Shown here one piece after another: positions 1 through 64,000 of a stretch of 64,000 nucleotides of DNA. The stretch covers positions 3,365-67,364 of the forward strand of contig CAYZGQ010000001.1 of the NCBI GenBank assembly GCA_964478135.1. The letters run 5' to 3'. Made by a program: the position numbers and the translations under genes. Numbering within the stretch: the first letter of the stretch is position 1; each line of letters opens with the position of its first letter. The notes beneath the pieces were generated by a model. The model did no database searches and was not told the origin of the DNA. It saw only the letters and a program-made list of their open reading frames with translations. The stretch is from an uncultured Candidatus Saccharibacteria bacterium. GTDB taxonomy: Bacteria; Patescibacteriota; UBA1384; GWA2-35-9; CAYZGQ01.

Positions 1-2
1 GA

Positions 3-314
3 AATCTTATCCGGCGCGAGATCGAGCTTGAGCCGGTCGATAAAATCATCCTTATTGGCACGAAAGTCGTTGTCCTGGGACAAGGCAAGGCGACCTGGTT
101 TTCGGCCCCACAATCGAGCGCCGCCCACAACAGTTTGCCTGTTGGGACTAAGGTTAAGGTGGTCAATTTGGCCAACAGCCAAGCGGTGATAGTGACCGTG
201 ATTGGGGCGGGTATTCGCGGTCCGGCTGTGATTGATCTCTCGCCCGACGCCTTTGCGGTCCTGGCGCCTCTTATCACAGGGGTGATTAACGTTAGGCTTG
301 AGAAAGCGTCATGA
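3..314 (+). CDS. RlpA-like double-psi beta-barrel domain protein, C-terminal fragment (5' end outside window)
   Basis: My own frame-3 translation from the window start reads ...ATWFSAPQSSAAHNSLPVGTKVKVVNLANSQAVIVTVIGAGIRGPAVIDLSPDAFAVLA... This matches the conserved RlpA/DPBB core (TAAH, LPFGT, VxVxNL, GRxVxVxxxDRGP, IDLS). The stop TGA at 312-314 overlaps the ksgA ATG. Confidence 0.5.
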   Translation, partial: NLIRREIELEPVDKIILIGTKVVVLGQGKATWFSAPQSSAAHNSLPVGTKVKVVNLANSQAVIVTVIGAGIRGPAVIDLSPDAFAVLAPLITGVINVRLEKAS

Positions 315-1165
315 ACGATCTTCAAGACCAGTTAATCTTGGAACTCAAGCGATACGCGGTTAAGCCCAACAAGAGGCTGGGTCAGTTTTTTGTGATTGAT
401 TCTCGAACAATCCAAACTATGGTTGAATTGGGACAGATTAGTCCAGCTGATACTGTTTTAGAAATTGGTCCGGGTTTTGGTGGGCTGACCCAAGCCCTCG
501 GACGCCAGGCGGCCCGAGGGCTTGTTGTGGCTCTGGAAAAAGATTTTAAACTGGTCACTATCTTGAGCGCCAAGTTTAAGAATTGGCACAATATCAAAAT
601 TGTCCATACCGACGCTCTGGCGTTTGAGTACTCGGTTTTGGTTCGACCATTCAAAGTTGTGGCTAATCTGCCTTATCAAATAACCTCACCGATAATCCGT
701 CGATTGATCGACGAATCGGCTCAACTGATGGTTCTCATGGTTCAAAAAGAAGTTGGACAGCGCATCAGCGCCAGGCCGGGCGATTCCAAGCGTGGGGTGT
801 TGACGATTATTATTGAACTCTTTGGTTTAGCCGAGCTGGTCCAGATCGTCCCACGGACCAGTTTTTTTCCGAAACCTGATGTTGAGGGGGCAATCATTCG
901 ACTAACGCCCAAGCGGGATCGGACCAGGAATGAAAGACAAAATAAGATCGTCATGCTCTTGGCTAAGGCGGGTTTTTCGGGCAAAAGGAGACAGATTCAC
1001 AATAGTTTGAGTGCGGGCTTGAGATTATCAAAAAGGACTGTCCTTGAACTCCTTAAGAGTGCTAAGATTAATCCAGGACAACGCGCTCAAGAGTTGTCAC
1101 TTAAGGACTGGCAGAGATTGGCGGTCGAATACTCAAGTTTAATTGCTTCCAAGCGCGCGCTTTAG
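311..1165 (+). CDS. rsmA: 16S rRNA (adenine1518/1519-N6)-dimethyltransferase RsmA/KsgA
   Basis: 284 aa with the SAM-binding motif VLEIGPGFGGLT and the NLPY motif. Full-length match to the KsgA/Dim1 family. Confidence 0.9.
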   Translation: MNDLQDQLILELKRYAVKPNKRLGQFFVIDSRTIQTMVELGQISPADTVLEIGPGFGGLTQALGRQAARGLVVALEKDFKLVTILSAKFKNWHNIKIVHTDALAFEYSVLVRPFKVVANLPYQITSPIIRRLIDESAQLMVLMVQKEVGQRISARPGDSKRGVLTIIIELFGLAELVQIVPRTSFFPKPDVEGAIIRLTPKRDRTRNERQNKIVMLLAKAGFSGKRRQIHNSLSAGLRLSKRTVLELLKSAKINPGQRAQELSLKDWQRLAVEYSSLIASKRAL

Positions 1166-1178
1166 GGTTGGATATGAC

Positions 1179-1901
1179 ATGCTCTATATTGTCGCCACAC
1201 CCATCGGTAACTTAGAAGATATTACCCTTCGGGCCCTTAGAATACTCCAAGAGGCTGATTTGATTGTGGCGGAAGACACTCGTCGAGTCGCTAAATTGTT
1301 ACAGCGCCACGCTATCGCGACACCAACCCAGTCCTATCATCAGCACTCTGGGCCAGTCAAACTAGACTTTATTCTTAATCAACTCAAGCAGGGCCGTGTC
1401 ATTGCCCTGGTTAGTGATGCTGGGACCCCGGCCATTTCTGATCCTGGCGGCCAGCTTGTTGAGCTGGCCAGCCAAGCTGGAGTTGAAGTTTCTCCAATCC
1501 CTGGACCCTCGGCAGTTACAGCCGCTCTTTCGGTGTCTGGTTTTCCAGCCCAGCAATTTTTGTTTCTTGGTTACCTGCCCAAAAAGAAGGGTCGGGCGAC
1601 GATTCTGGCAAGCCTGAAAGATTACCTTGCCGGGATTAAGACCGTTGTCCTGTATGAATCACCCCAGCGTTTAGGCAGAACCCTTAGTGATCTCAAGCAG
1701 GGGTTGGGAGAGAATCAAGTTTGTATCGGTCGTGAAATGACCAAGCTGTACGAACAGATTTTTCGGGGAACGCTGACCCAGGCGATCGAGCACTTTAGTG
1801 GTGTCGTCAAGGGAGAGCTGACAATCGTGTTACACACTAACTCCAAGGTTCAAAGCTCAAATACCGGTTCAAGCTCAAGGCTTAAACCTTACAACAGTTG
1901 A
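1179..1901 (+). CDS. rsmI: 16S rRNA 2'-O-methyltransferase RsmI (tetrapyrrole-methylase fold)
   Basis: The N-terminus MLYIVATPIGNLEDITLRAL...AEDTR is the canonical RsmI start. The ORF-track start at 1143 overlaps ksgA, so the internal ATG at 1179 is preferred. Confidence 0.85.
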   Translation: MLYIVATPIGNLEDITLRALRILQEADLIVAEDTRRVAKLLQRHAIATPTQSYHQHSGPVKLDFILNQLKQGRVIALVSDAGTPAISDPGGQLVELASQAGVEVSPIPGPSAVTAALSVSGFPAQQFLFLGYLPKKKGRATILASLKDYLAGIKTVVLYESPQRLGRTLSDLKQGLGENQVCIGREMTKLYEQIFRGTLTQAIEHFSGVVKGELTIVLHTNSKVQSSNTGSSSRLKPYNS

Positions 1902-1954
1902 GATTTATTAATTTAGGTTTGATTTGGAGTTTGTTACTTTGCTAAGTTAAGGCT

Positions 1955-2248
1955 ATGACCGACCGAAGTGATAAGTCTCAAGTTACCCTGCGCGTCTTTG
2001 GTCAAGTTACTGGGGTGAGTTTTCGCTACTACATCCTCCAGCAGGCCGAAAAGATTGGTCAGATTACTGGCTTTGTTCGCAACGAGTTCAACGGTTCGGT
2101 TTTGATTGTCGCCCAAGGGCCAAAAGAAAAACTAGAACGTCTTATTAAGTCGGCCAGACAGGGTTCTCGGTTGGCTCGAGTGACAAAGGTGGCGATTGAT
2201 TGGTCTGAACCCATAGATCGATTCGATAACTTCACACTAGGGCTCTAG
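1955..2248 (+). CDS. acyP: acylphosphatase
   Basis: 97 aa. VxGxVQGVxFR-like motif (VFGQVTGVSFRYY) and a GFVRN...GSV core typical of acylphosphatase. Confidence 0.75.
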   Translation: MTDRSDKSQVTLRVFGQVTGVSFRYYILQQAEKIGQITGFVRNEFNGSVLIVAQGPKEKLERLIKSARQGSRLARVTKVAIDWSEPIDRFDNFTLGL

Positions 2249-2287
2249 GTCTTTACCAATTCGCGGTCGTTCAGGTATGATCAAGCT

Positions 2288-3706
2288 ATGACACAGCCCA
2301 CGCGGGTCTACATTACGACCTCGATTGCCTATGTTAACGCGCCGCCTCACATCGGTTACGCTCTAGAATTGATCCAGGCCGATGTTTTGGCCCGCTACTA
2401 CCGTCAAGAGGGAGCTGAAGTCTTTTTTCTCACCGGGACTGACGAGCATGGCCAGAAGAACTATCAAACAGCCAAGGCGGCTGGCCAAGATACTCAAACG
2501 TTTATCAATGCGATTGCCCCAAAATTCAAGGCTTTAACCAAGGCGTTGAACATTTCCAACGACGATTTTATCCGTACTTCGGATAAAAAACGCCATCATC
2601 CAACAGCCCAGAAATTTTGGCAGGCGCTTGATCGGGCAGGCGATTTGTATAAGAAGCGCTATCAGGGCCTGTACTGTGTCGGTCATGAGTCATTCATCCT
2701 CCAAAAGGAGCTGGTGACTGGTTTGTGTCCGGATCACAAGACCAGGCCAGAGTTGATTGACGAAGAAAATTATTTTTTCAGACTTTCCAGATACCAAGAC
2801 GAGCTCAAGCACCTGATCGAGAGCGATCGGATAAAAATTGTACCGGCCAATCGCAAGCACGAAAGCCTTAATTTTATCGATCAAGGTCTAAAAGACATTT
2901 CATTCTCTCGCTCCAAGAAAACTTTGCCTTGGGGTGTCGGAGTGCCCTCTGATCCAGATCAAGTTATGTACGTCTGGGCCGATGCCCTGACTAACTATCT
3001 TTCGGCAATCGGCTATCACGACAACAGGCATATCAAGTGGTGGAATCAAGCCGATCAGCGAGTCCATTTGATTGGCAAAGATATCGTTCGGTTTCACGCC
3101 CTATACTGGCCGGCCATGCTCTTATCAGCCAAACTGCCAGTTCCGACCAAGTTGCTGGTTCATGGTCACATCACAGTTGAGAACCAAAAGATGTCCAAGA
3201 GTCTGGGTAATGTGGTTGATCCATTTGAGTTGATTAAACCCTATGGAGTTGATCCAGCCCGCTACTTTCTGCTGCGCCAAATCCCCACGAGCGACGATGG
3301 CGATTTTTCATGGCAACACTTCCAAGAGCGTTACCGAAGCGATCTGGCCAATGATTTAGGCAACTTGCTTCAGCGCAGTCTAGTTTTGATCAAAAAACAC
3401 AAACTGGTTATTAAACCAAGTGTTAAACCCAGCCCTATCAAGGTCAACGATCTGATCGAGCGGTTTGATCTGGCCGGCGCGCTAGACTCAATTTGGAAAA
3501 TTGTAACCGAGGCCAACAAATACGTTGATCAACAAAAACCCTGGCAGTTTGAGTTAGGCGATTCACGAGCTCGGCAGGTTCTAACCAGTTTGTACCGCCG
3601 CCTTGAAACCGTCGCGGCTGATCTTAAACCACTCCTGCCTGACACGAGCGCCAATATGTTGGGCCAACTCAACTCGAAACAACCCGAGCCACTTTTCCCG
3701 CGCTAG
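2288..3706 (+). CDS. metG: methionine--tRNA ligase, short form lacking C-terminal tRNA-binding domain
   Basis: A class I HIGH-type motif (PPHIGYALE) and KMSKS are present. The conserved MetRS N-terminal YITTSIAYVN is present. Length is 472 aa. Confidence 0.92.
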   Translation: MTQPTRVYITTSIAYVNAPPHIGYALELIQADVLARYYRQEGAEVFFLTGTDEHGQKNYQTAKAAGQDTQTFINAIAPKFKALTKALNISNDDFIRTSDKKRHHPTAQKFWQALDRAGDLYKKRYQGLYCVGHESFILQKELVTGLCPDHKTRPELIDEENYFFRLSRYQDELKHLIESDRIKIVPANRKHESLNFIDQGLKDISFSRSKKTLPWGVGVPSDPDQVMYVWADALTNYLSAIGYHDNRHIKWWNQADQRVHLIGKDIVRFHALYWPAMLLSAKLPVPTKLLVHGHITVENQKMSKSLGNVVDPFELIKPYGVDPARYFLLRQIPTSDDGDFSWQHFQERYRSDLANDLGNLLQRSLVLIKKHKLVIKPSVKPSPIKVNDLIERFDLAGALDSIWKIVTEANKYVDQQKPWQFELGDSRARQVLTSLYRRLETVAADLKPLLPDTSANMLGQLNSKQPEPLFPR

Positions 3707-3707
3707 T

Positions 3708-4553
3708 ATGTTAGTCTTGATTATTGCTGGTCTAGCGGAAAGTTTTGGCACCATTTTGGAGAAGTATTCGCTCTCGAGGGTCAGGTTGAGCGTGTCGGAA
3801 CACTTGGTCGCCCTTCATACTGGTCTGGCCCTTGTCACAGTCTTGGTTTTACCGTGGTTTGGCTCGATTAATCTAGAATTGGCGATTCAGCCGGCTAACT
3901 TATTCAAGCTTGTTTTAGTCTTGGTCATTGCCGCTGGTTGGAATCTTGGTTATGCCAAGGCACTCAAGGCCGAGTCGCTGGACGAGTTTGAAGCGATTAT
4001 TTTAATCGCTCCTTTGGCAACTATTATTTTGTCAGCGCTTTTTTTGAACTCTGAACGTGATGGGCGGATCATTCTAGCCTCAAGTCTGTCGGTGGCTGCC
4101 TTATTCTGGGCCCATATCAAACGCCACCATCTTGTTTTCAAAAGATCGAGTCGTCTTTTATTTGGTGTGGTTGGGCTAATGGCGGTCGAGGTGGTACTTT
4201 TACGCCAGTTGCTTGACGTTTTTTCACCGGCCGTTTTATACGTTTTTAGAACCGGTTTTGTCGCGTTGATTATTTTTTCTTTCTTCCGGCCACGCCTTAA
4301 CCGAGCGATTAAACATTGGCCGGTCATTCTCGGGGCGACGATCCTATTCGTGGTATTTCGACTCATCCAGTACACCGCTTTTGTTAACCAGGGAGTCGTC
4401 TACAGCACTGGCGTGCTGGTTTTGTCACCGTTTTTGGTTCTTGTGGCCGATAATCTTATCTTGAAAGAGAAGATCCAACCCCGACAGTTACTCGCTATTT
4501 TCGTGATCGTTGCCTCGATTGTATACGCCACGGTCTCAAGCGGGCGATCTTGA
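3708..4553 (+). CDS. polytopic membrane protein, DMT/EamA-like
   Basis: About 10 hydrophobic helices. The ORF-track start at 3603 lies inside metG. The in-frame ATG at 3708, immediately after the metG stop at 3704-3706, is preferred. Confidence 0.45.
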   Translation: MLVLIIAGLAESFGTILEKYSLSRVRLSVSEHLVALHTGLALVTVLVLPWFGSINLELAIQPANLFKLVLVLVIAAGWNLGYAKALKAESLDEFEAIILIAPLATIILSALFLNSERDGRIILASSLSVAALFWAHIKRHHLVFKRSSRLLFGVVGLMAVEVVLLRQLLDVFSPAVLYVFRTGFVALIIFSFFRPRLNRAIKHWPVILGATILFVVFRLIQYTAFVNQGVVYSTGVLVLSPFLVLVADNLILKEKIQPRQLLAIFVIVASIVYATVSSGRS

Positions 4554-4647
4554 TTATGACCACCAAACTGTTCTCTTTAGGACTACTTAGCGATATAATT
4601 CAGCCTTGGTCGATTAAGATTCAATTTTGAGTTATGAGTTTTGAATT

Positions 4648-5445
4648 ATGTTGATCGATAGCCATTGTCATTTGAATTTTAAAGCCTTTGAGGCGGATTG
4701 GCCGAGTGTTTTAGAGCGGTCCGTCCAAGCCGGAGTTGGGCTGATAGTTGTTTCGACCGATCTTAAAACCAGTCAAAAAGCGCTTGAAATTGCCCAAAAT
4801 CAAGATCGGGTTTGGGCGGCGGTTGGCTTTCACCCAATCCATGTTGTCGATCGAGACTGGCGGTCTGAAGTCAACCGTATTTTGGAATTGGTGAGACACC
4901 CTAAAGTGGTCGCACTTGGTGAGATTGGTTTTGATCGATTTGATCTTAAGCGCAGAAATATTCCCACAAGTGACTGGCCGAGTCTTATTGCAACCCAGTC
5001 CAGGATTGTTGATCTCTTTCTCGCCGAGTCAAAAGTATCTAAAAAGCCAATTATTTTTCACTCTCGCGAGGCCCAAGACCTAATCAGTCAAACAGTCACT
5101 AGCCACAAAGCCAATCGGAGCCAGAAGGAGTGGTTTGTGCAACACTGTTTTCCCGGACGACTCGAGGATGCCAGCCAGATTATTGCCTCTGGCGGACTGA
5201 TCTCATTTACCGGTTTGATTACCTATAATCATCAGTCGGACGAGGTGGTAAAACAACTGCCGCTTGAGAAAATAATGATCGAGACTGACTCGCCCTACTT
5301 GACGCCAGAGCCTTTCCGAGGCCAGCGCAATGAGCCGGGCTACGTCCGGGCGGTGGCCGATCGAATTGCTCAACTCAAAGGTCTTACATTTCAAGAGGTG
5401 GCTCGGACAACGACCGGCAACGCCGAACGATTCTTTGGGGTTTGA
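4648..5445 (+). CDS. tatD: TatD-family metal-dependent hydrolase
   Basis: The N-terminal DSHCHL motif and the conserved His/Asp/Glu pattern of the TatD TIM-barrel (GEIGFD, FHSRE, ETDSPYL). Confidence 0.85.
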   Translation: MLIDSHCHLNFKAFEADWPSVLERSVQAGVGLIVVSTDLKTSQKALEIAQNQDRVWAAVGFHPIHVVDRDWRSEVNRILELVRHPKVVALGEIGFDRFDLKRRNIPTSDWPSLIATQSRIVDLFLAESKVSKKPIIFHSREAQDLISQTVTSHKANRSQKEWFVQHCFPGRLEDASQIIASGGLISFTGLITYNHQSDEVVKQLPLEKIMIETDSPYLTPEPFRGQRNEPGYVRAVADRIAQLKGLTFQEVARTTTGNAERFFGV

Positions 5446-5479
5446 AATGGCATTGAATCGCCATAGTTAGATTTTCACA

Positions 5480-6697
5480 ATGACTACTTTGGGGTTTGAA
5501 ATGATTCGAAGAGAGTTTCCAATTTTTAAGACCAATCCAGACTTGGTTTATTTAGATAGCGCCAGTAGCGCCCAAAAGCCGAGCTTAGTGATTGAGGCGA
5601 TCGAAGAGTTCTACCAAAAGCGTTACGCTAATGTTCATCGAGGATTGTATCGTCTTAGCCAAGAGGCGAGTGAGCAGTTTGAACAGGCGCGAGTAAGGGT
5701 CGCGCGCTTTATTGGGGCCCAACCACAAGAGATTGTTTTTACATCCGGGGCAACCGAGTCAATCAACCTAGTTGCTCAGGGCAGTCTTAATTCTGGCCTT
5801 AAATCTGGACATAATATTGTCATAACTGAACTGGAGCACCACTCAAACATTGTGCCATGGCAGTTGCTGACCCGAACCAGGGGGATAGAGTTAAGATGGA
5901 TTAGCTATGATCATGCTCAAGGAGGGCTGAATCTTAAATTAGCCAAAACTTTGATTGATTCAGAGACTCATCTGGTAGCCATTACCGGAATGTCGAATGT
6001 TTTGGGAGTTAAACCGCCAGTCGCTCACCTGGCGACCTTGGCTCGGAGTAGGGGGGCTCGAGTTTTAGTTGACGCGACTCAATTAGTCGTCCACCAGAAG
6101 ATTGAACTATCAAAACTTGGTGTGGACTATCTTGTCTTCTCAAGTCATAAGCTTTACGGTCCGACCGGAACAGGCGTATTATGGGTTAACCCTAAACACC
6201 ACCAGTCGTTTGAGCCGGTCTTGACTGGTTCGCAGATAGTGAGCGCGGTTTCGAAAAAAGGTCCAACTTGGCGAGACTTTCCAGAGAAATTGGAGCCGGG
6301 CACGCCCAATATATCCGGCGTGGTCGGTTTGGCCAGGGCGATTGATTGGGTAGAAAAAACTCGGTTAAAGCACCAGGCGCTTGATCAAATGGAAGGTTTA
6401 CTGGCCCAAAAGGCGGCCCAAAGCCTGAAACAGATTCCTGGAGTCAGGGTCTTGAGTGATCATTCAAACTGTAATCCGATCTTGTCTTTCGTTTTTGAAC
6501 ATGTTCATCCTCATGATGTGGCTGAATATTTAGGCCAAAACTCGATCGCGATCCGGGCCGGTCATCACTGCGCCGAGCCTCTTCATCAGTCTCTTGGGTT
6601 CTTGGCAACCTGTCGGGTAAGTTTCGGTTACTACTCGAATCTAGATGATGTTAACCGATTGGTAAGATCATTAATTAAGTTGGCCCGATATGGTTAA
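5480..6697 (+). CDS. sufS: cysteine desulfurase, SufS/CsdA class-V aminotransferase
   Basis: FPIF...VYLDSASSAQKP at the N-terminus, SSHKLYGPTG carrying the PLP lysine, and an HHxAEP-type motif near the C-terminus. The alternative start at 5501 (MIRREFPIF) is equally plausible. Confidence 0.85.
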   Translation: MTTLGFEMIRREFPIFKTNPDLVYLDSASSAQKPSLVIEAIEEFYQKRYANVHRGLYRLSQEASEQFEQARVRVARFIGAQPQEIVFTSGATESINLVAQGSLNSGLKSGHNIVITELEHHSNIVPWQLLTRTRGIELRWISYDHAQGGLNLKLAKTLIDSETHLVAITGMSNVLGVKPPVAHLATLARSRGARVLVDATQLVVHQKIELSKLGVDYLVFSSHKLYGPTGTGVLWVNPKHHQSFEPVLTGSQIVSAVSKKGPTWRDFPEKLEPGTPNISGVVGLARAIDWVEKTRLKHQALDQMEGLLAQKAAQSLKQIPGVRVLSDHSNCNPILSFVFEHVHPHDVAEYLGQNSIAIRAGHHCAEPLHQSLGFLATCRVSFGYYSNLDDVNRLVRSLIKLARYG

Positions 6698-7058
6698 TGA
6701 TTACTTTCGTATTCTAGAACAGGCGAGAGATCTTAAGTTCGCCCGCCGGCCCAAAGCTTTTGATCACAAGATTAAAGCTGAAAATCACGCCTGCGGCGAT
6801 TATGTCGATTTCTACCTCTCGCTTGATAAAAACAAGATCAAAGAGCTGGTCTTTTCAGCTAACGCCTGTGTTTTGGCAACCCTGGCCGCCAATGAGCTAT
6901 GCCGTATCTTAACCCATAAGCCGATCAGTCACATCAAGAATATCTCAGTCGATCTACTGGAAAAAAGGCTTGGCTCTAAGATTAGCTCATCCCGCAAGCA
7001 GTGCCTTAGACTGGGTTTGACCAGTCTGACCGAGGCTTTATTCAGCCAATCAAAATAG
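6690..7058 (+). CDS. SufU/IscU-like Fe-S cluster scaffold (NifU N-terminal family)
   Basis: Cys ligands in the conserved spacing AENHACGD...FSANACVL...ELCRIL. Overlaps the sufS stop by 8 nt. Confidence 0.6.
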   Translation: MVNDYFRILEQARDLKFARRPKAFDHKIKAENHACGDYVDFYLSLDKNKIKELVFSANACVLATLAANELCRILTHKPISHIKNISVDLLEKRLGSKISSSRKQCLRLGLTSLTEALFSQSK

Positions 7059-7071
7059 TAAAATAAACACT

Positions 7072-8022
7072 ATGGTAACTTTTTTAGATCTAATCTTGTT
7101 TGTCTGGGTGGCGTTTTGGCTTTTTCAGGGCTGGCGTAAAGGCCTGTTCAGAACCGGGGCTGAATTAATTGGCTTAATTTTTACGATTGTCCTAGCCCTT
7201 CAGCTCGCCCGTCCGTTCTCTGTCTTAATAGCCGGCGTGGTTGATTCCGGTCTGGCCTACCCGATCAGCTTCTTATCTTTATGGCTAATTTTTCATTTAA
7301 TATGGCTGTTAATTATTAGGCTGGTTGAAACAAGCCTACCTCAAAAAGTTCTTGGGTCGGAAGTCAATAAAGTAGCCGGCAGTCTATTGGCTGGATTATA
7401 TGGAGTAACCGCAATCGGTCTTAGTCTTGCTATTATTTTAGCTTTGCCGGTTAATAACCGATTTAAATCAGTCATAACAGATAGTGCCGTGGCCTCTCAA
7501 CTGATCGGTCGAACCGCTCGATTAACCCGATTTTTGGAAAGCCAGATCCAACGGTCAGTTGGTCAGACCCTTAGCTACTTTACAGTTCGGCCTCTCTCGC
7601 AAAATAGCTACGAGATTAAACTTAAGCCCGGCCCCTTAACCGTTGATCTGTCAAGTCAAAAAAAGATGCTCGAACTTGTTAATTTGGAACGGCGCAAGGC
7701 CGGGCAAAGGGATCTTGAGCTGGATCAAGATCTGACTAGATTAGCCCAAGGTCAGGCCCAAGACATGTGGCTTAGGCGCTATTTTGGCCACGTCAATCCA
7801 GATGGTCAAGATCCGTTTGCCCGGATGGATAAAGCAAAAATCAGTTATCAAAGCGCGGGCGAAAATCTAGCCCTAGCCCCAAGCGTCGAACTGGCTCACC
7901 TTGGCTTAATGGATTCCTCCGGTCATCGAGCAAACATTCTAAACCCAGGTTTTGGCAGGGTTGGCATAGGAGTGGTTGATGGAGGGTTTGGCAAGATATT
8001 TGTCCAGGAATTCACCAATTAA
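7072..8022 (+). CDS. CvpA-like membrane domain fused to a CAP/SCP (YkwD-like) extracellular domain
   Basis: The N-terminal 120 aa form 4 TM helices typical of CvpA. The C-terminal 130 aa match the CAP domain (LVNLERRKAG, GHxxNIL, GENLA). Confidence 0.6.
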   Translation: MVTFLDLILFVWVAFWLFQGWRKGLFRTGAELIGLIFTIVLALQLARPFSVLIAGVVDSGLAYPISFLSLWLIFHLIWLLIIRLVETSLPQKVLGSEVNKVAGSLLAGLYGVTAIGLSLAIILALPVNNRFKSVITDSAVASQLIGRTARLTRFLESQIQRSVGQTLSYFTVRPLSQNSYEIKLKPGPLTVDLSSQKKMLELVNLERRKAGQRDLELDQDLTRLAQGQAQDMWLRRYFGHVNPDGQDPFARMDKAKISYQSAGENLALAPSVELAHLGLMDSSGHRANILNPGFGRVGIGVVDGGFGKIFVQEFTN

Positions 8023-8883
8023 ATGCGACTGCTTGAAGGCCAATCGGTTGCCGGGAAAATACTTTTAAATCTAAAAAGGCAGATTGTTCACGATCAGTTA
8101 AGCCCCTGTCTGGCGATCGTGCTGGTTGGGGCCGATCCGGCTAGTTTAAACTACATTAAACAGAAGCAAAAAGCGGCTGATTTTGTTGGTATCGCGACTA
8201 AACTCTATCAGTTAGACAGCCGAGCATCCTACTGGCAAGTGATCGCCTTGATCGATCAACTAAACAGGACGGATCGAGTCAACGGCATCCTGGTCCAGTT
8301 ACCCCTACCAAAAGCTATCAGTCCTGAAATAGTCGGAGTCTCAATTGACCGGATGAAAGATGTGGATGGCTTTCGATTCGAACTGTTCAAACCACCGGCC
8401 GCCTTAGCGATCATAGAGTTATTAAAAGAATACCAAATTGAAGTTAAAGGAAAAAAGATCGTTATCATCGGAAATGGCTTTTTGATCGGCCGGCCGTTTG
8501 CTAAGCTGTCTCGAGCCTTGGGCGCGCGGGTTGAAACAATCAACAGCCAAACCCCGCGGGCACGCCAACTTGCCAGATCGGCCCAGATACTGGTTAGCGC
8601 GACTGGCCAAGCCCGATTGATTGATCGCTCTTGGGTTAAACCGGGTCAGGTGGTTGTTGACGCCGGCGGGGGATATATTGATCAAAATAGGACTCCCAAG
8701 TTTGTCGGTGAGATTAATTTTGATCAGGTCGCTCCGATCGTTAACGCGATCAGTCCCAATCCGGCGGGAGTCGGTCCAATGACGGTCGCCATGCTTATGG
8801 CCAATGTAGTTAAAGCGGCCAAAATTCAGCAAGCTATGGCCAGCCAGTCAGATCGTAAATCAGTTCCTGGGAGACCGATCTAA
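8023..8883 (+). CDS. folD: bifunctional methylenetetrahydrofolate dehydrogenase/cyclohydrolase
   Basis: LAIVLVGADPASxxYIKQK, the DVDGF motif and the Rossmann GxGxxxGRP segment (GNGFLIGRP). Confidence 0.88.
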   Translation: MRLLEGQSVAGKILLNLKRQIVHDQLSPCLAIVLVGADPASLNYIKQKQKAADFVGIATKLYQLDSRASYWQVIALIDQLNRTDRVNGILVQLPLPKAISPEIVGVSIDRMKDVDGFRFELFKPPAALAIIELLKEYQIEVKGKKIVIIGNGFLIGRPFAKLSRALGARVETINSQTPRARQLARSAQILVSATGQARLIDRSWVKPGQVVVDAGGGYIDQNRTPKFVGEINFDQVAPIVNAISPNPAGVGPMTVAMLMANVVKAAKIQQAMASQSDRKSVPGRPI

Positions 8884-8927
8884 ATTTGTCTTCACTTCCA
8901 GTTGATTTAGTGACATACTGATCAATT

Positions 8928-10043
8928 ATGGCTGGAATTATCTCAACTAAAAAAGCTAAAAAGCCGAAAGTCCTGGTTGCTCTTTCTGGGGGGGTTGATA
9001 GCGCCGTAGCCGCGGCTCTTCTGATTAAGCAAGATTATCAAGTCGAGGCCGCTTTTATGAAGAACTATACCCATCCGATTAAGACCCGGGTTGGATTGGC
9101 TTGCCCGTGGCAGGACGATTTGGCCTGCGCCCGCGAGGTGGCAAAACAGCTTGGTATTCGCCTCCATATTTTTAATTTTGAACTGGCGTACTATGAGAAA
9201 GTAGTCAGAAATTTTTTTAATGAGTACGCGGCCGGCAATACTCCTAACCCAGATGCTTTGTGTAACCGAGAAATAAAGTTTGGGCTTTTTTTAAAGCAAG
9301 CCCGCCGATTAGATTTTCAAAAAGTAGCGACCGGTCATTACGCTCAAGTCAAAACAAAAGTTTCTGATCCAACCCAAACGAGATTTTTAAGAGGGGTTGA
9401 TCTGAATAAAGATCAATCTTATTTTATGGCTTTAGTCAGACCGGATCAGCTTGAGCGGGTTATACTGCCAATTGGCGCTATGATTAAGCCGCGAGTCCGT
9501 CAGTTAGCGAGAGAGTTTGGCCTACCCAACGCCAACCGCAAGGACAGTCAGGGCATTTGTTTTATTGGTCCGGTTAAAGTCAATCAATTCCTTCGATCTT
9601 ATTTACCGGTCAAAAAAGGCCAAGTTATGACAACTGATAATCAGGTTGTGGGTCAACACGACGGGGCTTGGTTTTACACGATCGGTCAGCGTCACGGTCT
9701 CGGTCTTGGGGCTGACTTGCCTTACTATGTTGTTGGAAAGTCTGTCAAAAATAACACCCTGACTGTTAGTCTTGGTCCGGAAGATAGCGCCCTGTATTCA
9801 AGAGAGTTTCGGGTCAGATCATTGAACATAATCGCCAGAGCCAGCTTTGATCGAGGTTCGATATCTTGTCAAGTTCAAACCCGGTATCGTCAGCAACCGA
9901 TCGCCGGAACAGTCTTCCCTCAAGGCGCAAAGCAGGCCAAGGTAATTCTTAAAGAGCCGATTCGAGCCGTGACTCCAGGACAAGTAGCGGTATTTTACAC
10001 TGATAACGAGGTTTTGGCCGGAGGGACTATCGTGCTAAAATGA
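8928..10043 (+). CDS. mnmA: tRNA-specific 2-thiouridylase MnmA
   Basis: PP-loop SGGVDSAVAAALL plus the conserved MnmA central and C-terminal regions (DSQGICFIG). Confidence 0.88.
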   Translation: MAGIISTKKAKKPKVLVALSGGVDSAVAAALLIKQDYQVEAAFMKNYTHPIKTRVGLACPWQDDLACAREVAKQLGIRLHIFNFELAYYEKVVRNFFNEYAAGNTPNPDALCNREIKFGLFLKQARRLDFQKVATGHYAQVKTKVSDPTQTRFLRGVDLNKDQSYFMALVRPDQLERVILPIGAMIKPRVRQLAREFGLPNANRKDSQGICFIGPVKVNQFLRSYLPVKKGQVMTTDNQVVGQHDGAWFYTIGQRHGLGLGADLPYYVVGKSVKNNTLTVSLGPEDSALYSREFRVRSLNIIARASFDRGSISCQVQTRYRQQPIAGTVFPQGAKQAKVILKEPIRAVTPGQVAVFYTDNEVLAGGTIVLK

Positions 10044-11251
10044 AAACATCAAGGTTACTAATACTTATGATTCGTTTTAAAAGTCCTATTCTCGGGATTA
10101 TGATATTGGCTTTAGGTTGGTTGGGCGGATTTTTGCATGGCCACAGAAATCTTGTCTTTGAGCAATCGATTAAACCAACGATTGTTAACACAACTCTTCG
10201 AGAGCCAGATAAAGTTGATTTTTCACTCTTCTGGGACGCCTATAACGAAATTGCCCGAAAAGCGGTTGTTGAGCTGAATCCCAAACAGGCTCTTTATGGT
10301 TCAATTAGTGGTCTAGTCGGCACTTTAAAAGATCCTTTTTCTGTTTTTTTAAACCCCGATCAGTCCCGCCAATTTATAGATGATCTGGCGGGACAGTTCG
10401 ATGGGATCGGGGCCGAACTAGCCCTTAAGGATAATCAATTGATCGTGGTTGCCCCCCTGGAAGGTTCGCCAGCTCAAAAATCGGGCATCAAGGCCAAAGA
10501 TGTCATTGTCAAGATTGACGGGGTTGAGACTTCAACTCTCTCTTTCGGAGAGGCGATCGGCAAAATTAGAGGAGCAAAACGGAGCGTTGTAAAATTAACG
10601 ATTGCCAGGCAAGGCCAAGAGACCTTAATTGAATCGCCAGTCACCCGTGATACAATTCGGGTTAAGAGTGTTACGTCCCAAACCCGGGATCAAATCCTTG
10701 TGATTAAAGTCAGTCAATTTGGTCAAGACACATTAGGACTGGTTAAGTCATTGGCCAGCCAGGCCAAACGAGATCAGCCAAAAGGTATCGTCCTTGATTT
10801 AAGAAACAACCCAGGCGGTTTTCTGGATTCGGCGATTGATATTTCATCCCTTTTTTTAGATGGAGGAACGGTGGTTTTTGAGCAAGACAAGACTGGTCAA
10901 ACTAAGGAGTTTCAAACCACGCTTGAGCCGATGTTCGATCAACTGCCTATGGTGGTTATCATTAATGCCGGTTCTGCTTCAGCCAGCGAGATTGTCGCAG
11001 GAGCGCTTCAAGATAGGGGACGGTCTAAAATTGTGGGCGAACAATCTTTTGGCAAGGGTTCTGTTCAGGATTTGACCAAGCTTAGAGATGGTTCAACTTT
11101 GCGGATTACAACCGCAAGATGGTTAACACCTAACAAACGTCAGATTAACAGTCAAGGTATTCAACCCGACGAAAAGGTCCAAGATGATTCGGCGACCGAG
11201 GCTGACGAACAGCTTAACCGGGCCATAGAACTTTTATCAGTTAATAACTAA
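10040..11251 (+). CDS. ctpA: S41 carboxyl-terminal processing peptidase with PDZ domain
   Basis: A PDZ segment (IKAKDVIVKIDGV) followed by the S41 catalytic region (LRNNPGG...GSASASEIVAGALQD). N-terminal TM anchor. Confidence 0.8.
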   Translation: MKTSRLLILMIRFKSPILGIMILALGWLGGFLHGHRNLVFEQSIKPTIVNTTLREPDKVDFSLFWDAYNEIARKAVVELNPKQALYGSISGLVGTLKDPFSVFLNPDQSRQFIDDLAGQFDGIGAELALKDNQLIVVAPLEGSPAQKSGIKAKDVIVKIDGVETSTLSFGEAIGKIRGAKRSVVKLTIARQGQETLIESPVTRDTIRVKSVTSQTRDQILVIKVSQFGQDTLGLVKSLASQAKRDQPKGIVLDLRNNPGGFLDSAIDISSLFLDGGTVVFEQDKTGQTKEFQTTLEPMFDQLPMVVIINAGSASASEIVAGALQDRGRSKIVGEQSFGKGSVQDLTKLRDGSTLRITTARWLTPNKRQINSQGIQPDEKVQDDSATEADEQLNRAIELLSVNN

Positions 11252-11257
11252 ACTGAA

Positions 11258-11581
11258 ATGGTAAAACTCGTCTTAAACCAATCGGTGCCGCGTCTAGGTA
11301 ATAGAGGTGATATCGTGACAGTATCCCCAGGTTTCGCTCGCAACTACTTGATTGCCAGAAATATGGCTGTTATGCTAGAAACATCGACCGCTCGGGCGCT
11401 AGTGGCAGAGATTAGATCCAGGGCCCGTATTAACGTCAAGGCAAAAACTACTCAATCAAAACTTGGCCAAGCACCAGCCGGGTCTAAAAGTTCCAAGAGA
11501 ATTGCTAGAAAGATACTCAAATTAAACAAGCAAGAATCAAGAAAATTAGCTGAAAACGTTACAATTAAGGAATCTTTATAA
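11258..11581 (+). CDS. rplI: ribosomal protein bL9, N-terminal domain with divergent or truncated C-terminus
   Basis: MVKLVLNQSVPRLGNRGDIVTVSPGFARNYLIARNMAV matches the L9 N-domain (GDxVxVxxGYARNFL). Length is only 107 aa against about 148 aa for canonical L9. The C-terminal half is Lys/Ser-rich and non-canonical. Confidence 0.5.
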   Translation: MVKLVLNQSVPRLGNRGDIVTVSPGFARNYLIARNMAVMLETSTARALVAEIRSRARINVKAKTTQSKLGQAPAGSKSSKRIARKILKLNKQESRKLAENVTIKESL

Positions 11582-11628
11582 TTTCGATTAATTCGTTTAA
11601 TAAGAGTGAATAAAAAAAAGGAGGAATT

Positions 11629-12576
11629 ATGCCCGAGTTTGATCTTTCCCCGCCACCGCCCCAAGGACAAAATAATCCCAACGCGCCAGGCCAAGGATCA
11701 GTTAGTGATCTTAGAAACGCTCCAGTCTCTCCAGTCGCTGGGACAGCGCCTTTTAAACCTGACGCTGGGGCGATCGGTTCAGTGCCCAGCCATGAGCCAA
11801 ACCCCGGCCAAACGGTTGGTCCTAACCCCAATCAACCTGTGGTTTCGTCGGTTTTGGGTCCACCGGCGCCGGTTCAGCCCGATCAAGCTGGATCGGTCGC
11901 ACCTCCGGATAAGCCTTCTCTAGGTCCAGAACTACCAGCCGCTCAATCAGAATTACCCCCGGTAAAATCAGGGCGATCGGGTATGTGGAAGATTTTTATC
12001 GCCCTGGGCTTGGCGGTAGTGCTGACGGCTATTGTCTACGCTTTTGTTAGTCTACCATCACTGCGCGGCTTAATCGGCCTTGATAGCCCAGACAATCTAG
12101 TGCTAGATGATCAAGATCAAGTCAGCGATCTTGATGATCTGGGTTTTTCCGAGTTCGGGGATGATTTTTCAGACACGAGTCTCAATAACGGTGTGGTTGG
12201 AGATTTATCTCAAGGGAGGGTACCGGTTGGTCAACAAAATAACACTTCCTCGAACCTCGATAACCAGAGAAAGAATGATTTGTCATTGATTCAAAGTTAT
12301 CTCGAGGCTTACTTTACAGACAAGGGCGCCTATCCTGTCGCTGGATCATTTATTAAAACGAGCGATCCTTCTTCGGTTTTGCAGGCCGCGCTGTTACCGA
12401 GCTACGCCAGCCAATTACCAGACGATCCTAACTCGGGCCAAGGATGGTGGTATGGCTACCGTTCAGTTGATGGAGCTTCTTATGAACTGACCGCCCGGCT
12501 CGAAAACGAGATTGATCCGCAAGGGGTTAAAGATATTAGCGGTTTAACGCTTTACAAACTGAATAATCCCCGATAA
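11629..12576 (+). CDS. bitopic membrane protein with Pro-rich cytoplasmic N-terminus and pseudopilin (GspG/type IV pilin)-like C-terminal domain
   Basis: Strong SD (aaggaggaattATG). One TM helix (IFIALGLAVVLTAIVYAF). The C-terminal segment QRKNDLSLIQSYLEAYFTDKGAYP...LPDDPNSGQGWWYGY...YELTARLEN follows the GspG-like pattern (DLxxIxxALxxYxxDNGxYP...PxDPWGxxYxY...YxLxSxGxDG). There is no N-terminal prepilin cleavage motif. Confidence 0.45.
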   Translation: MPEFDLSPPPPQGQNNPNAPGQGSVSDLRNAPVSPVAGTAPFKPDAGAIGSVPSHEPNPGQTVGPNPNQPVVSSVLGPPAPVQPDQAGSVAPPDKPSLGPELPAAQSELPPVKSGRSGMWKIFIALGLAVVLTAIVYAFVSLPSLRGLIGLDSPDNLVLDDQDQVSDLDDLGFSEFGDDFSDTSLNNGVVGDLSQGRVPVGQQNNTSSNLDNQRKNDLSLIQSYLEAYFTDKGAYPVAGSFIKTSDPSSVLQAALLPSYASQLPDDPNSGQGWWYGYRSVDGASYELTARLENEIDPQGVKDISGLTLYKLNNPR

Positions 12577-12643
12577 ATCTGGAACGATCGTTCTTCCTGA
12601 ACCAGTGGTTTAGTGAAACTATTCGTACTATAATTAGACTGTT

Positions 12644-13207
12644 ATGCCACGGAGGGGACTTAATTATCTTCTTTTTAGTTTAGTTGTTGTTTCGGCGATT
12701 TTGATGATCCTTTTTTGGCGCAGGAGTCCCAAACAGCCAGTTGACCGGCTGGCCCAGGAGCAGAAAGCGGCCGTTCTCTTTACCAGCGCCAAGGAGGCCC
12801 AAACATCGAGAGACTTTAAAACCGCGGTTGCCCGCTATCAGGAAGCGATCTCGTTCAACCCGAATGAGCCGGTTTATTTTGAGTCGCTCGGAGTCGCCCA
12901 GTATAACATTAAGGATTACCGGGGGGCGATTGCCAGTTTTGAGCAGGCGCTCAAATTGACGCCCGGGAGCGCCTTTTTATGGAACGGTTTGGCCAACGCC
13001 GCTCGCGACAGCGGCGATCGCCAGAGAGCCTTTGAGAGCTACCGCAAGGCGATCGAGCTTGACCCGGGTTTTTTGGTCGGCTACACCAACTTGGCTTACC
13101 TTTACCGAGACCAAGGCGCGGTTGACCGGGCTAAGGAGGTAATCGCCGAAGGTCTGGCCAAAAATCCCGACTCGGTTGAGTTGAAAGACATTTTAAAAAA
13201 CCTATGA
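12644..13207 (+). CDS. TPR-repeat protein with N-terminal membrane anchor
   Basis: At least four 34-aa TPR-like units (AVARYQEAISFNP..., AIASFEQALKLTP..., AFESYRKAIELDP...). The stop overlaps the start of the next gene (ATGA). Confidence 0.65.
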   Translation: MPRRGLNYLLFSLVVVSAILMILFWRRSPKQPVDRLAQEQKAAVLFTSAKEAQTSRDFKTAVARYQEAISFNPNEPVYFESLGVAQYNIKDYRGAIASFEQALKLTPGSAFLWNGLANAARDSGDRQRAFESYRKAIELDPGFLVGYTNLAYLYRDQGAVDRAKEVIAEGLAKNPDSVELKDILKNL

Positions 13208-16200
13208 AACGTCATTTGATTAAAACTCTCGAACGTTTGCTTCATCTGCGGCGCCGGACGACAGGCAGAGTTCACGCCCATCTGGTTGGTCGATGGGGCT
13301 GGTATCGAATCTGGCACGAATTTCCTTTTCACCGCCAGGTTCATTTAACCTCTCTTATTTTGATAGTTTTTGGCACGCTCGGTTTGGTCTTGACAGCCAC
13401 TCGGCCGGCCTTGGCAACTGACTACACCGTCTCGACCAACTCGACTTGGTGCGACTCGGGCGATCTGCCGGCCTCAATCGGCAATCTGACAATTAATTCC
13501 GGCGTTACCCTGACACTCGGCGGGACATCTGGCAACGCGGTCAACGGCCAGAATACTGGCGGGACCGACGCCTGTTCTTATGAGGCGCCGAGTTCGGGTG
13601 TCAGTTGGACAATGACCGGGACAGGGACCTTGACGGTTAACGGCACAATCAAAGTTCAAAGCGAGATTTCCGGCTCAACTGGCGGCACAGTCAAAATAGA
13701 TTTTGCGACAGTGACAGTTGCTTCAGGAGGTAAAATTCATGCTGACAGCACGGGGTTTCTCTCATGTAACACATCAGGTTGTACTGGAGGCGGAGCAGGT
13801 GGAGGACAGTGGACCTCTGGCTATTACGGTGGCGGTGGGGGGCATGGCGGGAAAGGCGGCACCGGTCATATTACTAATGGAAAAGGAGGTTCGGTAAATG
13901 GTAATTCATTTGCTCCTGTGACACTGGGTTCGGGCGGAGCGGGAGGTTCTCAAGGGGCAGGAGGTGGAGCAGTTTATATTAATTCAAGTGGCACCGTTAC
14001 AGTTACAGGAACGGTATCCGCAAATGGTGAGGTAAGCAATAGCAGTGTTGGCGGAGGGGGATCTGGAGGGAGCATTTACATTACCGCCGCTACTGTTGCC
14101 GGCGCAGGGACTGTTACAACGACTGGGGGGGATGGTGGTAGCGCATCCGCTGGTGCGGGCGGAGGCGGTAGAGTTGATATTCGCTATTCGACAGCCAATA
14201 CCTTTAGCGTTGCCAACGCAACAGCCGCAACTGGTTCTACTGGCGTAGCTGGTGATGCTGGAACAATTATTTTTATTGATTCAACCAACAAGGATGGGTA
14301 TATCTACAAAACTTTTACATTCAGTGCGGCGCAAGGAATAGATACAAACTTAGCGACAACTACTGACGGAATATTTAATTTTCGCGATCTTACTTTAGGC
14401 GACGCTTCCAACACTGCAACTGTGTTAGCAATATCAACCGGAACAAGCCCCAATGGTAAAGGACCAACCCTCAATCTAACTGGAAACTTTACTTTAGCCA
14501 GTGGCTCAACCTTTTCAGCCAATGGCACGGGTTATTCCGGTGGTTCAACAACTGGCGTTGGGCCTGGGGGTGGAACCTGGGCTAGCGGGTTTTACGGTGG
14601 TGGAGGAGGGTATGGCGGAGCTGGCGCCACGGGGAGCTCCAGCTATGGTGTTGGTGGCCCTACTTATGGTTCAGCTTCAGCGCCAATTGATCTTGGTTCT
14701 GAAGGTGGAGGCGATCTAGCATCCTCATCGGGTGATGGCGGCGGCGCTATTAGAATCAATGCTACTTCAGGCACTGTTACTATCAATGGCACGATTTCAG
14801 CCAATGGTTCTGCTGGAGGCAGTAGTGTATCTGCCGGCGGTTCAGGCGGCAGTATCTATATTACAGCAGCGACGACCGCTGGCACTGGTTCAATTACAGC
14901 TAATGGCGGCGCTGGAGGTAGTGGCAGCGCTGGCGGAGGGGGCGGCGGTCGGTTGGGTCTTTATTATGTGACTGCCCAAAATCACACCGGTAGCAGGACG
15001 GCCAGCCTCGGGAGCGGCGGGACTGGCGGCTCGGCCGGCACGGTCACTCTCAAATCAATCCCAGCCGCTCCGACCCTTTCCTCTCCGGCCGACGCCGACG
15101 GGGTTTCAACCACGCCGGCTTTGCAGTTTTCAACCACTAATGCCGGCACGAATGAAAATGTTCAGTACTACATCCAGATTGACGACAATTCTGATTTTTC
15201 CTCGGTCACTCAAACGATTGACCAAACCGCCTCTCAAACCGGTTGGACCGGACAAGATCGGGCTAACGGCACGAGCGCGACCGCCGGATCAAGTTTTTAC
15301 GCCTCCTCGACCAGCGCCACTTTTACGGTCCAGACCGCTCTGACCACCAACACCACCTATTACTGGCGCGTTCGAGCCATTGCCTCGGGTGGATCGAATA
15401 TCTATGGCAGTTACTCGAGTTCTCGTTCGTTCGTGACCAACGACCCGCCCCAAGTCTCGATCACCAACACCCCGAGCCAGGATTCTTCCGGCAACATCGC
15501 GATCAACTACAATATCTGTGATACCAACCACTCGACGCTGACCATGCGGGTCCAGTTTACGACCAACAACTCGATCTACACGACCGTCGCCGCCGGGGCG
15601 CTCTCGGGCACCAACAGCTTTGGGTCGGTCACCGGCGTCTCGAGTAATTGCGCCTCGCCCAGCGCCAAGACAGTCACCTTTGACGTCTCGGCCGATTCTA
15701 ATGTCCCGGCCTCCTACTACTCGGCCGCCTCGGGAAACTGGAAAGTTCGCATCCAAGCCGACGATGGCATCGCCAACGGCCAGATCAACTCGACCGCCTC
15801 GTCCGCCTTTGAGCTGGACAACGTCTCGCCCGCTACCCCGACCCATTCTTCGCCGGCCAACGCCAGCTACACCAACGACACCACCCCGGATTTGACCGGA
15901 TCGGCCTATTCCGACGACACTACTCAAACCAATCTTCGGATTCAGATTGACGATAATTCGGATTTTAGTTCGGTCGCTGTTGACTACACCAAAGGCGCTT
16001 CCGGCGTGACCTTTACGGTCGGTCAGGCGGTCGGTTCGGGGACATACACCGCCGGATCGGCCGGTCAAACTTTAGCCGACGGGACATACTACTTTCGGCT
16101 GCGCTACACCGATTCAAAAGGCAATCTATCGAGTTATTCGACCGGCACCTCGTTTACCGTTGACGCGACTTCGCCGGTCGCGCCTAGCTCGTTCAATATT

Positions 16201-19200
16201 TTTGACACTTCAACCGGCTCTAATAATTCCCATCAGGTTGAATGGAACGCCGCTACCGAGGCAAACTTCAAAAATTATCTTGTCCTGCGTTCAACCGATG
16301 ACGTCAGTTATTCGACGCTCTCAACCATTACCGATTCAACCATCCGCAACTATCGAGACTCCAGCCTTGACTCGGCTACGACTTACTACTATAAGATTCG
16401 GACGACCGACCAGGCTGACACGGCGACCGATACGGCCGCCGTGTCGAACAAACCCGGCGCCCCGACCCTCTCGGCGATTTCTTCCGGCACGCCCGGGACC
16501 AACTCGGCCACCATTACTTGGACTTCAAGCGAAAACGGCAGTTCAGAAGTTCGACTCGGGACCTCAAGCGGCAGTTATGGTCTTGGCGTTCGGGGCAACA
16601 ATGCCGACTCGGCTACCTCCCATTCCCAGTTGGTTTCAAATCTCAATCCCAATACGACCTATTACTACATCGTTAGGTCTCGAGACGGCAGTGGACTGGC
16701 GACCACCTCGGCCGAGAATAGTTTTACCACCGCGGCCAAAGTTTCAGCCAGCTCTCTTGCCTCGAGCGTCAGTCACACGACCGCCACCCTGACTTGGAAC
16801 ACCACTGGCACCAACACCTCGAGTGTTGTTGACTGGGGAACCTCAAGCGGCAGCTACAGCCGATCAGACGGCGACGCCGACGCTTCAGAGACGACCCACT
16901 CGGTTACCTTGAAAGGACTAGCTCCGGGCACGACCTATTACTGGCGGGTCAACTCGACCGATTCAAACCTAAATGCCATTACCTCGACCGAGCAGAACTT
17001 GACCACGACCGCCAGACCGGCGATTTCATCAGTCTCATCCGGCACGCCCGGTCAAACCAGCGCCGCGATCACCTTTTCGACCGACCGGTCGGTCAAGGAT
17101 GTTTTTGTTGATTACATTGCTTCCTCAACAAGCGGCGCCTGCGCCAGTGTCTCGAATGCCAAAACGGTTTCGGGCGGGATCGCCGCCAGCGCCGGCACGT
17201 CCCACAGCGTCTCTTTAACCGGTCTTTCGGCCGGCACGACCCATCGGTTCAGAGTTCGAGTGATCGAGCTTGACGCTTCAGCTGAGAGCGCCAATCAACA
17301 GGTTCAAACGATTGATGACAACTCCGGCGCCTGCTACAGCTTTACCAGCGCGACCGACTCGACCGCTCCGACTATTTCCAATCTCGCTTCCGGCAACATC
17401 ACCAACACCTCGGCGGTTATCACTTGGGAGACCGACGAGCCGGCGACCGGCCTTGTTTCGGTCAGCTCTTCAAGCGGTTTTGGTTTTGCCAGCGGCAGCC
17501 AGACAACCGCCAACCCCTCGGCCAATAATCAGAAACAGACCGCCGTTATTACCGGGTTGACCAGAAACACAACCTACTATTTCTTGGCCCGGTCGGTTGA
17601 CGGTTCAAATAATGCCACGACTGCTCCTGAAGCTTCATTCACGACGACCGGCGACGCGACCGGTCCGGTTATTTCCGGCTTGACCGCAAGCTCGATCACG
17701 ACCGACGGCGCCCTCATAACCTGGACGACCGACGAGCCGGCCACGACTCAAGTCAACTATGGCCAAACGACCAATCTGGGCTCGTCCTCGGCCAAAGATG
17801 AAAAGCTTGATCGCAATCACCGAGTCACGCTATCCGGTCTTTCGGGCGCCACGCTCTATTACTTCCAGGTGGTTTCCCAAGACGCCAACGCTAACGAGAC
17901 CAAGAGCCCTGTTTCCTCGACCACCACCTTGACCACCCAGACCGTGCCGAGTGTCTCGAGCATCTCGCTGGGAGAGATTAGTTCAAAAACAGCGACTGTC
18001 AGCTGGAGCTCCAATCTCGCTGGCGATTCGTTCGTCGATTATGGTCTGACTTCGAGTTATGGTTCGCGTCAAGGTCGAGCTGATGACAGCCAAACCGCAC
18101 ACTCAATCACTCTCTCTGGCTTGAAGTCCTCGACCACTTATTACTTTCGAGTCAGAACAAAAGATTCAAACGGCAACGAAGTCATCTCGTCTGGTTCAAG
18201 CTTTACAACCGAGAGCTCGGAAGACGATGTCTCGTCTGACAAATTGGCCCCGGTCATCAGCGGCAATGAAGCCAGCCTCTCTGGTCTAACCGATACTCGA
18301 GCGACAATCAGCTGGACAACCAACGAGGAGTCAACCTCGAGGGTGGATTATGGTCTTGACCAATCTCTCAATCAGTCCCAAAGCGACGATACTTTTGTGA
18401 CCAAGCATGAATTGAAGTTGACCGGCCTTGAAGCGGGCAAGAAGTATCGTTTTCAAGTCTCGAGTCTCGATCGAAACAAGAACCGCGGCAAAGGGAGCGT
18501 TCAAGAGTTTACGACCGCCAAGTCTTCGGCCATTTCCGACGCTTCGCTCGTCACTCAAGAGCTCGATAAACTGATCCTTTCGGTTCAAACGACCGAGGCG
18601 ACCAAGGTGAGGGCTCTCTTTGGCGCCGGTTTGGACAGACTTGACTCCGAAGTTTCAAGTCTGGGCGCCGAGACCTCGAGCCACGCCTTTGTGATCGAGA
18701 ATCTCACTCCGGGGACGGCCTATTATTTTCAGTTTTCGGTTAAGGACAAGTTTGGTCAGGAAACGACCACACCGAGTTTTTGGAAGTTTGAAACTCGAGC
18801 CTTGCCGAAAATTACGGCCGTTAATGTAACCGACCAACAGGCGACCCAGGCGGTCTTGTTGGTTTCAGTCAACACTAAAGCCCAAGTGATCGCGGCTTAC
18901 ACCGATCTTAATAGCAAAAGCCGGAGCGTTGGCTCTGGAGCGCTGGCCGAAAAGCACGAAATTAGGCTGGACGGTCTGAAACCAGAAGCAACCATTCCAG
19001 TTGCCTTGACCGCGATTGACGCATCTGGCAATCAGGCCGTTTTTCAAACCAATGTTTCGACCACCGGCGATCGGTCCGCGCCCGAATTTCAAAAAATCGA
19101 GACCGAGATTATCGGCGGGAGCGGCAACAAAGGGGCGACGATCATCGTCTCGGCGGTGCTTAGCGAGCTGGCGACACTTAATGGTCAGGCCGGTCTGGCC

Positions 19201-19461
19201 GCCAGCAATCAGACGCCGATAACCACGCCCAAAAACGCCGCCGCTAAGGAACAGACATTGGTTTTTCGGAATCTGCCTTCTGGTCAGTTTGTTAAGTTTA
19301 AGCTGATAGCCGAAGATCCGGCAGGCAATGTCACAGAGTCGCCCGACATCACCACCTTTACCCCGGAGCCGAGTAAAAGCGCTCTGACCCTTATCACGAC
19401 TCAACTTGAAACTATCTTCGGCGGTCTGGGAAAAGGCCTTCAGTCTTTATTTGGCAAGTAA
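13204..19461 (+). CDS. giant (2085 aa) surface protein: N-terminal anchor/signal, duplicated Gly-rich beta-rich module, array of FN3-like domains
   Basis: N-terminal basic stretch plus a hydrophobic helix. Two copies of a roughly 150-aa Gly-rich module (GGGxGGxGG...GGSGGSIYITAATxAG). At least 10 repeats ending in the FN3 signature (WxT...TTYYWRV, TTYYYKIR, TTYYYIVRS, TTYYFRVRTKD, TAYYFQFSVKD). Confidence 0.8.
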   Translation: MKRHLIKTLERLLHLRRRTTGRVHAHLVGRWGWYRIWHEFPFHRQVHLTSLILIVFGTLGLVLTATRPALATDYTVSTNSTWCDSGDLPASIGNLTINSGVTLTLGGTSGNAVNGQNTGGTDACSYEAPSSGVSWTMTGTGTLTVNGTIKVQSEISGSTGGTVKIDFATVTVASGGKIHADSTGFLSCNTSGCTGGGAGGGQWTSGYYGGGGGHGGKGGTGHITNGKGGSVNGNSFAPVTLGSGGAGGSQGAGGGAVYINSSGTVTVTGTVSANGEVSNSSVGGGGSGGSIYITAATVAGAGTVTTTGGDGGSASAGAGGGGRVDIRYSTANTFSVANATAATGSTGVAGDAGTIIFIDSTNKDGYIYKTFTFSAAQGIDTNLATTTDGIFNFRDLTLGDASNTATVLAISTGTSPNGKGPTLNLTGNFTLASGSTFSANGTGYSGGSTTGVGPGGGTWASGFYGGGGGYGGAGATGSSSYGVGGPTYGSASAPIDLGSEGGGDLASSSGDGGGAIRINATSGTVTINGTISANGSAGGSSVSAGGSGGSIYITAATTAGTGSITANGGAGGSGSAGGGGGGRLGLYYVTAQNHTGSRTASLGSGGTGGSAGTVTLKSIPAAPTLSSPADADGVSTTPALQFSTTNAGTNENVQYYIQIDDNSDFSSVTQTIDQTASQTGWTGQDRANGTSATAGSSFYASSTSATFTVQTALTTNTTYYWRVRAIASGGSNIYGSYSSSRSFVTNDPPQVSITNTPSQDSSGNIAINYNICDTNHSTLTMRVQFTTNNSIYTTVAAGALSGTNSFGSVTGVSSNCASPSAKTVTFDVSADSNVPASYYSAASGNWKVRIQADDGIANGQINSTASSAFELDNVSPATPTHSSPANASYTNDTTPDLTGSAYSDDTTQTNLRIQIDDNSDFSSVAVDYTKGASGVTFTVGQAVGSGTYTAGSAGQTLADGTYYFRLRYTDSKGNLSSYSTGTSFTVDATSPVAPSSFNIFDTSTGSNNSHQVEWNAATEANFKNYLVLRSTDDVSYSTLSTITDSTIRNYRDSSLDSATTYYYKIRTTDQADTATDTAAVSNKPGAPTLSAISSGTPGTNSATITWTSSENGSSEVRLGTSSGSYGLGVRGNNADSATSHSQLVSNLNPNTTYYYIVRSRDGSGLATTSAENSFTTAAKVSASSLASSVSHTTATLTWNTTGTNTSSVVDWGTSSGSYSRSDGDADASETTHSVTLKGLAPGTTYYWRVNSTDSNLNAITSTEQNLTTTARPAISSVSSGTPGQTSAAITFSTDRSVKDVFVDYIASSTSGACASVSNAKTVSGGIAASAGTSHSVSLTGLSAGTTHRFRVRVIELDASAESANQQVQTIDDNSGACYSFTSATDSTAPTISNLASGNITNTSAVITWETDEPATGLVSVSSSSGFGFASGSQTTANPSANNQKQTAVITGLTRNTTYYFLARSVDGSNNATTAPEASFTTTGDATGPVISGLTASSITTDGALITWTTDEPATTQVNYGQTTNLGSSSAKDEKLDRNHRVTLSGLSGATLYYFQVVSQDANANETKSPVSSTTTLTTQTVPSVSSISLGEISSKTATVSWSSNLAGDSFVDYGLTSSYGSRQGRADDSQTAHSITLSGLKSSTTYYFRVRTKDSNGNEVISSGSSFTTESSEDDVSSDKLAPVISGNEASLSGLTDTRATISWTTNEESTSRVDYGLDQSLNQSQSDDTFVTKHELKLTGLEAGKKYRFQVSSLDRNKNRGKGSVQEFTTAKSSAISDASLVTQELDKLILSVQTTEATKVRALFGAGLDRLDSEVSSLGAETSSHAFVIENLTPGTAYYFQFSVKDKFGQETTTPSFWKFETRALPKITAVNVTDQQATQAVLLVSVNTKAQVIAAYTDLNSKSRSVGSGALAEKHEIRLDGLKPEATIPVALTAIDASGNQAVFQTNVSTTGDRSAPEFQKIETEIIGGSGNKGATIIVSAVLSELATLNGQAGLAASNQTPITTPKNAAAKEQTLVFRNLPSGQFVKFKLIAEDPAGNVTESPDITTFTPEPSKSALTLITTQLETIFGGLGKGLQSLFGK

Positions 19462-19483
19462 GTCCTTAAATTAAAGACAAGCG

Positions 19484-20188
19484 ATGCCAGCCAGCAACGT
19501 AATTGAACTTAGATCGGTCACGAAAATCTTTGACAAGGGCAAGCCGAACGAGTTCTATGCCCTCCGAGATGTCAGTCTCGAAGTCAAGGCCGGAGAATAC
19601 TTAATTCTTTTTGGGCCGTCCGGTTCGGGCAAATCAACCCTTTTGAACATTGTGGCCGGTCTTGATCCCTACGAGAAAGGCGAGGTCTTGATCCGAGGCG
19701 AGCGGCTCTCGAAAAAAAGTCAGAACGAGCTGGCTCGCCACCGGCGGGAAAAGGTCGGTATGGTCTTTCAGCAGTTTAACCTTTTGAAAGGGATGTCTGT
19801 TCTTGACAATGTTGCTTTGCCCGATTTGTTTGCCGGTAAATCTTACAAGGTCCGGCGCAATCGGGCCAAAGAACTCTTGAGTCGGTTGGGGTTGAGTAAA
19901 ATGGCTTATCGCAAGCCCAACGAACTCTCGGGCGGACAACAGCAGAAAGTCGCGATCGCCCGGGCCCTGATTCACAACCCTTGGATTTTGCTGGTTGACG
20001 AGCCGACCGGCAATCTGGACTCCAAGTCGGCCGAAGAGGTGATGAATCTACTCAAAGACCTTAACCAGAAGGGCAAGCGGACGATCATGCTGATTACTCA
20101 TAATCCGGATTATCTTGACTATTCCAATCGGGTGGTTTACATGCGCGATGGGAAAATCGAGCGAGAAAAGAGGTCAAGATCACGATGA
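19484..20188 (+). CDS. ABC transporter ATP-binding protein (MacB/LolD/FtsE-like)
   Basis: Walker [10 protein letters not shown], signature [15 protein letters not shown], Walker [13 protein letters not shown]-loop ITHN. Confidence 0.88.
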
Positions 20189-21381
20189 GGCCGGTCGATT
20201 TTTTGAGATTAAGCCTTCAAAATATTTGGGGCAATCGTTTAAGATCAAGCCTGACTGTTTTGGGAGTTAGTATTGGCATTGGCTCAATCGTTTTTTTGGT
20301 CGGCTTAGGCTTTGGCCTGCAACGTCTGACAATTAACCGGATAATCTCTTCGGCCGCCTTGACCACCTTGGATGTCACGACCACCAAGTCGGCCCTTCTT
20401 AAGCTCGATCAAGAAGCGACCAGCCGGTTTGCCAACATCACCGGAGTTGAGGCGGTTTCGCCGATTTTCCGACTGCCTGGTCAGAGTCAGCGGGACGGGA
20501 CGGCGACCGAGACTCTGATTCAGGGGGTCGAGCCCTCGTTTTTTGACCTTGAGGGGATGAAGCTTGTAGCCGGAAGAATCCCGACAGACTTTTTAAAGCC
20601 GGTTTTGGTCGTCAGCGCGAGCACGGTCAAGCTTCTTGGTTTTGAAAGTCCGCAGGCGGCGCTCGATCAAAAACTTGAGATCCGGGCGGCAATTGTCGGC
20701 TCGGAGGACGGTGAGAATAATGGTCTGGTGGCTCAAAAAAATTATAAATTGCCAGTCGCCGGCGTGGTCGAAAACGAATCCTCGGTCGTTTATCTGCCGA
20801 TTGAGCTGGTGCGATCGGAACAGTTGATCAATTACGATCAGGTCAAGGTTAAGGCGCGCTCGATCGTGGAAATAGACCAGATCAAACAGGGAATCAGCGA
20901 CCTTGGGTTTCAGGTGACATCGGTTGCCGATTTGGTTGAGGAGGTCAATCGGATCTTTCGCTATTTCCAGATCATTATGGGCGGTTTTGGTCTAATCGCT
21001 CTCCTTGTCGCTTCGATCGGAATGTTTAATACGATGACAATCGCCCTGCTTGAGAGAACTCGGGACATAGGAGTTATGAAGGCGATCGGGGCGAGAAACT
21101 TCGACATTAAAGTCTTATTTGTCGCCGAGTCAACTATTCTAGCCGTTCTTGGCGGCTCTCTCGGAGTCTTTTTGGCTTGGTTCTTGAGCCTTTTGGTCAA
21201 CGGTTTCGTCAGCCAGATCGCCCGAGCCGGCGGCGTCGGCCCGATTGATCTCTTTTACTTCAACCCGATCTTTGTTTTGTTGGTGGTTTTGTTTTCCCTT
21301 GTTGTCGGTTTGCTAACCGGCATCTATCCGGCGCTTCGGGCCGCCAGACTCAATCCCTTAACCGCGCTAAGATACGAATAG
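20185..21381 (+). CDS. ABC transporter permease, MacB-like periplasmic domain plus FtsX 4-TM domain
   Basis: An N-terminal TM, a large extracytoplasmic domain, then C-terminal FtsX-like helices (GMFNTMTIALLERTRDIGVMKAIGA). The start overlaps the ATPase stop. Confidence 0.8.
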   Translation: MRPVDFLRLSLQNIWGNRLRSSLTVLGVSIGIGSIVFLVGLGFGLQRLTINRIISSAALTTLDVTTTKSALLKLDQEATSRFANITGVEAVSPIFRLPGQSQRDGTATETLIQGVEPSFFDLEGMKLVAGRIPTDFLKPVLVVSASTVKLLGFESPQAALDQKLEIRAAIVGSEDGENNGLVAQKNYKLPVAGVVENESSVVYLPIELVRSEQLINYDQVKVKARSIVEIDQIKQGISDLGFQVTSVADLVEEVNRIFRYFQIIMGGFGLIALLVASIGMFNTMTIALLERTRDIGVMKAIGARNFDIKVLFVAESTILAVLGGSLGVFLAWFLSLLVNGFVSQIARAGGVGPIDLFYFNPIFVLLVVLFSLVVGLLTGIYPALRAARLNPLTALRYE

Positions 21382-21411
21382 TCGCCTCACTTGCTCCAAG
21401 GTTTTGATTGA

Positions 21412-23517
<2,106 letters not shown>

Positions 23518-23548
23518 AAACAGTCTTTAATCCTAGTACCATACCGTT

Positions 23549-23854
23549 ATGGCTCGATCAACCAGCACTCGTTCAATAAGCCAGCAGACCGTTCGTCACA
23601 TCGCTGGCTTGGCTCGACTTAAACTTTCAGACGAGGCAGTCAAACTTGCCTCAAGTCAGCTGTCAGTGATTTTGGGTCATATGGCAGATCTTGAACAGGT
23701 TGACACGACTGGAGTAGAGCCGATTGGTCAAATAGCTGATTTGTCCAATGTTTTCCAACCAGATGAGCCAGGTTCATGCTTAAGTCAGGAGCAGGTGCTG
23801 GCTCAAGTTAAATCAAAACAAGCCGGTCGGCTAAAGGTGCGGTCGGTATTGTAA
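23549..23854 (+). CDS. gatC: Asp/Glu-tRNA amidotransferase subunit C
   Basis: 101 aa. VRHIAGLARLKLSDEE...LDQVDTTGVEP is the typical GatC signature. Located immediately upstream of gatA. Confidence 0.75.
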   Translation: MARSTSTRSISQQTVRHIAGLARLKLSDEAVKLASSQLSVILGHMADLEQVDTTGVEPIGQIADLSNVFQPDEPGSCLSQEQVLAQVKSKQAGRLKVRSVL

Positions 23855-23956
23855 GCGACTGAAACTGTCAGCCAACAAAATTCTTGTCTGCTTAAGTGAA
23901 CTAAGGTTATCCTGGTTGCAGGATCGCCCGAGCAGACCAACAAAAGATTAAATTAT

Positions 23957-25444
23957 ATGGCAGTACCAAAAACAATCGCCCTGGCTTACCGGGCGCTTCA
24001 AAAAAGAGACATCAGCTCGGTCGAACTGACGCGAGCTGTTCTCGATCAGATTAGGCAGTTTGATCCGCAAATCAAGGCCTTTCTTTATTTTGATCAAGAT
24101 CAGGCTATAACACAGGCTAGGGCGAGTGACAGTCGCAGACGCTCCGGTCAATCAAAAGGCATTTTGGACGGAATTCCGATCGCGCTCAAGGACGTTTTGG
24201 TCACAACTGACATGCCCACGACCGCCGCGTCCAAGATTCTGGAAGGCTTTATGTCAGCCTACGACGCAACAGTGGTTGCGAAACTTAGGTCCCAAGGCGC
24301 GGTACTAATCGGCAAGACGAACATGGACGAGTTTGCCATGGGTTCTTCGACCGAGAATTCGGCCTACGGGCCGACAAAAAATCCATGGGATCTAGGGCGC
24401 GTGCCGGGTGGATCATCCGGAGGCAGTGCGGCCGCGCTGGCCGCTGGAATGTGTCTGGCCGCGCTTGGTTCGGATACAGGAGGTTCAATTCGCCAGCCAG
24501 CCAGTTTTTGCGGCGTGGTCGGCTTTAAGCCGAGCTATGGCGCTGTTTCGCGCTACGGTTTAATCGCTATGTCGTCGAGTCTCGATCAGATCGGACCGAT
24601 GACCCAAACAGTAGCAGATGCTAAGATATTGTTTGAAGCTATCAAGGGTCAGGATCGGTCAGACGCAACGAGCGTTCAAATTAAAAGACCAACTAGGAGC
24701 AACCGTCAGGTTAAGGCAATAGGTCTTGCCAAAGAGTACTTTGGTCAGGGACTAGATTCACAGGTGAAACCATTGGTTGTCAGAGCGATTGAACTGCTTG
24801 CTCGATCAACCGGGGCAGATATTGTTGAGATATCTTTACCGAACGCCCGCTTTAGCGTCTCGGTCTACTACATTTTAATGTCGAGCGAAGTGGCCAGTAA
24901 TCTGGCGCGCTACGATGGAGTTAAGTACGGCTTGCAGATTCAAGGCGACACTTTGCTCGAGAGTTACCTTGAAAGCCGTTCCAAGGGTTTTGGTCAAGAG
25001 GCTAAGCGCCGGATTATGCTGGGTACTTTTTCTTCGTCAGCCGGCTATAGCGATCAGTATTACCAGAAAGCCCAGCTCGCGCGGGCCAAAATTAAGCAGG
25101 ACTTTGATCAGGCGTTCGAAAAGGTTGATTTAATCGCCGCGCCAGTCGCTCCAACTACCGCGTTCAAGCTAGGTGAAAAGGTTGACCAGCCTCTTCAAAT
25201 GTACCTTTCAGATATTTACACTATTCCAACCAATCTAGCTGGTTTGCCCGGTATTTCAATTCCTTGCGGTTTGGTTGAGGGTCTGCCTGTTGGTCTCCAG
25301 TTGATGGCTAATCGATTTGAGGACGAGTTTTTACTCGATATTGGTCAAAAATACGACCAGGCGCGCGGTCAGTTACCCGGTCCACCATATACTAGCGGTA
25401 CTAATGCCAAGGGAAGACAGATCAAAGTGAGATTAAAGTTATGA
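23957..25444 (+). CDS. gatA: Asp/Glu-tRNA amidotransferase subunit A (amidase signature family)
   Basis: Amidase signature GGSSGGSAAALAAG and catalytic Ser-cisSer-Lys context (IALKD). 495 aa. Confidence 0.92.
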   Translation: MAVPKTIALAYRALQKRDISSVELTRAVLDQIRQFDPQIKAFLYFDQDQAITQARASDSRRRSGQSKGILDGIPIALKDVLVTTDMPTTAASKILEGFMSAYDATVVAKLRSQGAVLIGKTNMDEFAMGSSTENSAYGPTKNPWDLGRVPGGSSGGSAAALAAGMCLAALGSDTGGSIRQPASFCGVVGFKPSYGAVSRYGLIAMSSSLDQIGPMTQTVADAKILFEAIKGQDRSDATSVQIKRPTRSNRQVKAIGLAKEYFGQGLDSQVKPLVVRAIELLARSTGADIVEISLPNARFSVSVYYILMSSEVASNLARYDGVKYGLQIQGDTLLESYLESRSKGFGQEAKRRIMLGTFSSSAGYSDQYYQKAQLARAKIKQDFDQAFEKVDLIAAPVAPTTAFKLGEKVDQPLQMYLSDIYTIPTNLAGLPGISIPCGLVEGLPVGLQLMANRFEDEFLLDIGQKYDQARGQLPGPPYTSGTNAKGRQIKVRLKL

Positions 25445-25893
25445 AAAAGCGACTGAACAATCAGCCTTCCTATCAAGAGAAAGTCTTTGACGCCTTGATT
25501 GGTGGAGTAGGCAAGATCGTCGGTTTAGTACGAATTAGCCCTAAATCGAGCAGACCGATCAAGTCAATTGATCGTTTGGAGATCACCACTCGCTGGCGTC
25601 AGATCGAGCAGAGTCATCGTTTAGGAGGTTCATCTGGGCTCAAGCAGGCGGTGATTGAAGCCGATAATCTGCTCGATAAGGCATTGAGAATGAAAGTTTC
25701 AGGCCAAACTATGGGGGAACGTTTAATTAACGCTCAAAGCTTAATAAGTTCTCAAGCCTATCAAGCCGCCTGGGAAGGACATAAACTGCGCAACCGTATT
25801 GTTCACCAAGACCAGAGCGAGGTGTTGAGTTTTGAGACAGAACAGGCGCTTAAGGGTTTCAAACAAGCTCTTCTCGAATTGGGAGGATTATGA
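25441..25893 (+). CDS. hypothetical protein with HEPN-like Rx4H motif, inserted between gatA and gatB
   Basis: 150 aa. Both ends overlap their neighbours by 4 nt (ATGA). The C-terminal helix region contains KLRNRIVHQ, i.e. R-x4-H, as in HEPN domains. Confidence 0.5.
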   Translation: MKKRLNNQPSYQEKVFDALIGGVGKIVGLVRISPKSSRPIKSIDRLEITTRWRQIEQSHRLGGSSGLKQAVIEADNLLDKALRMKVSGQTMGERLINAQSLISSQAYQAAWEGHKLRNRIVHQDQSEVLSFETEQALKGFKQALLELGGL

Positions 25894-27308
25894 ATCATTA
25901 CAGACCGATTATCGGACTTGAGATACACGCAGAACTGTCAACCAAGACTAAAATGTTCTGCCGTTGTCCCAACCCAATCTATCTTAGTAAAAAGGTTGAG
26001 ACTAGGCGGACTGATAAGACAAGTCAAGAAAAAAGGGCAAAATTAACGCCAAACACTCTTGTTTGCCCGGTCTGTCTTGGAATGCCGGGCAGTCTTCCAG
26101 TTATGAATGAGACTGCGGTGAAACTAACTATGCGAACCGGCCAGGCTCTTAACTGCACAATCGCCCAGTTTACCAAGTGGGATCGCAAGAACTATTTTTA
26201 TCCAGATCTACCTAAAAACTATCAAATCTCACAATATGATCTACCTCTGGCTTATGACGGATTTCTTGACTTGGAAGGAGCAAGCGGACAAGGCAAGATC
26301 AGGATCACTAGGATCCATCTGGAGGAAGACACCGGTCAATTGGTTCATTTATCAAATGGTTCCAGTTTGGTTGATTACAACAGAGCGGGCGTGCCTTTGA
26401 TTGAATTAGTGACGCAACCAGACATAGACTCGGCTGAACAGGCTAAGCAATTCGCTAAGGAGTATCAGCAGATTTTAAGAGTTTTGGCTGTTTCAAGCGC
26501 CGATATGGAGCAGGGTGAGATGAGAGTTGAGGTTAACGTGTCCCTAACGCGAATCAGCTCGAATCTCGATTCGAATCCAGCCGGTGTTGGGACTAAGGTG
26601 GAAGTTAAAAATTTAAATAGTTTTAGGTCGGTTGAGCGGGCGATTAACTACGAGATCAACCGACAGACTAAAATACTTGATTCTGGGATTAAGGTCGTTC
26701 AGGAAACAAGAGGTTGGGATGAGTCAAAGCAAAAAACATTCAGTCAGAGGGTCAAGGAAACAGCGGCTGATTACCGCTACTTTCCTGAACCAGATCTGCC
26801 ACCGATAGATACAACTAAAATTTCCCTTGACCCAATACCGGAGTTACCAATTAACCGTCGTCGTCGCTATATCGGTTTGGGGATTACCGATTCTGACGCC
26901 AAGGTGATCGTGGGCGATCGCAAAAGGGAGCAGATACTCGATCAAGTGATAACACAATCACCTAAAAGCGCCAAAAAAATAGCCAATTTTTTGGTCAATA
27001 AACCCCAGGCAGTTAATCTTGGAGTTAAAGAACTGACAAGAATCGCTCGGTTCTCGGCTCATCAGCAAAAGCAATCCTTCAAGGCTGGTCGGGCAATATC
27101 TCAAGTGAACCAAGACCGATTAGCCGGCTCGGGGCAGATCGTCAGTGCGCTTGATCGCGTATTCGATTCAAACCAAGACGCGGTCGATAAATACAAAGCT
27201 GGCAAAAAACAAGTCATCGGTTTTTTAGTTGGTCAGGTTATGTCAGAACTTAAAGGGCAGGCAGACCCTGGTTTGATCAGACAGGCAATTGAGAAAGCTC
27301 TCGAGTAG
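25890..27308 (+). CDS. gatB: Asp/Glu-tRNA amidotransferase subunit B
   Basis: N-terminal IGLEIHAEL...KMFCRC and central GatB/E motifs. 472 aa. Confidence 0.92.
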   Translation: MNHYRPIIGLEIHAELSTKTKMFCRCPNPIYLSKKVETRRTDKTSQEKRAKLTPNTLVCPVCLGMPGSLPVMNETAVKLTMRTGQALNCTIAQFTKWDRKNYFYPDLPKNYQISQYDLPLAYDGFLDLEGASGQGKIRITRIHLEEDTGQLVHLSNGSSLVDYNRAGVPLIELVTQPDIDSAEQAKQFAKEYQQILRVLAVSSADMEQGEMRVEVNVSLTRISSNLDSNPAGVGTKVEVKNLNSFRSVERAINYEINRQTKILDSGIKVVQETRGWDESKQKTFSQRVKETAADYRYFPEPDLPPIDTTKISLDPIPELPINRRRRYIGLGITDSDAKVIVGDRKREQILDQVITQSPKSAKKIANFLVNKPQAVNLGVKELTRIARFSAHQQKQSFKAGRAISQVNQDRLAGSGQIVSALDRVFDSNQDAVDKYKAGKKQVIGFLVGQVMSELKGQADPGLIRQAIEKALE

Positions 27309-27334
27309 TCATTCGATTCGGGTCTTGACGGATC

Positions 27335-27371
27335 GGTCAAACTAAGTCACAATTTTTGTGATATGTGATCT
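27335..27371 (+). promoter_or_regulatory. operator-like inverted repeat upstream of the 1816-aa gene
   Basis: gTCACAAtttTTGTGAtatgtgatc gives perfect 6-bp inverted arms with a 3-nt spacer. A further GTGAT copy follows. It lies between a TTGACg -35-like hexamer and the aaggagaaaggagg SD. Confidence 0.35.
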
Positions 27372-27445
27372 ATGCAGGTGCGCATATTTAAGGAGAAAGG
27401 AGGATAACTACGTCCTCTCAATTAAGTCGCAATCCACTGGCCCAT

Positions 27446-30400
27446 TTGATCCCGCTGGCACAAGCAGGCCAGCTTTTTGGCTATTCAGCCGGTCATATGA
27501 ACTATTTAGCCCGGTCAGGGAAAATAATCGCTTTGAAACTCGGGGGTCAGTGGTACACGACTCGGGCGGCTGTTTCAGCCTACCAGGCCGGTCAACCCCA
27601 ACCGGAAAACCCGACCGGATTTATGTCTTTAGCCCAAGCGGCCAAGCAGTATGGCTATAGCGCCGGACATCTCAACCTTTTAGCCCGAGAAGGTAAGCTT
27701 GAAGCGGTGAAACTTGGGCGAAACTGGTACACGACCGAGCGCGCTATCGACCAGTACCGACAAGGCGTGCGTGAGATAGAATTAGTGCCAGATAGTCCTG
27801 ACCCGGCGCTCCAGATATCCCAGCCAGAAAATATTAATGTTAAAGTCAGGCCAGTAGCCAGTTACCAGGGATTTGGCATAACCGAAACCGATGATGACGC
27901 GCCAGGTCCGACCGGGGGATTTAGGCTCAAGTCAGTTATGGTCAGCCGTGGTTTTAAGCTCGGGTTGATCACACTTATAGTGTCTGGGCTGGCTTTTGGA
28001 CTGGGACGACTGGTTCAAGGCTGGCGCACGGGTGAGTTGAATGGACTGGGGCCATCTGGCATCGCGGCTTATTTGTTTGGTGGAGAGTTGGCCCAAGGAG
28101 ATCGTCTGGGCTCGGGTTTTCTCGGCAGTATCACACGAGAGCGAGCTCAATCCGATACGCCTGGGGTCAGACCCGAGGCGAGCCCTAGTCCGGACACTGT
28201 GGTCAATAACACGACAGTCAACAACTATAACCAGACCGTTAACAACGACAATCGTCAGGTGACAAACATCAGTACAACCAAAACTGCTAAAGATATTGTT
28301 GGAGAGTTATCCGACCCGCAGGTGAGTGATGACATCACGATTAACTCGAGCAAGGCTGGTTCGTTTAGTCCAAGCGGTAACACTACTGCCTTGACGGTCA
28401 AGCAAAGTTCAGCCAGTCCCTCGGAAACCCCGATCGTTAAGATTCAAAACGCGTCTGGGGCTAACCTTGTCACAGTTGATTTTGAAGGCAATTTAGGTCT
28501 GGCTGGTGGATCTAGATTGGAAATAGGCGGTCAGCAAATAGGAATTGCCAATCTAGCGGATGGATCTTCTATCGCGTCTCTTTCCGGTAGTCAAACTCTG
28601 ACTAATAAAACTTTGAGCGCGGGCGTTATCTACCAAGGATCGGCGATTAGCCCGAGCTACGGCGGGACCGGTCTAACATCAGCTCCCAGCAACGGCCAAC
28701 TCTTGATCGGCAATGGCTCGGGTTATACTCTGGCGGCTCTAACGGCTGGGACGGCAATTAATGTGACCAACGGTTCTGGTTCAATTACGATCGCTAATTC
28801 AGGTGTTACCTCGCTATCTGCCGGAACCGGCATCGCTGTTAGCGGTTCGTCGGGCGCGGTTACACTGACCAATTCGGGCGTGACCGCTCTGACCGGCACA
28901 ACCAACCAGGTCAGCCTGTCTGGTTCAACCGGTTCGATCACCATCTCAACGCCCCAAAACATTCATACCGGCGCCAGTCCAACCTTTTCAAGGCTCAATT
29001 TATCCGAGGCGTCCAATCAGTTGGTTCTTCAGTCAAATAGTGTTACAGGCAGTCTGACCTGGACGCCGGTCACATCCAATAAAACGATCACTCTGCCTAA
29101 TCTCACCGGAACCGCTTTTTTGATTGATGGAGGCCAGACGATCAGCTCTGCTGTCTGGAACGCTAGCGCTATCGGCCCGAGCTATGGCGGGACTGGTCAG
29201 ACGACCCTGGCCAAGGGTGATATTTTGTATGGCTCGGCGACTGATATTTGGTCGCGACTGGCTGTTGGCAGTATTGGTTATGTCCTCCAGGTCTCCCTAG
29301 ACGGCGTTCCAGAATGGGCGACTATTTCTTCCTTATCTGTTGGTAATGCTGACACGCTTGATTCGCTTGATTCAGCGGATTTTTTGCGCGCGACCGCCTC
29401 GGACACTTTTGAAGGAGTTAATTCAAGAACCCTGACCATTCAGTCTGATCTTTCCTCAGGCGCGAGGACGGTTGACCTTTTGACGATCAGCCAGGCGAAC
29501 GATCCAACCAATAACTTTACGACTGGCAATCTCCTAACAATTGCCCAACTCGACACCGGTTCGTCGGCCGATGCCTTAGAACTTAATCAGACTGGATCTG
29601 GTAAGGCTATTAACATTGTTTCAGGCGAGCTGGCGACAGCCGGCAACATCGTTCAAACCGGGGCAACCACGCTGTCAACCGGCACGGGCGCGGTCTCGCT
29701 CGGGGGTGACACGACCATCGCTACTGGAAAGAACTTGACTCTCGCGTCCGGGACAGGCACTTTTAGTCAGATTTTTAGTAATACGACCGGTACTGGAGCA
29801 AACTGGAATATCACTAACTCTGGTTCTTCTGGGACTAACACTGTTGGCGGGATAGGATTAGTGTTGGCTGGAACCGCCAACACGACTGGTTCGAATGTGA
29901 TTAATGCTATTAATTTTTCCAATGTCCCTCCGGCGACCAATAATTCTTATTACGCCCTGAATGTCGGAACCGGCTTTACTGATATTGTACGCTACAATGG
30001 CGCCCAGTTGATCTCTGGCTCGGGTGTCATTCAATCGGCCGCGCTTTCTGGTAACTACACTGGTGTTACTGGAGTTGGGATTTTATCCACCGGCACCTGG
30101 AATGCAGACACAATCATCTTTGCCAAGGGCGGCACGGGCTTAACAGCCACGCCCAGCAATGGCCAACTCTTGATCGGCAATGGCTCGGGTTACACTCTGG
30201 CCGGCTTAACCGGCACTACCAATCAGATCAATGTCGCTAGCGGGGCCGGTTCGATCACCCTCTCAACTCCCCAAAACATCCATACCGCCGCCAGTCCAAC
30301 CTTTGCCGGTTTGACTTTGTCCGACTTGACCCCTGGTTCTTTGGTCTTTGCCGGCGCCGGCGGGGTGATCAGCCAGGACAACGCCAAGTTCTTCTGGGAT

Positions 30401-32896
30401 CAGACAAATACTCGATTGGGTCTCGGGACAAGTTCGCCACTTTTTCCGATTCATGTTGTTAGATCGGGCGGTGGCGGGACGTTGAATTTTGACACTTACG
30501 CCGGTTCTGGACTGGGCAACAGCGCCATTCAAGGTCGGCGGGCGGCCGGAACTTTGGCCAGCCCGACAGCCACTCTGTCGGATATGACTCTGTTCGATCT
30601 GCTTGGGTCTGGCTACGACGGTTCAGCTTTCACCGGACAGATCGCTTCGATACGCATGCAAGCCAATCAGAATTTTAGCCCGACCAGTCAGGGCACCAGG
30701 ATTGTCTTTTTGACCACGGCCAATGATTCGACGACCGCGACTGAACGGCTGCGGATCAAACACAATGGCGATGTGGCAATCGGCAACGGCTCGACCGATC
30801 AGATATTATTTGGTTCGACCGGCTCGGCGGTCTTCAACGAACAGGGCAATGATGCCGATTTTCGGGTCGAGGGCGACACCGACGCCAATCTATTGTTCAC
30901 CGACGCTTCGGCCGATGTCTTGGGTGTCGGCACCGCGACCTTCGAAGCCAACACCCGCAAGATGGAGGTGAGATACACCGATACCGCGACCTCCGGAGGC
31001 ACCTTTTCAACGATTAGATTGCTTTCGGACATCAATGCTCCTTCTAACTCCACGGCATCCCATTTTGGTCTAGGAACGACTTTAAGAACCGCGAGCGGCA
31101 ACGCTTCCAACTACACCGACTCCACGACAGGTATTAAGGCGATGAACTTTGTCGTCCAGCACCGAGGCACAGGCACGGTTACTAGAATGACAGGCTTGGG
31201 CGGCAATGTCACCAACAGCTCAAGCGGTACGATTACGACTGCCGAGAGCATCGTGGCTGGGGTTGACCTGACCTCAACCGGTCCGATTACTACTTGGAAC
31301 GCCCTGCGGGTCTTCGCGCCCTCTATCACTGGCTCTGGGGTGCTGACTAACGCTCGCGGGCTTTACATCAGTAACATCACAGGGGCCTCCACGCAGAATC
31401 TAGCTATCCTGACAGAAGGGGGCGGAGTAGTCTTTAATGAAAACGGCACGGACAGCGATTTCCGGGTCGAGGGCGACACCGATGCCAATCTATTGTTCAC
31501 CGACGCTTCGGCTGATCGGGTTGGTATAGGGACAAACACCCCTTCGCTCAAACTTCACGTGGTGGACAACTCTTCAACTTCGGCTATTTTCCAGCGCAAC
31601 AGCACTGCCACCGGTTCGAGTGTTGGCTCAACGGTTTTTTTGGATAATTTGGACACCACGACCAACAATGGAGCTCGTTTGATTTTTAGAACCAACGATA
31701 CTGGCGGCGCAACCAGGCAAGCGGCTGGAATAGGCTCGCTCGTAACCGCCCGGGGTGCTAGCAGTGTGACTGGCGATCTGGTATTCCTGACCAACAACAA
31801 CTCAACCGGCGTTTCCGAGGTTGCTCGGTTAACCGGAGCGGGCGCGCTTGGCATTGGTGAGTCGCCGGCGGCCAATATGAAGCTTGATGTCGCTGGCCGG
31901 GTTCAGATTAATCTGGCCGGAACCCAAACCTCGGTTGCCTTGTGCGGTAGTCACCCGGCTGGCGGCGGGGCCTCGGTTTCCGATGTCGAGATTGTTGACT
32001 GCACCGGCACGCCGGCGGCTGACTATGCCGAGATCTATCCGGTTTCAAACGATGTTGAATACACTGATTTAGTGGCTATCGGACCGGATTCGGTTAAAAC
32101 CACCGATCAAAACTCGATTCAAAGGCTAGTCAAAGCTACGATCGCCAATCAAGCCAACACTTTAGGAGTCGTTGTTGACAACTACGGCGATTTCTCCTCG
32201 GTCGGTCACAACATTAAAGGTTCTGATAATCCCAAACCGGTCGCGCTTTCAGGCCGGGTGAGAGTGAAAGTTTCCGGCCAGTCGGGCGCGATAGCGCCCG
32301 GCGATTATCTGACCGCCTCGTCCAAACCCGGTCGGGCGATGAAGGCGACCTCAAGCGCCAAGATAGTTGGAGTGGCTTTGGGATCATTTAGCGGCGACGA
32401 GGGGACGGTAATGATGTTTGTCAGCAATTTCTGGTATAATCCGTCTTCGGGCGAGAGTATTCAGGGTACCCAAACTGCATCCTACCAGGCGCTCGAAGTT
32501 GCCGGCCTTTTGCGAACGAATCTTTTGGAGGTTGCCGGGCCAGCCGAGTTCAAAGGTAGTTTAGTTGTCTGGGGTGAAACAACCTTTAAGGCACCGGTTG
32601 TGGTTCAAAAGACGCTGACTGCTAAAGAAAAGATCGTGTCCAAAGGTGACCTTGAGCTCAAGGGCAATCTTGTTCTAAACCCCGACATTAAAGGGTCAGC
32701 CTTGCCAGTGACTAAGGGCGCGACCAGCCTTGAGGTCGTGTTTAGCAAGCCCCAAGCTGACACAAGCTACTTGGCTTTCGTCACGCCATCCCAGCCGATC
32801 GGTTTTGGCGTTACCAAACAATCTGACAAAATGATCGTTACCTTTGAGGCCGAGGCGCCGGAAGGATTAATCCTGGATTGGCTGATAGTCAGATGA
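27446..32896 (+). CDS. giant (1816 aa) membrane protein: two N-terminal excisionase-type HTH modules, one TM helix, long S/T/G-rich repetitive extracytoplasmic region
   Basis: Two tandem roughly 45-aa units (LAQAGQLFGYSAGHMNYLARSGKIIALKLGGQWYTT and LAQAAKQYGYSAGHLNLLAREGKLEAVKLGRNWYTT) match the HTH_17/excisionase pattern. A TM helix follows (FKLGLITLIVSGLAFGL). There are near-identical internal DNA repeats. The start codon is TTG as given by the ORF track, with no ATG and no SD in frame upstream, so the start is uncertain. Confidence 0.7.
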   Translation: MIPLAQAGQLFGYSAGHMNYLARSGKIIALKLGGQWYTTRAAVSAYQAGQPQPENPTGFMSLAQAAKQYGYSAGHLNLLAREGKLEAVKLGRNWYTTERAIDQYRQGVREIELVPDSPDPALQISQPENINVKVRPVASYQGFGITETDDDAPGPTGGFRLKSVMVSRGFKLGLITLIVSGLAFGLGRLVQGWRTGELNGLGPSGIAAYLFGGELAQGDRLGSGFLGSITRERAQSDTPGVRPEASPSPDTVVNNTTVNNYNQTVNNDNRQVTNISTTKTAKDIVGELSDPQVSDDITINSSKAGSFSPSGNTTALTVKQSSASPSETPIVKIQNASGANLVTVDFEGNLGLAGGSRLEIGGQQIGIANLADGSSIASLSGSQTLTNKTLSAGVIYQGSAISPSYGGTGLTSAPSNGQLLIGNGSGYTLAALTAGTAINVTNGSGSITIANSGVTSLSAGTGIAVSGSSGAVTLTNSGVTALTGTTNQVSLSGSTGSITISTPQNIHTGASPTFSRLNLSEASNQLVLQSNSVTGSLTWTPVTSNKTITLPNLTGTAFLIDGGQTISSAVWNASAIGPSYGGTGQTTLAKGDILYGSATDIWSRLAVGSIGYVLQVSLDGVPEWATISSLSVGNADTLDSLDSADFLRATASDTFEGVNSRTLTIQSDLSSGARTVDLLTISQANDPTNNFTTGNLLTIAQLDTGSSADALELNQTGSGKAINIVSGELATAGNIVQTGATTLSTGTGAVSLGGDTTIATGKNLTLASGTGTFSQIFSNTTGTGANWNITNSGSSGTNTVGGIGLVLAGTANTTGSNVINAINFSNVPPATNNSYYALNVGTGFTDIVRYNGAQLISGSGVIQSAALSGNYTGVTGVGILSTGTWNADTIIFAKGGTGLTATPSNGQLLIGNGSGYTLAGLTGTTNQINVASGAGSITLSTPQNIHTAASPTFAGLTLSDLTPGSLVFAGAGGVISQDNAKFFWDQTNTRLGLGTSSPLFPIHVVRSGGGGTLNFDTYAGSGLGNSAIQGRRAAGTLASPTATLSDMTLFDLLGSGYDGSAFTGQIASIRMQANQNFSPTSQGTRIVFLTTANDSTTATERLRIKHNGDVAIGNGSTDQILFGSTGSAVFNEQGNDADFRVEGDTDANLLFTDASADVLGVGTATFEANTRKMEVRYTDTATSGGTFSTIRLLSDINAPSNSTASHFGLGTTLRTASGNASNYTDSTTGIKAMNFVVQHRGTGTVTRMTGLGGNVTNSSSGTITTAESIVAGVDLTSTGPITTWNALRVFAPSITGSGVLTNARGLYISNITGASTQNLAILTEGGGVVFNENGTDSDFRVEGDTDANLLFTDASADRVGIGTNTPSLKLHVVDNSSTSAIFQRNSTATGSSVGSTVFLDNLDTTTNNGARLIFRTNDTGGATRQAAGIGSLVTARGASSVTGDLVFLTNNNSTGVSEVARLTGAGALGIGESPAANMKLDVAGRVQINLAGTQTSVALCGSHPAGGGASVSDVEIVDCTGTPAADYAEIYPVSNDVEYTDLVAIGPDSVKTTDQNSIQRLVKATIANQANTLGVVVDNYGDFSSVGHNIKGSDNPKPVALSGRVRVKVSGQSGAIAPGDYLTASSKPGRAMKATSSAKIVGVALGSFSGDEGTVMMFVSNFWYNPSSGESIQGTQTASYQALEVAGLLRTNLLEVAGPAEFKGSLVVWGETTFKAPVVVQKTLTAKEKIVSKGDLELKGNLVLNPDIKGSALPVTKGATSLEVVFSKPQADTSYLAFVTPSQPIGFGVTKQSDKMIVTFEAEAPEGLILDWLIVR

Positions 32897-32949
32897 ACCG
32901 TCTTTAATAAGTTAATAGACTAACTAAAAAAGGGGAGAAAGGAGATTGT

Positions 32950-33408
32950 ATGAAGTCCAAAACAGTTGTTATCGCGTTGGTGGTGATAGCGATCGTGTCC
33001 ACAGCCGCCTATTACTTTGGCGTGGTTATTCAAACACGAGCCCAAAAGCCGACCGCCCAATCTGTGTCTCGTAGTTACGAGGCGGTCTTTCTAACTAACG
33101 GCCAGGTTTATTTTGGCAAAGTGGCCAAAAGAGACCGGGACGAGATCGTGGTCAGAGACATTTATTACTTGAGAGTTGAGCAACAACTTCAGCCCGCTCC
33201 AGAGAATCAGACGGACCAGCAACCTAAAATAGCTTTAGTTAAGCTGGGTGATGAAATCCACGGCCCTCAAGACATTATGAGGATCAATACCCAACATGTT
33301 CTTTTCACAGAGAAGCTAAAAGAAAACGGTCAGGTAGTCCAGACAATTCTGCGTCACAAGCAAGGCGCGACCAGCCAGTCTTCGGCTCAACAATCTCCGG
33401 TCGAGTGA
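32950..33408 (+). CDS. small membrane-anchored hypothetical protein
   Basis: An N-terminal TM helix (VVIALVVIAIVSTAAYYFGVV) followed by a soluble domain. SD-like gaaaggagattgtATG. Confidence 0.45.
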   Translation: MKSKTVVIALVVIAIVSTAAYYFGVVIQTRAQKPTAQSVSRSYEAVFLTNGQVYFGKVAKRDRDEIVVRDIYYLRVEQQLQPAPENQTDQQPKIALVKLGDEIHGPQDIMRINTQHVLFTEKLKENGQVVQTILRHKQGATSQSSAQQSPVE

Positions 33409-33447
33409 TGGACTGACTTGACCAGATCGTGGTAGTATATAAAAATC

Positions 33448-34581
33448 ATGACTAAACGTCTCATCGTTGCGGGCGCTCTAATTTTGGCACTTTTGATTGG
33501 CGGAGCCGGCGGAGCGGCCTTTGTTTTGATCAGTGGTATTTCGAGTGTTCCGTCAGGCGCTATTGGGTCGGCCAAAAGTGATGCCAGCCGGGTTGAGAAA
33601 GTGGTTGTCGAGCAGTCATCGGGCGTGATAGACAGTGTTAAGAAAGTTTCTTCATCGGTTGTGGCGATCACTGTTAAGGGACAAGTGATTGATTTCTTTT
33701 TTGGACCAGTTTCTACCAGTTCGGCCGGCACTGGTTTTATCGTTACTGCCGATGGGTTAATTATCACTAATAAACATGTTGTTGCGGACGATAAGTCGGA
33801 ATACACGGTTTTCTTGCCAGACGGACGAAATTTTTCGGCCAAGGTGGTTGACCGCGACCCGCTCCAGGATTTGGCCTTTATTAAGATCGAGTCGAACGGT
33901 TTGCCGGTGGTTGAGTTGGGAGATTCTGACCGATTACAGGTAGGCGAGCAGGTGATTGCGATCGGCAACGCCTTGGGCGAGTTTCAAAATACAGTAACAG
34001 TTGGAGTGATTTCAGCCAAGAATCGTCAGATTACGGCATCAAACGGGGGTCAGGCCGAACCACTATCCGGCCTTTTACAAACCGATGCGGCCATCAACTC
34101 GGGCAACTCCGGCGGCCCGCTGGTTAATTTACGCGGTCAAGTGATCGGGATTAACACCGCTACCGCGACCAAGGGCGCCGCCGAAGGAATTGGCTTTGCC
34201 ATACCGACTAACACTGTTAAGCCTTCTTTAACCAGGATTACTAAACTCGGCCGAATTGCTCGGCCAATGCTTGGAGTTAGGTTTGCCAACATCACAAAAG
34301 AGTTGGCTGACCTGGAAAACTTGCCGGTTACTCAAGGCGCTTTGCTCGTGTCAGATGTCCAGGGTCGCCAACAAGCGGTTGTGGCCGGCGGACCGGCTGA
34401 CAAAGCCGGCCTTAAAAACGGTGACATTATTAGCCACATTAATGGTGATAAGATTGATCAGAGTAACTCTTTGCCCCAATTGATTGATCAGTATAACCCG
34501 GGGGACACGGTTGAGCTGACCGTGATCCGAGACCAAAAGACGCTCAAGATCAAAGTTCGACTCGAGGAGCTCAAGGTTTAG
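33448..34581 (+). CDS. htrA: HtrA/DegP-family serine protease with PDZ domain
   Basis: Catalytic triad context: His (TNKHVV), Asp, and Ser in GNSGGPLVN. C-terminal PDZ. N-terminal TM anchor. Confidence 0.85.
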   Translation: MTKRLIVAGALILALLIGGAGGAAFVLISGISSVPSGAIGSAKSDASRVEKVVVEQSSGVIDSVKKVSSSVVAITVKGQVIDFFFGPVSTSSAGTGFIVTADGLIITNKHVVADDKSEYTVFLPDGRNFSAKVVDRDPLQDLAFIKIESNGLPVVELGDSDRLQVGEQVIAIGNALGEFQNTVTVGVISAKNRQITASNGGQAEPLSGLLQTDAAINSGNSGGPLVNLRGQVIGINTATATKGAAEGIGFAIPTNTVKPSLTRITKLGRIARPMLGVRFANITKELADLENLPVTQGALLVSDVQGRQQAVVAGGPADKAGLKNGDIISHINGDKIDQSNSLPQLIDQYNPGDTVELTVIRDQKTLKIKVRLEELKV

Positions 34582-34597
34582 GCCGGCCATTTGGGTT

Positions 34598-35275
34598 CTA
34601 GCTGGCTGGCGAGGGGCTTGGGCTAGCGGCTGATTGGCCAGTTTGACGGGCGAACACAATGTAACGTTTGACGAGCGTGCCCGGAGGCCAAGAGGTTTGG
34701 AGAGTTATGGTTTTGTCTTTCGGATCTTTGGGCGTTGGGTCTAGAACCGAGAAGTCGTCAGAGGCGACCACCTTCTTGCCAAAGACCTCGTATTGGTAGG
34801 CGACATTTTTGTAATAGACGATGAACCGATCGCCTTTGTCGAGTTTGTCGATACTTTTGAAGATTTCTTTAAGTTCTGGTTTACCCGGGAAGTTTTTAAA
34901 GTAGCTCGAGTGACCGAAGATGTACATATTTCCCAGTTGGTCCGGTTTCTGGCTACCTTTTAGATGTGCGACACCGAGCTGGGAGGTGATTTTTTGATAG
35001 ACCGGTTCGTTAGCCCCGTCAACATCCGCGATAATTGGAACCCGGATGCTGATTTTTTCGATCTCAAGACCAAATTCTTTGATCTCGACTGGTTCTGGCA
35101 GGGAACTTTGATTAAGCCCTGAAGGAGAGGCAGAGGGTTGAACGATTGATACGTTCAAGCCTGACTTTACCAAAGCAAGCGTTCCGGCAACAACCATAGC
35201 GCTTGCTAGTCCAATACCAAGAATAACTAGCTTTTTTTGAGTAGTCACTTGTGGCAAGACAGATTGTGGGTTCAC
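34598..35275 (-). CDS. sortase-fold protein (class E-like) with Ser at the catalytic Cys position
   Basis: N-terminal TM anchor. Catalytic His context (NMYIFGHSSYF). TLQTSWPPGTLVKRYIVFA aligns with the sortase TLxTC...R active-site strand, but it is encoded as acc-tct-tgg (Ser), which I verified by reverse-complementing 34650-34700. The GTG start overlaps the TGA stop of the upstream LPKTG gene. Confidence 0.65.
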   Translation of the reverse strand: MNPQSVLPQVTTQKKLVILGIGLASAMVVAGTLALVKSGLNVSIVQPSASPSGLNQSSLPEPVEIKEFGLEIEKISIRVPIIADVDGANEPVYQKITSQLGVAHLKGSQKPDQLGNMYIFGHSSYFKNFPGKPELKEIFKSIDKLDKGDRFIVYYKNVAYQYEVFGKKVVASDDFSVLDPTPKDPKDKTITLQTSWPPGTLVKRYIVFARQTGQSAASPSPSPAS

Positions 35276-38200
35276 GCGAGCCGGCGTCGAAGGGTTACCG
35301 CGACCGATCCAGCGGCAAGAGCGGCCAGTCCGATCAAGGCCAGTAGGTTGAGCGCGAGCGTGTTGGCCCCGGTTTTCGGCAGCTCAACAACCTGCGCCGA
35401 AACCTGATCGGTGTTAATTGACTCGTTGCCAGTTGTATCGAGGGAGCGCAGGGTGTAGTAGTATGTCCCTTTGGCGGTCAGGCTGTCATTATAACTCGTG
35501 TCTGCCTTGACGGTCGTCTTAATTTTATCGCCTAGCTTTCCAGATTCACTCGAGCGGTAAATGTTAATCTTGTCAAAGTCAGAGTCGGTTGGATTTTTCC
35601 AAGTTAAACTGATCTTACCAGTGCCGGCAGTCGCTTTGACTTCGCTTGGAGCGGCCGGCGGGGCGCTGTCAGCGTTGGCCGCCAGGCCAAAGACGGTTAA
35701 GTGGGAAACCAAACAACTAACTTCGTTTTTAGTGGTGTCAACGGTGCAGTTTTCCTTAGACAGTGAACCATCGGTCTCGTTGAATGAGACGATCTGGATA
35801 TCAGCTTCTTTGACCCCGGCCGGAATATCGGATTCTTTATAGGGGAAGGTGACGGTCAAGGGACTGTTGGGAGAAGTAATGTTAGAACCATTAGAGTCGA
35901 TCGCCGTGATATTATAAGCCTTTCCAAAGACAGAGGCACCTTCTTGGGCAGGCATTTCTGCTGTGGCGCCAACATTAAGCGTGACATTAGCGTCATCATT
36001 GTTTTTATCGAGTGCATCTGCGGGCACTTGGATGTTCATACCATCGCTTAAGGAGATTGCCGTAGCCGAACCCGAATTGCCAGTTCTTGAAGCGTCAGCT
36101 GGCAAAACGTTGCTTTGGGTAGTCAAACTAAAATCTTGGGTGAGATTGGTCGTTTGACCCTTGGTGTTAACCAGTTTTTCACCTGGTAGGATTATGACAT
36201 CTTTTTGGTTATCAGCATCTTTGGCGACATCAAGGTGCCAGACAGTATCTTTGGTGGCATTCATTGAGTATTTGCCATTGGAATCAGTCCGGACTTGGTT
36301 GACAGCGCCGTCGTCGGAATAGGCGCTGACAAGGGCATTGTTGACTGTTTGAGCGCTGGAATCATTAACTGTGCCTTCAAACTTAAAGTCGGCTTTGCGT
36401 AACTTAAAGTCAACCCCAGTTTTAGTTTCTTGATTGCCCACGCTAACGATTTGTTCAGCCGGTGGTAGCCAGCCATTTTTATTCAGCACTTCGGGCGCCA
36501 TAAAAACTCGGATGTTTTGGGTTTCACTGGAAGTGACATCGATTGAGTAGCTACCATTCGTATCAGTTTGGCCACTGAATTCGAAGAAGTCAGGCACAGG
36601 ACCTTTAGTTGCGTTGCGGTTATCGTCGTCTAGGCCGTTGTCCACTTTAACTTTCGCTCCCACGACCGCGTTACCATCGGGATCGGTGACTTTACCTTGG
36701 ATTTTGCTGTCAAGGGCTTTGAGTGTTACTTTAACCTCTGCCGTTTGGCCGGCCGTCAGGCTGACTTTGTCTTTGGGGGGTACCATGGCAAAGCCTGAAC
36801 CTGGTTCGATAAAGACACCGACACGGTAGGGGCTTTGCCCGGCAACAACACTAATGTTGTTAACAGAGGCGGCTCCGCCATGACCGGCGAAATCACCCAT
36901 GACATTGACACCTTTGTCAGAAATAGCAAAGGCGTGGGCAAAGACGCCGGAAATGGCACTGCCGTCAGATTTCACTAACTTAACGGCAATGTTAGCATCG
37001 GTAGGAACCAGCTTGATATCAATTGATTTGACCTCGTTTTTAGCAAGTTTGACCTTGCTAAATCCTTCGGGCATAAAGCCGTTCATTGGCATCATTGGGT
37101 TTAATGTGTACTCATTGTCACCGGGAACTTTGATATTAGCGCTCCCACGCTGGATTGGTTTACCCAGAAAGCCGATCGTATCACTATTAACTTCCATAAA
37201 GCCAAAGCTGTCAGAGACGACAGCTTTGGTGTCAGAACGGGTAATCCTGGCCTTGATGGTGGCATCGGCGTTAAGTGCCTCGAAGGTAGCTGTTCCACCG
37301 GCTTCAACGAACTGTGGCCCGCCTTTGATCACCTTGGAACTGCCAGCCTGTTGCTCTTGATCCTTTTGACCACCTTCAGGTCCAAAGTTCTCTGACATCA
37401 CCATCACGCCGTATTTGCCCGTGCCGACCACAGGGATCGTGCCGGTTGCTTCGGTCCCAGTCAGCTTAAGAATAGTAAAGCCGAATTCACCGCCTCCACC
37501 GACGCCCATCTTAAAGACATTGGCATTCATGTCGGCGGAGCCGTTTTTAACCACGACTTTGATTGCCTTTTCTTTTTTTACCAGAGTCAGGATACCGAGG
37601 TTTTTGGTTTCGCCGGCTTTAACCGCGATTGGCTCAATGACAGGCGCTGCGAACTGGGCGGCGTTGGGATTTTGGAAGTTCGGTGGCGAAAAGATGTCGA
37701 AATTATAGCTTTTTCCTCCGGCTACTTTCACGTTGAAGTTGACCGAGGAGGCACCCGGGGTAATCTGGAGGGGCGCGCCAAAGCCAAAGTCATTACCGGC
37801 CCGGATACCAAGACCGGTGCCTTGAGCTAGGGCGGATCCATCAGGCGTGGTAATTGTACCGGTAACCGCGGCGTCGACTTTTACGAAGTTATTAATGTTA
37901 ACGGTGACTGTTTCCACTGAATCGTCGTCTTTAAAGCTAGCCTGAATTGGCGGACCGCTCATCACGAAACTGCCGGCCCCATCGCTCGGGGCATGGATAT
38001 TCCATCTACCACCCGAGAGTTTGACGCTGTAGTTGCCGCTCCCGTCGGTTTTAGTTTGGGCAAAACCACCCGCTTCTTTAAAGAAGTTTAAGCTAGTAGT
38101 GATTACAGCTTCACCGGTCGCGGTGGTTGCTTTACCGGTTAAAGTTTTGGTCGCAGATTTAAATTTAATGGTTTTGCCAGTCAATTGGCTGCCGGTGTAG

Positions 38201-38598
38201 GTACCAAGATCTGTGAACGGGGGAGAGATTAATCCAGTGGTTGAGCCGTCAAACGGTGGGAAAAGATCGGCCACGAGCTTGTCGCCGCTTTGGGTGTTAT
38301 TAGCGAAGTCTTGGATAGTTGCCAGGCCGTTAGCGTCTGAATTGCTAAATAAGGAATATTTAAAATCAATCGGATGGACGTTAACTCCGGCGTTTTTGAC
38401 CGGCGCGCCATCGGCATCCTGGATGGTAATTACAATAATGGTTTTAGCCGTGGGTGGTGGTTGGGCGAGTGAGGCGCCAGAGTAGGCGAGGACTAGGCCC
38501 GCGATAGTGAAGACGCTTGTAAGGCCGCGCCAGTACAGGCGGAAAGCACCCGCCTGGGTCGTTCCTGATTGTAACATTATCCCTCCTTTTGAGCTCAA
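35272..38598 (-). CDS. LPKTG-anchored giant surface protein (1108 aa) with Ig-like/carboxypeptidase-regulatory-like domains and a C-terminal FN3
   Basis: N-terminal signal/TM. A C-terminal sorting signal (LPKTG, hydrophobic stretch, then RRRLA). FN3 signature (TYYYTLRSLDTTGNES). Strong SD (aaaaggaggg) before the ATG. Confidence 0.8.
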   Translation of the reverse strand: MSSKGGIMLQSGTTQAGAFRLYWRGLTSVFTIAGLVLAYSGASLAQPPPTAKTIIVITIQDADGAPVKNAGVNVHPIDFKYSLFSNSDANGLATIQDFANNTQSGDKLVADLFPPFDGSTTGLISPPFTDLGTYTGSQLTGKTIKFKSATKTLTGKATTATGEAVITTSLNFFKEAGGFAQTKTDGSGNYSVKLSGGRWNIHAPSDGAGSFVMSGPPIQASFKDDDSVETVTVNINNFVKVDAAVTGTITTPDGSALAQGTGLGIRAGNDFGFGAPLQITPGASSVNFNVKVAGGKSYNFDIFSPPNFQNPNAAQFAAPVIEPIAVKAGETKNLGILTLVKKEKAIKVVVKNGSADMNANVFKMGVGGGGEFGFTILKLTGTEATGTIPVVGTGKYGVMVMSENFGPEGGQKDQEQQAGSSKVIKGGPQFVEAGGTATFEALNADATIKARITRSDTKAVVSDSFGFMEVNSDTIGFLGKPIQRGSANIKVPGDNEYTLNPMMPMNGFMPEGFSKVKLAKNEVKSIDIKLVPTDANIAVKLVKSDGSAISGVFAHAFAISDKGVNVMGDFAGHGGAASVNNISVVAGQSPYRVGVFIEPGSGFAMVPPKDKVSLTAGQTAEVKVTLKALDSKIQGKVTDPDGNAVVGAKVKVDNGLDDDNRNATKGPVPDFFEFSGQTDTNGSYSIDVTSSETQNIRVFMAPEVLNKNGWLPPAEQIVSVGNQETKTGVDFKLRKADFKFEGTVNDSSAQTVNNALVSAYSDDGAVNQVRTDSNGKYSMNATKDTVWHLDVAKDADNQKDVIILPGEKLVNTKGQTTNLTQDFSLTTQSNVLPADASRTGNSGSATAISLSDGMNIQVPADALDKNNDDANVTLNVGATAEMPAQEGASVFGKAYNITAIDSNGSNITSPNSPLTVTFPYKESDIPAGVKEADIQIVSFNETDGSLSKENCTVDTTKNEVSCLVSHLTVFGLAANADSAPPAAPSEVKATAGTGKISLTWKNPTDSDFDKINIYRSSESGKLGDKIKTTVKADTSYNDSLTAKGTYYYTLRSLDTTGNESINTDQVSAQVVELPKTGANTLALNLLALIGLAALAAGSVAVTLRRRLA

Positions 38599-38619
38599 GA
38601 TATATTTAATTAATTTGTA

Positions 38620-38661
38620 ATTCTGTTTTTAAAATAACAAGATTTGGCAGATGTGTCAAGT
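38620..38661 (-). promoter_or_regulatory. candidate sigma70-like promoter for the LPKTG gene
   Basis: Read on the minus strand: TTGACA, a 17-nt spacer, then TATTTT, about 25 nt upstream of the SD. Confidence 0.35.
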
Positions 38662-38678
38662 TTCAGACTGTGGAAAGC

Positions 38679-39587
38679 TTAATTCTTTTTGGATTGTTGA
38701 GTTATTGATTCAAAGATCGGTTCAAGTTGACCATCTAAAATAGAGTTTATTCTGGAAAAACTTTTACCCGATCGATGGTCGGTCACCCTGTCCTGGGGGA
38801 AGTTGTAAGTTCTGATTTTTTCCGATCGATCACCCGAACCAACCATTTGTTTGCGAACTTTATCGGTCTTGGCGTGGATGCTGGCATCCTCGATTTTATT
38901 GAGCCGGGCGGCTAAAACCGCCAGTGCGCTTTGTCTGTTGGCCGTTTGAGAACGTTCGTCCTGTGAGGTCGCGACTAGGCCGGTTGGCCGGTGAACGATT
39001 CGGACCGCTGTCTCAACCTTATTAACATTTTGACCGCCGTGACCGCCGGCGCGAAAAAATGATATTTCAAGCTCGCTTGGTTTTAATTTAGCCGAGTCTT
39101 GTTTGACAACCGGCAAAACCGCGACCGTGGCGGCGGATGTGTGAATTCGGCCTCTCTTTTCCGTTACTGGTGTTCGCTGGACCCGGTGAACACCAGCCTC
39201 GGTTTTGAGGGAGTGATAGGGACTTGGGTTAGTTTCAAGTTGAGCCGATCCTTGGTTTTGTTTAACTTCTACTATGGCCGATTTAATCCCGCCTTGACTT
39301 GACGTTTGAATCTCAATCGGCCGCCAAATCCACGATCGGCGATGGCAAAAGTGCCGATACATTCTTAAAAGATCGGCCGCCCAAATTTCAGCCTCACCCC
39401 CGCCCACGCCGGCCCTGATTTCAAGAAAACAGTCATTGACTCGTTCTTCCTTTTGGCCCTTAAACTGACCGGTTTGAGCCTCGAGGCGTTTAATGTCCTC
39501 GCGAGCCATCTGCCCGATCGCAGGATCAGGATTTGAAGCGAGCGCCCGCGCCTGATTGAGCTGTTTGACAATTGTTTGATAGTCCAT
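38679..39587 (-). CDS. prfA: peptide chain release factor 1
   Basis: GGQ motif ([16 protein letters not shown]). Domain-2 tripeptide PVT within [26 protein letters not shown], which is the RF1 type (PxT) rather than RF2 (SPF). No frameshift site. Confidence 0.85.
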
Positions 39588-39791
39588 AGTTTTGGGCTGG
39601 TTTGAGTTTGTTTCGCCGGCAATTGGTTTGAAACTGACCCAGTCTTGCCAACCGAGCTAAGATAATGTTACACTCATCAACTGGATTGGTAAAATGTAAT
39701 ACTAAAATATAGACTCTCATACTAGACGAGAGAGATTGATTTTTTCTCTCTTTATCTTTAATTGTAATTTACTTTTGTCTTGCCGATCAAA

Positions 39792-40028
39792 ATGAAAAAA
39801 AAGATCCATCCAACCTATCACCAGGCGAGCGTGAGGTGCGCCTGCGGCGCTAACTACACCGTTGGCTCAACCAAGACTAACATGAGTATTGAGGTTTGTA
39901 GCGCCTGTCATCCACTTTTTACAGGCGATGCTAAGTTTTTGGACACAGCCGGGAGGATTGATCGCTTTAAGGCGAGACTTAAACAGTTGTCCGAGGCCGA
40001 ACCTAAGACTGCAAAAAAGTTAAAGTAA
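39792..40028 (+). CDS. rpmE: ribosomal protein bL31 (Zn-binding type A)
   Basis: MKKKIHPTYH...CACG...CSACHPLFTG carries the CxxC...CxxC zinc ribbon of L31. Confidence 0.85.
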   Translation: MKKKIHPTYHQASVRCACGANYTVGSTKTNMSIEVCSACHPLFTGDAKFLDTAGRIDRFKARLKQLSEAEPKTAKKLK

Positions 40029-40068
40029 CTAAAGCCTTTTTGCTAATTTCAACCCAATAACTGGATAT

Positions 40069-40959
40069 ATGGCTACCAAGATTATTAAAGTAAAAGCGGT
40101 CAAGTCAGCCCAAACAACTACCGGTCGCCAGAAGACCGAAAGCCATCTTATGGGTAAGACGAGCAAGGCCAAGGAGCCTTCAAAGATAGCCCTGCCAAGT
40201 GTTGAGAAACTATTTGAACTGGGCGCCCATTTTGGTCATCAGCGCTACCGATCTCATCCTGATTTTCAGGAATACGTCTGGCAAGTGCGCGATGGAGTTA
40301 TGATTTTGGATTTAAGCCAAACGCTTGACCGGCTCAAACTGGCGCTTGATTTTTTGGACAAGCAGAGTCGACTTGGCAAAAAAATACTAATTGTTGGGAC
40401 CAAGAGAATCAGTCGTGATTTGGTCGAGCGCTTGGGTAAAGAAACAAACACAGCTTGGGTCTCAAACCGGTGGTTGTCTGGTACTTTGACTAACTTTGCC
40501 ACTCTGATTGGACAAATCAAAAAACTCAATCGTTTAAGCGAGTTGATCGGCTCGAAAGAGTTTGAGCAGATGACTAAAAAGGAACGTTTAATCTGGGAGC
40601 GAAAACTGGCCAGGCTCCACGACAACTTTGACGGTTTGAGCAGTCTTGAGGCAAGACCGGATATATTAGTGGTGATTGACGGACACGCTCACCGGATTAG
40701 CACAGATGAAGCCAAACGTTTGGGGATCACCACGGTCGTGTTCGCCGACAGCGACACTGATCCTAGCCTGTGCGATTACTTGGTCCCGATTAACGATGAT
40801 TCACGATCAACGATCGAGCTGGTGATTAATTTAATCGGTCAAGCGATCGGCGGTGCCAGAACATCTGATCAGACAACAAAGCCGGACAGTCTAGTAAAAA
40901 GTGACAGAGCCAGAGCGCGCGGTTTAAGTAAAATCAATAATGTCCAAGACGTTAGTTGA
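40069..40959 (+). CDS. rpsB: ribosomal protein uS2
   Basis: LFELGAHFGHQ, VILDL-type and conserved S2 core. The N-terminal roughly 27-aa extension is uncertain, and an alternative start near 40150 is possible. Confidence 0.85.
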   Translation: MATKIIKVKAVKSAQTTTGRQKTESHLMGKTSKAKEPSKIALPSVEKLFELGAHFGHQRYRSHPDFQEYVWQVRDGVMILDLSQTLDRLKLALDFLDKQSRLGKKILIVGTKRISRDLVERLGKETNTAWVSNRWLSGTLTNFATLIGQIKKLNRLSELIGSKEFEQMTKKERLIWERKLARLHDNFDGLSSLEARPDILVVIDGHAHRISTDEAKRLGITTVVFADSDTDPSLCDYLVPINDDSRSTIELVINLIGQAIGGARTSDQTTKPDSLVKSDRARARGLSKINNVQDVS

Positions 40960-41404
40960 GACGATCAAAAAGCTCCGGGATGAAACAGGGGCCGGACTAA
41001 TGGATGTTAAAAAGGCGCTCACTCAAGCTGGTTCGGATCTCAACAAGGCGAGAGTGATTCTGCGTCAGACAAGCGCTGTCAAAGCGGTTCAAAAGAGTGA
41101 ACGCTCGACCCAAGCCGGCTTGATCGAATCATACGTCCACGCCGGCAAAATCGGGGTGCTGGTTGAGCTGGGTTGTCAGACCGATTTTGTGGCGCGCACG
41201 AGTGAGTTCAAGGCGCTAGCCCATGAACTAGCCCTGCAAGTGGCCTCAATGGCCCCTAAAAACGTGACCGAGCTGTTTAGCCAAAACTACATCAAAGACG
41301 AGTCAACCACGATCAAGCAGATTGTGAATAACGCGATCGCGAAACTGGGCGAAAATATTCAAATTAAGCGTTTTGTAAGGTTTGAACTTGGTCAGGGCGA
41401 CTGA
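40940..41404 (+). CDS. tsf: elongation factor Ts (short form)
   Basis: N-terminal UBA-like LRxxTGAGxMDCKKAL signature (IKKLRDETGAGLMDVKKAL). Follows rpsB as in the conserved rpsB-tsf pair. Confidence 0.85.
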   Translation: MSKTLVETIKKLRDETGAGLMDVKKALTQAGSDLNKARVILRQTSAVKAVQKSERSTQAGLIESYVHAGKIGVLVELGCQTDFVARTSEFKALAHELALQVASMAPKNVTELFSQNYIKDESTTIKQIVNNAIAKLGENIQIKRFVRFELGQGD

Positions 41405-41575
41405 CCATTCTTCAAACTGTAATGTCTCAACCGATTAGTTGCTCTTGACAAGGCTGGTTTATGTCTTGACAATGTAAGTAAGACACAAACCGAAGGAGGG
41501 GAAATTAATTCAAGACAGAATGAGACTTGGGGGTTTAGTCTAGGAGAGTCTCTTGCGAAGCCCTTTATATGGCTA

Positions 41576-44500
41576 GTGCTGGGTGTTTTAGCCCTGCTCG
41601 GTCTGGTTTTAGTCAGTCCTTCGGCCGTCCAGGCCGGTGCAATCACCGGTTTGTCGGTTACAGTCAGTGACACGAGCGTCCAAGGGACGGCTGACTGGAC
41701 AATTGCCCTGACTCCAGAACAGTCAGTCCCAGCCAAGTCAAATGGCGGTCGGATTCACATGTGTGTCTATGGACCAGGCTCGATGAGTTTTCGGGATGGT
41801 TCTGTCGCGCTCGATTCGTCGGCTAGCACGAGCGGTTTGTCAATCTATGAACGGTTGGGAAATTGTATCACCCTTCAGTCAAACAGCGAGATCGCAGGAG
41901 GAACGGTTATCACTGCCAAACTGACAGGGGTTAGAAACCCAGACAAAGCCGGACGGTATGTTGGTCACATCTACAGCTCGACCTACGGCACCGCCCGAGA
42001 CGGCACCTCTCGCTGGGGCGGGCTCTACAATAGTTCTTTTACCATCGGCGATTTGACCAAGAACACTATTTCAGGTACGGTCACAGATGCCAATGGCGCA
42101 CCGGTCCGGTTTGCCTCCGTCTCTGTTTGGGGTAGCGGCGGCGGCGCTTGGGGCTACAGCTACACCGATCAAAATGGCCAGTACGCGATCGGCAGTCTAA
42201 CCACTGGCTCCTACAACTTTAGCGTCTACGGTCCCTACAACGAAGACGGTATCTTTTATTTTGCGCCTGATGTTTCGAGTATTTCAATTTCCGATACTTC
42301 GGCCACGACCAAAAACGCCAGCTTTTTAGCGACTCCCAAAACATTGCAAATTAAGGTTGAGGACGGCTCTGGTACAGCCATAACCGATGCCTATGTCTCG
42401 ATCTGGTCCAGAAACGGGAATGGTTGGGCTCAAACCAAAAACAACACCAACGGAGTCTACAAGATTAATGTTCCGAAAAACCGGACTTTTGGGTTTAGCG
42501 TTTATCCCCAAAATTGGCCTTCAACCTGGCAGTCATGCGGCAGTTATAACGAAGAAGTTACGACCGCCAACACCGATACGGCCGAGACTGTCAGTAAGAC
42601 GTTTAAGGTTTCCTCGCTCAACGCCACGGTCAAAGGTAAGATTGAGCGGTCTGACGATAGCACGCCCAAGCGCTGGTCAGTGAGCGTGAGTTTCCAGTCA
42701 AGCGGAGGTTGCTGGGCTTCAGCCGACTTTCCCGACGACACTGGTAATTTCAGCGCTAAAGTTGTCAGTGGCGAGACTATCACCGCGACTGGTTGGGTTT
42801 CGAGTGATCTCAACGAATCATTCCCAACGGTCAGTAACTTTTCGGTCCAAGCCAACCAAGAGCACAACCTGGGCGTAATCAAACTTAAAAAGCGTGATAA
42901 AAAGCTCGCTGTGACGGTTGTGGACAAAAATGGCGATCCGGTTAACAAGGCCAACGTCTACGCTTGGAAAACTGGCGGTTCGTATGAATATGCCAACGGC
43001 ACAACTGGCTCCGATGGCAATGCGGAACTCTTTTTGAGTCCAGGCAGCTGGAATGTTTCGGCCGGGCCAGAGTACCGCTGGAATGGCTCAAACAACGAAT
43101 ATGACTATGTCTCCAACTGGAAGTCTCAATTGATCAGCTTTTCCGAGTCAGACACGACTAAAACGATCAAGTTTATCTTCCAAAAGGTTACCTCAACGAT
43201 TAATGTCACCGTGACCGATGAGGCTGGGAGCGTCCTTAACCTATCGGGTAGTTTGTCGGCCAACGATGGTTCGCAAGAATGGTCAAATATCTGGTCCCAG
43301 CTCAATAGTGGCAAAGGCAAGCTTAGGGTTCCCCGAGGGACCTGGAGTGTTAACGCCAGTATTTGGGATGAGACCTATAGCTCACCAAATCCGGTTGACA
43401 TCACGATCGGTGATAATGAGACCAAAGAGATCAAGCCCAAGGCCTTGATCAATGATTCGACCATTTCCGGCAAAATCTACACAGAAGATGAAGATGGTAA
43501 CCGGACCCTGCTTAAAAACACTTGGCTTAGCATCTATGCTAACAAAAAAAATTCCTACTCTTCTTGGCGGTCAGCCTCGGTCAACCAAGAAGAAGGAACC
43601 TATTCGATCAAAGTTTCCTCGGGTGACTGGAGGCTCGGTTACTGGTTTTATAACAACAATTATATGTCAGGATACGGGAACGAAGTTGATGTATCGGTTA
43701 AATCAGGTGAAACTAAGACCCAAGATATTATTCTGCGCAAAGCTAACTACACCATCTCGGTCAAGGCGCTCGATCCAGACGGCAAGGCGCTGATGGGGGC
43801 TTGGATCACGGCTGACACGCGCAATCCTAAAGAGCGGACCGAAGCTGGTACTTGGTACTCAACCGGTACCTCAACCAATAATCAGGGAGAGGGGACGATT
43901 CAAGTGTCAGCCAACACTTACTGGATTAGTGGTTCGATGTGGTCAGGTTATATCAGTCCAGAGCGCCAAGAGGTTAAGGTCAATAAAGACAATCCAACTG
44001 CCAGTGTCACTCTCCAGTTCGGTCGGTCTGATGCGACTATATCTGGCACAGTCAAGCTCGATGACAAAGGGACTAAGTCGTTTGTTAATGCGGTCAGCGA
44101 GAAAGGCCGCTATGCCGAGACTAATTCAAGTAACGAAGGCCATTACATCCTCAACGTCTCGAAAGACGACACTTGGGTCGTCAAGGCAGTTAAAAAGGAT
44201 GGCGCAACTTTGTATCGATCAGACAAGAATCGAGTTGATCTCACTGGTAAGACCACGGGCATAGTCAATCTCGATTTGGTAAAAGAAACAATCAAGTTGC
44301 CGGAGGGGACGACCAGCACCTTTAATGCCAGCCAGTCAACTACCGTTAAGATTAAAAATGGCAATGTTGACGAAGTGATCATCACTGTTCCGACTGGCAC
44401 CCTGTCGAGCGATAATGAACAGATAACTGTAACGGCCGATGTGACCGAAGAGGTCACCGACACTTCAACTAGCGAGCCTGTTTTCGACTACGGTTATGAC

Positions 44501-45193
44501 ATCAACGCCAACGGTAGCCAATCCGGCACAATCAGCCAGTTGAAGGATAACGTGACCGTGACCGTAAACTATTCGGCCAACGAGCAGGCGATCCAAGATG
44601 AGGGAACAGAAGAGGACCTAGTGGTAGCCCGTTTCAACAACGAGAAAGGTGAATGGGAGCAACTCCAAGGTTGCGCTACAAACAAGGATGACAACACTAT
44701 TACCTGTCAAAATAATCACTTCACCAAGTTTGCGGTTGTCGCTTCAACCGACATCACCCCACCTTCTGCTCCAGGTAGCCAGAAGGCGATTGCTTCGAAC
44801 GCTAAGATTTCTTTAAGCTGGAGCAAGCCAAGCCAGGCCGACTTTGCCGGGGTTAACATCTATCGGTCAACCGAGAGTGGCAAGCTGGGTGATAAGATTT
44901 ACGGCAAAAATACCTCCACCAGTCACGACGATACGGTTCTGATCAACGACACGGTCTATTACTATACCCTCAAGTCAGTTGACAAAGCCGGTAACGAGTC
45001 AACCGCATCCGATCAGCTCAAAGCCAAGCCTTCAGCAACCTCGCCGGAGTCATCGGACGGTTCAACCACTGCCACGCTCTCAATTCTGCCCAAGACTGGT
45101 CAACCAGCCTCGCCTTTGAATTGGTTGTTGGCGATTCTGACAGTGATCAGCCTGGCCGGGGTCAGGGCATCGAGGATTGTCCGGATTAAGTGA
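41576..45193 (+). CDS. LPKTG-anchored giant surface protein (1205 aa), paralog of 35272-38598
   Basis: N-terminal signal peptide. Repeated carboxypeptidase-regulatory-like beta-sandwich motifs (SGTVTDANGAPV). C-terminal FN3 (TVYYYTLKSVDKAGNES). LPKTG, a TM segment and a basic tail (RIVRIK). The GTG start is taken from the ORF track and the exact start is uncertain. Confidence 0.8.
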   Translation: MLGVLALLGLVLVSPSAVQAGAITGLSVTVSDTSVQGTADWTIALTPEQSVPAKSNGGRIHMCVYGPGSMSFRDGSVALDSSASTSGLSIYERLGNCITLQSNSEIAGGTVITAKLTGVRNPDKAGRYVGHIYSSTYGTARDGTSRWGGLYNSSFTIGDLTKNTISGTVTDANGAPVRFASVSVWGSGGGAWGYSYTDQNGQYAIGSLTTGSYNFSVYGPYNEDGIFYFAPDVSSISISDTSATTKNASFLATPKTLQIKVEDGSGTAITDAYVSIWSRNGNGWAQTKNNTNGVYKINVPKNRTFGFSVYPQNWPSTWQSCGSYNEEVTTANTDTAETVSKTFKVSSLNATVKGKIERSDDSTPKRWSVSVSFQSSGGCWASADFPDDTGNFSAKVVSGETITATGWVSSDLNESFPTVSNFSVQANQEHNLGVIKLKKRDKKLAVTVVDKNGDPVNKANVYAWKTGGSYEYANGTTGSDGNAELFLSPGSWNVSAGPEYRWNGSNNEYDYVSNWKSQLISFSESDTTKTIKFIFQKVTSTINVTVTDEAGSVLNLSGSLSANDGSQEWSNIWSQLNSGKGKLRVPRGTWSVNASIWDETYSSPNPVDITIGDNETKEIKPKALINDSTISGKIYTEDEDGNRTLLKNTWLSIYANKKNSYSSWRSASVNQEEGTYSIKVSSGDWRLGYWFYNNNYMSGYGNEVDVSVKSGETKTQDIILRKANYTISVKALDPDGKALMGAWITADTRNPKERTEAGTWYSTGTSTNNQGEGTIQVSANTYWISGSMWSGYISPERQEVKVNKDNPTASVTLQFGRSDATISGTVKLDDKGTKSFVNAVSEKGRYAETNSSNEGHYILNVSKDDTWVVKAVKKDGATLYRSDKNRVDLTGKTTGIVNLDLVKETIKLPEGTTSTFNASQSTTVKIKNGNVDEVIITVPTGTLSSDNEQITVTADVTEEVTDTSTSEPVFDYGYDINANGSQSGTISQLKDNVTVTVNYSANEQAIQDEGTEEDLVVARFNNEKGEWEQLQGCATNKDDNTITCQNNHFTKFAVVASTDITPPSAPGSQKAIASNAKISLSWSKPSQADFAGVNIYRSTESGKLGDKIYGKNTSTSHDDTVLINDTVYYYTLKSVDKAGNESTASDQLKAKPSATSPESSDGSTTATLSILPKTGQPASPLNWLLAILTVISLAGVRASRIVRIK

Positions 45194-45903
45194 AATATGC
45201 TTTAACGGCACATCTTTTATCCCGGGCGGGCAAAATAGATGAGCCTGATTTGATGATACTCATAACGGAAGCGGGATAATGGTGACCGTAAGCGATCGAT
45301 CAATCGCCGACCACTTACAGGCTGGCGTAAAGACATTGATTTAACCGACAAATCTCAAAAAAGCGGTTGGTTTTTTTTGTTTTGCTCGCGCTTTGTGAAT
45401 CTTAGACCAGGCAGGATCGAGGGTGAGGTATGGGCCCGAATAATTTAGGAGTCTGCTGGAAGGATCAGTCAATGTCTGATGAGCCCAGGCTGATCAAGGC
45501 CGGTTTTACCACCTGCTATTGACAATGGGCCTTAAAAAGTGTCTGGCTCCAGGTACCTTGGACTGGGTAGGGCCCGGCAGGCCCGACATTTGTCAAGACA
45601 AACAATCGCCACGATCAGCCTCGGATCTTGCGGATCTAGAATGCCTCGCGTCTAGCAGCCTGATATAAAACACCCCGAGAGACTTGACTAGTCAAGACCG
45701 TCAGATGACACTGGAGACCGTCTGGCCAAAGGCCGACCGGATGAGCGTCCAATAAGCGTGATATCGCAATAACTAAAAAATAGGTCAATTCAGTCTGGTG
45801 GTACCAGGCCGCGGATCAGGCTCTGACTGGTTCAAGATAAAAAATAAACGGGATGGGGCAATAATCAGCCATTGGGGTCGCCCAAAAGGCGATTTTTGAT
45901 CAA

Positions 45904-46446
45904 ATGATGGACCCAGTGGTAAGGGTGCTTGAAAAGAGTTATTCAGCCAGGCACAATTGTGTTATGATGACTGTCCTGGCGGCCGGGGTGTTTGATGTGA
46001 TACATCCTGGTCACATTTACTTTCTCGAGCAATCCAAGAAGCTGGGTGACCGCTTAGTGGTCGTTGTGACGTCTGACGAGACGGCCGAGACCCAAAAGAG
46101 ACACCCTTTTTTTAATGTTAAGCACCGGTTGTCTATCGTCCAATCACTTCGATCGGTTGATCTGGCGGTTATTGGGCAGGCAGGCGAGACCCTTAAAAGT
46201 GTGATTGATATTAAGCCAGACGTGATCGCGATCGGCCACGATCAATTCATTCAACCAATCGGTAGCAAAAGTTTAACAACTGGCATCGAGCCGGGCCGGA
46301 CAAGCGTTCAGCCCCAAGACCACGGGCTAGCCCAACTGGGCCGCGATTTGGCAAAATTGGGTTGGCGAGGTAAAATTGTCCGTATAGACAAAATGCCTGG
46401 GATTAGAGTTTCATCGAGTCGAATTAAGAAGTTACTTAGACGCTGA
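45904..46446 (+). CDS. HxGH-motif nucleotidyltransferase (cytidylyl/adenylyltransferase-like Rossmann fold)
   Basis: AAGVFDVIHPGHIYFLEQSKKLGDRLVVVV matches the (T/H)xGH nucleotidyltransferase signature of TagD, CoaD and FMN adenylyltransferase relatives. The start may be the internal Met at 45964. Confidence 0.55.
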   Translation: MMDPVVRVLEKSYSARHNCVMMTVLAAGVFDVIHPGHIYFLEQSKKLGDRLVVVVTSDETAETQKRHPFFNVKHRLSIVQSLRSVDLAVIGQAGETLKSVIDIKPDVIAIGHDQFIQPIGSKSLTTGIEPGRTSVQPQDHGLAQLGRDLAKLGWRGKIVRIDKMPGIRVSSSRIKKLLRR

Positions 46447-46487
46447 CGTTAACTCGTTTTTTCTATTAGCTAGTTTCCACCAAAACA

Positions 46488-47045
46488 ATGCTTGATCAAA
46501 TCATCAAACAAACTCGAGACAAAATGGAACAGGTCCTAGCCCAGATGAGCCAGGATTTTAGCCAGTTGCGCACCGGCAAGGCCTCGGCCGTCTTAGTCGA
46601 GTCGATTATTGTTGACCAGTACGGGGCCAAACTGCCGATTAAGCAACTGGCCACAATTACCGTTCCAGATGTCAATTTAATCGTGATCACGCCTTGGGAT
46701 AAGGGGTCTTTGGTTCAGATCGAGGCGGCGATTGATCAGTCAAACCTTGGCCTCAACTCGGTTAATGACGGATCTTCTATCCGTTTGAACTTGCCGCCGA
46801 TGTCAGCCGAGCGCCGAGCTCAAATAGCTAGGCTGGTCCTGACAAGAGCCGAAGAGGCCCGAGTGGCCCTTAGAGAACTCCGTCAATCAGCCTGGTCCCA
46901 GGTTCAAAAAAATGAAAAGTTGGGTCAGTTAACCCAAGACGATCGTTACCGAGGCGAAGAGATGCTTAATAAGTTGATTGCCGAGTTTAACGACGAGGTT
47001 AAAAAGAGTGCTCAATCAAAGGAGCAAGAAATTAGTTCGGTCTAA
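46488..47045 (+). CDS. frr: ribosome recycling factor
   Basis: 185 aa. Conserved RRF core (LRTGKAS, ITVPD, LNLPPMSAERR). Confidence 0.9.
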   Translation: MLDQIIKQTRDKMEQVLAQMSQDFSQLRTGKASAVLVESIIVDQYGAKLPIKQLATITVPDVNLIVITPWDKGSLVQIEAAIDQSNLGLNSVNDGSSIRLNLPPMSAERRAQIARLVLTRAEEARVALRELRQSAWSQVQKNEKLGQLTQDDRYRGEEMLNKLIAEFNDEVKKSAQSKEQEISSV

Positions 47046-47095
47046 CAAACAGTTTTGTTTGACTAGAATTACAATTTATTATTTTTAATCAAACT

Positions 47096-48154
47096 ATGGT
47101 TCTAATCACAGTTGTCGCCCTGATTTTAATCCTTGGAGTGATTATTTTCGTCCACGAGTTAGGGCATTTTTTGACCGCCCGCTTATTCGGTTTTAAAGTT
47201 GATGAGTTCGCCTTTGGCTTTGGCCCAAGGATATTTAAAAGACAATCTAAGCAAACTCTTTTCAGCGTTAACGCTTTTCCGCTGGGAGGCTATGTTAAGC
47301 TCCATGGCGAGGGTCAGGCTCTTGATGATTCTGATTCATTTGAGACAAAACCGATCTTACATAGAGCGGCGGTTGTCTTAGCGGGCGTGGCGATGAACTT
47401 GATTTTAGCTTGGTTGGTATTGAGTTTTTGGTACTTATTGGTGATTGTTCAGCCGCCCGACAACTCGGTGATTGTCGGTCGGGTTATTGCCGGTGGTTCA
47501 GCCCAGGCGGCTGGAATTCAAGCCGGTGATTTGCTCGTCCAGGGTGACTCGGTCAGATTTGAGCACGCCCGGGCGGTGGCCGAGTTTACTCGATCTCATA
47601 CCGGACAAACTGTCGAACTGGTGGTGCGGCGATTTGGCAAGGATGTTGTCAAGAGAGTCAAGCTAGGTGATGATCCAACCGCTCCACTTGGACTAGCCCC
47701 GATTGACTTAGTTGATCTTCCGGAAGGCTTAGAGGTTGGTCGTTCATCCCTGTATGCCCTTCAAGAAGTAACTTTAGTTATCAAAGCCAACAGTCAGTTT
47801 ATTGGTCAGCTTGTGACCGGTATTTTTAGCCGGGCTCCGGCCCCTGTAGGCGAGGTGGCTGGTCCGGTCGGGATTTATGGTTACTTGTCTCAAATGGTTT
47901 CGATTGGCCCGATTTTTGTGCTCCGTTTTAGCGCAATCTTGTCGCTAGTGGTGGCTTTTTTCAACATTTTGCCCATTCCAGCCCTTGACGGCGGGCGGCT
48001 ATTTTTTATCTTGATTGAGGGTCTAGCCGGCCGGAAATTAGTCCGCCAGCAGATCGAGCAGGCGGTCCACGCAGTTGGTTTTGTCTTTCTGGTCGGTCTG
48101 ATCCTTTTAGTAACGTATCAAGATATCGCAAAGCTGATTGGCAGTCGGCTCTAA
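47096..48154 (+). CDS. rseP: RseP-like site-2 protease (M50 zinc metalloprotease with PDZ)
   Basis: HELGH in TM1, a PDZ segment, and a C-terminal LDGG motif (NILPIPALDGGR). Confidence 0.85.
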   Translation: MVLITVVALILILGVIIFVHELGHFLTARLFGFKVDEFAFGFGPRIFKRQSKQTLFSVNAFPLGGYVKLHGEGQALDDSDSFETKPILHRAAVVLAGVAMNLILAWLVLSFWYLLVIVQPPDNSVIVGRVIAGGSAQAAGIQAGDLLVQGDSVRFEHARAVAEFTRSHTGQTVELVVRRFGKDVVKRVKLGDDPTAPLGLAPIDLVDLPEGLEVGRSSLYALQEVTLVIKANSQFIGQLVTGIFSRAPAPVGEVAGPVGIYGYLSQMVSIGPIFVLRFSAILSLVVAFFNILPIPALDGGRLFFILIEGLAGRKLVRQQIEQAVHAVGFVFLVGLILLVTYQDIAKLIGSRL

Positions 48155-48268
48155 CCGACTTAAGCTAAAAGTCAAGGTCCAAAATGAAAAATAACGCTCA
48201 AAAACGTCAGCCCTTTTTGATTTTTAAGTTGCAGTTTTGCTCTTTTCGCTTTACTCTTTGAACAGAGT

Positions 48269-49528
48269 ATGCGTTTCAGCCAGCTTATAACTAAAACCTT
48301 GCGGGATGAACCCAAGGATGAGCAATCGATCAGCGCGCGATTGCTCATCCGGGCTGGTTTTATTCATAAAAACATGGCTGGGGTTCACTCGTTTTTGCCC
48401 CTTGGTTTGAGGGTTTTGCGCAAGATCGAGCAGATTATTCGCCAGGAAATGGACCGGATCGGAGCTCAAGAGGTTTTGCTCAACGCGCTCCAGTCAAAAG
48501 AGCTCTGGCTTAAAACCGGTCGTTGGCAGAGCGCCAACCAAGTAATGTACCAGTTTAAAGATCACTCGGGCAAAGAGCTTGGATTGGGCTGGACCCACGA
48601 AGAAGTGGTGGTTGACATTATGACTCACCACATTCAGTCCTACCACGATCTACCCAAAGCAATCTATCAGATTCAGACCAAGTTTCGCCACGAACCCCGA
48701 GCCAAGTCAGGCATTTTGCGAGGCCGTGAGTTTGGCATGAAAGATCTTTATTCGTTTCACCTCGATGGTGACGATTTGGATCGCTACTACGACATAGTTA
48801 AGGATGCCTATCTCACGATTTTTAAGAGGGTTCATCTTGATAATGTTTGGTTGACCGAAGCCTCGGGCGGACAGTTTTCTAAACTCTCACACGAGTTTCA
48901 GGTTGTCTCTGGCAGTGGAGAGGATACGATTTATACTTGCGATGAGTGTCGGTTTGCTCGAAACGCCGAATTGATTGATCAGTCTGGTCTGCGCTGTCCA
49001 ATGGGTCATCCCTTGACCAAACAGCCGGCGATTGAGGTTGGCAACATCTTTAAGCTCGGATCTCGTTTTAGCCAGGCGGTCGGTCTTTTTGTGACCGATC
49101 AAAGTGGAGTCCGCCAGCCGGTTATTATGGCGTCATATGGGATAGGTACAGGTCGGCTGATGGGTGCGATTGTTGAGCTGTTTCACGATGATCGAGGAAT
49201 CGTCTGGCCAGCCCAGCTAGCACCCTATCAGATCCATTTGATTGATTTAAAAACCAGCAATCACCAGCAAGCAACACGGACTAAGGCTGAAACAATCTAT
49301 CGCAAGCTGACTGAACATGGTTTTACGGTCCTGTGGGATGACCGCGACCAAGTCTCACCGGGGGAAATGTTTAATGATGCTGACTTGATTGGTTCTCCTG
49401 TCCGCTTGGTTGTGGGCGGTAGAGTGTCAGACGGTCGGGTTGAACTCAAACAGCGAGTCCAAGAAGACGTGATACAGGTTATCGATCAGAATGTGGTTGA
49501 CCAATTGATCAAGATGGGGTATACTTAA
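48269..49528 (+). CDS. proS: proline--tRNA ligase, short form without editing insertion
   Basis: Class II motifs and the ProRS N-terminus (MRxSQLxxxTLRExP). 419 aa. Confidence 0.85.
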   Translation: MRFSQLITKTLRDEPKDEQSISARLLIRAGFIHKNMAGVHSFLPLGLRVLRKIEQIIRQEMDRIGAQEVLLNALQSKELWLKTGRWQSANQVMYQFKDHSGKELGLGWTHEEVVVDIMTHHIQSYHDLPKAIYQIQTKFRHEPRAKSGILRGREFGMKDLYSFHLDGDDLDRYYDIVKDAYLTIFKRVHLDNVWLTEASGGQFSKLSHEFQVVSGSGEDTIYTCDECRFARNAELIDQSGLRCPMGHPLTKQPAIEVGNIFKLGSRFSQAVGLFVTDQSGVRQPVIMASYGIGTGRLMGAIVELFHDDRGIVWPAQLAPYQIHLIDLKTSNHQQATRTKAETIYRKLTEHGFTVLWDDRDQVSPGEMFNDADLIGSPVRLVVGGRVSDGRVELKQRVQEDVIQVIDQNVVDQLIKMGYT

Positions 49529-49557
49529 ACTACTAACTAAATTTCCAAGGAGGTTCG

Positions 49558-49842
49558 ATGGACGATTCAATGAATCCCGTTGGCGGTGGTACGGGTGCCG
49601 GCGATACCGGTTCTACCGACACTGGCGCCGGGGCTGTTCCTAGTACGCCAAGCGGCGACACCAGTACGGGGGATGCAGATCAAACCCCTGCTTCTGGGGG
49701 GGGTAGCTCGGTCCCAACGCCCCCAGCTCCTTCTGGCGGCGATGGTGGTTGGACTCCTGCTGGGGCTGATACAGCTAGCATACCAGATGGTGATTCCGAT
49801 TATTCGGCCGACGCAGTTCCAACTCCACCCGCCGGTCAGTAA
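49558..49842 (+). CDS. small low-complexity Gly/Thr/Asp/Pro-rich acidic protein
   Basis: Strong SD (aaggaggttcgATG). 94 aa with no hydrophobic core. Followed by a terminator hairpin. Confidence 0.4.
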   Translation: MDDSMNPVGGGTGAGDTGSTDTGAGAVPSTPSGDTSTGDADQTPASGGGSSVPTPPAPSGGDGGWTPAGADTASIPDGDSDYSADAVPTPPAGQ

Positions 49843-49871
49843 CCCGAATTTGTCGCCAAACATCCAAAAAC

Positions 49872-49897
49872 AACCCCTTAAGGGGTCGTTTTTGGAT
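49872..49897 (+). terminator. rho-independent terminator
   Basis: aACCCCttaaGGGGTcgttttt, i.e. a GC stem, a 4-nt loop and a T-tract. Confidence 0.5.
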
Positions 49898-50024
49898 GCT
49901 GGTTGTGATAGATTGAGTTAAGCGATCATTGTGCCCCGGTTGCGAACAACTATTGTCTAGTTTTTTCCAGTCCCAGTCCCAGTCTTTATTGCTAGTTGTC
50001 ACTATCTAACTTTTATGTAAAGTA

Positions 50025-50777
50025 ATGATTGGTTACCCGCTGATTATTGGCAACTGGAAGATGATGACGACCTTGTCCGACGCGATGGTAGTGCTCTCGA
50101 TGCTTAAAAAGCGGGCCGAGGGGCTGGGACAGGTTGAAATCGTACCCTGCCCACCCTTTGTTTATTTAGTTCCAGCCAAAGAAGAGCTGGCGCGCGCCCC
50201 CCACAACCTTAAGCTGGGCGCGCAGAGTGTTTTTTGGAAGGAGCAAGGGGCTTACACTGGTCAGATTTCAATTAAAATGCTCAAGGGTTTAGTTGATTAT
50301 GTAATCGTTGGTCACAGCGAGGTCATGCGCTGGGGCTATGAAACGTTAGATCAAGTTAGTCGCAAAGTTAATTTGTGTCTTGATTACGGTCTAACCCCGA
50401 TAATTTGCCTAGGTGAGGAGCACAAAAGCGATCACTCCAGCGCGACACTAGGACGCAATCTCCAATTGATTCTCAAAAACGTCCCAAAGGCTGATTTTGA
50501 CAAGTTGGTTATCTGCTACGAGCCGGTTTGGGCGATTTCCAGGGGCGATCTTAAAACAAGCCAAGCCGCCAGCGGCAGTTATGCCCAAAAAATGGCTTCC
50601 AAAATTCGCCAGGTTATTGGAGGCCAAGGCCGTATTCTCTACGGCGGGTCAGTCACAGCCGAAAACGCGGTCGAGTTTTTGCACCAGGATGATATCCAAG
50701 GTTTATTGGTTGGGGCGGCGTCACTTAAGGCAAGAGAGTTTTTAGCGATCTGCGAGCTAGCGAGCGATCTGGGCTAG
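50025..50777 (+). CDS. tpiA: triosephosphate isomerase
   Basis: NWKM, GHSE and YEPVWAI motifs. Confidence 0.88.
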   Translation: MIGYPLIIGNWKMMTTLSDAMVVLSMLKKRAEGLGQVEIVPCPPFVYLVPAKEELARAPHNLKLGAQSVFWKEQGAYTGQISIKMLKGLVDYVIVGHSEVMRWGYETLDQVSRKVNLCLDYGLTPIICLGEEHKSDHSSATLGRNLQLILKNVPKADFDKLVICYEPVWAISRGDLKTSQAASGSYAQKMASKIRQVIGGQGRILYGGSVTAENAVEFLHQDDIQGLLVGAASLKAREFLAICELASDLG

Positions 50778-50808
50778 TCAGACTTATGGAAATAATTAGC
50801 TGCCAGCT

Positions 50809-51867
50809 GTGAAACTAAGAACCGTCAAGAACGTTAGTTGTTCGGGCCAACGAGTTTTGGTCAGAACCGGTTTCGATGTTCCGATTAAAAGTGGTCGGGT
50901 CCTAGATATTGGCAGGCTCGAAGCCGCTGGCCCAACCTTAAAGTATTTGATTAAGCGCCAAGCTCGTTTGATTATCGCGTCTCATCAGGGCCGTCCTGAT
51001 GGAAAATTTTTAGCCGCCTTGAGTCTTAGGCCGATCATAAAGGTGATTGAACGACTGCTTAATCGGCCGGTTATTTTTGCCAAGAGATGCGTTGGCGTTC
51101 AAACTAGAAAAATGGTCAGTCAGCTTGTGCCAGGCGAGGTAATGTTGCTTGAAAACTTGCGTTTTGAGCCGGGTGAGACGGCCAACGATCCAAGTTTTGC
51201 CCGTCAACTGGCCGGATTGTGCGACATTTATGTCAACGAGGCTTTCCCTAACTGTCATCGAAACCACGCCAGCATGACCGGTCTGGCTAAACTTGTGCCA
51301 GCCTACGCCGGGTTTCAAGTTGAACAAGAGGTTTTTCAGCTTTCCAAGCTCCTGGCGTCTCCGGCTAAACCATTTGTGGTGATTATCGGCGGAGCCAAGG
51401 TTGAGGACAAAGCGTCAGTCATCGATCGGTTAAAGAGCAAGGCCGATTGGGTGCTGGTCGGCGGTAAGACAGCCCTTGAAATTAACCAGCGCGGTTTGTA
51501 TCGAGCTGACAAAAACGTCTTGGTCGCTGATGATTTTGTCCTGGACGAATCAGGTGTCAAGCTTGATATTAGCCGAAAGGTTGTCGATTGGTTTACCCCG
51601 AAGATTTTGAAGGCCCAAACTATTTTTTGGAATGGCAATCTAGGCAAGACCGAGGATGCCCGTTTTAGGGCTGGCAGCGAGACGATTGGGGCGCTTGTGG
51701 CCAATTCGTCAGCCGTGAGCGTGATTGGCGGCGGCGATACAGCCAACCTTGTCCGAGAGTTAGGGATTGCTCGCAAGATGACCTTTATCTCAACCGGCGG
51801 CGGGGCGACGACCCAATTTCTGGCTACCGGCGGACGTTTGCCAGGACTCGAACCGCTCTATCGTTAG
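50809..51867 (+). CDS. pgk: phosphoglycerate kinase (compact form)
   Basis: RVLVRTGFDVP and the ASHQGRP N-domain signature. C-domain nucleotide-binding GGGD/GGA motifs. Confidence 0.88.
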   Translation: MKLRTVKNVSCSGQRVLVRTGFDVPIKSGRVLDIGRLEAAGPTLKYLIKRQARLIIASHQGRPDGKFLAALSLRPIIKVIERLLNRPVIFAKRCVGVQTRKMVSQLVPGEVMLLENLRFEPGETANDPSFARQLAGLCDIYVNEAFPNCHRNHASMTGLAKLVPAYAGFQVEQEVFQLSKLLASPAKPFVVIIGGAKVEDKASVIDRLKSKADWVLVGGKTALEINQRGLYRADKNVLVADDFVLDESGVKLDISRKVVDWFTPKILKAQTIFWNGNLGKTEDARFRAGSETIGALVANSSAVSVIGGGDTANLVRELGIARKMTFISTGGGATTQFLATGGRLPGLEPLYR

Positions 51868-52017
51868 TTTTTAGACTTGTCAAGTCTACTGGTAGCCCTA
51901 CATGCTCTGAACAATGTCAGTTAATTATGATTTGAACCTTGTTAGGTTTTTGTAATTATCAGTGTCAGAGGTTTACAATCAAACCTTGATTAGTTATGGT
52001 GAGCGGCTGGAGGAGAT

Positions 52018-52410
52018 ATGGCAAAGCATCTGGCTATTTTTAGCCCTAATCAACTGATCGAAAAAATTTTTCGCTCTATCAAGACGGTTGATGGTCGCTT
52101 GACCCAAGACCGAGTCGCTCCCTATGGGTTGGTTAAAAAAGGCGACACAATCCTGATTAAAATCAGCGGCGGACCGGTTTTAGGTCAGGTTGAAGTGGAT
52201 AACGTTTTGTTTTTTGAGCTGACAGATGGGGAACTATTGGGTAAACTTCGGAAAGAGTATGGGGCTGACATGGCGGTTGACGATCGTTTCTGGGAACTTA
52301 AACGAGAGGCCCGCTTTGCCAGCATCATCTTCTTAACCAAACCCAAACGTTACCTGACGGCGCTCAAGTTCAAAAAGCGCGATCGCCGGGCTTGGGTCGT
52401 AGTGGGATAA
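52018..52410 (+). CDS. ASCH/PUA-like domain protein
   Basis: 130 aa, basic C-terminus. Only the beta-barrel pattern is consistent with ASCH. Weak call. Confidence 0.35.
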   Translation: MAKHLAIFSPNQLIEKIFRSIKTVDGRLTQDRVAPYGLVKKGDTILIKISGGPVLGQVEVDNVLFFELTDGELLGKLRKEYGADMAVDDRFWELKREARFASIIFLTKPKRYLTALKFKKRDRRAWVVVG

Positions 52411-52540
52411 AAGAAGGAGGTTGTCCTTTGACAATTATTCGTCGGTCGATTTTATCGGTCGGCTCGTGCATTTTAATGGCGGAAAATTTGTCGGATTGTG
52501 GGATTAGTGGATCGATGGCAAAGCTAAAAGGAGGTAGGGA

Positions 52541-53404
52541 ATGAACAATCTTACTCTAGAAAATCTTTCCTTGCCCAAGGAAGATTATTTTAAGATCAAC
52601 TTTCAAGTTACCGATGAGATGTGCCTGGGTCATTTTGATCCCAAACGACACTACGGGGTCTTGCCTGGTGCGTACCTTTTTGGGTTGGTTTGTGATTATT
52701 TCACCCAGAATAATAACCGTTCAATCACTGCAATTACTAAAGCTCAATTTACCCGACTGATACTACCGAGCATGGAGGTGTTAATCGAAGTTTGGATCAA
52801 GGGCAATCAGGTAAGAGTGGTTTGTTTTGCCGAAGGCCGGTCGGCGGCTACCATGGATCTGTTGCTGACCGAGTTGTCCGGGTCACAGGACGATTGCCCA
52901 GGCGCAGTGTCTTTGGCCGGAACTTATCTCCCATCCGATCAACTTAATGACTTATTGCCGTTTAGTTCTGATTTTATATTGATTCGGGATGTCGTAATCG
53001 GAGAGGATTGTTCCTTCTGTCTTGTTAGATCGAAACAAGACCCTCGTTTTTTTGACGATCAAAGGTTAAAATTGTCGGGTCTGATCGAAGCCGGTAATCA
53101 TTTATTAATCACTCACGTCTTATCACTCCATCAGGAGCTCGTCGGACAGGTGCCGTTTCTGGTCAGGCTGACCGATGTCAGCTTCTCGGGCCCTCGACTG
53201 GTTAATCCGAATTGTGTTCTACTGATGGTTGATAATCTTAATATGCGAGGTAATCACGGACGTGCTCGAGTAATCGGCTGTCAGACGGATGTAACAGAAA
53301 TCTACCGGGCTCAAGTTAGCTTCCGTAGTGACTCAAGTGGTGTCGAGCATAAATACCAACCCGGTACGCCAGTACCGAGCAACCCATCCCCAGCTTTGCC
53401 TTGA
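52541..53404 (+). CDS. double hotdog-fold protein, N-terminal half FabZ-like dehydratase
   Basis: CLGHFDPKRHYGVLPGAYLFGLV and ITKAQFTRLILPSMEVLIEV align with the FabZ segments GHFPxxPVMPGVLxxEA and IDKARFKRxVxPGDxL. Strong SD (aaaggaggtagggaATG). Confidence 0.55.
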   Translation: MNNLTLENLSLPKEDYFKINFQVTDEMCLGHFDPKRHYGVLPGAYLFGLVCDYFTQNNNRSITAITKAQFTRLILPSMEVLIEVWIKGNQVRVVCFAEGRSAATMDLLLTELSGSQDDCPGAVSLAGTYLPSDQLNDLLPFSSDFILIRDVVIGEDCSFCLVRSKQDPRFFDDQRLKLSGLIEAGNHLLITHVLSLHQELVGQVPFLVRLTDVSFSGPRLVNPNCVLLMVDNLNMRGNHGRARVIGCQTDVTEIYRAQVSFRSDSSGVEHKYQPGTPVPSNPSPALP

Positions 53405-54152
53405 ACCGGCTAAAACGGTGGTAATAACTGGCGGATCGGGGACGATCGGTCGAGCGATGGTCTGGCAATTCGGGGCCAATGGCTGCGACGTAGTGGTCCA
53501 GTATAATAGAGACGAACCGGCGGCTCGATTTACTGCCGAGTCAGCCCAACGGCAGTTTGGGGTCAAGACCTGGCTTGTCCAGCAAGATTTTGCTCAACCA
53601 GGATCTGGCAAGAATTTCTGGCTCAATGTCAAAGCTATAGTCGGCCAAACCCCGGACATTCTGGTCATCAATGCCGGTTTCCTTGGCATCGGATCAAACG
53701 GGCTTTCCCTGACTGAAGAAGAATTATATGACAGTATCCAAGTCAACGCCGTGCAACCGTTTTTCTTAATGCAGGCGATGATGAATGACCCGGACACCCC
53801 CTCTGATTCCCAAATCTTGGTCCATCTTTCTAAGGGTTGGGACAAGTGGCTGCCCGGTTACGCTGGATTAGGCATGGCCAAAGCCCTTCTGATGCGGATG
53901 GTCATTGAACTAGCCCAAGTAGGAGCGCCCCGCCGTATTTGCGTCAACGCCATTACGAGCGACCTAGTTGCCCAGACCGACGTTATGAATTGGTTTCCCC
54001 CTCATGAGGTCGCGCTCCACCTCGATCGGATGCCCTTTGGGAGACTGATATACCCAGAGGATGTGGCAATATTTTTCTGCCACACTGCCTGTAACTTAGG
54101 TGTTACCGGCCAAAACCTTGTGTTCGATGGCGGGGTAGGGAATGTAGCATGA
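53328..54152 (+). CDS. SDR-family oxidoreductase (atypical active-site spacing)
   Basis: Rossmann motif TGGSGTIGRA and an NAG motif. The Tyr...Lys spacing is non-canonical (YAGLGMAK). The start is uncertain: the ATG at 53328 overlaps the upstream gene by 76 nt, and the GTG at 53418 gives a non-overlapping start just before the Gly motif. Confidence 0.7.
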   Translation: MTQVVSSINTNPVRQYRATHPQLCLEPAKTVVITGGSGTIGRAMVWQFGANGCDVVVQYNRDEPAARFTAESAQRQFGVKTWLVQQDFAQPGSGKNFWLNVKAIVGQTPDILVINAGFLGIGSNGLSLTEEELYDSIQVNAVQPFFLMQAMMNDPDTPSDSQILVHLSKGWDKWLPGYAGLGMAKALLMRMVIELAQVGAPRRICVNAITSDLVAQTDVMNWFPPHEVALHLDRMPFGRLIYPEDVAIFFCHTACNLGVTGQNLVFDGGVGNVA

Positions 54153-54214
54153 GATTTTCAGTCAAAGAAGGCCCAAACAGGCCTTCTTTTGAGAGCCGGG
54201 TCGTGCTAGAGTAA

Positions 54215-55486
54215 TTGGCACAGATGGCGAATCGTCACTCTAGTTCGAGCCGACTTTCAGTCCCCGAGATTAAGGTGAGCCTCAAAAAGTTGCCTCGGTC
54301 ACGGGTTGCGCTGACGATTAGAGTATTCCAACAAATGTTAGGCGCCACGGCCAAACGGGTCTACTCAGCCATTGCTCCCCAAGTGACAGTGGCCGGCTTT
54401 CGGCCGGGCAAGGCGCCGATTGACAAAACGATCGAGGCGTTCGGTCGCGTCCGTTTTAGCAACGAAGTCCTTAACTTAGCCCTAAAAGAAAGCTACCAGC
54501 AGGGGCTTGAGAAAAATCAACTTGTGCCAGTGGCTGGGCCCTCAATCAGCTTGGCGGCTTGGCGGCTCGACGAGCGTGGCCGGCCGCTTGAGAATCTAGT
54601 CTACACGGCTGAAGTTGATGTCATGCCCAAGGTGTCAGTCAGCGGCTACCAGTCGATCCGTCTCAAAGACTATCAACCGTTGTCAAGCGAGGTGACCGAT
54701 CAGGAGGTTGAGGCGGTGTTAGATCATTTGAGCCGTCAGCGGGGTGAGCTCAAACCGCTTGACCGACCGGCGAGACTGGGAGACTGGATCCTTATTAGTT
54801 TTAAGGGCAGTATCGAAGGTGTGGTCAAAGAGCCGCTCACGTCAAAAAATTATCCTCTTGTTCTTGGGTCGAGGCGAATGGTCCATGGTTTTGAAGATAA
54901 TGTGGTTGGTATGAAGGCTGGTCAAAAAAAAACCTTTGAGTTGAGACTGCCCAAGTCAATCAAGGATTTGGGCGGCCGGAGAGCGGGCTTTGAAGTTTTG
55001 CTCCATGAGGTTAAAGAAATTATTAAGCGGCCGATTGACCAGGCCTTTGCCCAGTCTCTTGGTCACGAATCTCTTGAGAGTCTTAAAAAGGCGATCAGGG
55101 CCAATTTAGTTCGGGAAAAGAGTCAACGGGCGCGTCAACACCTGGAACAGACCGCTATACGGGAACTGCTTAAAAAACTGTCAGTCGAGATTCCAGACAG
55201 CTTAATCGAGCGTGAGCTTGGGCGGATGCTCGATTCGATTCGTGAGAGCGTTACCAAACAGGGACTGACCATGGAGGGCTACTTGGCTTCAATTAAAAAG
55301 ACGATCGAGCAACTGGCCCAAGACCTTCGAACCCGAGCCCAAGACTCGGTTCGAGCCGGTTTAGCCTTGACCGCACTTGGCCAGGCCGAAGCAATTGATA
55401 CCAATCAGCCAGGGTCAACTAATAAAGTGATTAACAGATTGATCGAGATTGGACTGCGATCAGATAAGAAATCAGATAAGAATTGA
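54215..55486 (+). CDS. tig: trigger factor
   Basis: N-terminal ribosome-binding signature (GFRPGKAP), a central PPIase-like domain and a C-terminal helical arm. Confidence 0.85.
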
Positions 55487-55562
55487 CAATACGAGACCGA
55501 TTGATGATAGGGCTGACCTAACGAGTTTCGAAACCGAGCCGATCGGGCGATCGGGACAAATT

Positions 55563-56222
55563 ATGGACAAACTGTCCAAAAACACGTTAAAATACAGTCA
55601 ATATAAGGCAATGAATCAAAAAACCGTTGAGACAAACCAAATGCTCGTGCCAATGGTCCTGGAAAAAAGCCAGTTTGGCGAGCGAGCCTACGATATTTTT
55701 TCTCGCTTGCTCAAGGATCGGATTATTTTTCTGGGCACGCCGATCACCGACGAAGTGGCCAATCTTGTAATGGCCCAACTGCTTTTTTTGGAAGCAGACG
55801 ATCCTAAAAAGGACATTCAGATGTATATTAACTCGCCCGGGGGAGTGGTCACGGCTGGTTTGGCGATCTATGACACCTTGTGTTATCTCAAGTCCGATGT
55901 TTCGACTATCTGTATCGGTCAGGCCGCCTCGGCGTCGGCAATTTTACTGGCCGCTGGCACTAAAGGCAAGCGCTACGCCCTGCCTAACGCCCGGGTTATG
56001 ATTCACCAGGTTATGGGCGGAGCCGAGGGTCAGGCCAAGGATGTTGAGATTCAAACCCGGGAAATCATGCGGGTCAAACAAGCGATTAACCAGATTATGG
56101 CGAGACACACCGGCCAGCTGATCGATAAAATTGAGCGCGACACCGACCGAGATTTTTACATGAGCGCCGAGGAAGCCAAAAAGTATGGTATTATTGATCA
56201 GATTATTACCAAAGCGAAGTGA
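55563..56222 (+). CDS. clpP: ATP-dependent Clp protease proteolytic subunit
   Basis: The catalytic Ser in the GQAAS(A) context, His and Asp, and ERDxxRDxxMSAxEAxxYG at the C-terminus. The internal ATG at 55563 is preferred over the ORF-track start at 55449, which overlaps tig. Confidence 0.9.
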
Positions 56223-56251
56223 ATATTTAGGCTAAGCTCATTACGAATAGT

Positions 56252-57007
56252 TTGATCCCTAATCAGATAAAAAAAGTGTCTAAGTCCAAGACAGATACTC
56301 GAGATGGTTATTATGGCCGATCGTATTATTGCCAGGCTGAACGGGGCTATCACGAAAGCCATCTTGATCGGGCGCGAGATCAAAAGGCGCTCCATCCCTT
56401 TTTTTGGTCAGTCTTAACCGAGGGAAAGTTTCAGCCAAAGACACTGCTCGATGCCGGTTGCGGTTTGGGTCTGTACGCCGATTTTGCGGCGAGCCAAGGG
56501 GTGGTTGTCACCGGTCTTGACCGTTCCAGTTTTGCCTGTCAGGAATCAAGTCAGCTACTCGGATCAAACAAGGTGGTCAGGCATGATTTGGAAAAGACAG
56601 CCATACCCTTTAGGGCCAACAGATTTGATGCGGTAGCTTGCCTGGACGTGATCGAGCACGTCAAGAGGGATCAGTATGTCCTTAATCAAATTTACCGGGT
56701 AATTAAACCTGGCGGACGAATTTTAATCACCACACCCAACGCGTCTGGCTGGTGGCATAGAATTTTTGGTCAAAGTGATTTTAGCCATGTTAATGTCCAG
56801 GATCAGCGCTACTGGCGCCAACTTTTAACCAAGACCGGCTTTATCAATATCGAGCTAACCGGCATAGCTTTATTCGATCTCTTGCCCCATAAAAGATTGA
56901 GAAAACTTTTTAAACGCCGACGGGCGCGGCCGATCCGATTATCTTGGCCACCCTTTTTGGTTTGGGCCTTAGTTATCAGAGCCTCAAAGCCGGTAGGCTG
57001 GTCTTAG
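56252..57007 (+). CDS. class I SAM-dependent methyltransferase
   Basis: Motif I LDAGCGLGLY and post-I/II motifs (VIKPGGRILITTPN). Confidence 0.75.
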   Translation: MIPNQIKKVSKSKTDTRDGYYGRSYYCQAERGYHESHLDRARDQKALHPFFWSVLTEGKFQPKTLLDAGCGLGLYADFAASQGVVVTGLDRSSFACQESSQLLGSNKVVRHDLEKTAIPFRANRFDAVACLDVIEHVKRDQYVLNQIYRVIKPGGRILITTPNASGWWHRIFGQSDFSHVNVQDQRYWRQLLTKTGFINIELTGIALFDLLPHKRLRKLFKRRRARPIRLSWPPFLVWALVIRASKPVGWS

Positions 57008-57044
57008 AGCATCTGATCGTGGTATCGTAGTATTATCACGCTTT

Positions 57045-58163
57045 TTGGGAAAAGGAGGGATCATTAAAACAGGCGGTAAAAGGATCTTAATTTTAAACTG
57101 GTACGATAAGCGTCATCCCAAATCAGGGGGGGCTGAAGTTTACCTTGAAGAGGTGGCTAAAGAGCTTAGTTTACTTGGCCATGAAGTCCATTGGTTTGCT
57201 AGTTCCTTTTCTGGTAATACTCCCCACGAGTTAGTTGAGGGTATCACAATCGAGCGTTTTCATCAGTCGTACTTAATCAATCTAGTCAGCTTGTGGCGTT
57301 TGTTCAAGGAGCGTTCCCGTTTTGATCTGGTGATTGACGCGACCAACAAATTGCCTTACCTAACCTCGATATTTTTTAGATCAAAATCCTTGCCCTTGTT
57401 TTTGCACATCAACGATCAAATTTTTACCAAAGAATTCGGCCAGATTTTTGGTCGGCTGGGCAGGTGGTTTGAACGACAGATGGTCAAAACCTACCGTCGG
57501 CTCAAGGTTGTGGCGATCTCGAAAAGCACGGCCAGCGATCTTGAAAAATTGGGATTGTCACAAGAACAAGTCGTGATCGCGGTTCCAGGTGTTAAGACCG
57601 ATCTGTACCGCCCTGGCAAAAAATCTGACTATCCTTTGATCGTGTCGGTCAACAGACTCCGCCGCTATAAAAACCTCGACATTTTGATCAAGTCTTTTAA
57701 GGCTGTTAACCGGTCAATTCCTAAAGCCCGGCTCGTGATAATGGGCAGGGGTCCAGATTATGCCCGTTTGGTTAGGTTGATTCATAAGTTCAAGCTTGAG
57801 CAATCGGTCAGACTGACTGGATTTGTGTCCGAGAGGGAAAAAATTAACTGGCTTCAAAAAGCTTGGATTCACGTCAATCCTTCAACCAAAGAAGGTTGGG
57901 GTCTTAACGTGATTGACGCGGCGGCCTGCGGCACGCCCTCGGTCGGAAGCGATGTCGCGGGTTTGAGAGATTCGATCCAAGATGGTGCTACAGGTTGGCT
58001 GGTGCCAGTTGGAGCCGAGTCTGCTTTGTCAAGAAAGCTGATTAAAGTTTTAAAAGACCATCAGCTAAGGCGGCAGATTGGTAAACGATGCCTCGGCTGG
58101 GCCAGTCAATTCAGCTGGGCGCAGACCGCTCGAATGTTCGATGAAGTCATTAGCTCTCGCTAG
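57045..58163 (+). CDS. GT4-family glycosyltransferase (GT-B fold)
   Basis: N-terminal GGAEVY and the C-terminal EGWGLNVIDAAACGTPSV(G)SD motif (the E-x7-E region). Confidence 0.8.
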   Translation: MGKGGIIKTGGKRILILNWYDKRHPKSGGAEVYLEEVAKELSLLGHEVHWFASSFSGNTPHELVEGITIERFHQSYLINLVSLWRLFKERSRFDLVIDATNKLPYLTSIFFRSKSLPLFLHINDQIFTKEFGQIFGRLGRWFERQMVKTYRRLKVVAISKSTASDLEKLGLSQEQVVIAVPGVKTDLYRPGKKSDYPLIVSVNRLRRYKNLDILIKSFKAVNRSIPKARLVIMGRGPDYARLVRLIHKFKLEQSVRLTGFVSEREKINWLQKAWIHVNPSTKEGWGLNVIDAAACGTPSVGSDVAGLRDSIQDGATGWLVPVGAESALSRKLIKVLKDHQLRRQIGKRCLGWASQFSWAQTARMFDEVISSR

Positions 58164-60174
58164 GACAGATCAATTTAAGCTGTTTTTGAGTGTCATTGTT
58201 AGTTTAGCCTTTGTGTGGCGACTGACAATCGCCCTAGCCGGGCCCTGGCGGCCGGATGAAATTGTCTATATTGACTGGCTTGGTCAGTGGTTTCGCGGTC
58301 ATTTTTTTGAGTATTTTTTTCAGATTAAACAGACCGTTTTTCCGCCCCAGTCACCGGTTTTTGGCAACCCTCCTTTAGCCATGTGGTTGATGGCGCTCGC
58401 AAGCGCCGTGTCCGAGTTTTTCGGTCAAAGCGCTTTAATCGGAGCGAGACTGGTTAACGTTTTCTTGGGTTCGCTGGCGGTTTACCTGACAGCTAGTTTA
58501 GGCAAGCGCCTGTTTAGCCATAAGGTTGGTCTTGTGGCGGCGGCAACAATGGCCGCGACTCCTTTTGTGGCGGTCAACAACGCCACAGCTTACCTTGACA
58601 CGCTTTTGGTAAGCTTGATTATCGCCAGCTGGCTCGTTCTTGAGAGTTATCGCAGATCCAATACTAGAGCGAACGCTCTAATGATTGGGGTGATTAATGG
58701 TTTAGCCTTGCTGACCAAGGCCAGCGCCTTGCCTTTTGTCCTCCTTAATCTGATTGGAGTGTACGTCTTAACTCGATCGACCGGTCTCTTTCGAGGCAGA
58801 CAGTTGAGAGTGGCTTTTTGGTCCAGCTTGATCGTACCGCTTGTTTTGTGGCCTGGCGCCAGGGATTTTGGCCATATCTACCAGATAATTAGTTACTTCT
58901 CAACAATCGGCAAAGAAGCCCTGTTTGAGAGTCTGGCTCCAACGTCTCTAATTTACTTAAACATGATGGTCAGTATCCTGCCTTTGGCTTCAGTGTTTGG
59001 ATTAGGGTTGTTTATCGTTTGGTTTATTAAGGACGGCCTGGAGAGCCGGCCAGCCTGGTGGCTAGTTCTAAATCTGGCGGCCTACTTCAGTTTTTTGATC
59101 GCCATCACTGGTCCTAGGGATAGCCATCACTTGGTGGTGATATCGCCAGCCCTGTCTATAATATCGGCCCTTGGGCTAGTCTGGATTTTCAAACGATTAA
59201 ATCAATCCGCTGTCTTGACTCTTAAAATCGTGGTCGCGCTTTCGTTTTTGGCTCCCGCCCTGTCGATTAAACCGGCCTTCGCCAGCTTGTATGTTAACAG
59301 CCTGATCACTAAGAATCAGGCAAGAGACAAGTTCGTTCTGGCCAGTGGAGGTGAGGGTCTAGTTGAGTTGGCGGCCTGGCTCAAAGAAAACGTTGGAGGG
59401 CAAGACGTGATCGCCAGCGGCTACGAAAATTTTCAGCTGGCCAAATATATTGATAATCCGATCGTGCCCTTTTTTGGTTTTGATGGACTAGATGGAGTCA
59501 GGGCTCGAGGCGCCAATTGGGTCGTGGTAACAAGCTCTATAGAGAATCGGTCCAATCAGGCGAGCTGGCGCTACTTTAGCCAGCTCGCACCGAACTTTGA
59601 AGTATCCTATCAAGGTTTGACCGTTCAAAGGGTTTATAAAATTAACTATGACGACACATTCTCGGGCGTTAATATTAAGATCGGTCACCCTGGCTTAACA
59701 TCCTGGAGAACGGGCAAGCGTTTACCCCAAGATGAAGTTATTTTTGTTCCAGAAGAAGGGGGGGTAAAGATTGACTACAGCTTCCCTGACGAAGGACCGC
59801 TTAGCTGGTTTTTCCTGGAATCAGAGGCTGTTTTTGATCTAAAGCCATACCGGGGGATCGCCCTTGATGTTTATGGGGATGGTCTTGGAATAGACACTCT
59901 AACAACCCATCGGGGTTTGCCTCGGCAGTCGCTCAAAATTGACCTAATGGGGGAAAACAGGAGAGCCAATGTTTTAAGATACAGCCTCGGTGTCGCGTGG
60001 CCGGGCTGGCGCAGGGTCTATATTCCGTTTGAGCTGTTCCAGCCGCAAGTTCTAGAACCAGATGTTACCATGCCCGGACTAAGTGATAAACTGGTGCTCA
60101 AATTTGCCCTTGATTCAAGGTCACAACAGCGGGCTAAAATCGGTTTGCGCAACATTGTTTTAGTTCCAAAGTAG
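58141..60174 (+). CDS. GT-C fold glycosyltransferase (PMT/ArnT, GT39/GT83-like) with C-terminal extracytoplasmic domain
   Basis: About 11 TM helices in the first 400 aa. The conserved loop-1 acidic motif RPDEIVY occurs right after TM1, as in PMT/ArnT enzymes. The start at the internal Met MKSLALA overlaps the preceding gene by 23 nt. Confidence 0.6.
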   Translation: MKSLALARTDQFKLFLSVIVSLAFVWRLTIALAGPWRPDEIVYIDWLGQWFRGHFFEYFFQIKQTVFPPQSPVFGNPPLAMWLMALASAVSEFFGQSALIGARLVNVFLGSLAVYLTASLGKRLFSHKVGLVAAATMAATPFVAVNNATAYLDTLLVSLIIASWLVLESYRRSNTRANALMIGVINGLALLTKASALPFVLLNLIGVYVLTRSTGLFRGRQLRVAFWSSLIVPLVLWPGARDFGHIYQIISYFSTIGKEALFESLAPTSLIYLNMMVSILPLASVFGLGLFIVWFIKDGLESRPAWWLVLNLAAYFSFLIAITGPRDSHHLVVISPALSIISALGLVWIFKRLNQSAVLTLKIVVALSFLAPALSIKPAFASLYVNSLITKNQARDKFVLASGGEGLVELAAWLKENVGGQDVIASGYENFQLAKYIDNPIVPFFGFDGLDGVRARGANWVVVTSSIENRSNQASWRYFSQLAPNFEVSYQGLTVQRVYKINYDDTFSGVNIKIGHPGLTSWRTGKRLPQDEVIFVPEEGGVKIDYSFPDEGPLSWFFLESEAVFDLKPYRGIALDVYGDGLGIDTLTTHRGLPRQSLKIDLMGENRRANVLRYSLGVAWPGWRRVYIPFELFQPQVLEPDVTMPGLSDKLVLKFALDSRSQQRAKIGLRNIVLVPK

Positions 60175-60218
60175 GGGATTGTTTGCTCCGGGTTTTGTCA
60201 AGTGACTAGAGCTGGCCC

Positions 60219-61343
60219 ATGAGAATCGTCATAACCGATTTTGATGATCTTACTAACCCTTATGGCGGCGGTCAGGCCATTAGAACTTTTGAAATTGCCA
60301 AAAGACTGGCTCTCAAACACGACCTAACGGTTGTTACTTTTGGTCACTGGGGTAAAAAACCAAAGGTTGTCGAGGCGGTTCGATTTGTTCCGATTGGTTT
60401 TGGTCGTTTTCCGATTAACCACCTAAGTTATTTAGCCCAATTACCCAAAACCGTTTCAAAAATTCCCCACGACATTGTGCTGGAGCAGTGGACTCCGCCA
60501 ATTGGCATGAGTCTGCCGCCTTTGCCCTTAGTCACCAAGGCACCGGTGGTCGCTTCTTTGTCTTGGTTTTTTAGCCAATGGATGAGCCGGAAATATCACC
60601 TGCCTTTTGCCAAGTTAACGTTTGGGCTGGCTAAGTCGTATCGTTTCGCGATTGGGATGACCGAGTTTGACGCGGCTAGATTTCGCAAACTGAATCCTCA
60701 TGCCAAGGTCTGGACGATTCCCTACGCGGCTGACAGTCCCGATGTTGTCAGAGGTAATTTTGGTATGACACAATTGAGTATTGAGCCAGACTTCGAATAC
60801 ATTTTGTTTTTAGGCCGGCTTGATATTCATCAAAAAGGTTTGGACCTATTGATTAAAATTTTTGTTGACAACAGAGAAAAATTACCTGTCCTGATCGTGG
60901 CGGGGGAGGGCCGAGAGCGAAAACGTCTCTTAAGAATGATCGTAAGGAAAGGTTTGTCCGACCGAGTTATTCTGCTCGGTCGTGTTGACGGAGAGCGTAA
61001 ACAACTCCTTATTGCTAAGGCTAGGGCGCTAGCTGTTCCTTCTCGCTATGAAACTTTTGGCCAGGTGGTGATTCAAGCTTTTGCGCAAAGAACGCCGGTC
61101 GTTATGTTTAACTTGCCCCAATTTCGTAAAATAGTCCCTCAAGGATATCCACTGTTTGCCCCTGCCTTTGATTTGGCTCGATTTGGTCAGTTGCTAAGAC
61201 GTGTTTGTCAAGACGTTGATTTTAGGTCAAAAATAGTCACTCAATATCAATTGGCTCGACAATTTATAGATTGGGATACTATTGCCGATTATCACCAAAA
61301 AGTGTTTGATCAAGTCGTTTTGAAAAATCAGCGCCGGGAATAA
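60219..61343 (+). CDS. glycosyltransferase, GT-B (GT4-like)
   Basis: FLGRLDxxKG and YETFGQVVIQAFA C-terminal motifs. Confidence 0.75.
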   Translation: MRIVITDFDDLTNPYGGGQAIRTFEIAKRLALKHDLTVVTFGHWGKKPKVVEAVRFVPIGFGRFPINHLSYLAQLPKTVSKIPHDIVLEQWTPPIGMSLPPLPLVTKAPVVASLSWFFSQWMSRKYHLPFAKLTFGLAKSYRFAIGMTEFDAARFRKLNPHAKVWTIPYAADSPDVVRGNFGMTQLSIEPDFEYILFLGRLDIHQKGLDLLIKIFVDNREKLPVLIVAGEGRERKRLLRMIVRKGLSDRVILLGRVDGERKQLLIAKARALAVPSRYETFGQVVIQAFAQRTPVVMFNLPQFRKIVPQGYPLFAPAFDLARFGQLLRRVCQDVDFRSKIVTQYQLARQFIDWDTIADYHQKVFDQVVLKNQRRE

Positions 61344-61369
61344 GACTAGTTTGTGGTACAATACAAAAA

Positions 61370-62521
61370 ATGAGGCGGGTGACTATTTTTCGGTTCGGCC
61401 CGATGAGAAATTTAGTAGTCTTGGTTTTTGGGCTGGTCATTTTTAGCCTGGCAGGCACGGGGGCGGCTTTGGGTCAAACTCGCGATCTATGCCTAGCCGA
61501 TCCCTACTGCACCGATAAAACTCGAGAAGAGGTTGGCATTTTTCAAAAACTAGATCCCTCCGGACAAACAGCCGAGGCGGTTAGTTTGATTAAGCTAGTG
61601 GTTGAGTCGGCTGTTGGTCCGATCGCGATCACTGCTGCCGCCAGTACCTTTGCCGGTGGTATTGGTTTTGTCTTACAAATACCCTTGATACCAGCTTGGA
61701 CCAGACGTAGGGCCAAACCCTGGGGGAGTGTTCTCGATAGAGTTTCCGGAGCGACCCTGTCGGCTGTTTTGGTCCGCTTGTTTGAAACAGAATTTGGCCG
61801 ACTTGTGGCTAGCGCCCTATCCGACAGCCAAGGGCGATTTAGTTTTCAGTTAACTGAACCGGGACGTTTTTTTGTCTTGGCCAGCGCCAGCGGTTATGAG
61901 CTGACTAGAACTCAAGATTTTATTGTTTCAGACCCTCGCCAGGGCAAGCCTGGTTCAGACTGGAAGATTTATCTTAACCCAATTTCGACCGCCCGAAGCT
62001 TAAAACAAGATCACTTAATTTGGTTAAGACCGGTCAGCGTGTTCCTAACTCTTATCAGGCGACCGTTACTCGTTCTTGGCAGTTTGGTTACTTTAATGGC
62101 TCTGGTGACAAGCTTTGATCTAAAGGTTTTGATGTTTGCCTTTTTTTACTTGATTTTGTGGTTGCTCGAGTACTGGCAATCAAGACCACCCAAGCCCTAT
62201 GGCCAGCTGATTGATCGGGCAAGCGGCCGGCCTGTTACTTTGGCTCTTATTCGGGCCTACCGAGTTCGGTCCAACTCTCGTTCGTATCTTGCCCAAACGA
62301 CTGTTTCAAACAATCAGGGTCAGTATCGCTTACTGGTAGCGCCAGGAAAGTACTACTTTGAGATTGAGCGCCCAGGCTATTTTAAGTTAAGGATCGGTCC
62401 GAAGCGGTTATTCGGTCTAAAAACTCAACCTAATTATCGATTTAAACTCCAACCGGTGACTCAACCGCTTGGTCAAAAATCGTGGTCAGCGACAGTTGAG
62501 CGGACTGGAGTGTCGGTATGA
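61370..62521 (+). CDS. membrane protein with two carboxypeptidase-regulatory-like (CarbopepD_reg) beta-sandwich modules
   Basis: Signal/TM at the N-terminus. Two modules with the DSQGRFSF and NNQGQYRL motifs separated by 3-4 TM helices. Confidence 0.45.
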   Translation: MRRVTIFRFGPMRNLVVLVFGLVIFSLAGTGAALGQTRDLCLADPYCTDKTREEVGIFQKLDPSGQTAEAVSLIKLVVESAVGPIAITAAASTFAGGIGFVLQIPLIPAWTRRRAKPWGSVLDRVSGATLSAVLVRLFETEFGRLVASALSDSQGRFSFQLTEPGRFFVLASASGYELTRTQDFIVSDPRQGKPGSDWKIYLNPISTARSLKQDHLIWLRPVSVFLTLIRRPLLVLGSLVTLMALVTSFDLKVLMFAFFYLILWLLEYWQSRPPKPYGQLIDRASGRPVTLALIRAYRVRSNSRSYLAQTTVSNNQGQYRLLVAPGKYYFEIERPGYFKLRIGPKRLFGLKTQPNYRFKLQPVTQPLGQKSWSATVERTGVSV

Positions 62522-62528
62522 GATTGGT

Positions 62529-63998
62529 ATGAAATCGGTCTTGTTGCTCATATTAGATGGTTTTGGCCTGGCTCCTCTACTGGAAGGTAACGCCGTTGCC
62601 CAAGCTAAGACTCCAATCCTTGACGCCTTGTCGCGTCAGGCGAGACTTTTCGCCCTTCACGGCGCGGGCGAGGCGGTTGGTTTACCCTGGGGGGTGATCG
62701 GCAATTCAGAAGTGGGTCACACCACAATGGGTGCGGGCCGAGTCGTTCTTCAGGATTATCCTCAAATCAATCAAGCGATCCAAAACGGAACTTTTTTTAG
62801 AAACCAGAGCCTTTTAGACACAGTCGATCATGTCAAAAAGAACAACTCAACTCTGCATGTTATGGGTATCTGTTCTAACGCTGGCGTCCACGGCTATATT
62901 GATCACATTATTGGTGTGATTGAGTTGGCCAAGCGATCGGGTTTGAATCGGCTTGGAATTCATCTCATAACTGATGGGCGAGACACTCCACCTCAAAGCG
63001 GTCAGGTATTCGTTGGCCGAATCAAGCAGGCGATTAGTCAGCGTGGTGTTGGGACTATCGCGACCTTGGTCGGTCGATACTGGGCCATGGATCGGGATAA
63101 AAATTGGGATCGGATCAAACTGGCCTATGATGCGCTCACACTATCGGGCAAGAGCCCCAGTGTGAGCGATCCAGTGTCAGCTCTCAAAGCGGCCTACCAG
63201 ACTGGTCAGAATGACGAGAACCTTAAACCGATAATTCTGGAGTCCCAACTCCGCCTTAAGTCTTTAGACGGGCTGATCTTTACTAACTTTCGTAGTGACC
63301 GGGCGATTCAGTTGACCAAAGCCCTGGCCGATCCAAAATTCGATAACTTTGCGCTTAAGCCGCTTAACAACTTTAAGATGGTAACGATGACTACTTTCGA
63401 GGATTCAAACCTACCGACACTGACAGCCTTTAGCGCGATTATGTTAGCCAACCCCCAGACTAACCCGACCGACCAGCCCTTGGGGCAGATTGTGGATCAG
63501 GCCGGACTGACTCAAGTCAGGATCGCCGAGACTGAAAAGTCGGCCCACGTGACCCAATTTTTTGATCTGGGTCGAGCCGATCCCTACTCAACCCGAGACC
63601 GAAGAATTATTGTCCCTTCTAAAAAAGTTAGTTCGTTTGCCCAAGCGCCGGAGATGTCGGCGGCAGAGATTGCCTACCAAGCTGAAAAAGTTATGGCTGA
63701 TCGACCCAATCTGATGGTTATTAACTTGGCCAACGCCGATATGGTTGGTCACACCGGTGATTTCAAGGCGACCCTGAAGGCGGTCGAAATCCTGGATCGA
63801 GTAGTTGGTCAATTAGTCAGTCAAGCTCAATCCAAGGATATTGACGTTATGATTACAGCCGATCATGGCAACGCCGAGGCTATGGTTGAGTTAGACGGAT
63901 ACTCGTCCAATAAAGAACACTCAATCAATCCAGTCCCGTTTTTGATTGTCACGGCCGATCGACCGGTCAACTTAACCCGGACCCGCCCGTTGACTCCC
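62529..63998 (+). CDS. gpmI: 2,3-bisphosphoglycerate-independent phosphoglycerate mutase, 3' end outside window
   Basis: My own translation from the ATG at 62529 stays open to the window end. It contains ILDGFGL, GNSEVGH and ADHGNAE, all iPGM signatures. This ORF is absent from the ORF track because no stop codon falls in the window. Confidence 0.85.
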   Translation, partial: MKSVLLLILDGFGLAPLLEGNAVAQAKTPILDALSRQARLFALHGAGEAVGLPWGVIGNSEVGHTTMGAGRVVLQDYPQINQAIQNGTFFRNQSLLDTVDHVKKNNSTLHVMGICSNAGVHGYIDHIIGVIELAKRSGLNRLGIHLITDGRDTPPQSGQVFVGRIKQAISQRGVGTIATLVGRYWAMDRDKNWDRIKLAYDALTLSGKSPSVSDPVSALKAAYQTGQNDENLKPIILESQLRLKSLDGLIFTNFRSDRAIQLTKALADPKFDNFALKPLNNFKMVTMTTFEDSNLPTLTAFSAIMLANPQTNPTDQPLGQIVDQAGLTQVRIAETEKSAHVTQFFDLGRADPYSTRDRRIIVPSKKVSSFAQAPEMSAAEIAYQAEKVMADRPNLMVINLANADMVGHTGDFKATLKAVEILDRVVGQLVSQAQSKDIDVMITADHGNAEAMVELDGYSSNKEHSINPVPFLIVTADRPVNLTRTRPLTP

Positions 63999-64000
63999 AA

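Follow-up and report, generated by a model that had tools for sequence, protein, structure and literature searches.

A long gene-free spacer behind an LPKTG surface-protein gene of an uncultured Saccharibacteria bacterium: a candidate sortase-gene relic

The gene-free spacer and its neighbours

The window, by which we mean the whole 64,000-nt stretch of DNA that was analysed, contains a gene-free gap between the stop codon of a gene encoding a 1205-aa LPKTG surface protein (41576–45193) and the probable ATG, at 45964, of a RibL-like cytidylyltransferase gene. The first-pass annotation had described 45194–45903 as gene-free in an otherwise tightly packed genome. This description was borne out: the segment holds no ORF of at least 60 aa on either strand, and no other true spacer in the window is as long as the gap, the rest measuring 272 bp or less. 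We take the gap to be real, with a true length of probably 770 bp, i.e., up to 45963. ATG 45964 is the most likely start of the cytidylyltransferase gene, given that the gene-caller version (P0001) is 160 aa long and homologues align from residue 19–24 onward. The features of the locus are as follows.

34598–38598, minus strand: intact paralogous cassette, with the gene for a 1108-aa LPKTG surface protein (35272–38598) followed by a sortase gene (34598–35275), joined by a GTGA start/stop overlap
41576–45193, plus strand: gene for the 1205-aa CarboxypepD_reg-repeat surface protein (Pfam), whose C-terminus has LPKTG, a TM segment and a basic tail
45194–45963, plus strand: gene-free gap, proposed to hold a sortase-gene relic, a terminator and a promoter
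45315–45338, plus strand: possible relic LQAGVKTL, compared with sortase 'lekGVAhl'; a weak HSP, not significant alone, and part of the extended collinear alignment
45344–45415, plus strand: possible relic of the sortase His motif, TDKSQKSGWFFLFCSRFVNLRPGR compared with GSQKPDQLGNMYIFGHSSYFKNFPGK, the catalytic His being lost
45474–45635: imperfect hairpin of about 160 nt, with outer arms 45481–45500 and 45608–45627
45519–45531: TTGACAATGGGCC, an inner arm of that hairpin
45580–45596: GGCCCGACATTTGTCAA, the other inner arm
45536–45551: AAAGTGTCTGGCTCCA, loosely like the P4 5' strand of RNase P RNA
45672–45728, plus strand: putative relic of the sortase active-site block, TPRDLTSQDRQMTLETVWP compared with TPKDPKDKTITLQTSWP of the window's own sortase, with Val at the nucleophile position
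45683–45696: perfect 14-bp palindrome CTTGACTAGTCAAG, two back-to-back TTGACT −35-like hexamers, within the proposed active-site relic
45696 and 45716: GACCGTC direct repeat
45748–45780, plus strand: possible remains of the sortase C-terminal strand that bears the conserved Arg, SNKRDIAITKK compared with 'lakRlvvfakq', reached from the active-site block by a +1 frameshift and a stop
45795–45807: short hairpin CTGGTGGTACCAG
45874–45899, plus strand: terminator-like hairpin GGGGUCGCC-CAAAA-GGCGAUUUU followed by UGA, found by eye (RNAfold −9.7 kcal/mol) and not listed by the consensus scan
45929–45957, plus strand: putative sigma-70-like promoter TTGAAA-17-CACAAT, scoring 9/12 in the promoter scan and ending 6 nt before ATG 45964

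The gap is non-coding. In L035, a second and independent assembly of this genome (2 mismatches in 20.5 kb), no gene is called in the gap, codon log-odds were below zero in all six frames across the gap, and neither residual codon bias nor stop-codon depletion was found in any frame. Pfam gave no match to the six-frame translations of the gap with stops masked. The ORFs present are of 30 aa (45430–45522, with GAGGG 6 nt upstream), 49 aa (45519–45668) and, on the minus strand, 50 aa (45636–45788). The GC content of the gap is 0.489, compared with 0.50 for coding sequence and 0.275–0.47 for the other spacers in the window.

Several origins for the gap were considered and rejected. No second copy of the gap sequence and no similar segment occurs elsewhere in the window, which disposes of a diversity-generating retroelement template or other internal repeats. 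A phage or plasmid origin found no blastn match, and an exact 24-mer search of the JGI metagenomes for homologous non-coding DNA gave zero matches. A pseudogene of any gene lying near the homologues was sought by tblastn of all stop-to-stop frames of at least 50 aa from 37 loci against the gap; the result was noise, at most 22 bits. A pseudogene of pyrH, the gene missing from the tsf-frr block, fared no better, the PyrH proteins of L038, L039 and L040 giving only tblastn noise against the gap and the window, and Pfam found no AA_kinase match in the six frames of the gap.

At the 3' end of the gap, the hairpin at 45874–45899 is plausibly the terminator of the transcription unit of the surface-protein gene and the former sortase gene. 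The −10-to-ATG geometry of the promoter-like sequence at 45929–45957 is shared by many genes in the window, a leaderless layout, and CACAAT also occurs at 27358.

Palindromes and repeats

The first-pass annotation had called the segment palindrome-rich. The individual elements that it listed do exist: the 14-bp palindrome is where it was reported, the GACCGTC repeat is present at 45696 and 45716, the short hairpin needed a small adjustment to 45795–45807, and the inverted pair is present at coordinates corrected to 45519–45531 and 45580–45596. The palindromes, TTGAC boxes and hairpins of the gap nevertheless do not rise above what shuffled sequences or other windows contain. The window has eight perfect palindromes of at least 14 bp, versus about 4.2 in shuffles, and the other seven all lie inside genes. 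Perfect inverted repeats (arm at least 8, loop up to 200) number four in the gap; shuffles had 1.5 ± 1.2, with 8% reaching four, and other 710-bp windows had 2.2 ± 1.6, with 20% reaching four. TTGAC is over-represented 2.3-fold across the window (290 copies versus about 125 expected), and the cluster of six copies in 350 bp is matched elsewhere in the window. Promoter-like and terminator-like matches in the gap occur at the shuffle expectation, and a single TTGAC box within it, at 45684, has a −10 element, a weak one, at the right spacing. The gap has three copies of the 8-mer AGCCTGAT. As a side observation, CAGGC/AGCCTG is mildly enriched there; we found no interpretation of the k-mer enrichment.

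RNA searches and folding

Rfam (release 15; the families considered included RNase P, SRP, 6S, riboswitches, ribozymes and introns) gave no match at gathering score in the whole window and none at E ≤ 10 in 44900–46200. Searches with 231–251-nt sub-windows of the gap at E ≤ 10 returned only chance matches of 6.8–15.4 bits, to miRNA, snoRNA and sRNA models. ARAGORN found no tRNA or tmRNA gene in the whole window. A weak likeness to RNase P P4 had been pointed out earlier; the stretch at 45536–45551 is indeed there, and its partner, the P4 3' strand (CCAGAC...), was absent by eye from the plus strand of the gap, which also had no covariance-model match. A hammerhead candidate, CUGAUGAG at 45475, was discarded, having neither GAAA nor stem III and no model match.

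The whole gap folded with z of −1.5 (plus strand) and −2.0 (minus strand), and for most 120-nt windows z was about 0, the plus strand locally folding somewhat better than the minus strand. Two hand-picked sub-regions gave z of about −2.1, with 6–7 of 200 shuffles as stable and with boundaries picked post hoc. For one of the two, the hairpin at 45474–45635, the folding energy was −60.6 kcal/mol (z −2.1; 6 of 200 shuffles as stable). This hairpin has no other copy in the window and gave only chance-level Rfam matches; it may be an insertion into the relic, or chance. With Rfam and ARAGORN lacking a match and thermodynamic z weak, the earlier proposal of a structured ncRNA gained no support, and two of the checks that the first-pass annotation had put forward for it, an Rfam scan and a comparison with syntenic relatives, yielded respectively no family at gathering score, with chance matches only at E ≤ 10, and a region that the relatives lack, as described next.

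Synteny and the surface-protein/sortase cassette

In relatives L039 and L040 and in one JGI contig the gene order is prfA (minus strand)-rpmE-rpsB-tsf-CT-pyrH-frr-rseP-proS, where CT is the cytidylyltransferase gene, and the tsf-CT spacer is 5–33 bp. Because tsf adjoins CT in these syntenic relatives, the 1205-aa gene and the gap together constitute a lineage-specific insertion of about 4.4 kb. Other CPR loci with the cytidylyltransferase gene are tightly packed as well, without a comparable gap.

The inserted surface-protein gene has a recognisable family. The 1205-aa protein, which bears its own LPKTG signal, is the fourth paralogue of a set of cassette surface proteins; it is 25–27% identical to the paralogues, each of which has a sortase gene after it. 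In L041, L042, L043 and the minus-strand copy of the window, a sortase gene (203–225 aa) directly follows a CarboxypepD_reg/LPxTG gene (1100–1311 aa) and overlaps its stop. The minus-strand sortase (34598–35275) matched Pfam Sortase with E = 1.7e-21, and orthologues of the minus-strand cassette are present in L041 and L042. The position of the gap corresponds to the place of the sortase gene in these paralogous loci (the minus-strand cassette, L041, L042 and L043). Further, L036 has an intact same-strand sortase gene at the position that the gap occupies, one gene upstream of frr. The segment from 45190 to about 45780 spans about 590 nt, compared with 610–680 nt per sortase gene. A GTG at 45190 overlaps the upstream stop (GTGA, as in the intact cassette); we set this overlap aside as evidence, real as it is, because it is expected by chance about one time in four.

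Close relatives of this genome are scarce. No RRF relative above 56% identity, besides the same genome, was found in a set of 5.8 billion proteins. The cytidylyltransferase had nothing above 43% identity besides the same genome. The JGI metagenomes contained no orthologue of the 1205-aa protein. With 56% RRF identity as the upper limit among relatives in the collections searched, no intact orthologue of the proposed sortase copy came to light.

Sortase-like sequence in the gap

The best sortase-profile match in the 64-kb window outside the real sortase gene is in the gap, on the plus strand; the minus strand of the gap scored at null level. The match is the block at 45672–45728, where the gap reads TLETVWP and the family consensus at the active site is ..TLmTCWP. 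It lies 167 codons past GTG 45190, the expected motif place in a sortase of about 190–200 aa, and it shares the subclade-specific context TP[KR]D..D[KR]x[IM]TL[QE]T.WP. By tblastn against the gap, the block was 47% identical over 19 aa (E = 0.009). Profile dynamic programming gave 20.6–20.9 bits, a score reached by 0 of 1500 shuffles (Gumbel p about 0.002) and by none of 296 and none of 444 genomic control windows. With HMMER the E-value per frame was 0.0035 (subfamily HMM) or 0.011–0.018 (broad HMM, with which about five control loci equalled it), and when ranked by Forward score among 912 control frames, the frame of the block came second (subfamily HMM) or about eighth (broad HMM). Overall, we put the significance of the block at p of about 0.002–0.01.

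Beyond this block the likeness thins out. Frameshift-aware alignment with laxer gap costs, which takes in the possible C-terminal strand at 45748–45780, reached 25.2 bits, a score that 0 of 400 shuffles attained, yet 6 of 444 overlapping control windows (three loci) equalled it. The His-motif HSP scored 13.1 bits, which is not significant alone, and its collinearity with the active-site block requires that 45481–45627 be taken as inserted. The GVAhl, His-motif and C-terminal Arg pieces chain in the right order with a score of 42.9, reached by 0 of 400 shuffles with HSP thresholds of at least 12 and offsets up to 150 nt; the chain fails at a 90-nt limit, the N-terminal pieces needing offsets of about 130–140 nt or an ad hoc excision of 45481–45627. 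A pairwise BLOSUM test of the extended alignment gave p of 0.05–0.08. Extended alignment of the unedited gap under lax penalties was rejected, as it over-fits and is not significant. In all, only about 20–35 codons are recognisably sortase-like, and Pfam Sortase (PF04203) matched neither the motif fragment nor the six-frame translations, even at E ≤ 10.

Whatever its origin, the gap does not encode a working sortase. The uninterrupted ORF of about 185–225 aa, scoring above the curated HMM cut-off, that would mark a functional enzyme is lacking. Of the catalytic triad (His in ..FGHS.., Cys in TLxTC, and a C-terminal Arg), the gap has FLFC-SRF without His, Val in place of Cys, and the Arg only after a frameshift.

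Discussion

We propose, at a probability of roughly 0.5, that the gap holds a sortase pseudogene in an advanced state of decay, after which come a terminator-like hairpin and the downstream gene's leaderless promoter. The proposal would extend homology from the active-site block to the gap as a whole, and it can be set out as follows. The large LPxTG surface-protein genes of this lineage are organised as two-gene cassettes, with the sortase gene overlapping the stop codon of its substrate gene. Two such cassettes would flank prfA-rpmE-rpsB-tsf. The minus-strand cassette is intact; the plus-strand cassette has tsf and the cytidylyltransferase gene as its neighbours, having been inserted between them. 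Because both substrates bear the same LPKTG signal, the plus-strand sortase would have been redundant. Stop codons and frameshifts may then have built up in it, probably together with an inserted segment of about 150 nt, so that its most information-rich block, the active-site TLxTCWP region, is the only part still recognisable. The DNA of the gap now probably has no function as a gene; as far as the hairpin at 45874–45899, it would form a long 3' tail on the transcript of the surface-protein gene. The putative promoter at 45929–45957 would drive cytidylyltransferase-frr-rseP-proS, with the first gene read from ATG 45964. The first-pass annotation's notion of a mobile-element remnant survives in part: the gap does look like a remnant, and the evidence points to the decayed sortase of an inserted cassette, no transposase, integrase, repeat family, or phage or plasmid similarity having been found.

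A possible, if rather unlikely, alternative is that the gap is a plain lineage-specific spacer that arrived with or after the surface-protein gene, provides only a 3' UTR, terminator and promoter, and resembles a sortase by coincidence. The insertion shown by synteny, the lack of coding signal in all frames, and the terminator-like and promoter-like elements at the 3' end would all fit such a spacer, as would a motif with p of only about 0.002–0.01 per region, which several control loci resemble under HMMER or lax scoring. However, 700 bp of functionless DNA at coding-like GC would stand out against other spacers that are AT-richer and at most 272 bp long, and coincidence would have placed the window's top sortase match on the predicted strand and at the predicted position, directly after a sortase substrate gene, the very place where each of the three other paralogue lineages has a sortase. 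An improbable reading is that the gap encodes one or more novel lineage-specific ncRNAs, either the rod of about 160 nt at 45474–45635, with its 6S- or SRP-like shape, or an sRNA, about 180 nt long, bounded by a TTGACT-17-GACACT promoter (45684–45712) and by the hairpin and T-run at 45874–45899. The coding- or RNA-like GC, the two sub-regions at z of about −2.1 (6–7 of 200 shuffles as stable), the locally better folding of the plus strand, and the bracketing of the 180 nt by a near-threshold promoter and a terminator-like hairpin are in its favour; but the sub-region boundaries were picked post hoc, z is mostly near 0 in sliding windows, and the TTGACT-17-GACACT promoter scored 8/12 by eye, under the 9/12 cut-off of the scan. 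Nor did Rfam go beyond chance-level matches at E ≤ 10, ARAGORN was negative, and homologous sequence was not found in the window, phage/plasmid or JGI searches. The region is not a conserved housekeeping RNA, because the syntenic relatives lack it entirely, which also counts against ncRNA. A little less probable again is a related version, that the gap or its GC-rich core (45400–45900) is a structured ncRNA of a once-sampled Patescibacteria clade, gained with the surface-protein gene, which it might regulate, the sortase-like motif being coincidental.

We regard as very improbable a regulatory hub in which the 14-bp palindrome and TTGAC inverted repeats serve as operators or −35 boxes for the flanking operons; the first-pass annotation had suggested a hub with multiple TTGACA −35 boxes. 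TTGACN is a −35 hexamer genuinely used in this genome, the palindrome is a back-to-back TTGACT pair, and the 8-mer noted above recurs three times; against this, palindrome and TTGAC counts do not exceed chance or the genome background, the scan yields as many promoters as expected from shuffles, only one box (45684) has even a weak −10, the only convincing promoter is at the extreme 3' end (45929–45957), no regulator gene is adjacent, and relatives run the same operon with a 5–33-bp spacer. Even less credence goes to a real small-protein gene among the short ORFs (e.g., those of 30, 49 or 50 aa). They exist, and GAGGG before the 30-aa ORF is Shine-Dalgarno-like at a spacing that some genes here use, but every frame has negative codon log-odds, Pfam is silent, none of the ORFs is hydrophobic or otherwise protein-like, and the independent assembly has no called gene. 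A divergent housekeeping RNA (RNase P RNA, tmRNA, SRP RNA or 6S RNA) is effectively refuted: the loose P4 likeness at 45536–45551 is set against covariance models of all these families that remain unmatched even at E ≤ 10 on short sub-windows, a negative ARAGORN search for tmRNA, a missing complementary P4 3' strand on the plus strand by eye, and the absence of the region from syntenic relatives.

The value of this analysis is mostly corrective. A long "palindrome-rich" spacer in a compact genome suggests an ncRNA; here the repeats are at chance level, and synteny together with the cassette rule offers a simpler account. Two annotation changes follow: the cytidylyltransferase start is probably 45964 and not 45904, and the gap deserves a possible-pseudogene label instead of being left blank. 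If the decayed-sortase reading is right, the locus is an example, from a CPR/Patescibacteria genome, of a gene that decayed without being deleted, one remaining sortase serves two LPKTG surface proteins, and the rpsB-tsf-CT-pyrH-frr block, conserved in other respects, has received a cassette made up of the 1205-aa gene and the relic.

Comparison with known systems

The RNA systems offer little resemblance. In common with bacterial RNase P RNA type A (RF00010), the gap has one 16-nt stretch that looks like the P4 5' strand; it lacks the P4 3' strand and all other conserved regions, and the model did not match at any of the thresholds tried. The segment 45474–45635 can adopt a rod shape like that of 6S RNA (RF00013), about 160 nt long, in which a large internal loop separates an outer from a terminal stem. 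In contrast to 6S RNA, it has no covariance-model match, a z of only −2.1 and no defined promoter, and it is absent from syntenic relatives.

In Gram-positive sortase-substrate cassettes, a dedicated sortase (PF04203, Sortase) is encoded beside its LPXTG substrate (PF00746, Gram_pos_anchor). The present locus is similar in having LPKTG, a TM helix and a basic tail, and then same-strand sortase-like sequence at the stop codon, an arrangement that is intact in the window's other cassette and in L041–L043. The gap copy differs in having no ORF, Val at the nucleophile, no His motif and no recognition by Pfam, and we class it as a relic and not as a member.

In 2001, Andersson and Andersson reportedly described how spacers of reduced bacterial genomes retain the remnants of degraded pseudogenes. 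To our knowledge, such gene relics have rarely been described in CPR/Patescibacteria. Because no close relative has been sequenced, the gap has no chain of intermediates in sister genomes. Two further reports deal with long spacers in Rickettsia and Mycobacterium leprae that contain what is left of extensively degraded pseudogenes (PMC2374718, PMC522871). Unlike those relics, the homology in the gap rests on about 20–35 codons, with p of about 0.002–0.01. Like them, the gap is long, has coding-like composition, retains only short similarity patches interrupted by frameshifts and stops, and lies where relatives or paralogous loci have an intact gene.

Genomic setting of the gap

The window, from a Patescibacteria/CPR-like genome, is tightly packed, with genes mostly on the plus strand, and the gap at 45194-45903 is its longest real spacer, the remaining ones being at most 272 bp. 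The genes that matter here are the following.

34598-35275, minus: sortase (Pfam PF04203, E=1.7e-21)
35272-38598, minus: LPKTG protein of 1108 aa, a paralogue of the 1205-aa protein on the other side of prfA
38679-39587, minus: prfA
between prfA and rpsB: rpmE
40069-40959: rpsB
40940-41404: tsf, short
41576-45193, plus: CarboxypepD_reg-repeat protein of 1205 aa
45904/45964-46446, plus: RibL-like cytidylyltransferase (CT)
3' of CT: frr, rseP, proS, then tpi, pgk and others

Two giant ORFs also occur in this small-genome organism, at 13204-19461 (plus, 2085 aa) and 27446-32896 (plus, 1816 aa).

L035, a second and independent assembly of this genome, differs from the window by 2 mismatches in 20.5 kb; L035 excepted, the closest relatives in a 5.8-billion-protein collection have identities of 56% (RRF, the frr product) and 43% (CT). 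The order prfA(-)-rpmE-rpsB-tsf-CT-pyrH-frr-rseP-proS is preserved in three relatives found via the CT protein, namely L039 (GCA_034680565.1), L040 and a JGI contig, with only 5-33 bp between tsf and CT, and therefore the 1205-aa gene plus the gap constitutes a ~4.4-kb insertion between these two genes. The UMP kinase gene pyrH, which lies between CT and frr in L038, L039 and L040, is missing in the window, where CT and frr are only 41 bp apart (46446-46488), and none was found anywhere in the 64 kb. The gap was rejected as a pyrH relic: PyrH of three relatives gave noise only, and the six frames held no AA_kinase signal. CT itself sits within a bacterial rpsB-tsf-frr block and is RibL/FAD-synthase-like. 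In a species-representative genome set, the great majority of its relatives are archaeal (DPANN, Methanofastidiosa, Thermoplasmatota), and a few matches are from CPR.

Coding status and extent

The first-pass annotation had called the gap gene-free, and so it is. There is no ORF of at least 60 aa in 45194-45903, and no gene is called at this position in L035. Codon log-odds, from a model trained on the window's long genes, are negative in all six frames from ~45200 to 45880 and positive only in the flanking genes; by this measure no residual codon bias survives in the gap. Its GC content of 0.489 is indistinguishable from that of coding DNA (0.50), the other spacers having 0.275-0.47. The longest CT ORF starts at 45904. 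Because the database version is 160 aa long and homologues align from residue 19-24 onward, the true CT start is most likely the ATG at 45964, and the non-coding stretch is therefore ~770 bp.

RNA-gene and repeat content

The same annotation had proposed a palindrome-rich structured RNA, a regulatory hub of TTGACA boxes or a mobile-element remnant. Rfam 15 gave no match at gathering score over the whole 64 kb, nor at E<=10 on 44900-46200; sub-windows of 231-251 nt, the setting with the laxest filters, gave chance matches only (6.8-15.4 bits, to miRNA, snoRNA and enterobacterial sRNA models). ARAGORN found no tRNA or tmRNA in the whole window, so that no tRNA, tmRNA or gathering-score Rfam match exists at positions 1-64000. 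The suggested resemblance to RNase P P4 lacks the complementary 3' strand. Folding of the whole gap is weak (z = -1.5 on the plus strand, -2.0 on the minus), and most 120-nt windows have z near zero. Two hand-picked pieces reach z = -2.1, a weak value with boundaries set after the fact: 45716-45899, and a 160-nt rod at 45474-45635 that includes the imperfect inverted pair reported earlier.

The motifs listed earlier are all present, some shifted by a base or two, and their number is ordinary: palindrome, inverted-repeat and promoter- or terminator-like counts are unremarkable vs shuffles and other windows. Perfect palindromes of at least 14 bp number 8 in the window vs ~4.2 in shuffles. For perfect inverted repeats (arm at least 8), the gap's count of 4 compares with 1.5 +/- 1.2 in shuffles; other 710-bp windows have 2.2 +/- 1.6, and 20% of them reach 4. 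TTGAC is over-represented 2.3-fold everywhere in the window because TTGACN is the -35 box really used by the genome, and promoter-like and terminator-like sequences are as numerous as shuffles predict. DNA similar to the gap was found neither elsewhere in the window nor in phages, plasmids or JGI metagenomes.

Three copies of the 8-mer AGCCTGAT lie in the gap, at 45242 (plus), 45658 (plus) and 45816 (minus), against an expectation of ~0.02 based on the remainder of the window; akin to it is GATCAGCC(T) at 45145, 45488 (minus) and 45613. The end of the surface-protein gene (45144-45155) forms a perfect inverted pair of 12 nt with 45485-45496, TGATCAGCCTGG / CCAGGCTGATCA. The 33-bp tsf-CT spacer of L040 (3888-3920) holds CACTAGTCAAC and has the 9-mer ACTAGTCAA in common with the 14-bp palindrome of the window (45683-45696), which, at a chance probability of ~0.15, is probably coincidence.

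Surface-protein and sortase cassettes

At its C-terminus, the 1205-aa protein carries a sortase sorting signal: LPKTG followed by a hydrophobic helix and a basic tail. It is 25% identical to the 1108-aa protein over ~1100 residues and represents a fourth paralogue lineage of the LPKTG surface-protein family. Directly 3' of the 1108-aa gene is the intact sortase gene, whose GTG start overlaps the stop codon. Such a pair, a surface protein of 1100-1311 aa and an overlapping sortase of 203-215 aa, recurs in the relatives L041, L042 and L043, and in L041 it adjoins prfA-rpmE-rpsB. In L036 (55% RRF identity) an intact same-strand sortase lies one gene upstream of frr, a position corresponding to that of the gap. 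Given this architecture and L036, a sortase gene of ~600-680 bp is expected exactly at the 710-bp gap.

The two LPKTG genes, 1108 aa (minus) and 1205 aa (plus), flank prfA-rpmE-rpsB-tsf divergently over 34598-45193; relatives carry no more than one cassette, on either side of that block. The intact sortase (34598-35275, minus) reads TLQTSWPP, with Ser in place of the catalytic Cys of TLxTC. The same Ser is found in some of the nearest sortase homologues (P0094, P0096) and in P0131 and P0133, Cys occupying the position in 36 of 41 aligned homologues. Judged from these alignments, the Ser-bearing sortases may form a subgroup in this CPR clade, either inactive or with Ser as the nucleophile.

A sortase-like trace in the gap

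With the window's own sortase as tblastn query, the gap gave a plus-strand match at 45672-45728 (47% identity over 19 aa; E = 0.009 vs the gap, 0.52 vs the whole window), which aligns TPRDLTSQDRQMTLETVWP with the active-site block TPKDPKDKTITLQTSWP. A profile-to-DNA aligner tolerating frameshifts and stops was written for the test and used with a broad HMM from 41 sortase homologues and a subfamily HMM from the 8 closest. The block scored 20.6 bits (broad) and 20.9 bits (subfamily). None of 1500 dinucleotide shuffles scored as high (Gumbel p ~0.002), nor did any of 296 and 444 control windows from both strands of the rest of the 64 kb (maxima 19.7 and 20.2); the gap's minus strand scored at the null mean. 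Counted from the GTG at 45190, which overlaps the upstream stop, the block lies 167 codons downstream, the motif's place in a sortase of ~190-200 aa.

When gap costs are made milder, the alignment extends past a +1 frameshift and a stop to include SNKRDIAITKK (45748-45780), likened to the sortase C-terminal strand with its conserved Arg; at 25.2 bits this was equalled by 0 of 400 shuffles, yet by 6 of 444 overlapping control windows (three loci). Two weaker pieces lie upstream.

45315-45338, plus: LQAGVKTL, vs 'lekGVAhl'
45344-45415, plus: KSQKSGWFFLFC-SRFVNLRPGR, vs GSQKPDQLGNMYIFGHSSYFKNFPGK of the His-motif region

These are in the right order, but offset by ~130-140 nt; counting the 147-nt hairpin segment 45481-45627, delimited independently by repeat search, as an insertion makes them collinear. 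The HSP chain is significant only with offsets up to 150 nt allowed, and the extended alignment failed to reach significance in a pairwise BLOSUM test (p 0.05-0.08). HMMER Forward statistics were less generous, with E=0.011-0.018 per frame (broad) and 0.0035 (subfamily), the gap frame ranking about 8th and 2nd, respectively, among 912 control frames. The firm part of the similarity is thus one motif of 13-19 codons, with p roughly 0.002-0.01 per region. It gains weight because the cassette architecture had predicted query, strand and position in advance. All tests for a functional sortase failed (no ORF, no match of the Pfam Sortase model to the motif fragment, Val at the nucleophile position, no His), and the gap is therefore filed as a probable pseudogene.

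Interpretation

From sequence comparison, we give a probability of about 0.5 to the gap being the relic of a decayed sortase gene. A spacer carried in with an insertion, its motif coincidental, is a possible but distinctly weaker explanation; a novel lineage-specific sRNA, with the weak folding described, is unlikely. A regulatory hub, whose promoter-like words occur at shuffle frequency, is improbable, and a small protein, set against negative codon log-odds, slightly more so; a divergent housekeeping RNA, with Rfam and ARAGORN silent, is scarcely credible. For all five, the positive evidence is no better than chance. The likeliest account is that the gap is real, that the palindrome-rich ncRNA view is unsupported, and that ordinary gene decay is responsible.

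If the gap is a sortase relic, the surface-protein mRNA would extend through the former sortase DNA as a 3' tail and end at a putative terminator, the hairpin and T-run at 45874-45899 (-9.7 kcal/mol). A candidate promoter, TTGAAA-17-CACAAT (45929-45957), would then serve CT, and the single remaining sortase would process both LPKTG proteins. This promoter ends 6 nt 5' of ATG 45964, the leaderless layout of many genes in the window. Most genes there lack a Shine-Dalgarno sequence and have a TAnnnT -10 box ~4-9 nt 5' of the start codon (e.g., 2288, 5480, 12644, 27358, 33448, 45964 and 61370), often with TTGACN 17 nt upstream of it, which suggests that leaderless mRNAs are widespread in this genome window; a minority have GGAGG 3-6 nt upstream (e.g., 25890, 32950, 49558, 52018 and 52541).

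According to two reports (PMC2374718, PMC522871), heavily degraded gene remnants survive in long spacers of reduced genomes such as those of Rickettsia and M. leprae, and these remnants are the closest known phenomenon to the gap.

Follow-up and report, generated by a model that had tools for sequence, protein, structure and literature searches.

A candidate FabZ-like orphan protein encoded next to an SDR of the enoyl-reductase class in a Candidatus Saccharibacteria bacterium

What would a dehydratase and a reductase for acyl chains do, side by side, in a bacterium that has no visible fatty-acid synthesis around them? CPR bacteria have been reported to be without membrane-lipid synthesis (PMC10939385), and a dependence on lipids from a host is assumed for organisms of this type. 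We have analyzed a stretch of 64 kb from an uncultured Candidatus Saccharibacteria bacterium (the window; all features described here lie on its forward strand), for which the original prediction was a double-hotdog dehydratase similar to FabZ followed by an atypical SDR. Both genes are present as described, ORF A at 52541–53404 (287 aa in the ORF list) and an SDR reading frame ending at 54152. A dehydratase-plus-reductase pair is plausible here, and its role may be one of salvage or remodelling. If true, this would be a concrete enzyme module for acyl-chain remodelling that operates with no other part of FAS II, and the hotdog dehydratases would be extended to a sequence group invisible to current profiles. 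The secure gains are smaller, namely the reclassification of the SDR as enoyl-reductase-type, the correction of its database start and the documentation of ORF A as an orphan.

The downstream SDR and the FAS II context

By its sequence, the downstream protein (53403–54152, the conserved part beginning EPAKTVVITGG) belongs to the enoyl-reductase (FabI/FabL) class and is not a generic SDR. The profile searches confirmed the SDR assignment, with matches to adh_short_C2 (6.9e-23) and adh_short (6.9e-20) in Pfam, both above the gathering cutoffs. The description as an atypical SDR gives way to the FabI/FabL class, since FabL was the top match in NCBIfam (2.7e-28, 99 bits) and also the best one in the PDB (3OIC, B. 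subtilis FabL, 3.6e-19). Over 250 aa the identity with FabL was 28%, and the Y-x6-K motif, the Asn, the Ser and the YNR/YAR NADPH site were aligned. The predicted Gly-rich NAD(P) motif is indeed found, TGGSGTIG at 53427–53450, aligned with TGSSRGVG of FabL. The catalytic spacing had been read as Tyr-x7-Lys. Actually, the motif YAGLGMAK (53859–53882) is Tyr-x6-Lys, Y178-AGLGMA-K185, and aligns without gaps with the Tyr and Lys of FabL (Y-TTVGVS-K), with Leu and not Tyr at K-4. Y-x6-K is the signature of the FabI/FabL enoyl reductases, versus Tyr-x3-Lys (PMC9260719). The score was far below the equivalog cutoff of FabL (NCBIfam NF005975, 99 versus 328 bits), so that the protein is FabL-like, not a FabL orthologue, and its enoyl reductase activity is a predicted one. 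Besides the copy in the same strain, the nearest database relative was a Caldilinea SDR (29% identity) located in an unrelated gene context, with no hotdog neighbour at its locus.

The start of this gene requires correction. In the database the SDR begins at ATG 53457 (protein P0004, 231 aa), a start that we consider wrong because it deletes the cofactor (NADP) loop. The candidates are GTG 53418, or GTG 53328, 53337 or 53340, and all the SDR alignments start at E26/K29, directly past the stop codon of ORF A.

As predicted, there is no adjacent gene for KS, AT or ACP, and none was detected nearby by Pfam scans of the window ORFs or by tblastn. When E. coli PlsX, FabH, FabD, FabG, AcpP and FabF were compared by tblastn with the six frames of the 64 kb window no FAS II set appeared, the sole match being that of FabG to the SDR (5e-11), with all else at E values of 0.09 or higher. 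The Pfam scans of the other ORFs did not detect FAS II genes either. That a FAS II set might be encoded nearby had been named as evidence against the pair acting on its own; acpP, fabH/F and the remaining set were not found in the 64 kb. Genes for ACP, AcpS, acyl-ACP synthetase or acyltransferase are not known from this organism. Given the FabI/FabL class of the SDR, a partner handling 3-hydroxyacyl/enoyl thioesters is a sensible expectation.

ORF A, an orphan with faint likeness to FabZ

ORF A carries a Shine-Dalgarno site, AAGGAGGT (52528–52535), that can be read from the sequence 5 nt 5' of its ATG. An 8-nt match of this kind is rare within the window, where most genes have no such site, and this RBS is of the strongest type found there. 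By codon usage its frame tops all six (0.054 versus −0.07 or less for the others). Codon adaptation was low in both genes, 0.054 for ORF A and 0.074 for the SDR versus 0.246 ± 0.056 for housekeeping genes, and this atypical usage is common to the two. At least four assemblies contain the ORF, intact and identical but for a single polymorphism (Y45C), the other assemblies being 99.98% identical. The trigger factor had its best match among the GTDB representatives at 31% identity, so there is no close genome for a synteny comparison. At its end ORF A has a linker-like Pro/Ser-rich tail (residues 263–287, SDSSGVEHKYQPGTPVPSNPSPALP, 53327–53401; 56% P/S/T/G) with a poor codon score (−0.21).

Set against about 15 billion proteins, ORF A is a genuine orphan. 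Searched whole or in halves, it had no match in Pfam or NCBIfam even at E ≤ 10, and none in PHROG or PADLOC; a stray match to Cbl_N3 (E 0.066) was the sole one from the family libraries and was rejected. No curated profile detects it, although Pfam includes models for FabA/FabZ, MaoC, PS-DH, ApeI/ApeP and thioesterase hotdogs. Specifically, of the profiles suggested with the original prediction, the two for hotdogs gave no match to ORF A at E ≤ 10, neither PF07977 (FabZ/FabA), where our own FabZ HMMs gave 1–6.5 bits, nor PF01575 (MaoC); PF13452 gave none either. The PDB searched by sequence gave just LRR and GART noise (E > 0.6). In a word-indexed search of 5.8 billion proteins the sole match was ORF A itself, from the same strain, and an exhaustive HMMER scan of 1.8 billion cluster representatives, which must contain very many FabZ, found no genuine homologue. 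Two extra matches from that scan, to MBG and TIG repeat proteins, were dismissed, eight repeats in each of them having inflated the score. A relative was absent from the viral contigs, and literature searches on FabZ or enoyl reductases of CPR turned up nothing useful. Further orphans with a strong Shine-Dalgarno site and no family are present in the window.

The likeness of ORF A to FabZ is of the twilight-zone kind and weakly suggested by sequence, mainly over residues 20–110. A FabZ-like signal can be measured only in its N-terminal half (residues 1–125, 52541–52915), the positions concerned being N20, G30-H31-F32, P42-G43, A68, F70, P76 and V84. The codon of His31 (CAT, 52631–52633), within GHFD (residues 30–33), aligns with the catalytic His of the GHF motif of FabZ, an invariant column in the MAFFT alignment A2. 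Without guidance, MAFFT places G30-H31-F32, P42-G43, A68, F70 and P76 on invariant FabZ columns, in an alignment that is not statistically secure. The best-scoring local match, by both hmmsearch and hhalign, was that of ITKAQFTRLILP (residues 65–76, 52733–52768) to GIDEARFKRPVVP of FabZ. The claim that this half aligns closely with the FabZ catalytic segments holds for the GHF, PG and ITKAQFTRLILP segments, His included, but "closely" was overstated for a protein with no curated-profile or PDB match. The other catalytic residue fares differently. In the same A2 alignment the column of the FabZ Glu is occupied by Gly48, so of the His/Glu dyad only H31 is kept in the first half, and the alternative acidic residue, E183, comes from an alignment of the second half by eye without statistical support. 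A lack of this dyad in both halves had been named as evidence against the prediction, and it is half borne out.

With FabZ HMMs (Z=1), residues 1–125 scored 6.5 bits against an enterobacterial profile and 3.8 bits against a diverse one, with shuffle-calibrated empirical p values of 0.001 and 0.003, respectively; these and the other FabZ p values are post hoc because the family was chosen after the sequence was read. Under the diverse profile the two halves of ORF A would rank 1st and 2nd against 224 control segments of the same window, and with these HMMs both halves match the same strand-turn-strand section of the FabZ fold in colinear register. A semi-global BLOSUM62 comparison of the first half with FabZ gave z = 3.8, and three sub-profile matches in it were colinear (residues 30–44, p 0.017; 64–73; 96–103). 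Other comparisons were negative or marginal. BLASTP of ORF A with E. coli FabZ gave pieces of 29–30 residues (E 0.03–0.13 for a single comparison), tblastn of E. coli FabZ against the window did not recover ORF A, and the hhalign probability against FabZ was about 1%. Matches at conserved FabZ columns in the first half, 11 versus 7.4 ± 2.2 in shuffles, were not above the shuffles; this count (by MAFFT --add) has no discriminating power, as shuffled sequences can have as many as 14 of 32 matches. We also observed that the diverse profile scores the first half below the enterobacterial one (3.8 versus 6.5 bits). Genuine remote homology usually scores higher with a diverse profile than with a narrow one.

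Structure prediction gave a similar picture. The AlphaFold (AF2) model of ORF A obtained without MSA or templates had a pLDDT of 35, and Foldseek with this model returned no hotdog, only meaningless matches. It has a 15-residue helix at 42–56 and then strands where the FabZ strands align, and at that pLDDT of 35 the order of its secondary structure fits a hotdog over residues 42–115. When FabZ rows were supplied, residues 14–117 were modelled as a hotdog (pLDDT 65–85, FabZ/ApeI at E 4e-5), a result that follows from the input alignment; the sheet was completed with residues 100–111 of ORF A, mostly without correctly aligned FabZ rows.

The C-terminal half (residues 126–262, 52916–53326) has no established fold, nor is the second, degenerate hotdog of the original prediction established. 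The FabZ HMMs gave 1.1 bits (p 0.023, enterobacterial) and 2.5 bits (p 0.006, diverse) for residues 126–265, and under the enterobacterial profile this half would rank just about 9th against the 224 controls. Its matches at conserved FabZ columns, 8 versus 8.4 in shuffles, were not above chance, so a second hotdog has no independent support. The remaining FabZ tests on this half (semi-global, hhalign, sub-profile, conserved columns) were not significant, and the two halves had no detectable similarity to each other, an internal duplication not being found. By eye, LLPFSSDFILIRDVV resembles LLPHRFPFLLVDRV of FabZ, and LIEAGNH (Glu183, codon 53087–53089) resembles the FabZ ILEAMAQ, with no statistical support. 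In both AF2 runs the pLDDT of this half was 24–42, even when the first hotdog was modelled beside it, and the secondary structure predicted for it differed between the two. The run with FabZ rows had been intended to test the second half semi-independently and was set aside as uninformative, the half having stayed disordered.

The gene junction and the possible readings

The frame of the SDR is +1 relative to ORF A, and the Pro-rich tail of ORF A, one base out of frame, leads directly into the first conserved strand of the SDR. RNA folding puts the stop of ORF A (UGA, 53402–53404) and a candidate start of the SDR (GUG, 53418–53420) in one stem-loop at 53396–53424, and the surrounding region (53350–53480) folds with −51.7 kcal/mol (z −3.0), a stability that none of 200 shuffles reached. 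The run-on of the tail and the stem-loop shared by stop and GUG suggest that the two genes are either coupled in translation or the parts of a split fusion. The SDR stop is followed immediately by a terminator-like hairpin (54155–54195, −17.9 kcal/mol, z −2.8) with a G+C-rich core stem of 10 bp followed by UUUUGAG. Another one, with a T-run, separates ORF A from the ASCH-like gene upstream of it (52444–52474) and was detected by a pattern scan as a consensus match only.

The reading that we tentatively prefer, which we regard as a real possibility but not as more likely than not, is that ORF A and the SDR make up a module of a very diverged dehydratase/hydratase plus an enoyl-thioester reductase. 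They would be a two-gene, translationally coupled unit with hairpins on both sides. ORF A would be a lineage-specific and extremely diverged protein, the N-terminal ~115 residues of which may be a FabZ-like hotdog that keeps the catalytic His (H31), while residues 118–262 may be a second, degenerate hotdog that contributes E183 as the acidic partner, an arrangement known from dehydratases that are fused or heterodimeric. It would dehydrate a (3R)-hydroxyacyl thioester (of ACP or CoA) to the trans-2-enoyl thioester, which the downstream protein, a putative NADPH-type enoyl-thioester reductase of the FabL/FabI class, would reduce to the saturated acyl chain. These would be the last two steps of the fatty-acid elongation cycle, carried out apart from a complete FAS II set, with scavenged acyl chains as one possible substrate. 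Of the dehydratase and reductase originally proposed, the reductase half holds and is sharpened to the FabL/FabI class; the dehydratase half stays in the twilight zone, with the double hotdog unestablished. A more detailed version is hardly probable in all its parts. In it ORF A would be a single-chain FabZ derivative, not recognised before, with one site made from the His31 and Glu183 halves, tethered by the Pro-rich linker or ancestrally fused to the FabL-type reductase. The two would be a minimal stand-alone module with which a bacterium lacking de novo fatty-acid synthesis could saturate scavenged 3-hydroxy/enoyl chains, and the reductase would be expressed only through translation of ORF A, either by reinitiation or by a +1 shift at CCU UGA.

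It is rather unlikely, but deserves weight, that ORF A is a lineage-specific orphan with another fold or role, in which the FabZ motifs arose by chance, the SDR works alone or with another partner and adjacency means co-transcription only. Every database, profile and structure search for ORF A was negative, as this explanation would have it, the targeted FabZ p values are just about 1e-3 to 1e-2 and post hoc, the conserved-column test was not significant and the window has other orphans with a strong Shine-Dalgarno site and no family. However, both halves were top-ranked among 226 segments with the diverse FabZ profile, the motifs are colinear, correctly spaced and consistent with the predicted secondary structure, the SDR neighbour belongs, independently, to a class that uses the product of a dehydratase, and the stop/GUG stem-loop ties the two genes closely together in the RNA.

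The junction also allows for a single hotdog-linker-SDR gene, recently split or still translated by frameshifting, which we find quite improbable. One extra T (CCT-T-GAA, 53400–53402) separates ...PSNPSPALP from EPAKTVVITGGSG..., so that a +1 shift at CCU UGA A would give a fusion of roughly 536 aa; otherwise the fusion would be broken and the SDR re-initiated at GUG 53418. The Pro/Ser-rich tail that, read in the +1 frame, continues without a gap into the SDR at its first conserved residues, the alignments that begin right after the stop codon, the unusual structure of the region and the presence of the same sequence in at least four assemblies, which argues against a random assembly error, are all in keeping with such a split. 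Yet CCU UGA A is not among the +1 shift sites known to be efficient (going by sites of the prfB type, re-pairing of tRNA-Pro on CUU is poor), there is no SD-like stimulator upstream of it, the GUG 13 nt past the stop yields a complete SDR (MVITGGSG...) without any frameshift, no relatives show the unbroken fusion and the 77-nt overlap could be a coincidence. A precedent of the prfB type was looked for and discarded, as the release-factor gene of the window is RF1 and not RF2. Decay offers another account, that the pair is a non-functional FAS remnant in a reduced genome, ORF A being a degenerated fabZ derivative and the SDR maybe translated without its NADP loop. The poor codon adaptation of both genes, the loss of the FabZ Glu in the first half of ORF A, the ambiguous SDR start with its shortened database call and the lack of FAS II partners within the window would fit. 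We consider it very improbable, since both frames are long and intact, all the cofactor and catalytic motifs of the SDR are kept and ORF A has the strongest RBS type of the window; dead genes are usually deleted quickly from reduced genomes.

Comparison with known systems

The closest reference for the proposed dehydratase is FabZ, the (3R)-hydroxyacyl-ACP dehydratase of PF07977 (e.g. E. coli FabZ, PDB 6N3P, 1U1Z). Residues 20–110 of ORF A align colinearly with its GHF...PG His motif, central helix and next strands, and the first half is long enough for one hotdog. However, the N-terminal LLPHRxPFLLVD strand is absent from that half, Gly48 replaces the catalytic Glu, and ORF A, which is twice as large as FabZ, ends in a Pro-rich tail and gave no significant profile or BLAST score. 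FabZ is a hexamer based on homodimers, with sites that pair His and Glu from two subunits. In the double-hotdog dehydratases, heterodimeric or fused, such as ApeI:ApeP (PDB 6QSR), the mycobacterial HadAB/HadBC and the DH domains of PKS/FAS (PF14765), the site is also composite, made from a hotdog with the His and a second hotdog with the acidic residue. Double hotdogs have a typical size of about 260–290 aa, as ORF A does, and for their acidic motif, D/E-x3-Q/H, the candidate in ORF A is E183-AGN-H187. The second hotdog is undemonstrated in ORF A, which has no PS-DH, ApeI-like or ApeP_N match, and there are no KS, ACP or PKS genes near it. The FabZ-guided model of the first half superposed best on ApeI, the short subunit (TM 0.72, rmsd 2.4 Å), which is not independent evidence because the model was built from FabZ rows.

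In multifunctional enzyme type 2 (MFE-2) and in MaoC-type (R)-hydratase plus SDR systems, a hotdog hydratase/dehydratase and an SDR share one acyl thioester as substrate, and in some cases a flexible linker joins the two. In MFE-2, however, a MaoC-type double hotdog follows the SDR, which is N-terminal and a 3-hydroxyacyl-CoA dehydrogenase (Y-x3-K), whereas here the SDR is of the enoyl-reductase type and downstream, and ORF A has no MaoC match (PF01575/PF13452). For the reductase the model is FabL (YgaA) of Bacillus subtilis, the NADPH-dependent enoyl-ACP reductase III (PDB 3OIC/3OID). Our SDR differs from it in being located outside any FAS II gene set, and its activity is predicted from sequence. 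With FabL and the FabI/InhA class it shares the Asn...Ser...Tyr-x6-Lys arrangement without the internal Met, a TGxxxGxG loop of the classical kind and the NADPH-site Arg (PMC9260719).

Layout and surroundings of the gene pair

The position given for the pair agreed exactly with two ORFs on the same strand: ORF A (52541-53404, + strand, 287 aa), the candidate FabZ-like protein, and the ORF of a short-chain dehydrogenase/reductase (SDR) ending at 54152. Ahead of ORF A stands an 8-nt Shine-Dalgarno (SD) match, AAGGAGGT, at 52528-52535 with a 5-nt spacer, which is unusual since the SD is absent from most genes of the window. ORF A is separated from the upstream ASCH-like gene by a terminator-like hairpin, and the SDR stop is followed immediately by a G+C-rich 10-bp hairpin with UUUUGAG behind it (-17.9 kcal/mol, z -2.8), so that the two genes look like one bicistronic unit. 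Their linkage, like the class chemistry of the SDR, is supported. The codon usage of the SDR (0.074) is as atypical as that of ORF A (0.054), both below all 27 housekeeping genes in the window (0.246 +- 0.056, minimum 0.127), which suggests low expression or a foreign origin of the pair.

We have found the same locus in a 71-kb NCBI contig and in the Logan assemblies of two or more runs, and this recurrence rules out a random assembly artefact. All were 99.98% identical, so the comparative information is nil. The sole amino-acid polymorphism of ORF A among them was Y45C (codon 45, 52673-52675), located where the putative central helix begins, with Cys in one Logan contig and Tyr in the others.

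The window carries on one strand housekeeping genes, for KsgA, MetRS, TatD, IscS/NifU, FolD, MnmA, CtpA, L9, an ABC transporter, LigA, GatCAB, HtrA, sortase, RF1, S2, EF-Ts, RRF, RseP, ProRS, TIM, PGK, trigger factor, ClpP, glycosyltransferases, PMT_2 and giant surface proteins, a content that we take to resemble Patescibacteria/CPR. The top match of the trigger factor among 185,579 GTDB species representatives had 31% identity, and with no relative above this value the lineage is very poorly sampled. Two giant ORFs (13204-19461, 2085 aa, and 27446-32896, 1816 aa) have a GC of 0.55-0.57 vs 0.46-0.51 elsewhere, and near them are other large proteins with CarboxypepD_reg repeats and an adjacent sortase gene. 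The L9 gene (11258-11581) codes for 107 aa only and matches the N-terminal domain alone. The release factor gene (38679-39587, - strand) is RF1, and its matches to RF1 profiles do not begin until about position 46-55; either the protein is short at its N-terminus or the start has been mis-set. Neither RF2 nor any tRNA gene or Rfam family was found in the 64 kb. Strong SDs of 6-8 nt, AAGGAG(GT), precede only four ORFs of the window, all without a Pfam family. Besides ORF A (SD at 52528-52535) they are a low-complexity, G/T/P/S-rich ORF (49558-49842, SD at 49545-49556), a Pro-rich one that combines a TM segment and a C-terminal part resembling pilins (11629-12576, SD at 11612-11626) and one with an N-terminal TM (32950-33408, SD at 32933-32946). 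The protein upstream of ORF A (52018-52410, 130 aa) had only a sub-threshold ASCH match (E 0.1), a codon usage typical of the genome (0.246) and, by cluster look-up, no homologue outside its own strain.

Proposed similarity of ORF A to FabZ

The motifs quoted in the original prediction are present, GHFD (residues 30-33) and ITKAQFTRLILP (65-76). The close alignment with FabZ claimed along with them was not recovered. Pfam and NCBIfam gave no family even at E<=10, whether the query was the full-length protein or one of its halves (residues 1-125 and from 126 on), PHROGs and PADLOC gave nothing, and phmmer against PDB sequences only noise. When 5.8 billion proteins were searched by word index, ORF A retrieved only itself, and when 1.8 billion cluster representatives were scanned exhaustively with HMMER, the only additions were two repeat-inflated, false matches. 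Single BLASTP comparison with E. coli FabZ (a sequence 99-100% identical to database FabZ) gave two short pieces (E 0.03 and 0.13), tblastn of FabZ on the window did not pick out ORF A, and the hhalign probability was about 1%.

We scored the halves, with every HMMER filter disabled and Z=1, against a profile of 120 enterobacterial FabZ sequences and another of 19 diverse FabZ-family proteins from plasmid records, Legionella to Streptomyces, including coronafacic acid dehydratase. Residues 1-125 reached 6.5 bits with the enterobacterial profile (5/5000 shuffles as good) and 3.8 bits with the diverse one (14/5000); residues 126-265 reached 1.1 (113/5000) and 2.5 bits (32/5000), respectively. 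For both halves the match fell on one strand-turn-strand portion of the FabZ fold, the same in each, and with the diverse profile they would rank first and second against 224 control segments from other window proteins. In the first half three sub-profiles were colinear (residues 30-44, p 0.017; 64-73, p 0.07; 96-103, p 0.05), the semi-global BLOSUM62 alignment had z = 3.8, and unguided MAFFT placed N20, G30-H31-F32, P42-G43, A68, F70, P76 and V84 on invariant FabZ columns. Against the FabZ claim count the lower score of the first half with the diverse profile than with the narrow one, a conserved-column match count not above shuffles and the post hoc nature of all these tests. It also counts against the claim that the second half was non-significant in every test bar the full-profile score.

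AF2 without alignment gave ORF A a pLDDT of 35, with a 15-residue helix at 42-56 and then four strands in the stretch to which the MAFFT register assigns the helix and strands of FabZ, and Foldseek found no hotdog in this model. When FabZ rows, aligned by MAFFT to residues 1-106, were supplied, residues 14-117 formed a hotdog (pLDDT 65-85; FabZ match E 4e-5) with its best superposition on ApeI (TM 0.72). This hotdog follows largely from the input alignment; its last strand, built from ORF A's own residues 100-111, is the one detail that is partly independent. Residues 118-287 had pLDDT 24-42 in both runs and a secondary structure that differed between them, hence the second, degenerate hotdog is not demonstrated.

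The sole automatic alignment set H31 against the catalytic His of FabZ and Gly48 against its catalytic Glu. FabZ active sites take their His from one subunit and their Glu from the partner subunit, and a single composite site is retained in dehydratases that are fused or heterodimeric (PKS DH, HadAB, ApeI:P). The second half has no His motif; aligned by eye, its LLPFSSDFILIRDVV faces FabZ LLPHRFPFLLVDRV, and LIEAGNH (E183) faces ILEAMAQ. A His from the first half with a Glu from the second would be a coherent design, on an alignment without statistical support.

The SDR and its start codon

The SDR assignment was borne out and could be sharpened, with matches to adh_short_C2 (6.9e-23) and adh_short (6.9e-20), and with the enoyl-ACP reductase FabL as both top NCBIfam model (2.7e-28; 99 bits, far under the equivalog cutoff of 328) and top PDB match (B. 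subtilis 3OIC, 3.6e-19, about 11 bits above the next SDRs; 28% identity across 250 residues by BLASTP). The supposed odd Tyr-x7-Lys is actually Y178-AGLGMA-K185, i.e., Tyr-x6-Lys, aligned gaplessly to the FabL Tyr and Lys, with no Tyr at K-4. We infer that the SDR, FabL-like but no FabL orthologue, is an NADPH-dependent enoyl-thioester reductase.

The database gene call, P0004 (231 aa, ATG 53457), begins past the NADP-binding loop TGGSGTIG. With this cofactor loop removed the start codon must be wrong, and the public annotation is truncated. The conserved KTVVITGGSGTIG lies upstream of that start, in the +1 frame and from one base past the end of ORF A (region 53328-53460).

Readings of the locus and known systems

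We tentatively favor, at slightly less than an even chance, a coupled two-gene module in which ORF A, a very diverged FabZ-like hotdog protein and possibly a fused pseudo-dimer, would interconvert (3R)-hydroxyacyl and trans-2-enoyl thioesters, and the FabL-like SDR would use NADPH to reduce the enoyl product. Of this module we infer fold, catalytic residues, substrate carrier and physiological role. That ORF A is an unrelated orphan seems to us rather unlikely.

Every SDR alignment starts at EPAKTVVITGG, which is in the +1 frame and one base past the stop of ORF A; the C-terminal tail of ORF A, SDSSGVEHKYQPGTPVPSNPSPALP, is Pro/Ser-rich and linker-like, and one T fewer in CCT-T-GAA would give a single chain ...PSPALP-EPAKTVVITGGSG.... 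A split or frameshifted hotdog-linker-SDR fusion is improbable, and neither an ancestral fusion that later split nor a +1 frameshift has specific support. The 53350-53480 RNA folds with unusual stability (-51.7 kcal/mol, z -3.0, 0/200 shuffles as good), and in its predicted fold the UGA (53402-53404) and a GUG (53418-53420) share one stem-loop. Translational coupling is the simplest reading of this junction: the ribosome ending ORF A would open the hairpin and re-initiate at GUG 53418, giving MVITGGSG.... The type II fatty-acid synthase partners are absent beside the pair, with no PlsX, FabH, FabD, AcpP or FabF homologue in any frame of the 64-kb window. By codon usage the ORF A frame is the top of the six (the other five at -0.07 or lower). 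A decaying pathway remnant appears very improbable. Membrane-lipid synthesis has been reported missing in CPR bacteria (PMC10939385).

These findings hold no great surprise for a specialist, and no long-standing question is testable from the locus without biochemistry; the module idea is cheap to test. At best ORF A belongs to the hotdog dehydratases, as a new variant that current profiles do not reach; at worst it is an uncharacterised orphan. The closest database relative of the SDR, an identical same-strain copy set aside, is a Caldilinea SDR (29% identity, unrelated gene context). The SDR of the pair is new, and a distant member of a class already known. The Y-x6-K motif marks the divergent SDR subfamily of enoyl reductases, in which FabL has the motif without an internal Met and keeps the classical Asn/Ser arrangement (PMC9260719); the SDR of the pair resembles FabL in both respects.

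Follow-up and report, generated by a model that had tools for sequence, protein, structure and literature searches.

The mycobacterial Emb and AftD arabinosyltransferases carry extracytoplasmic CBM-like domains. Extracytoplasmic glycosylation has as its hallmarks an enzyme of the GT-C fold and a lipid-linked donor (PMC11127046), and in phosphatidylinositol mannoside synthesis two cytoplasmic GT-B enzymes act before a GT-C (PMC12041525). The locus described here lies in a 64-kb window, the whole stretch of DNA that was analysed, and combines two cytoplasmic glycosyltransferases of family GT4, GT4a and GT4b, with a GT-C enzyme. Its two GT4 enzymes before an extracytoplasmic GT-C recall PimA/PimB'/PimE, which serve one lipid-anchored glycan (phosphatidylinositol mannoside, lipomannan) (PMC12041525), and GT4b is weakly similar to PimA. 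The three-component Gtr systems (GtrB GT2 synthase, GtrA flippase and GT-C) also couple a cytoplasmic glycosyltransferase genetically to a GT-C acting outside (PMC11127046), but the coupled enzyme here is a GT4 (GT-B) and not a GT2, a second GT4 belongs to the conserved set, and the window has no GtrA-like flippase.

Other likenesses concern the GT-C itself. With the Emb/Aft enzymes (EmbA/B/C, AftA/B/D) it shares a GT-C core joined to extracytoplasmic CBM-like domains, and its relatives have several GT-Cs in their clusters, a parallel to how arabinan and mannan are assembled; unlike them, it has no match to their sequence families, is much smaller and bears another CBM type, and genes of the decaprenyl-phospho-arabinose pathway were not seen. 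With ArnT and the PMT_2 enzymes (PF13231, COG1807) it shares the multi-pass GT-C_A fold, acidic residues in the first loop and conserved basic residues that could bind lipid phosphate; it passes the PMT_2 gathering score, and ArnT is a top fold match. It differs in matching no NCBIfam ArnT model (profile-to-ArnT E only 0.06), in an extended loop-1 signature of its own, in a C-terminal region of 290 aa that includes a CBM11-like domain, in being paired with a GT4 and not with ArnC (GT2), and in hosts that include organisms devoid of lipid A (Patescibacteria, Actinobacteria). From the protein O-mannosyltransferases of family GT39 (fungal Pmt1/2/4, actinobacterial Pmt) it is set apart by its CBM-like C-terminus, by GT4 partners in place of a polyprenyl-phosphate-mannose synthase, and by a Pfam search of the window protein that gave no PF02366, PMT_4TMC or MIR match.

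Gene set and layout

The preliminary description listed five co-directional genes, for a methyltransferase, a GT4, a GT-C, a GT4 and a CarboxypepD membrane protein. All five open reading frames are confirmed on the + strand, with matching Pfam domain contents. The first (56252..57007) encodes a class I SAM-dependent methyltransferase of 251 aa from a TTG start (Methyltransf_23/11/25, E 3e-20), called publicly from 56276 with 243 aa; its NCBIfam and PDB matches are generic and UbiG-like only. GT4a (57045..58163, 372 aa; Glycos_transf_1 and Glyco_transf_4, E 4e-40) is a cytoplasmic GT-B enzyme in which no transmembrane segment is predicted. Its closest solved structure by sequence, a generic match, is BshA (E 8e-23), an enzyme with a small soluble acceptor. 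The GT-C (58141..60174, 677 aa) joins a multi-pass GT-C_A core to an extracytoplasmic C-terminal region (PMT_2, AlphaFold model). GT4b (60219..61343, 374 aa; Glycos_transf_1, E 3e-23), the second cytoplasmic GT4, matches Tll1590 and PimA in the PDB, but weakly; similarity of the GT4 enzymes to the PglJ/PglH type is likewise weak only. The fifth gene (61370..62521) encodes a membrane protein of 383 aa with two CarboxypepD_reg domains (Pfam, E 3e-17) and hydrophobic segments at 6-36, 70-102 and 222-269. The assignment to glycosylation is supported: the cytoplasmic GT-B (GT4) enzymes have as neighbour an extracytoplasmic GT-C in which the acidic motif of loop 1 is retained.

The short gaps or overlaps and the co-direction that had been brought forward for these genes are present, but they are a trait of the whole window. 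Because 41 of its 44 genes lie on the + strand and the median intergenic distance is 41 nt, they do not single out the five. Only 7 nt separate the fifth gene from a downstream phosphoglycerate mutase, and promoter and terminator scans stayed at chance level.

The GT-C enzyme

The most likely start of the GT-C is ATG 58141, used in public assemblies (P0001), rather than 58078; this gives an overlap of 23 nt with GT4a. Its PMT_2 match (ORF 58078-60174) has an E value of 1.4e-10 and scores 42 bits, above the cut-off of 26.1. The subfamily is rare, with 38 proteins at E<=1e-10 among 1.84 billion; relatives are named 'ArnT-like glycosyltransferase' by JGI, and several members reach the PMT model PF02366. 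The motif RPDEIVY occupies residues 37-43 of the 677-aa protein, directly after TM1. It belongs to the first extracytoplasmic loop (58246..58386, + strand), with the signature W-x-x-D39-E40-I-V-Y ... W50-F51 ... Y58 ... Q61, continued in the same loop by P68-P69-x-S71 ... F74-x-N76-P77-P78. Conservation, counted over 37 family members, points to D39/E40 (58255-58260, + strand) as a putative catalytic acidic pair, with D/E at 39 and E/D at 40 in 36 of them. R103 and D/E153 are conserved equally often (36/37 each), K193 and W237 in 35/37 and R241 in 33/37.

The AlphaFold model (pLDDT 91, pTM 0.91) places the GT-C_A membrane core about equally close to ALG12, Pmt4, AglB, ArnT and STT3; Emb is also among the fold matches, and EmbC is the top Foldseek match. 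The acidic loop-1 motif, described earlier as typical of PMT/ArnT, is present in a protein that is specifically neither. The 250-aa extracytoplasmic C-domain of the same description exists as well, but in the model it spans some 290 aa and is bipartite. Its alpha/beta subdomain (about residues 386-505; 59296..59655, + strand), delimited by the secondary structure of this high-confidence model, is followed by a C-terminal beta-sandwich (about residues 506-677; 59656..60171, + strand) that resembles CBM11 and CIA30. A CBM-like fold is in itself no proof of carbohydrate binding, as CIA30 shares it.

A conserved three-gene core in related loci

Of the five genes presented as one cluster, only GT4a, GT-C and GT4b recur together in relatives. 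Synteny was compared in the 17 related loci whose sequence extends upstream of the GT-C; in all of them a GT4a orthologue is adjacent or fused to the GT-C. It lies directly upstream in L004, L005, L010-L015 and L019, and is fused to the GT-C N-terminus in L006-L009, L018 and L020-L022; Pfam confirms the fusion in the family members P0012 and P0029. The related loci belong to Berkelbacteria, other Patescibacteria, Acidimicrobiia and Acidobacteria, the fused forms to Acidimicrobiia, other Actinomycetes and Acidobacteria. The Acidimicrobiial fusions, of 885-889 aa, are too short for a full CBM-like domain. GT4b orthologues (87-242 bits), sometimes divergent, occur within about 6 kb of the GT-C wherever the flank suffices. 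GT4s about 35% identical to GT4a are also found with no GT-C nearby. Judged by gene order, GT4a is an obligate partner and GT4b a conserved companion of the GT-C, and the three genes are a rare conserved module, sometimes fused and spread over several bacterial phyla.

The flanking genes behave differently. In the slot of the methyltransferase, L004 and L012 have an unrelated class I methyltransferase (E about 1e-9 only), and other relatives a DegT aminotransferase or a UDP-GlcNAc 2-epimerase. On this sequence comparison the slot is variable and the methyltransferase is an accessory gene outside the conserved module, probably a lineage-specific tailoring enzyme. A word-seeded search among 5.8 billion clusters returned the CarboxypepD_reg protein only to itself, and a PDB search found no relative. 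No related locus has an equivalent small membrane protein adjoining the module, the sole match there being one to a CarboxypepD_reg domain of a giant protein in L004. The fifth gene is lineage-specific and probably a mere neighbour of the module.

Clusters of relatives are often richer. That of L004 has two GT2s, one of 240 aa with weak AglJ/ArnC/PpgS similarity, a polysaccharide deacetylase and a radical-SAM fusion; L005 has a DegT aminotransferase and a second PMT_2 GT-C; L013 and L014 have a UDP-GlcNAc 2-epimerase directly upstream of GT4a; L008 has a GT87-like GT-C and a giant GT2+GT4 enzyme. A Polysacc_synt_3 (Wzx-like) protein occurs in the Actinobacterial and Acidobacterial clusters L006, L008 and L009, and two members of the family, P0009 and P0013, end in an extracytoplasmic Polysacc_deac_1/DUF2334 domain. 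The window module is a stripped-down form of these clusters, to which what their extra genes suggest may not transfer. The 64-kb window holds no polyprenyl-phosphate-sugar synthase (GT2), priming phosphoglycosyl transferase or flippase, so that half of the pathway proposed below is unseen there.

Acceptor and pathway

Comparison with relatives tends to favour a glycan over a peptide as the acceptor, because of the CBM11-like domain, the fused polysaccharide deacetylases and the clusters with multiple GT-Cs, GT2s, UDP-GlcNAc 2-epimerase and Wzx-like proteins. The preliminary description had suggested protein O-glycosylation, in which exported S/T-rich giants would receive on their Ser/Thr residues, through the GT-C, either a sugar carried by a lipid-phosphate donor or an oligosaccharide assembled by the GT4s; this now appears unlikely. 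The window encodes four large surface-type proteins, of which three, as claimed, are S/T-enriched (S+T 28.9, 23.1 and 22.7%; the median over the window is 12.3%). LPKTG is found in only two large proteins, at 41576-45193 (S/T-enriched) and 35272-38598 (- strand, 17.4% S+T), and the protein richest in S/T (13204-19461) lacks a sorting signal and has an N-terminal anchor. Besides this composition, the PMT-like acidic pair and the PF02366 matches of family members speak for the idea, as does an extended cluster that, in Patescibacterial loci (L004, L013, L015), adjoins a giant with an N-terminal anchor similar to the one in the window's 2085-aa giant; a preprint on Saccharibacteria pili calls glycosylation in Patescibacteria unexplored (PMC11623550). 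However, the giant's neighbour in those relatives is a different GT-C (TMEM260-like with TPR), absent from the window, where the giants lie 11 to 37 kb from the cluster in a nearly all-co-directional genome and share with it only the 64 kb. The lack of PMT-type domains in the window GT-C, a fold that ALG12, AglB, ArnT and STT3 fit about as well as Pmt4, a C-terminal domain that is CBM-like and neither a peptide-binding nor a TPR module, the deacetylase fusion in two relatives and the absence of a polyprenyl-phosphate-mannose synthase from the window all argue against it.

Somewhat less probable is that GT4a makes a lipid-phosphate sugar donor, the role of GT2 enzymes of the GtrB/DPM1/ArnC type, for the GT-C to consume outside, with GT4b acting elsewhere in the pathway. 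The cytoplasmic enzyme that known extracytoplasmic systems couple genetically to the GT-C is the donor synthase (PMC11127046). The enzyme coupled or fused to this GT-C is always GT4a, and the window has no GT2; this absence covers 64 kb only, and clusters of relatives do have GT2 genes, including the 240-aa one of L004. Moreover, we know of no GT4 enzyme that charges a polyprenyl monophosphate, and the acceptor of BshA, the best match of GT4a, is small and soluble.

It is improbable that GT4a and GT4b extend an oligosaccharide on undecaprenyl diphosphate which the GT-C transfers whole, in the manner of an oligosaccharyltransferase, to peptidoglycan, another polymer or protein. STT3, AglB and PglB are among its best fold matches, the Wzx-like flippases of relatives would fit, and diphosphate-linked intermediates are typical for GT4 enzymes, in line with the weak PglJ/PglH-type similarity. 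Yet the GT-C has no WWDYG-type motif or STT3 Pfam match, its fold is no closer to oligosaccharyltransferases than to monosaccharide transferases, and neither a priming transferase nor a flippase lies in the window. Finally, that the five genes are independent and adjacent only through genome-wide co-direction and compactness is very improbable: the window-wide layout, the uninformative promoter and terminator scans and the unconserved flanking genes would suit it, but for the three-gene core it is refuted by an adjacency conserved in 17 related loci, with fusion in several.

The best explanation, held at about even confidence, is that the GT4a/GT-C/GT4b module builds a glycan of the cell envelope. 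GT4a and GT-C are tightly coupled, their genes overlapping by 23 nt here and encoding one polypeptide elsewhere, which indicates that the two may act on successive intermediates of a single pathway from opposite membrane faces; the GT4 part of the fusions precedes TM1 and is therefore taken as cytoplasmic. GT4a and GT4b, as soluble or peripheral GT-B enzymes, would draw on nucleotide sugars to assemble a saccharide on a lipid at the cytoplasmic face; the product could be a glycolipid anchor or an oligosaccharide linked to undecaprenyl (di)phosphate. After translocation, the GT-C would work at the outer face of the membrane with the D39/E40 pair of loop 1, as suggested by the extracytoplasmic position and conservation of the motif and by the GT-C fold; by analogy with established GT-C enzymes, its donor would be a lipid-phosphate-linked sugar. 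Its CBM11-like domain, to go by the fold and by the domain fusions of relatives, may bind a carbohydrate chain, which would make the acceptor a glycan (a wall-associated polysaccharide or a lipoglycan, for example) instead of a bare peptide.

The glycosylation locus and its genes

In gene content the window resembles a small genome of Patescibacteria type: besides housekeeping genes it encodes a sortase, two LPKTG proteins and several giants, i.e. very large surface-type proteins. Flanked by ClpP on one side and a cofactor-independent phosphoglycerate mutase on the other lie five plus-strand ORFs, to which domain searches assign a class I SAM methyltransferase (56252-57007), a GT4 glycosyltransferase (GT4a, 57045-58163), a multi-pass membrane glycosyltransferase (GT-C, ORF 58078-60174), a second GT4 (GT4b, 60219-61343) and a membrane protein with two CarboxypepD_reg domains (61370-62521). 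ORF checks and Pfam bear out all five, with the domains named in the preliminary description; the glycosylation locus it spotted is real. The GT-C matches Pfam PMT_2 (PF13231) with 42.0 bits against a gathering threshold of 26.1, over residues 97-258 of a 698-aa ORF. In public assemblies the identical protein is called from ATG 58141, which yields the 677-aa form numbered here and a 23-nt overlap with GT4a.

Co-directionality and short gaps carry little weight in this setting, since 41 of the 44 window genes lie on the plus strand, the median gap is 41 nt and only 7 nt separate the fifth gene from the mutase. Promoter and terminator scans stay at chance level. The methyltransferase has no substrate assignable from NCBIfam or PDB similarity, and NCBIfam gives only generic sub-threshold matches for the cluster genes and for the GT2s of related loci. 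A defence-system reading, suggested by 'GT4-conflict' Pfam matches, was dropped because general GT4 models score higher.

Family, fold and relatives of the GT-C enzyme

The GT-C family is recovered only by exhaustive HMMER searching. A scan of 1.84 billion representatives finds 38 proteins at E<=1e-10, among them 23 at E<=1e-30, and beyond these a long tail of generic PMT_2-type matches; the word-seeded homologue search, with two matches for the GT-C and one for the CarboxypepD_reg protein, is insufficient. Members share the loop-1 signature W-x-x-D-E-I-V-Y ... W-F ... Y ... F-Q-x-x-H-x-x-Y-P-P-x-S-P-x-F-x-N-P-P, and R103, D/E153, K193, W237 and R241 are conserved as well. No NCBIfam model matches the GT-C. 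It represents a rare, distinct and uncharacterised subfamily, recognisable from sequence, which is scarce in current databases yet present in at least three phyla. Literature searching turned up no report of this architecture, nor any of Patescibacterial GT-C enzymes.

A single-sequence AlphaFold model (pLDDT 38) was discarded; prediction with a 51-sequence alignment reaches a pLDDT of 91 and a pTM of 0.91. Foldseek ranks EmbC, ArnT and STT3 at the top for this model and the PMTs lower, so that the enzyme counts as a GT-C_A superfamily member but belongs to neither the PMT nor the ArnT family. The predicted structure thus shares the multi-pass fold of ArnT, PMT, STT3/PglB/AglB and the ALG enzymes. 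A single-sequence search of the PDB returned nothing, and among solved structures the family profile reaches only PIG-M (8e-4) and ArnT 5ezm (0.06), both marginally. In the model, the last 290 aa fold into two parts, an alpha/beta subdomain followed by a beta-sandwich. Such a CBM11-like tail is usual in the subfamily, and the extracytoplasmic C-terminus varies among members. A Polysacc_deac_1/DUF2334 domain is fused there in two proteins (P0009 and P0013), the CBM-like domain is doubled in two others (P0005 and P0006), and the Acidimicrobiial fusions, at 885-889 aa, do not seem long enough to hold a complete one.

Extracytoplasmic glycosylation has two hallmarks, an enzyme of GT-C fold and a lipid-linked donor (PMC11127046). 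A comparable division of labour is that of PimA/PimB, cytoplasmic GT-B enzymes, followed by the periplasmic GT-C enzyme PimE (PMC12041525). Assignment of the window's GT-C to the PMT/ArnT type does not hold, as fold and domain models put it outside both families. The likeness to protein O-mannosyltransferases (GT39) lies in RPDEIVY, which occupies residues 37-43, right behind the first hydrophobic segment. Its acidic pair D39/E40 follows TM1 in the first extracytoplasmic loop, is placed outside the membrane in the model too, and is conserved as two acidic residues in 36 of the 37 family members. The motif is therefore as described, but a loop-1 DE motif is not exclusive to PMTs. Pfam (E<=0.01) detects no PF02366, PMT_4TMC or MIR match in the window enzyme, and PF02366 is reached by some relatives only. 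Within the 64-kb window there is no polyprenyl-phosphate-mannose synthase (GT2, Ppm1/DPM1-type), priming transferase or flippase. ArnT (GT83) differs in that no curated ArnT model matches and no arn genes adjoin, the arn operon comprising ArnC, ArnD and others. With STT3/PglB/AglB (GT66) the likeness is limited to the shared GT-C core; a WWDYG-type motif and an STT3 Pfam match are lacking. The Emb/Aft arabinosyltransferases likewise have a GT-C core carrying an extracytoplasmic carbohydrate-binding-module-like domain, but no Arabinose_trans Pfam match (GT53, GT85 and other families) is found here. Gtr-type three-component systems differ by their components, the neighbours here being GT4s and the window having neither a GT2 nor a small (GtrA-type) flippase.

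Conserved partners in related loci

Scans of genome and metagenome collections, seeded with seven closer sequences, yielded 19 related loci. GT4a orthologues (250-310 bits) are encoded separately, immediately upstream of the GT-C, in a Berkelbacterial locus (L004), in another Patescibacterium (L005/L010/L011) and in metagenomic loci L012-L015 and L019. In Acidimicrobiaceae (L006, L009 and L020-L022), an Actinomycetes MAG (L007), an Acidobacterium (L008) and its close metagenomic relative L018, both enzymes are joined in a single chain of 885-1052 aa; for the fusions P0012 and P0029, Pfam detects GT4 as well as PMT_2. GT4a is missing only in L016 and L017, where both contigs begin inside the GT-C gene. 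A GT4b orthologue (87-242 bits) lies at most ~6 kb away in every locus with enough flank. Because the fusions put GT4a ahead of TM1, GT4a is taken as cytoplasmic, with the DE loop on the opposite side of the membrane.

The two outer genes behave differently. In the methyltransferase slot, L004 and L012 carry unrelated class I methyltransferases, L005 a DegT aminotransferase, and L013 and L014 a UDP-GlcNAc 2-epimerase; the methyltransferase is no conserved partner. The word-seeded search finds the CarboxypepD_reg membrane protein in its own lineage only, and the relatives' loci have no small membrane protein of this kind adjoining the GT genes. The functional unit is thus a three-gene GT4/GT-C/GT4 module, and the five-gene unit of the preliminary description gives way to it. 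As to the partner's own family, GT4s ~35% identical to GT4a can occur without a GT-C, so the wider GT4 subfamily is not dedicated to this pairing; it is common and found in other contexts too. One such GT4 (35% identity; L023, 8001-9122, in a 3.5-Mb genome) lies between nusB and hibernation factor/HPr kinase/PTS genes with no GT-C nearby. A Bathyarchaeia-labelled GT4a-like enzyme sits inside a cluster rich in GT2s and GT-Cs. The Berkelbacterial GT4a-orthologue ORF (L004, 7776-9926, plus strand, 716 aa) also has a radical SAM/SPASM domain, and in the L012 cluster a B12-binding radical SAM enzyme is encoded by a gene of its own.

Around the module, Patescibacterial loci also encode two GT2s, radical-SAM enzymes, a polysaccharide deacetylase and two additional GT-Cs, one of PMT_2 type and the other TMEM260-like with C-terminal TPR repeats. 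The latter lies next to the module on the minus strand in L004 (13038-14924), L005 (16344-18206), L012 (16568-17938), L013 (13040-14884), L014 (9247-11136) and L015 (6904-8841). In Acidobacterial and Actinobacterial loci the additional products are a GT87-like GT-C, a large enzyme combining GT2 with GT4, a further large membrane protein and a Wzx-like protein (Polysacc_synt_3). Together with the fused deacetylase, the doubled CBM-like domains and the CBM-like fold, this context suggests that what is handled outside the membrane is a glycan chain containing amino sugars.

Acceptor, surface giants and significance

A surface glycan is accordingly favoured over protein as acceptor. In the mechanism we infer, including its donor type, acceptor class and order of steps, GT4a and GT4b, working on the cytoplasmic side, would assemble a lipid-linked saccharide out of nucleotide sugars; after flipping, the GT-C would add a sugar from a lipid-phosphate donor to the glycan held by its CBM-like domain. 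If the two flanking genes have any role, the methyltransferase may tailor a sugar in this genome.

The principal rival is protein O-glycosylation of the S/T-rich giants by the GT-C, as proposed initially. Three giants are indeed S/T-rich (29, 23 and 23% versus a window median of 12%). The 2085-aa giant (13204-19461, plus strand; 28.9% S+T) has seven Pur_ac_phosph_N/fn3 repeats and no LPXTG. In three Patescibacterial relatives the extended cluster abuts a giant (L004 15071-21931, L013 15065-17953, L015 9058-11007) with a similar N-terminal anchor, R-T ... H ... R..WY..W..F....VH followed by a TM helix, 27-29% identical to that of the 2085-aa giant over ~70 aa. Phmmer finds nothing between window giants and those beside the relatives' clusters, and BLAST gives a weak N-terminal match (E 6e-4 in a tiny database). 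The shared anchor thus speaks for the proposal; against it, PMT-type domain matches are lacking, the window has no donor synthase, the giants lie 11 to 37 kb from the module and nothing specific ties them to the GT-C. Moreover, the gene directly beside the giants in L004, L013 and L015 is the TMEM260-like/TPR GT-C, which is absent from the window and would make a more plausible protein O-glycosyltransferase than the module's own GT-C. Protein O-glycosylation by the latter is therefore a live but minority reading, and unlikely.

Further observations concern the giants themselves. The 1816-aa giant (27446-32896, plus strand) has two tandem N-terminal HTH_17-type repeats, excisionase/MerR-like, then a single TM helix at residues ~172-195 and ~1600 aa that are S/T-rich (22.7%); it is thus membrane-anchored, and its DNA-binding-type domain presumably faces the cytoplasm. 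G+C rises to 0.55-0.57 at 14001-18000 and 30001-32000, inside the two largest giant genes, versus ~0.48-0.50 elsewhere, probably owing to Gly/Ser/Thr-rich repeat composition. On the minority strand, a sortase gene (34598-35275) lies immediately downstream of that for a 1108-aa LPKTG protein with CarboxypepD_reg domains (35272-38598), with a 4-nt overlap, which suggests that this sortase is dedicated to that substrate.

A reading in which the lipid-linked donor comes from GT4a, in place of the usual GT2 synthase, agrees with the genetics; we know of no precedent for a GT4 enzyme in this role, and the reading is rather improbable. A bolder version, a self-contained make-and-use pair in which GT4a charges a lipid-phosphate carrier inside, the GT-C spends it outside, and the Patescibacterial product coats the S/T-rich giants or their wall, is a long shot.

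With surface-glycan assembly as the favoured reading, the annotation of the window is corrected: the module has three genes rather than five, its GT-C is not of PMT/ArnT type and the link to the giants is unproven. In at least three phyla, one particular GT4 invariably accompanies the GT-C subfamily as a coupled or fused partner, and the fusion offers a concrete, testable pairing of a cytoplasmic with an extracytoplasmic glycosyltransferase. The Actinobacterial and Acidobacterial versions may prove more tractable than the Patescibacterial ones. Patescibacteria live by surface contact with hosts, and their envelope glycans and glycoproteins are, to our knowledge, essentially uncharacterised. 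If true, the make-and-use reading of the GT4a::GT-C pair would represent a new donor-synthesis route for GT-C enzymes and offer a first point of access to envelope glycosylation in these uncultured lineages.
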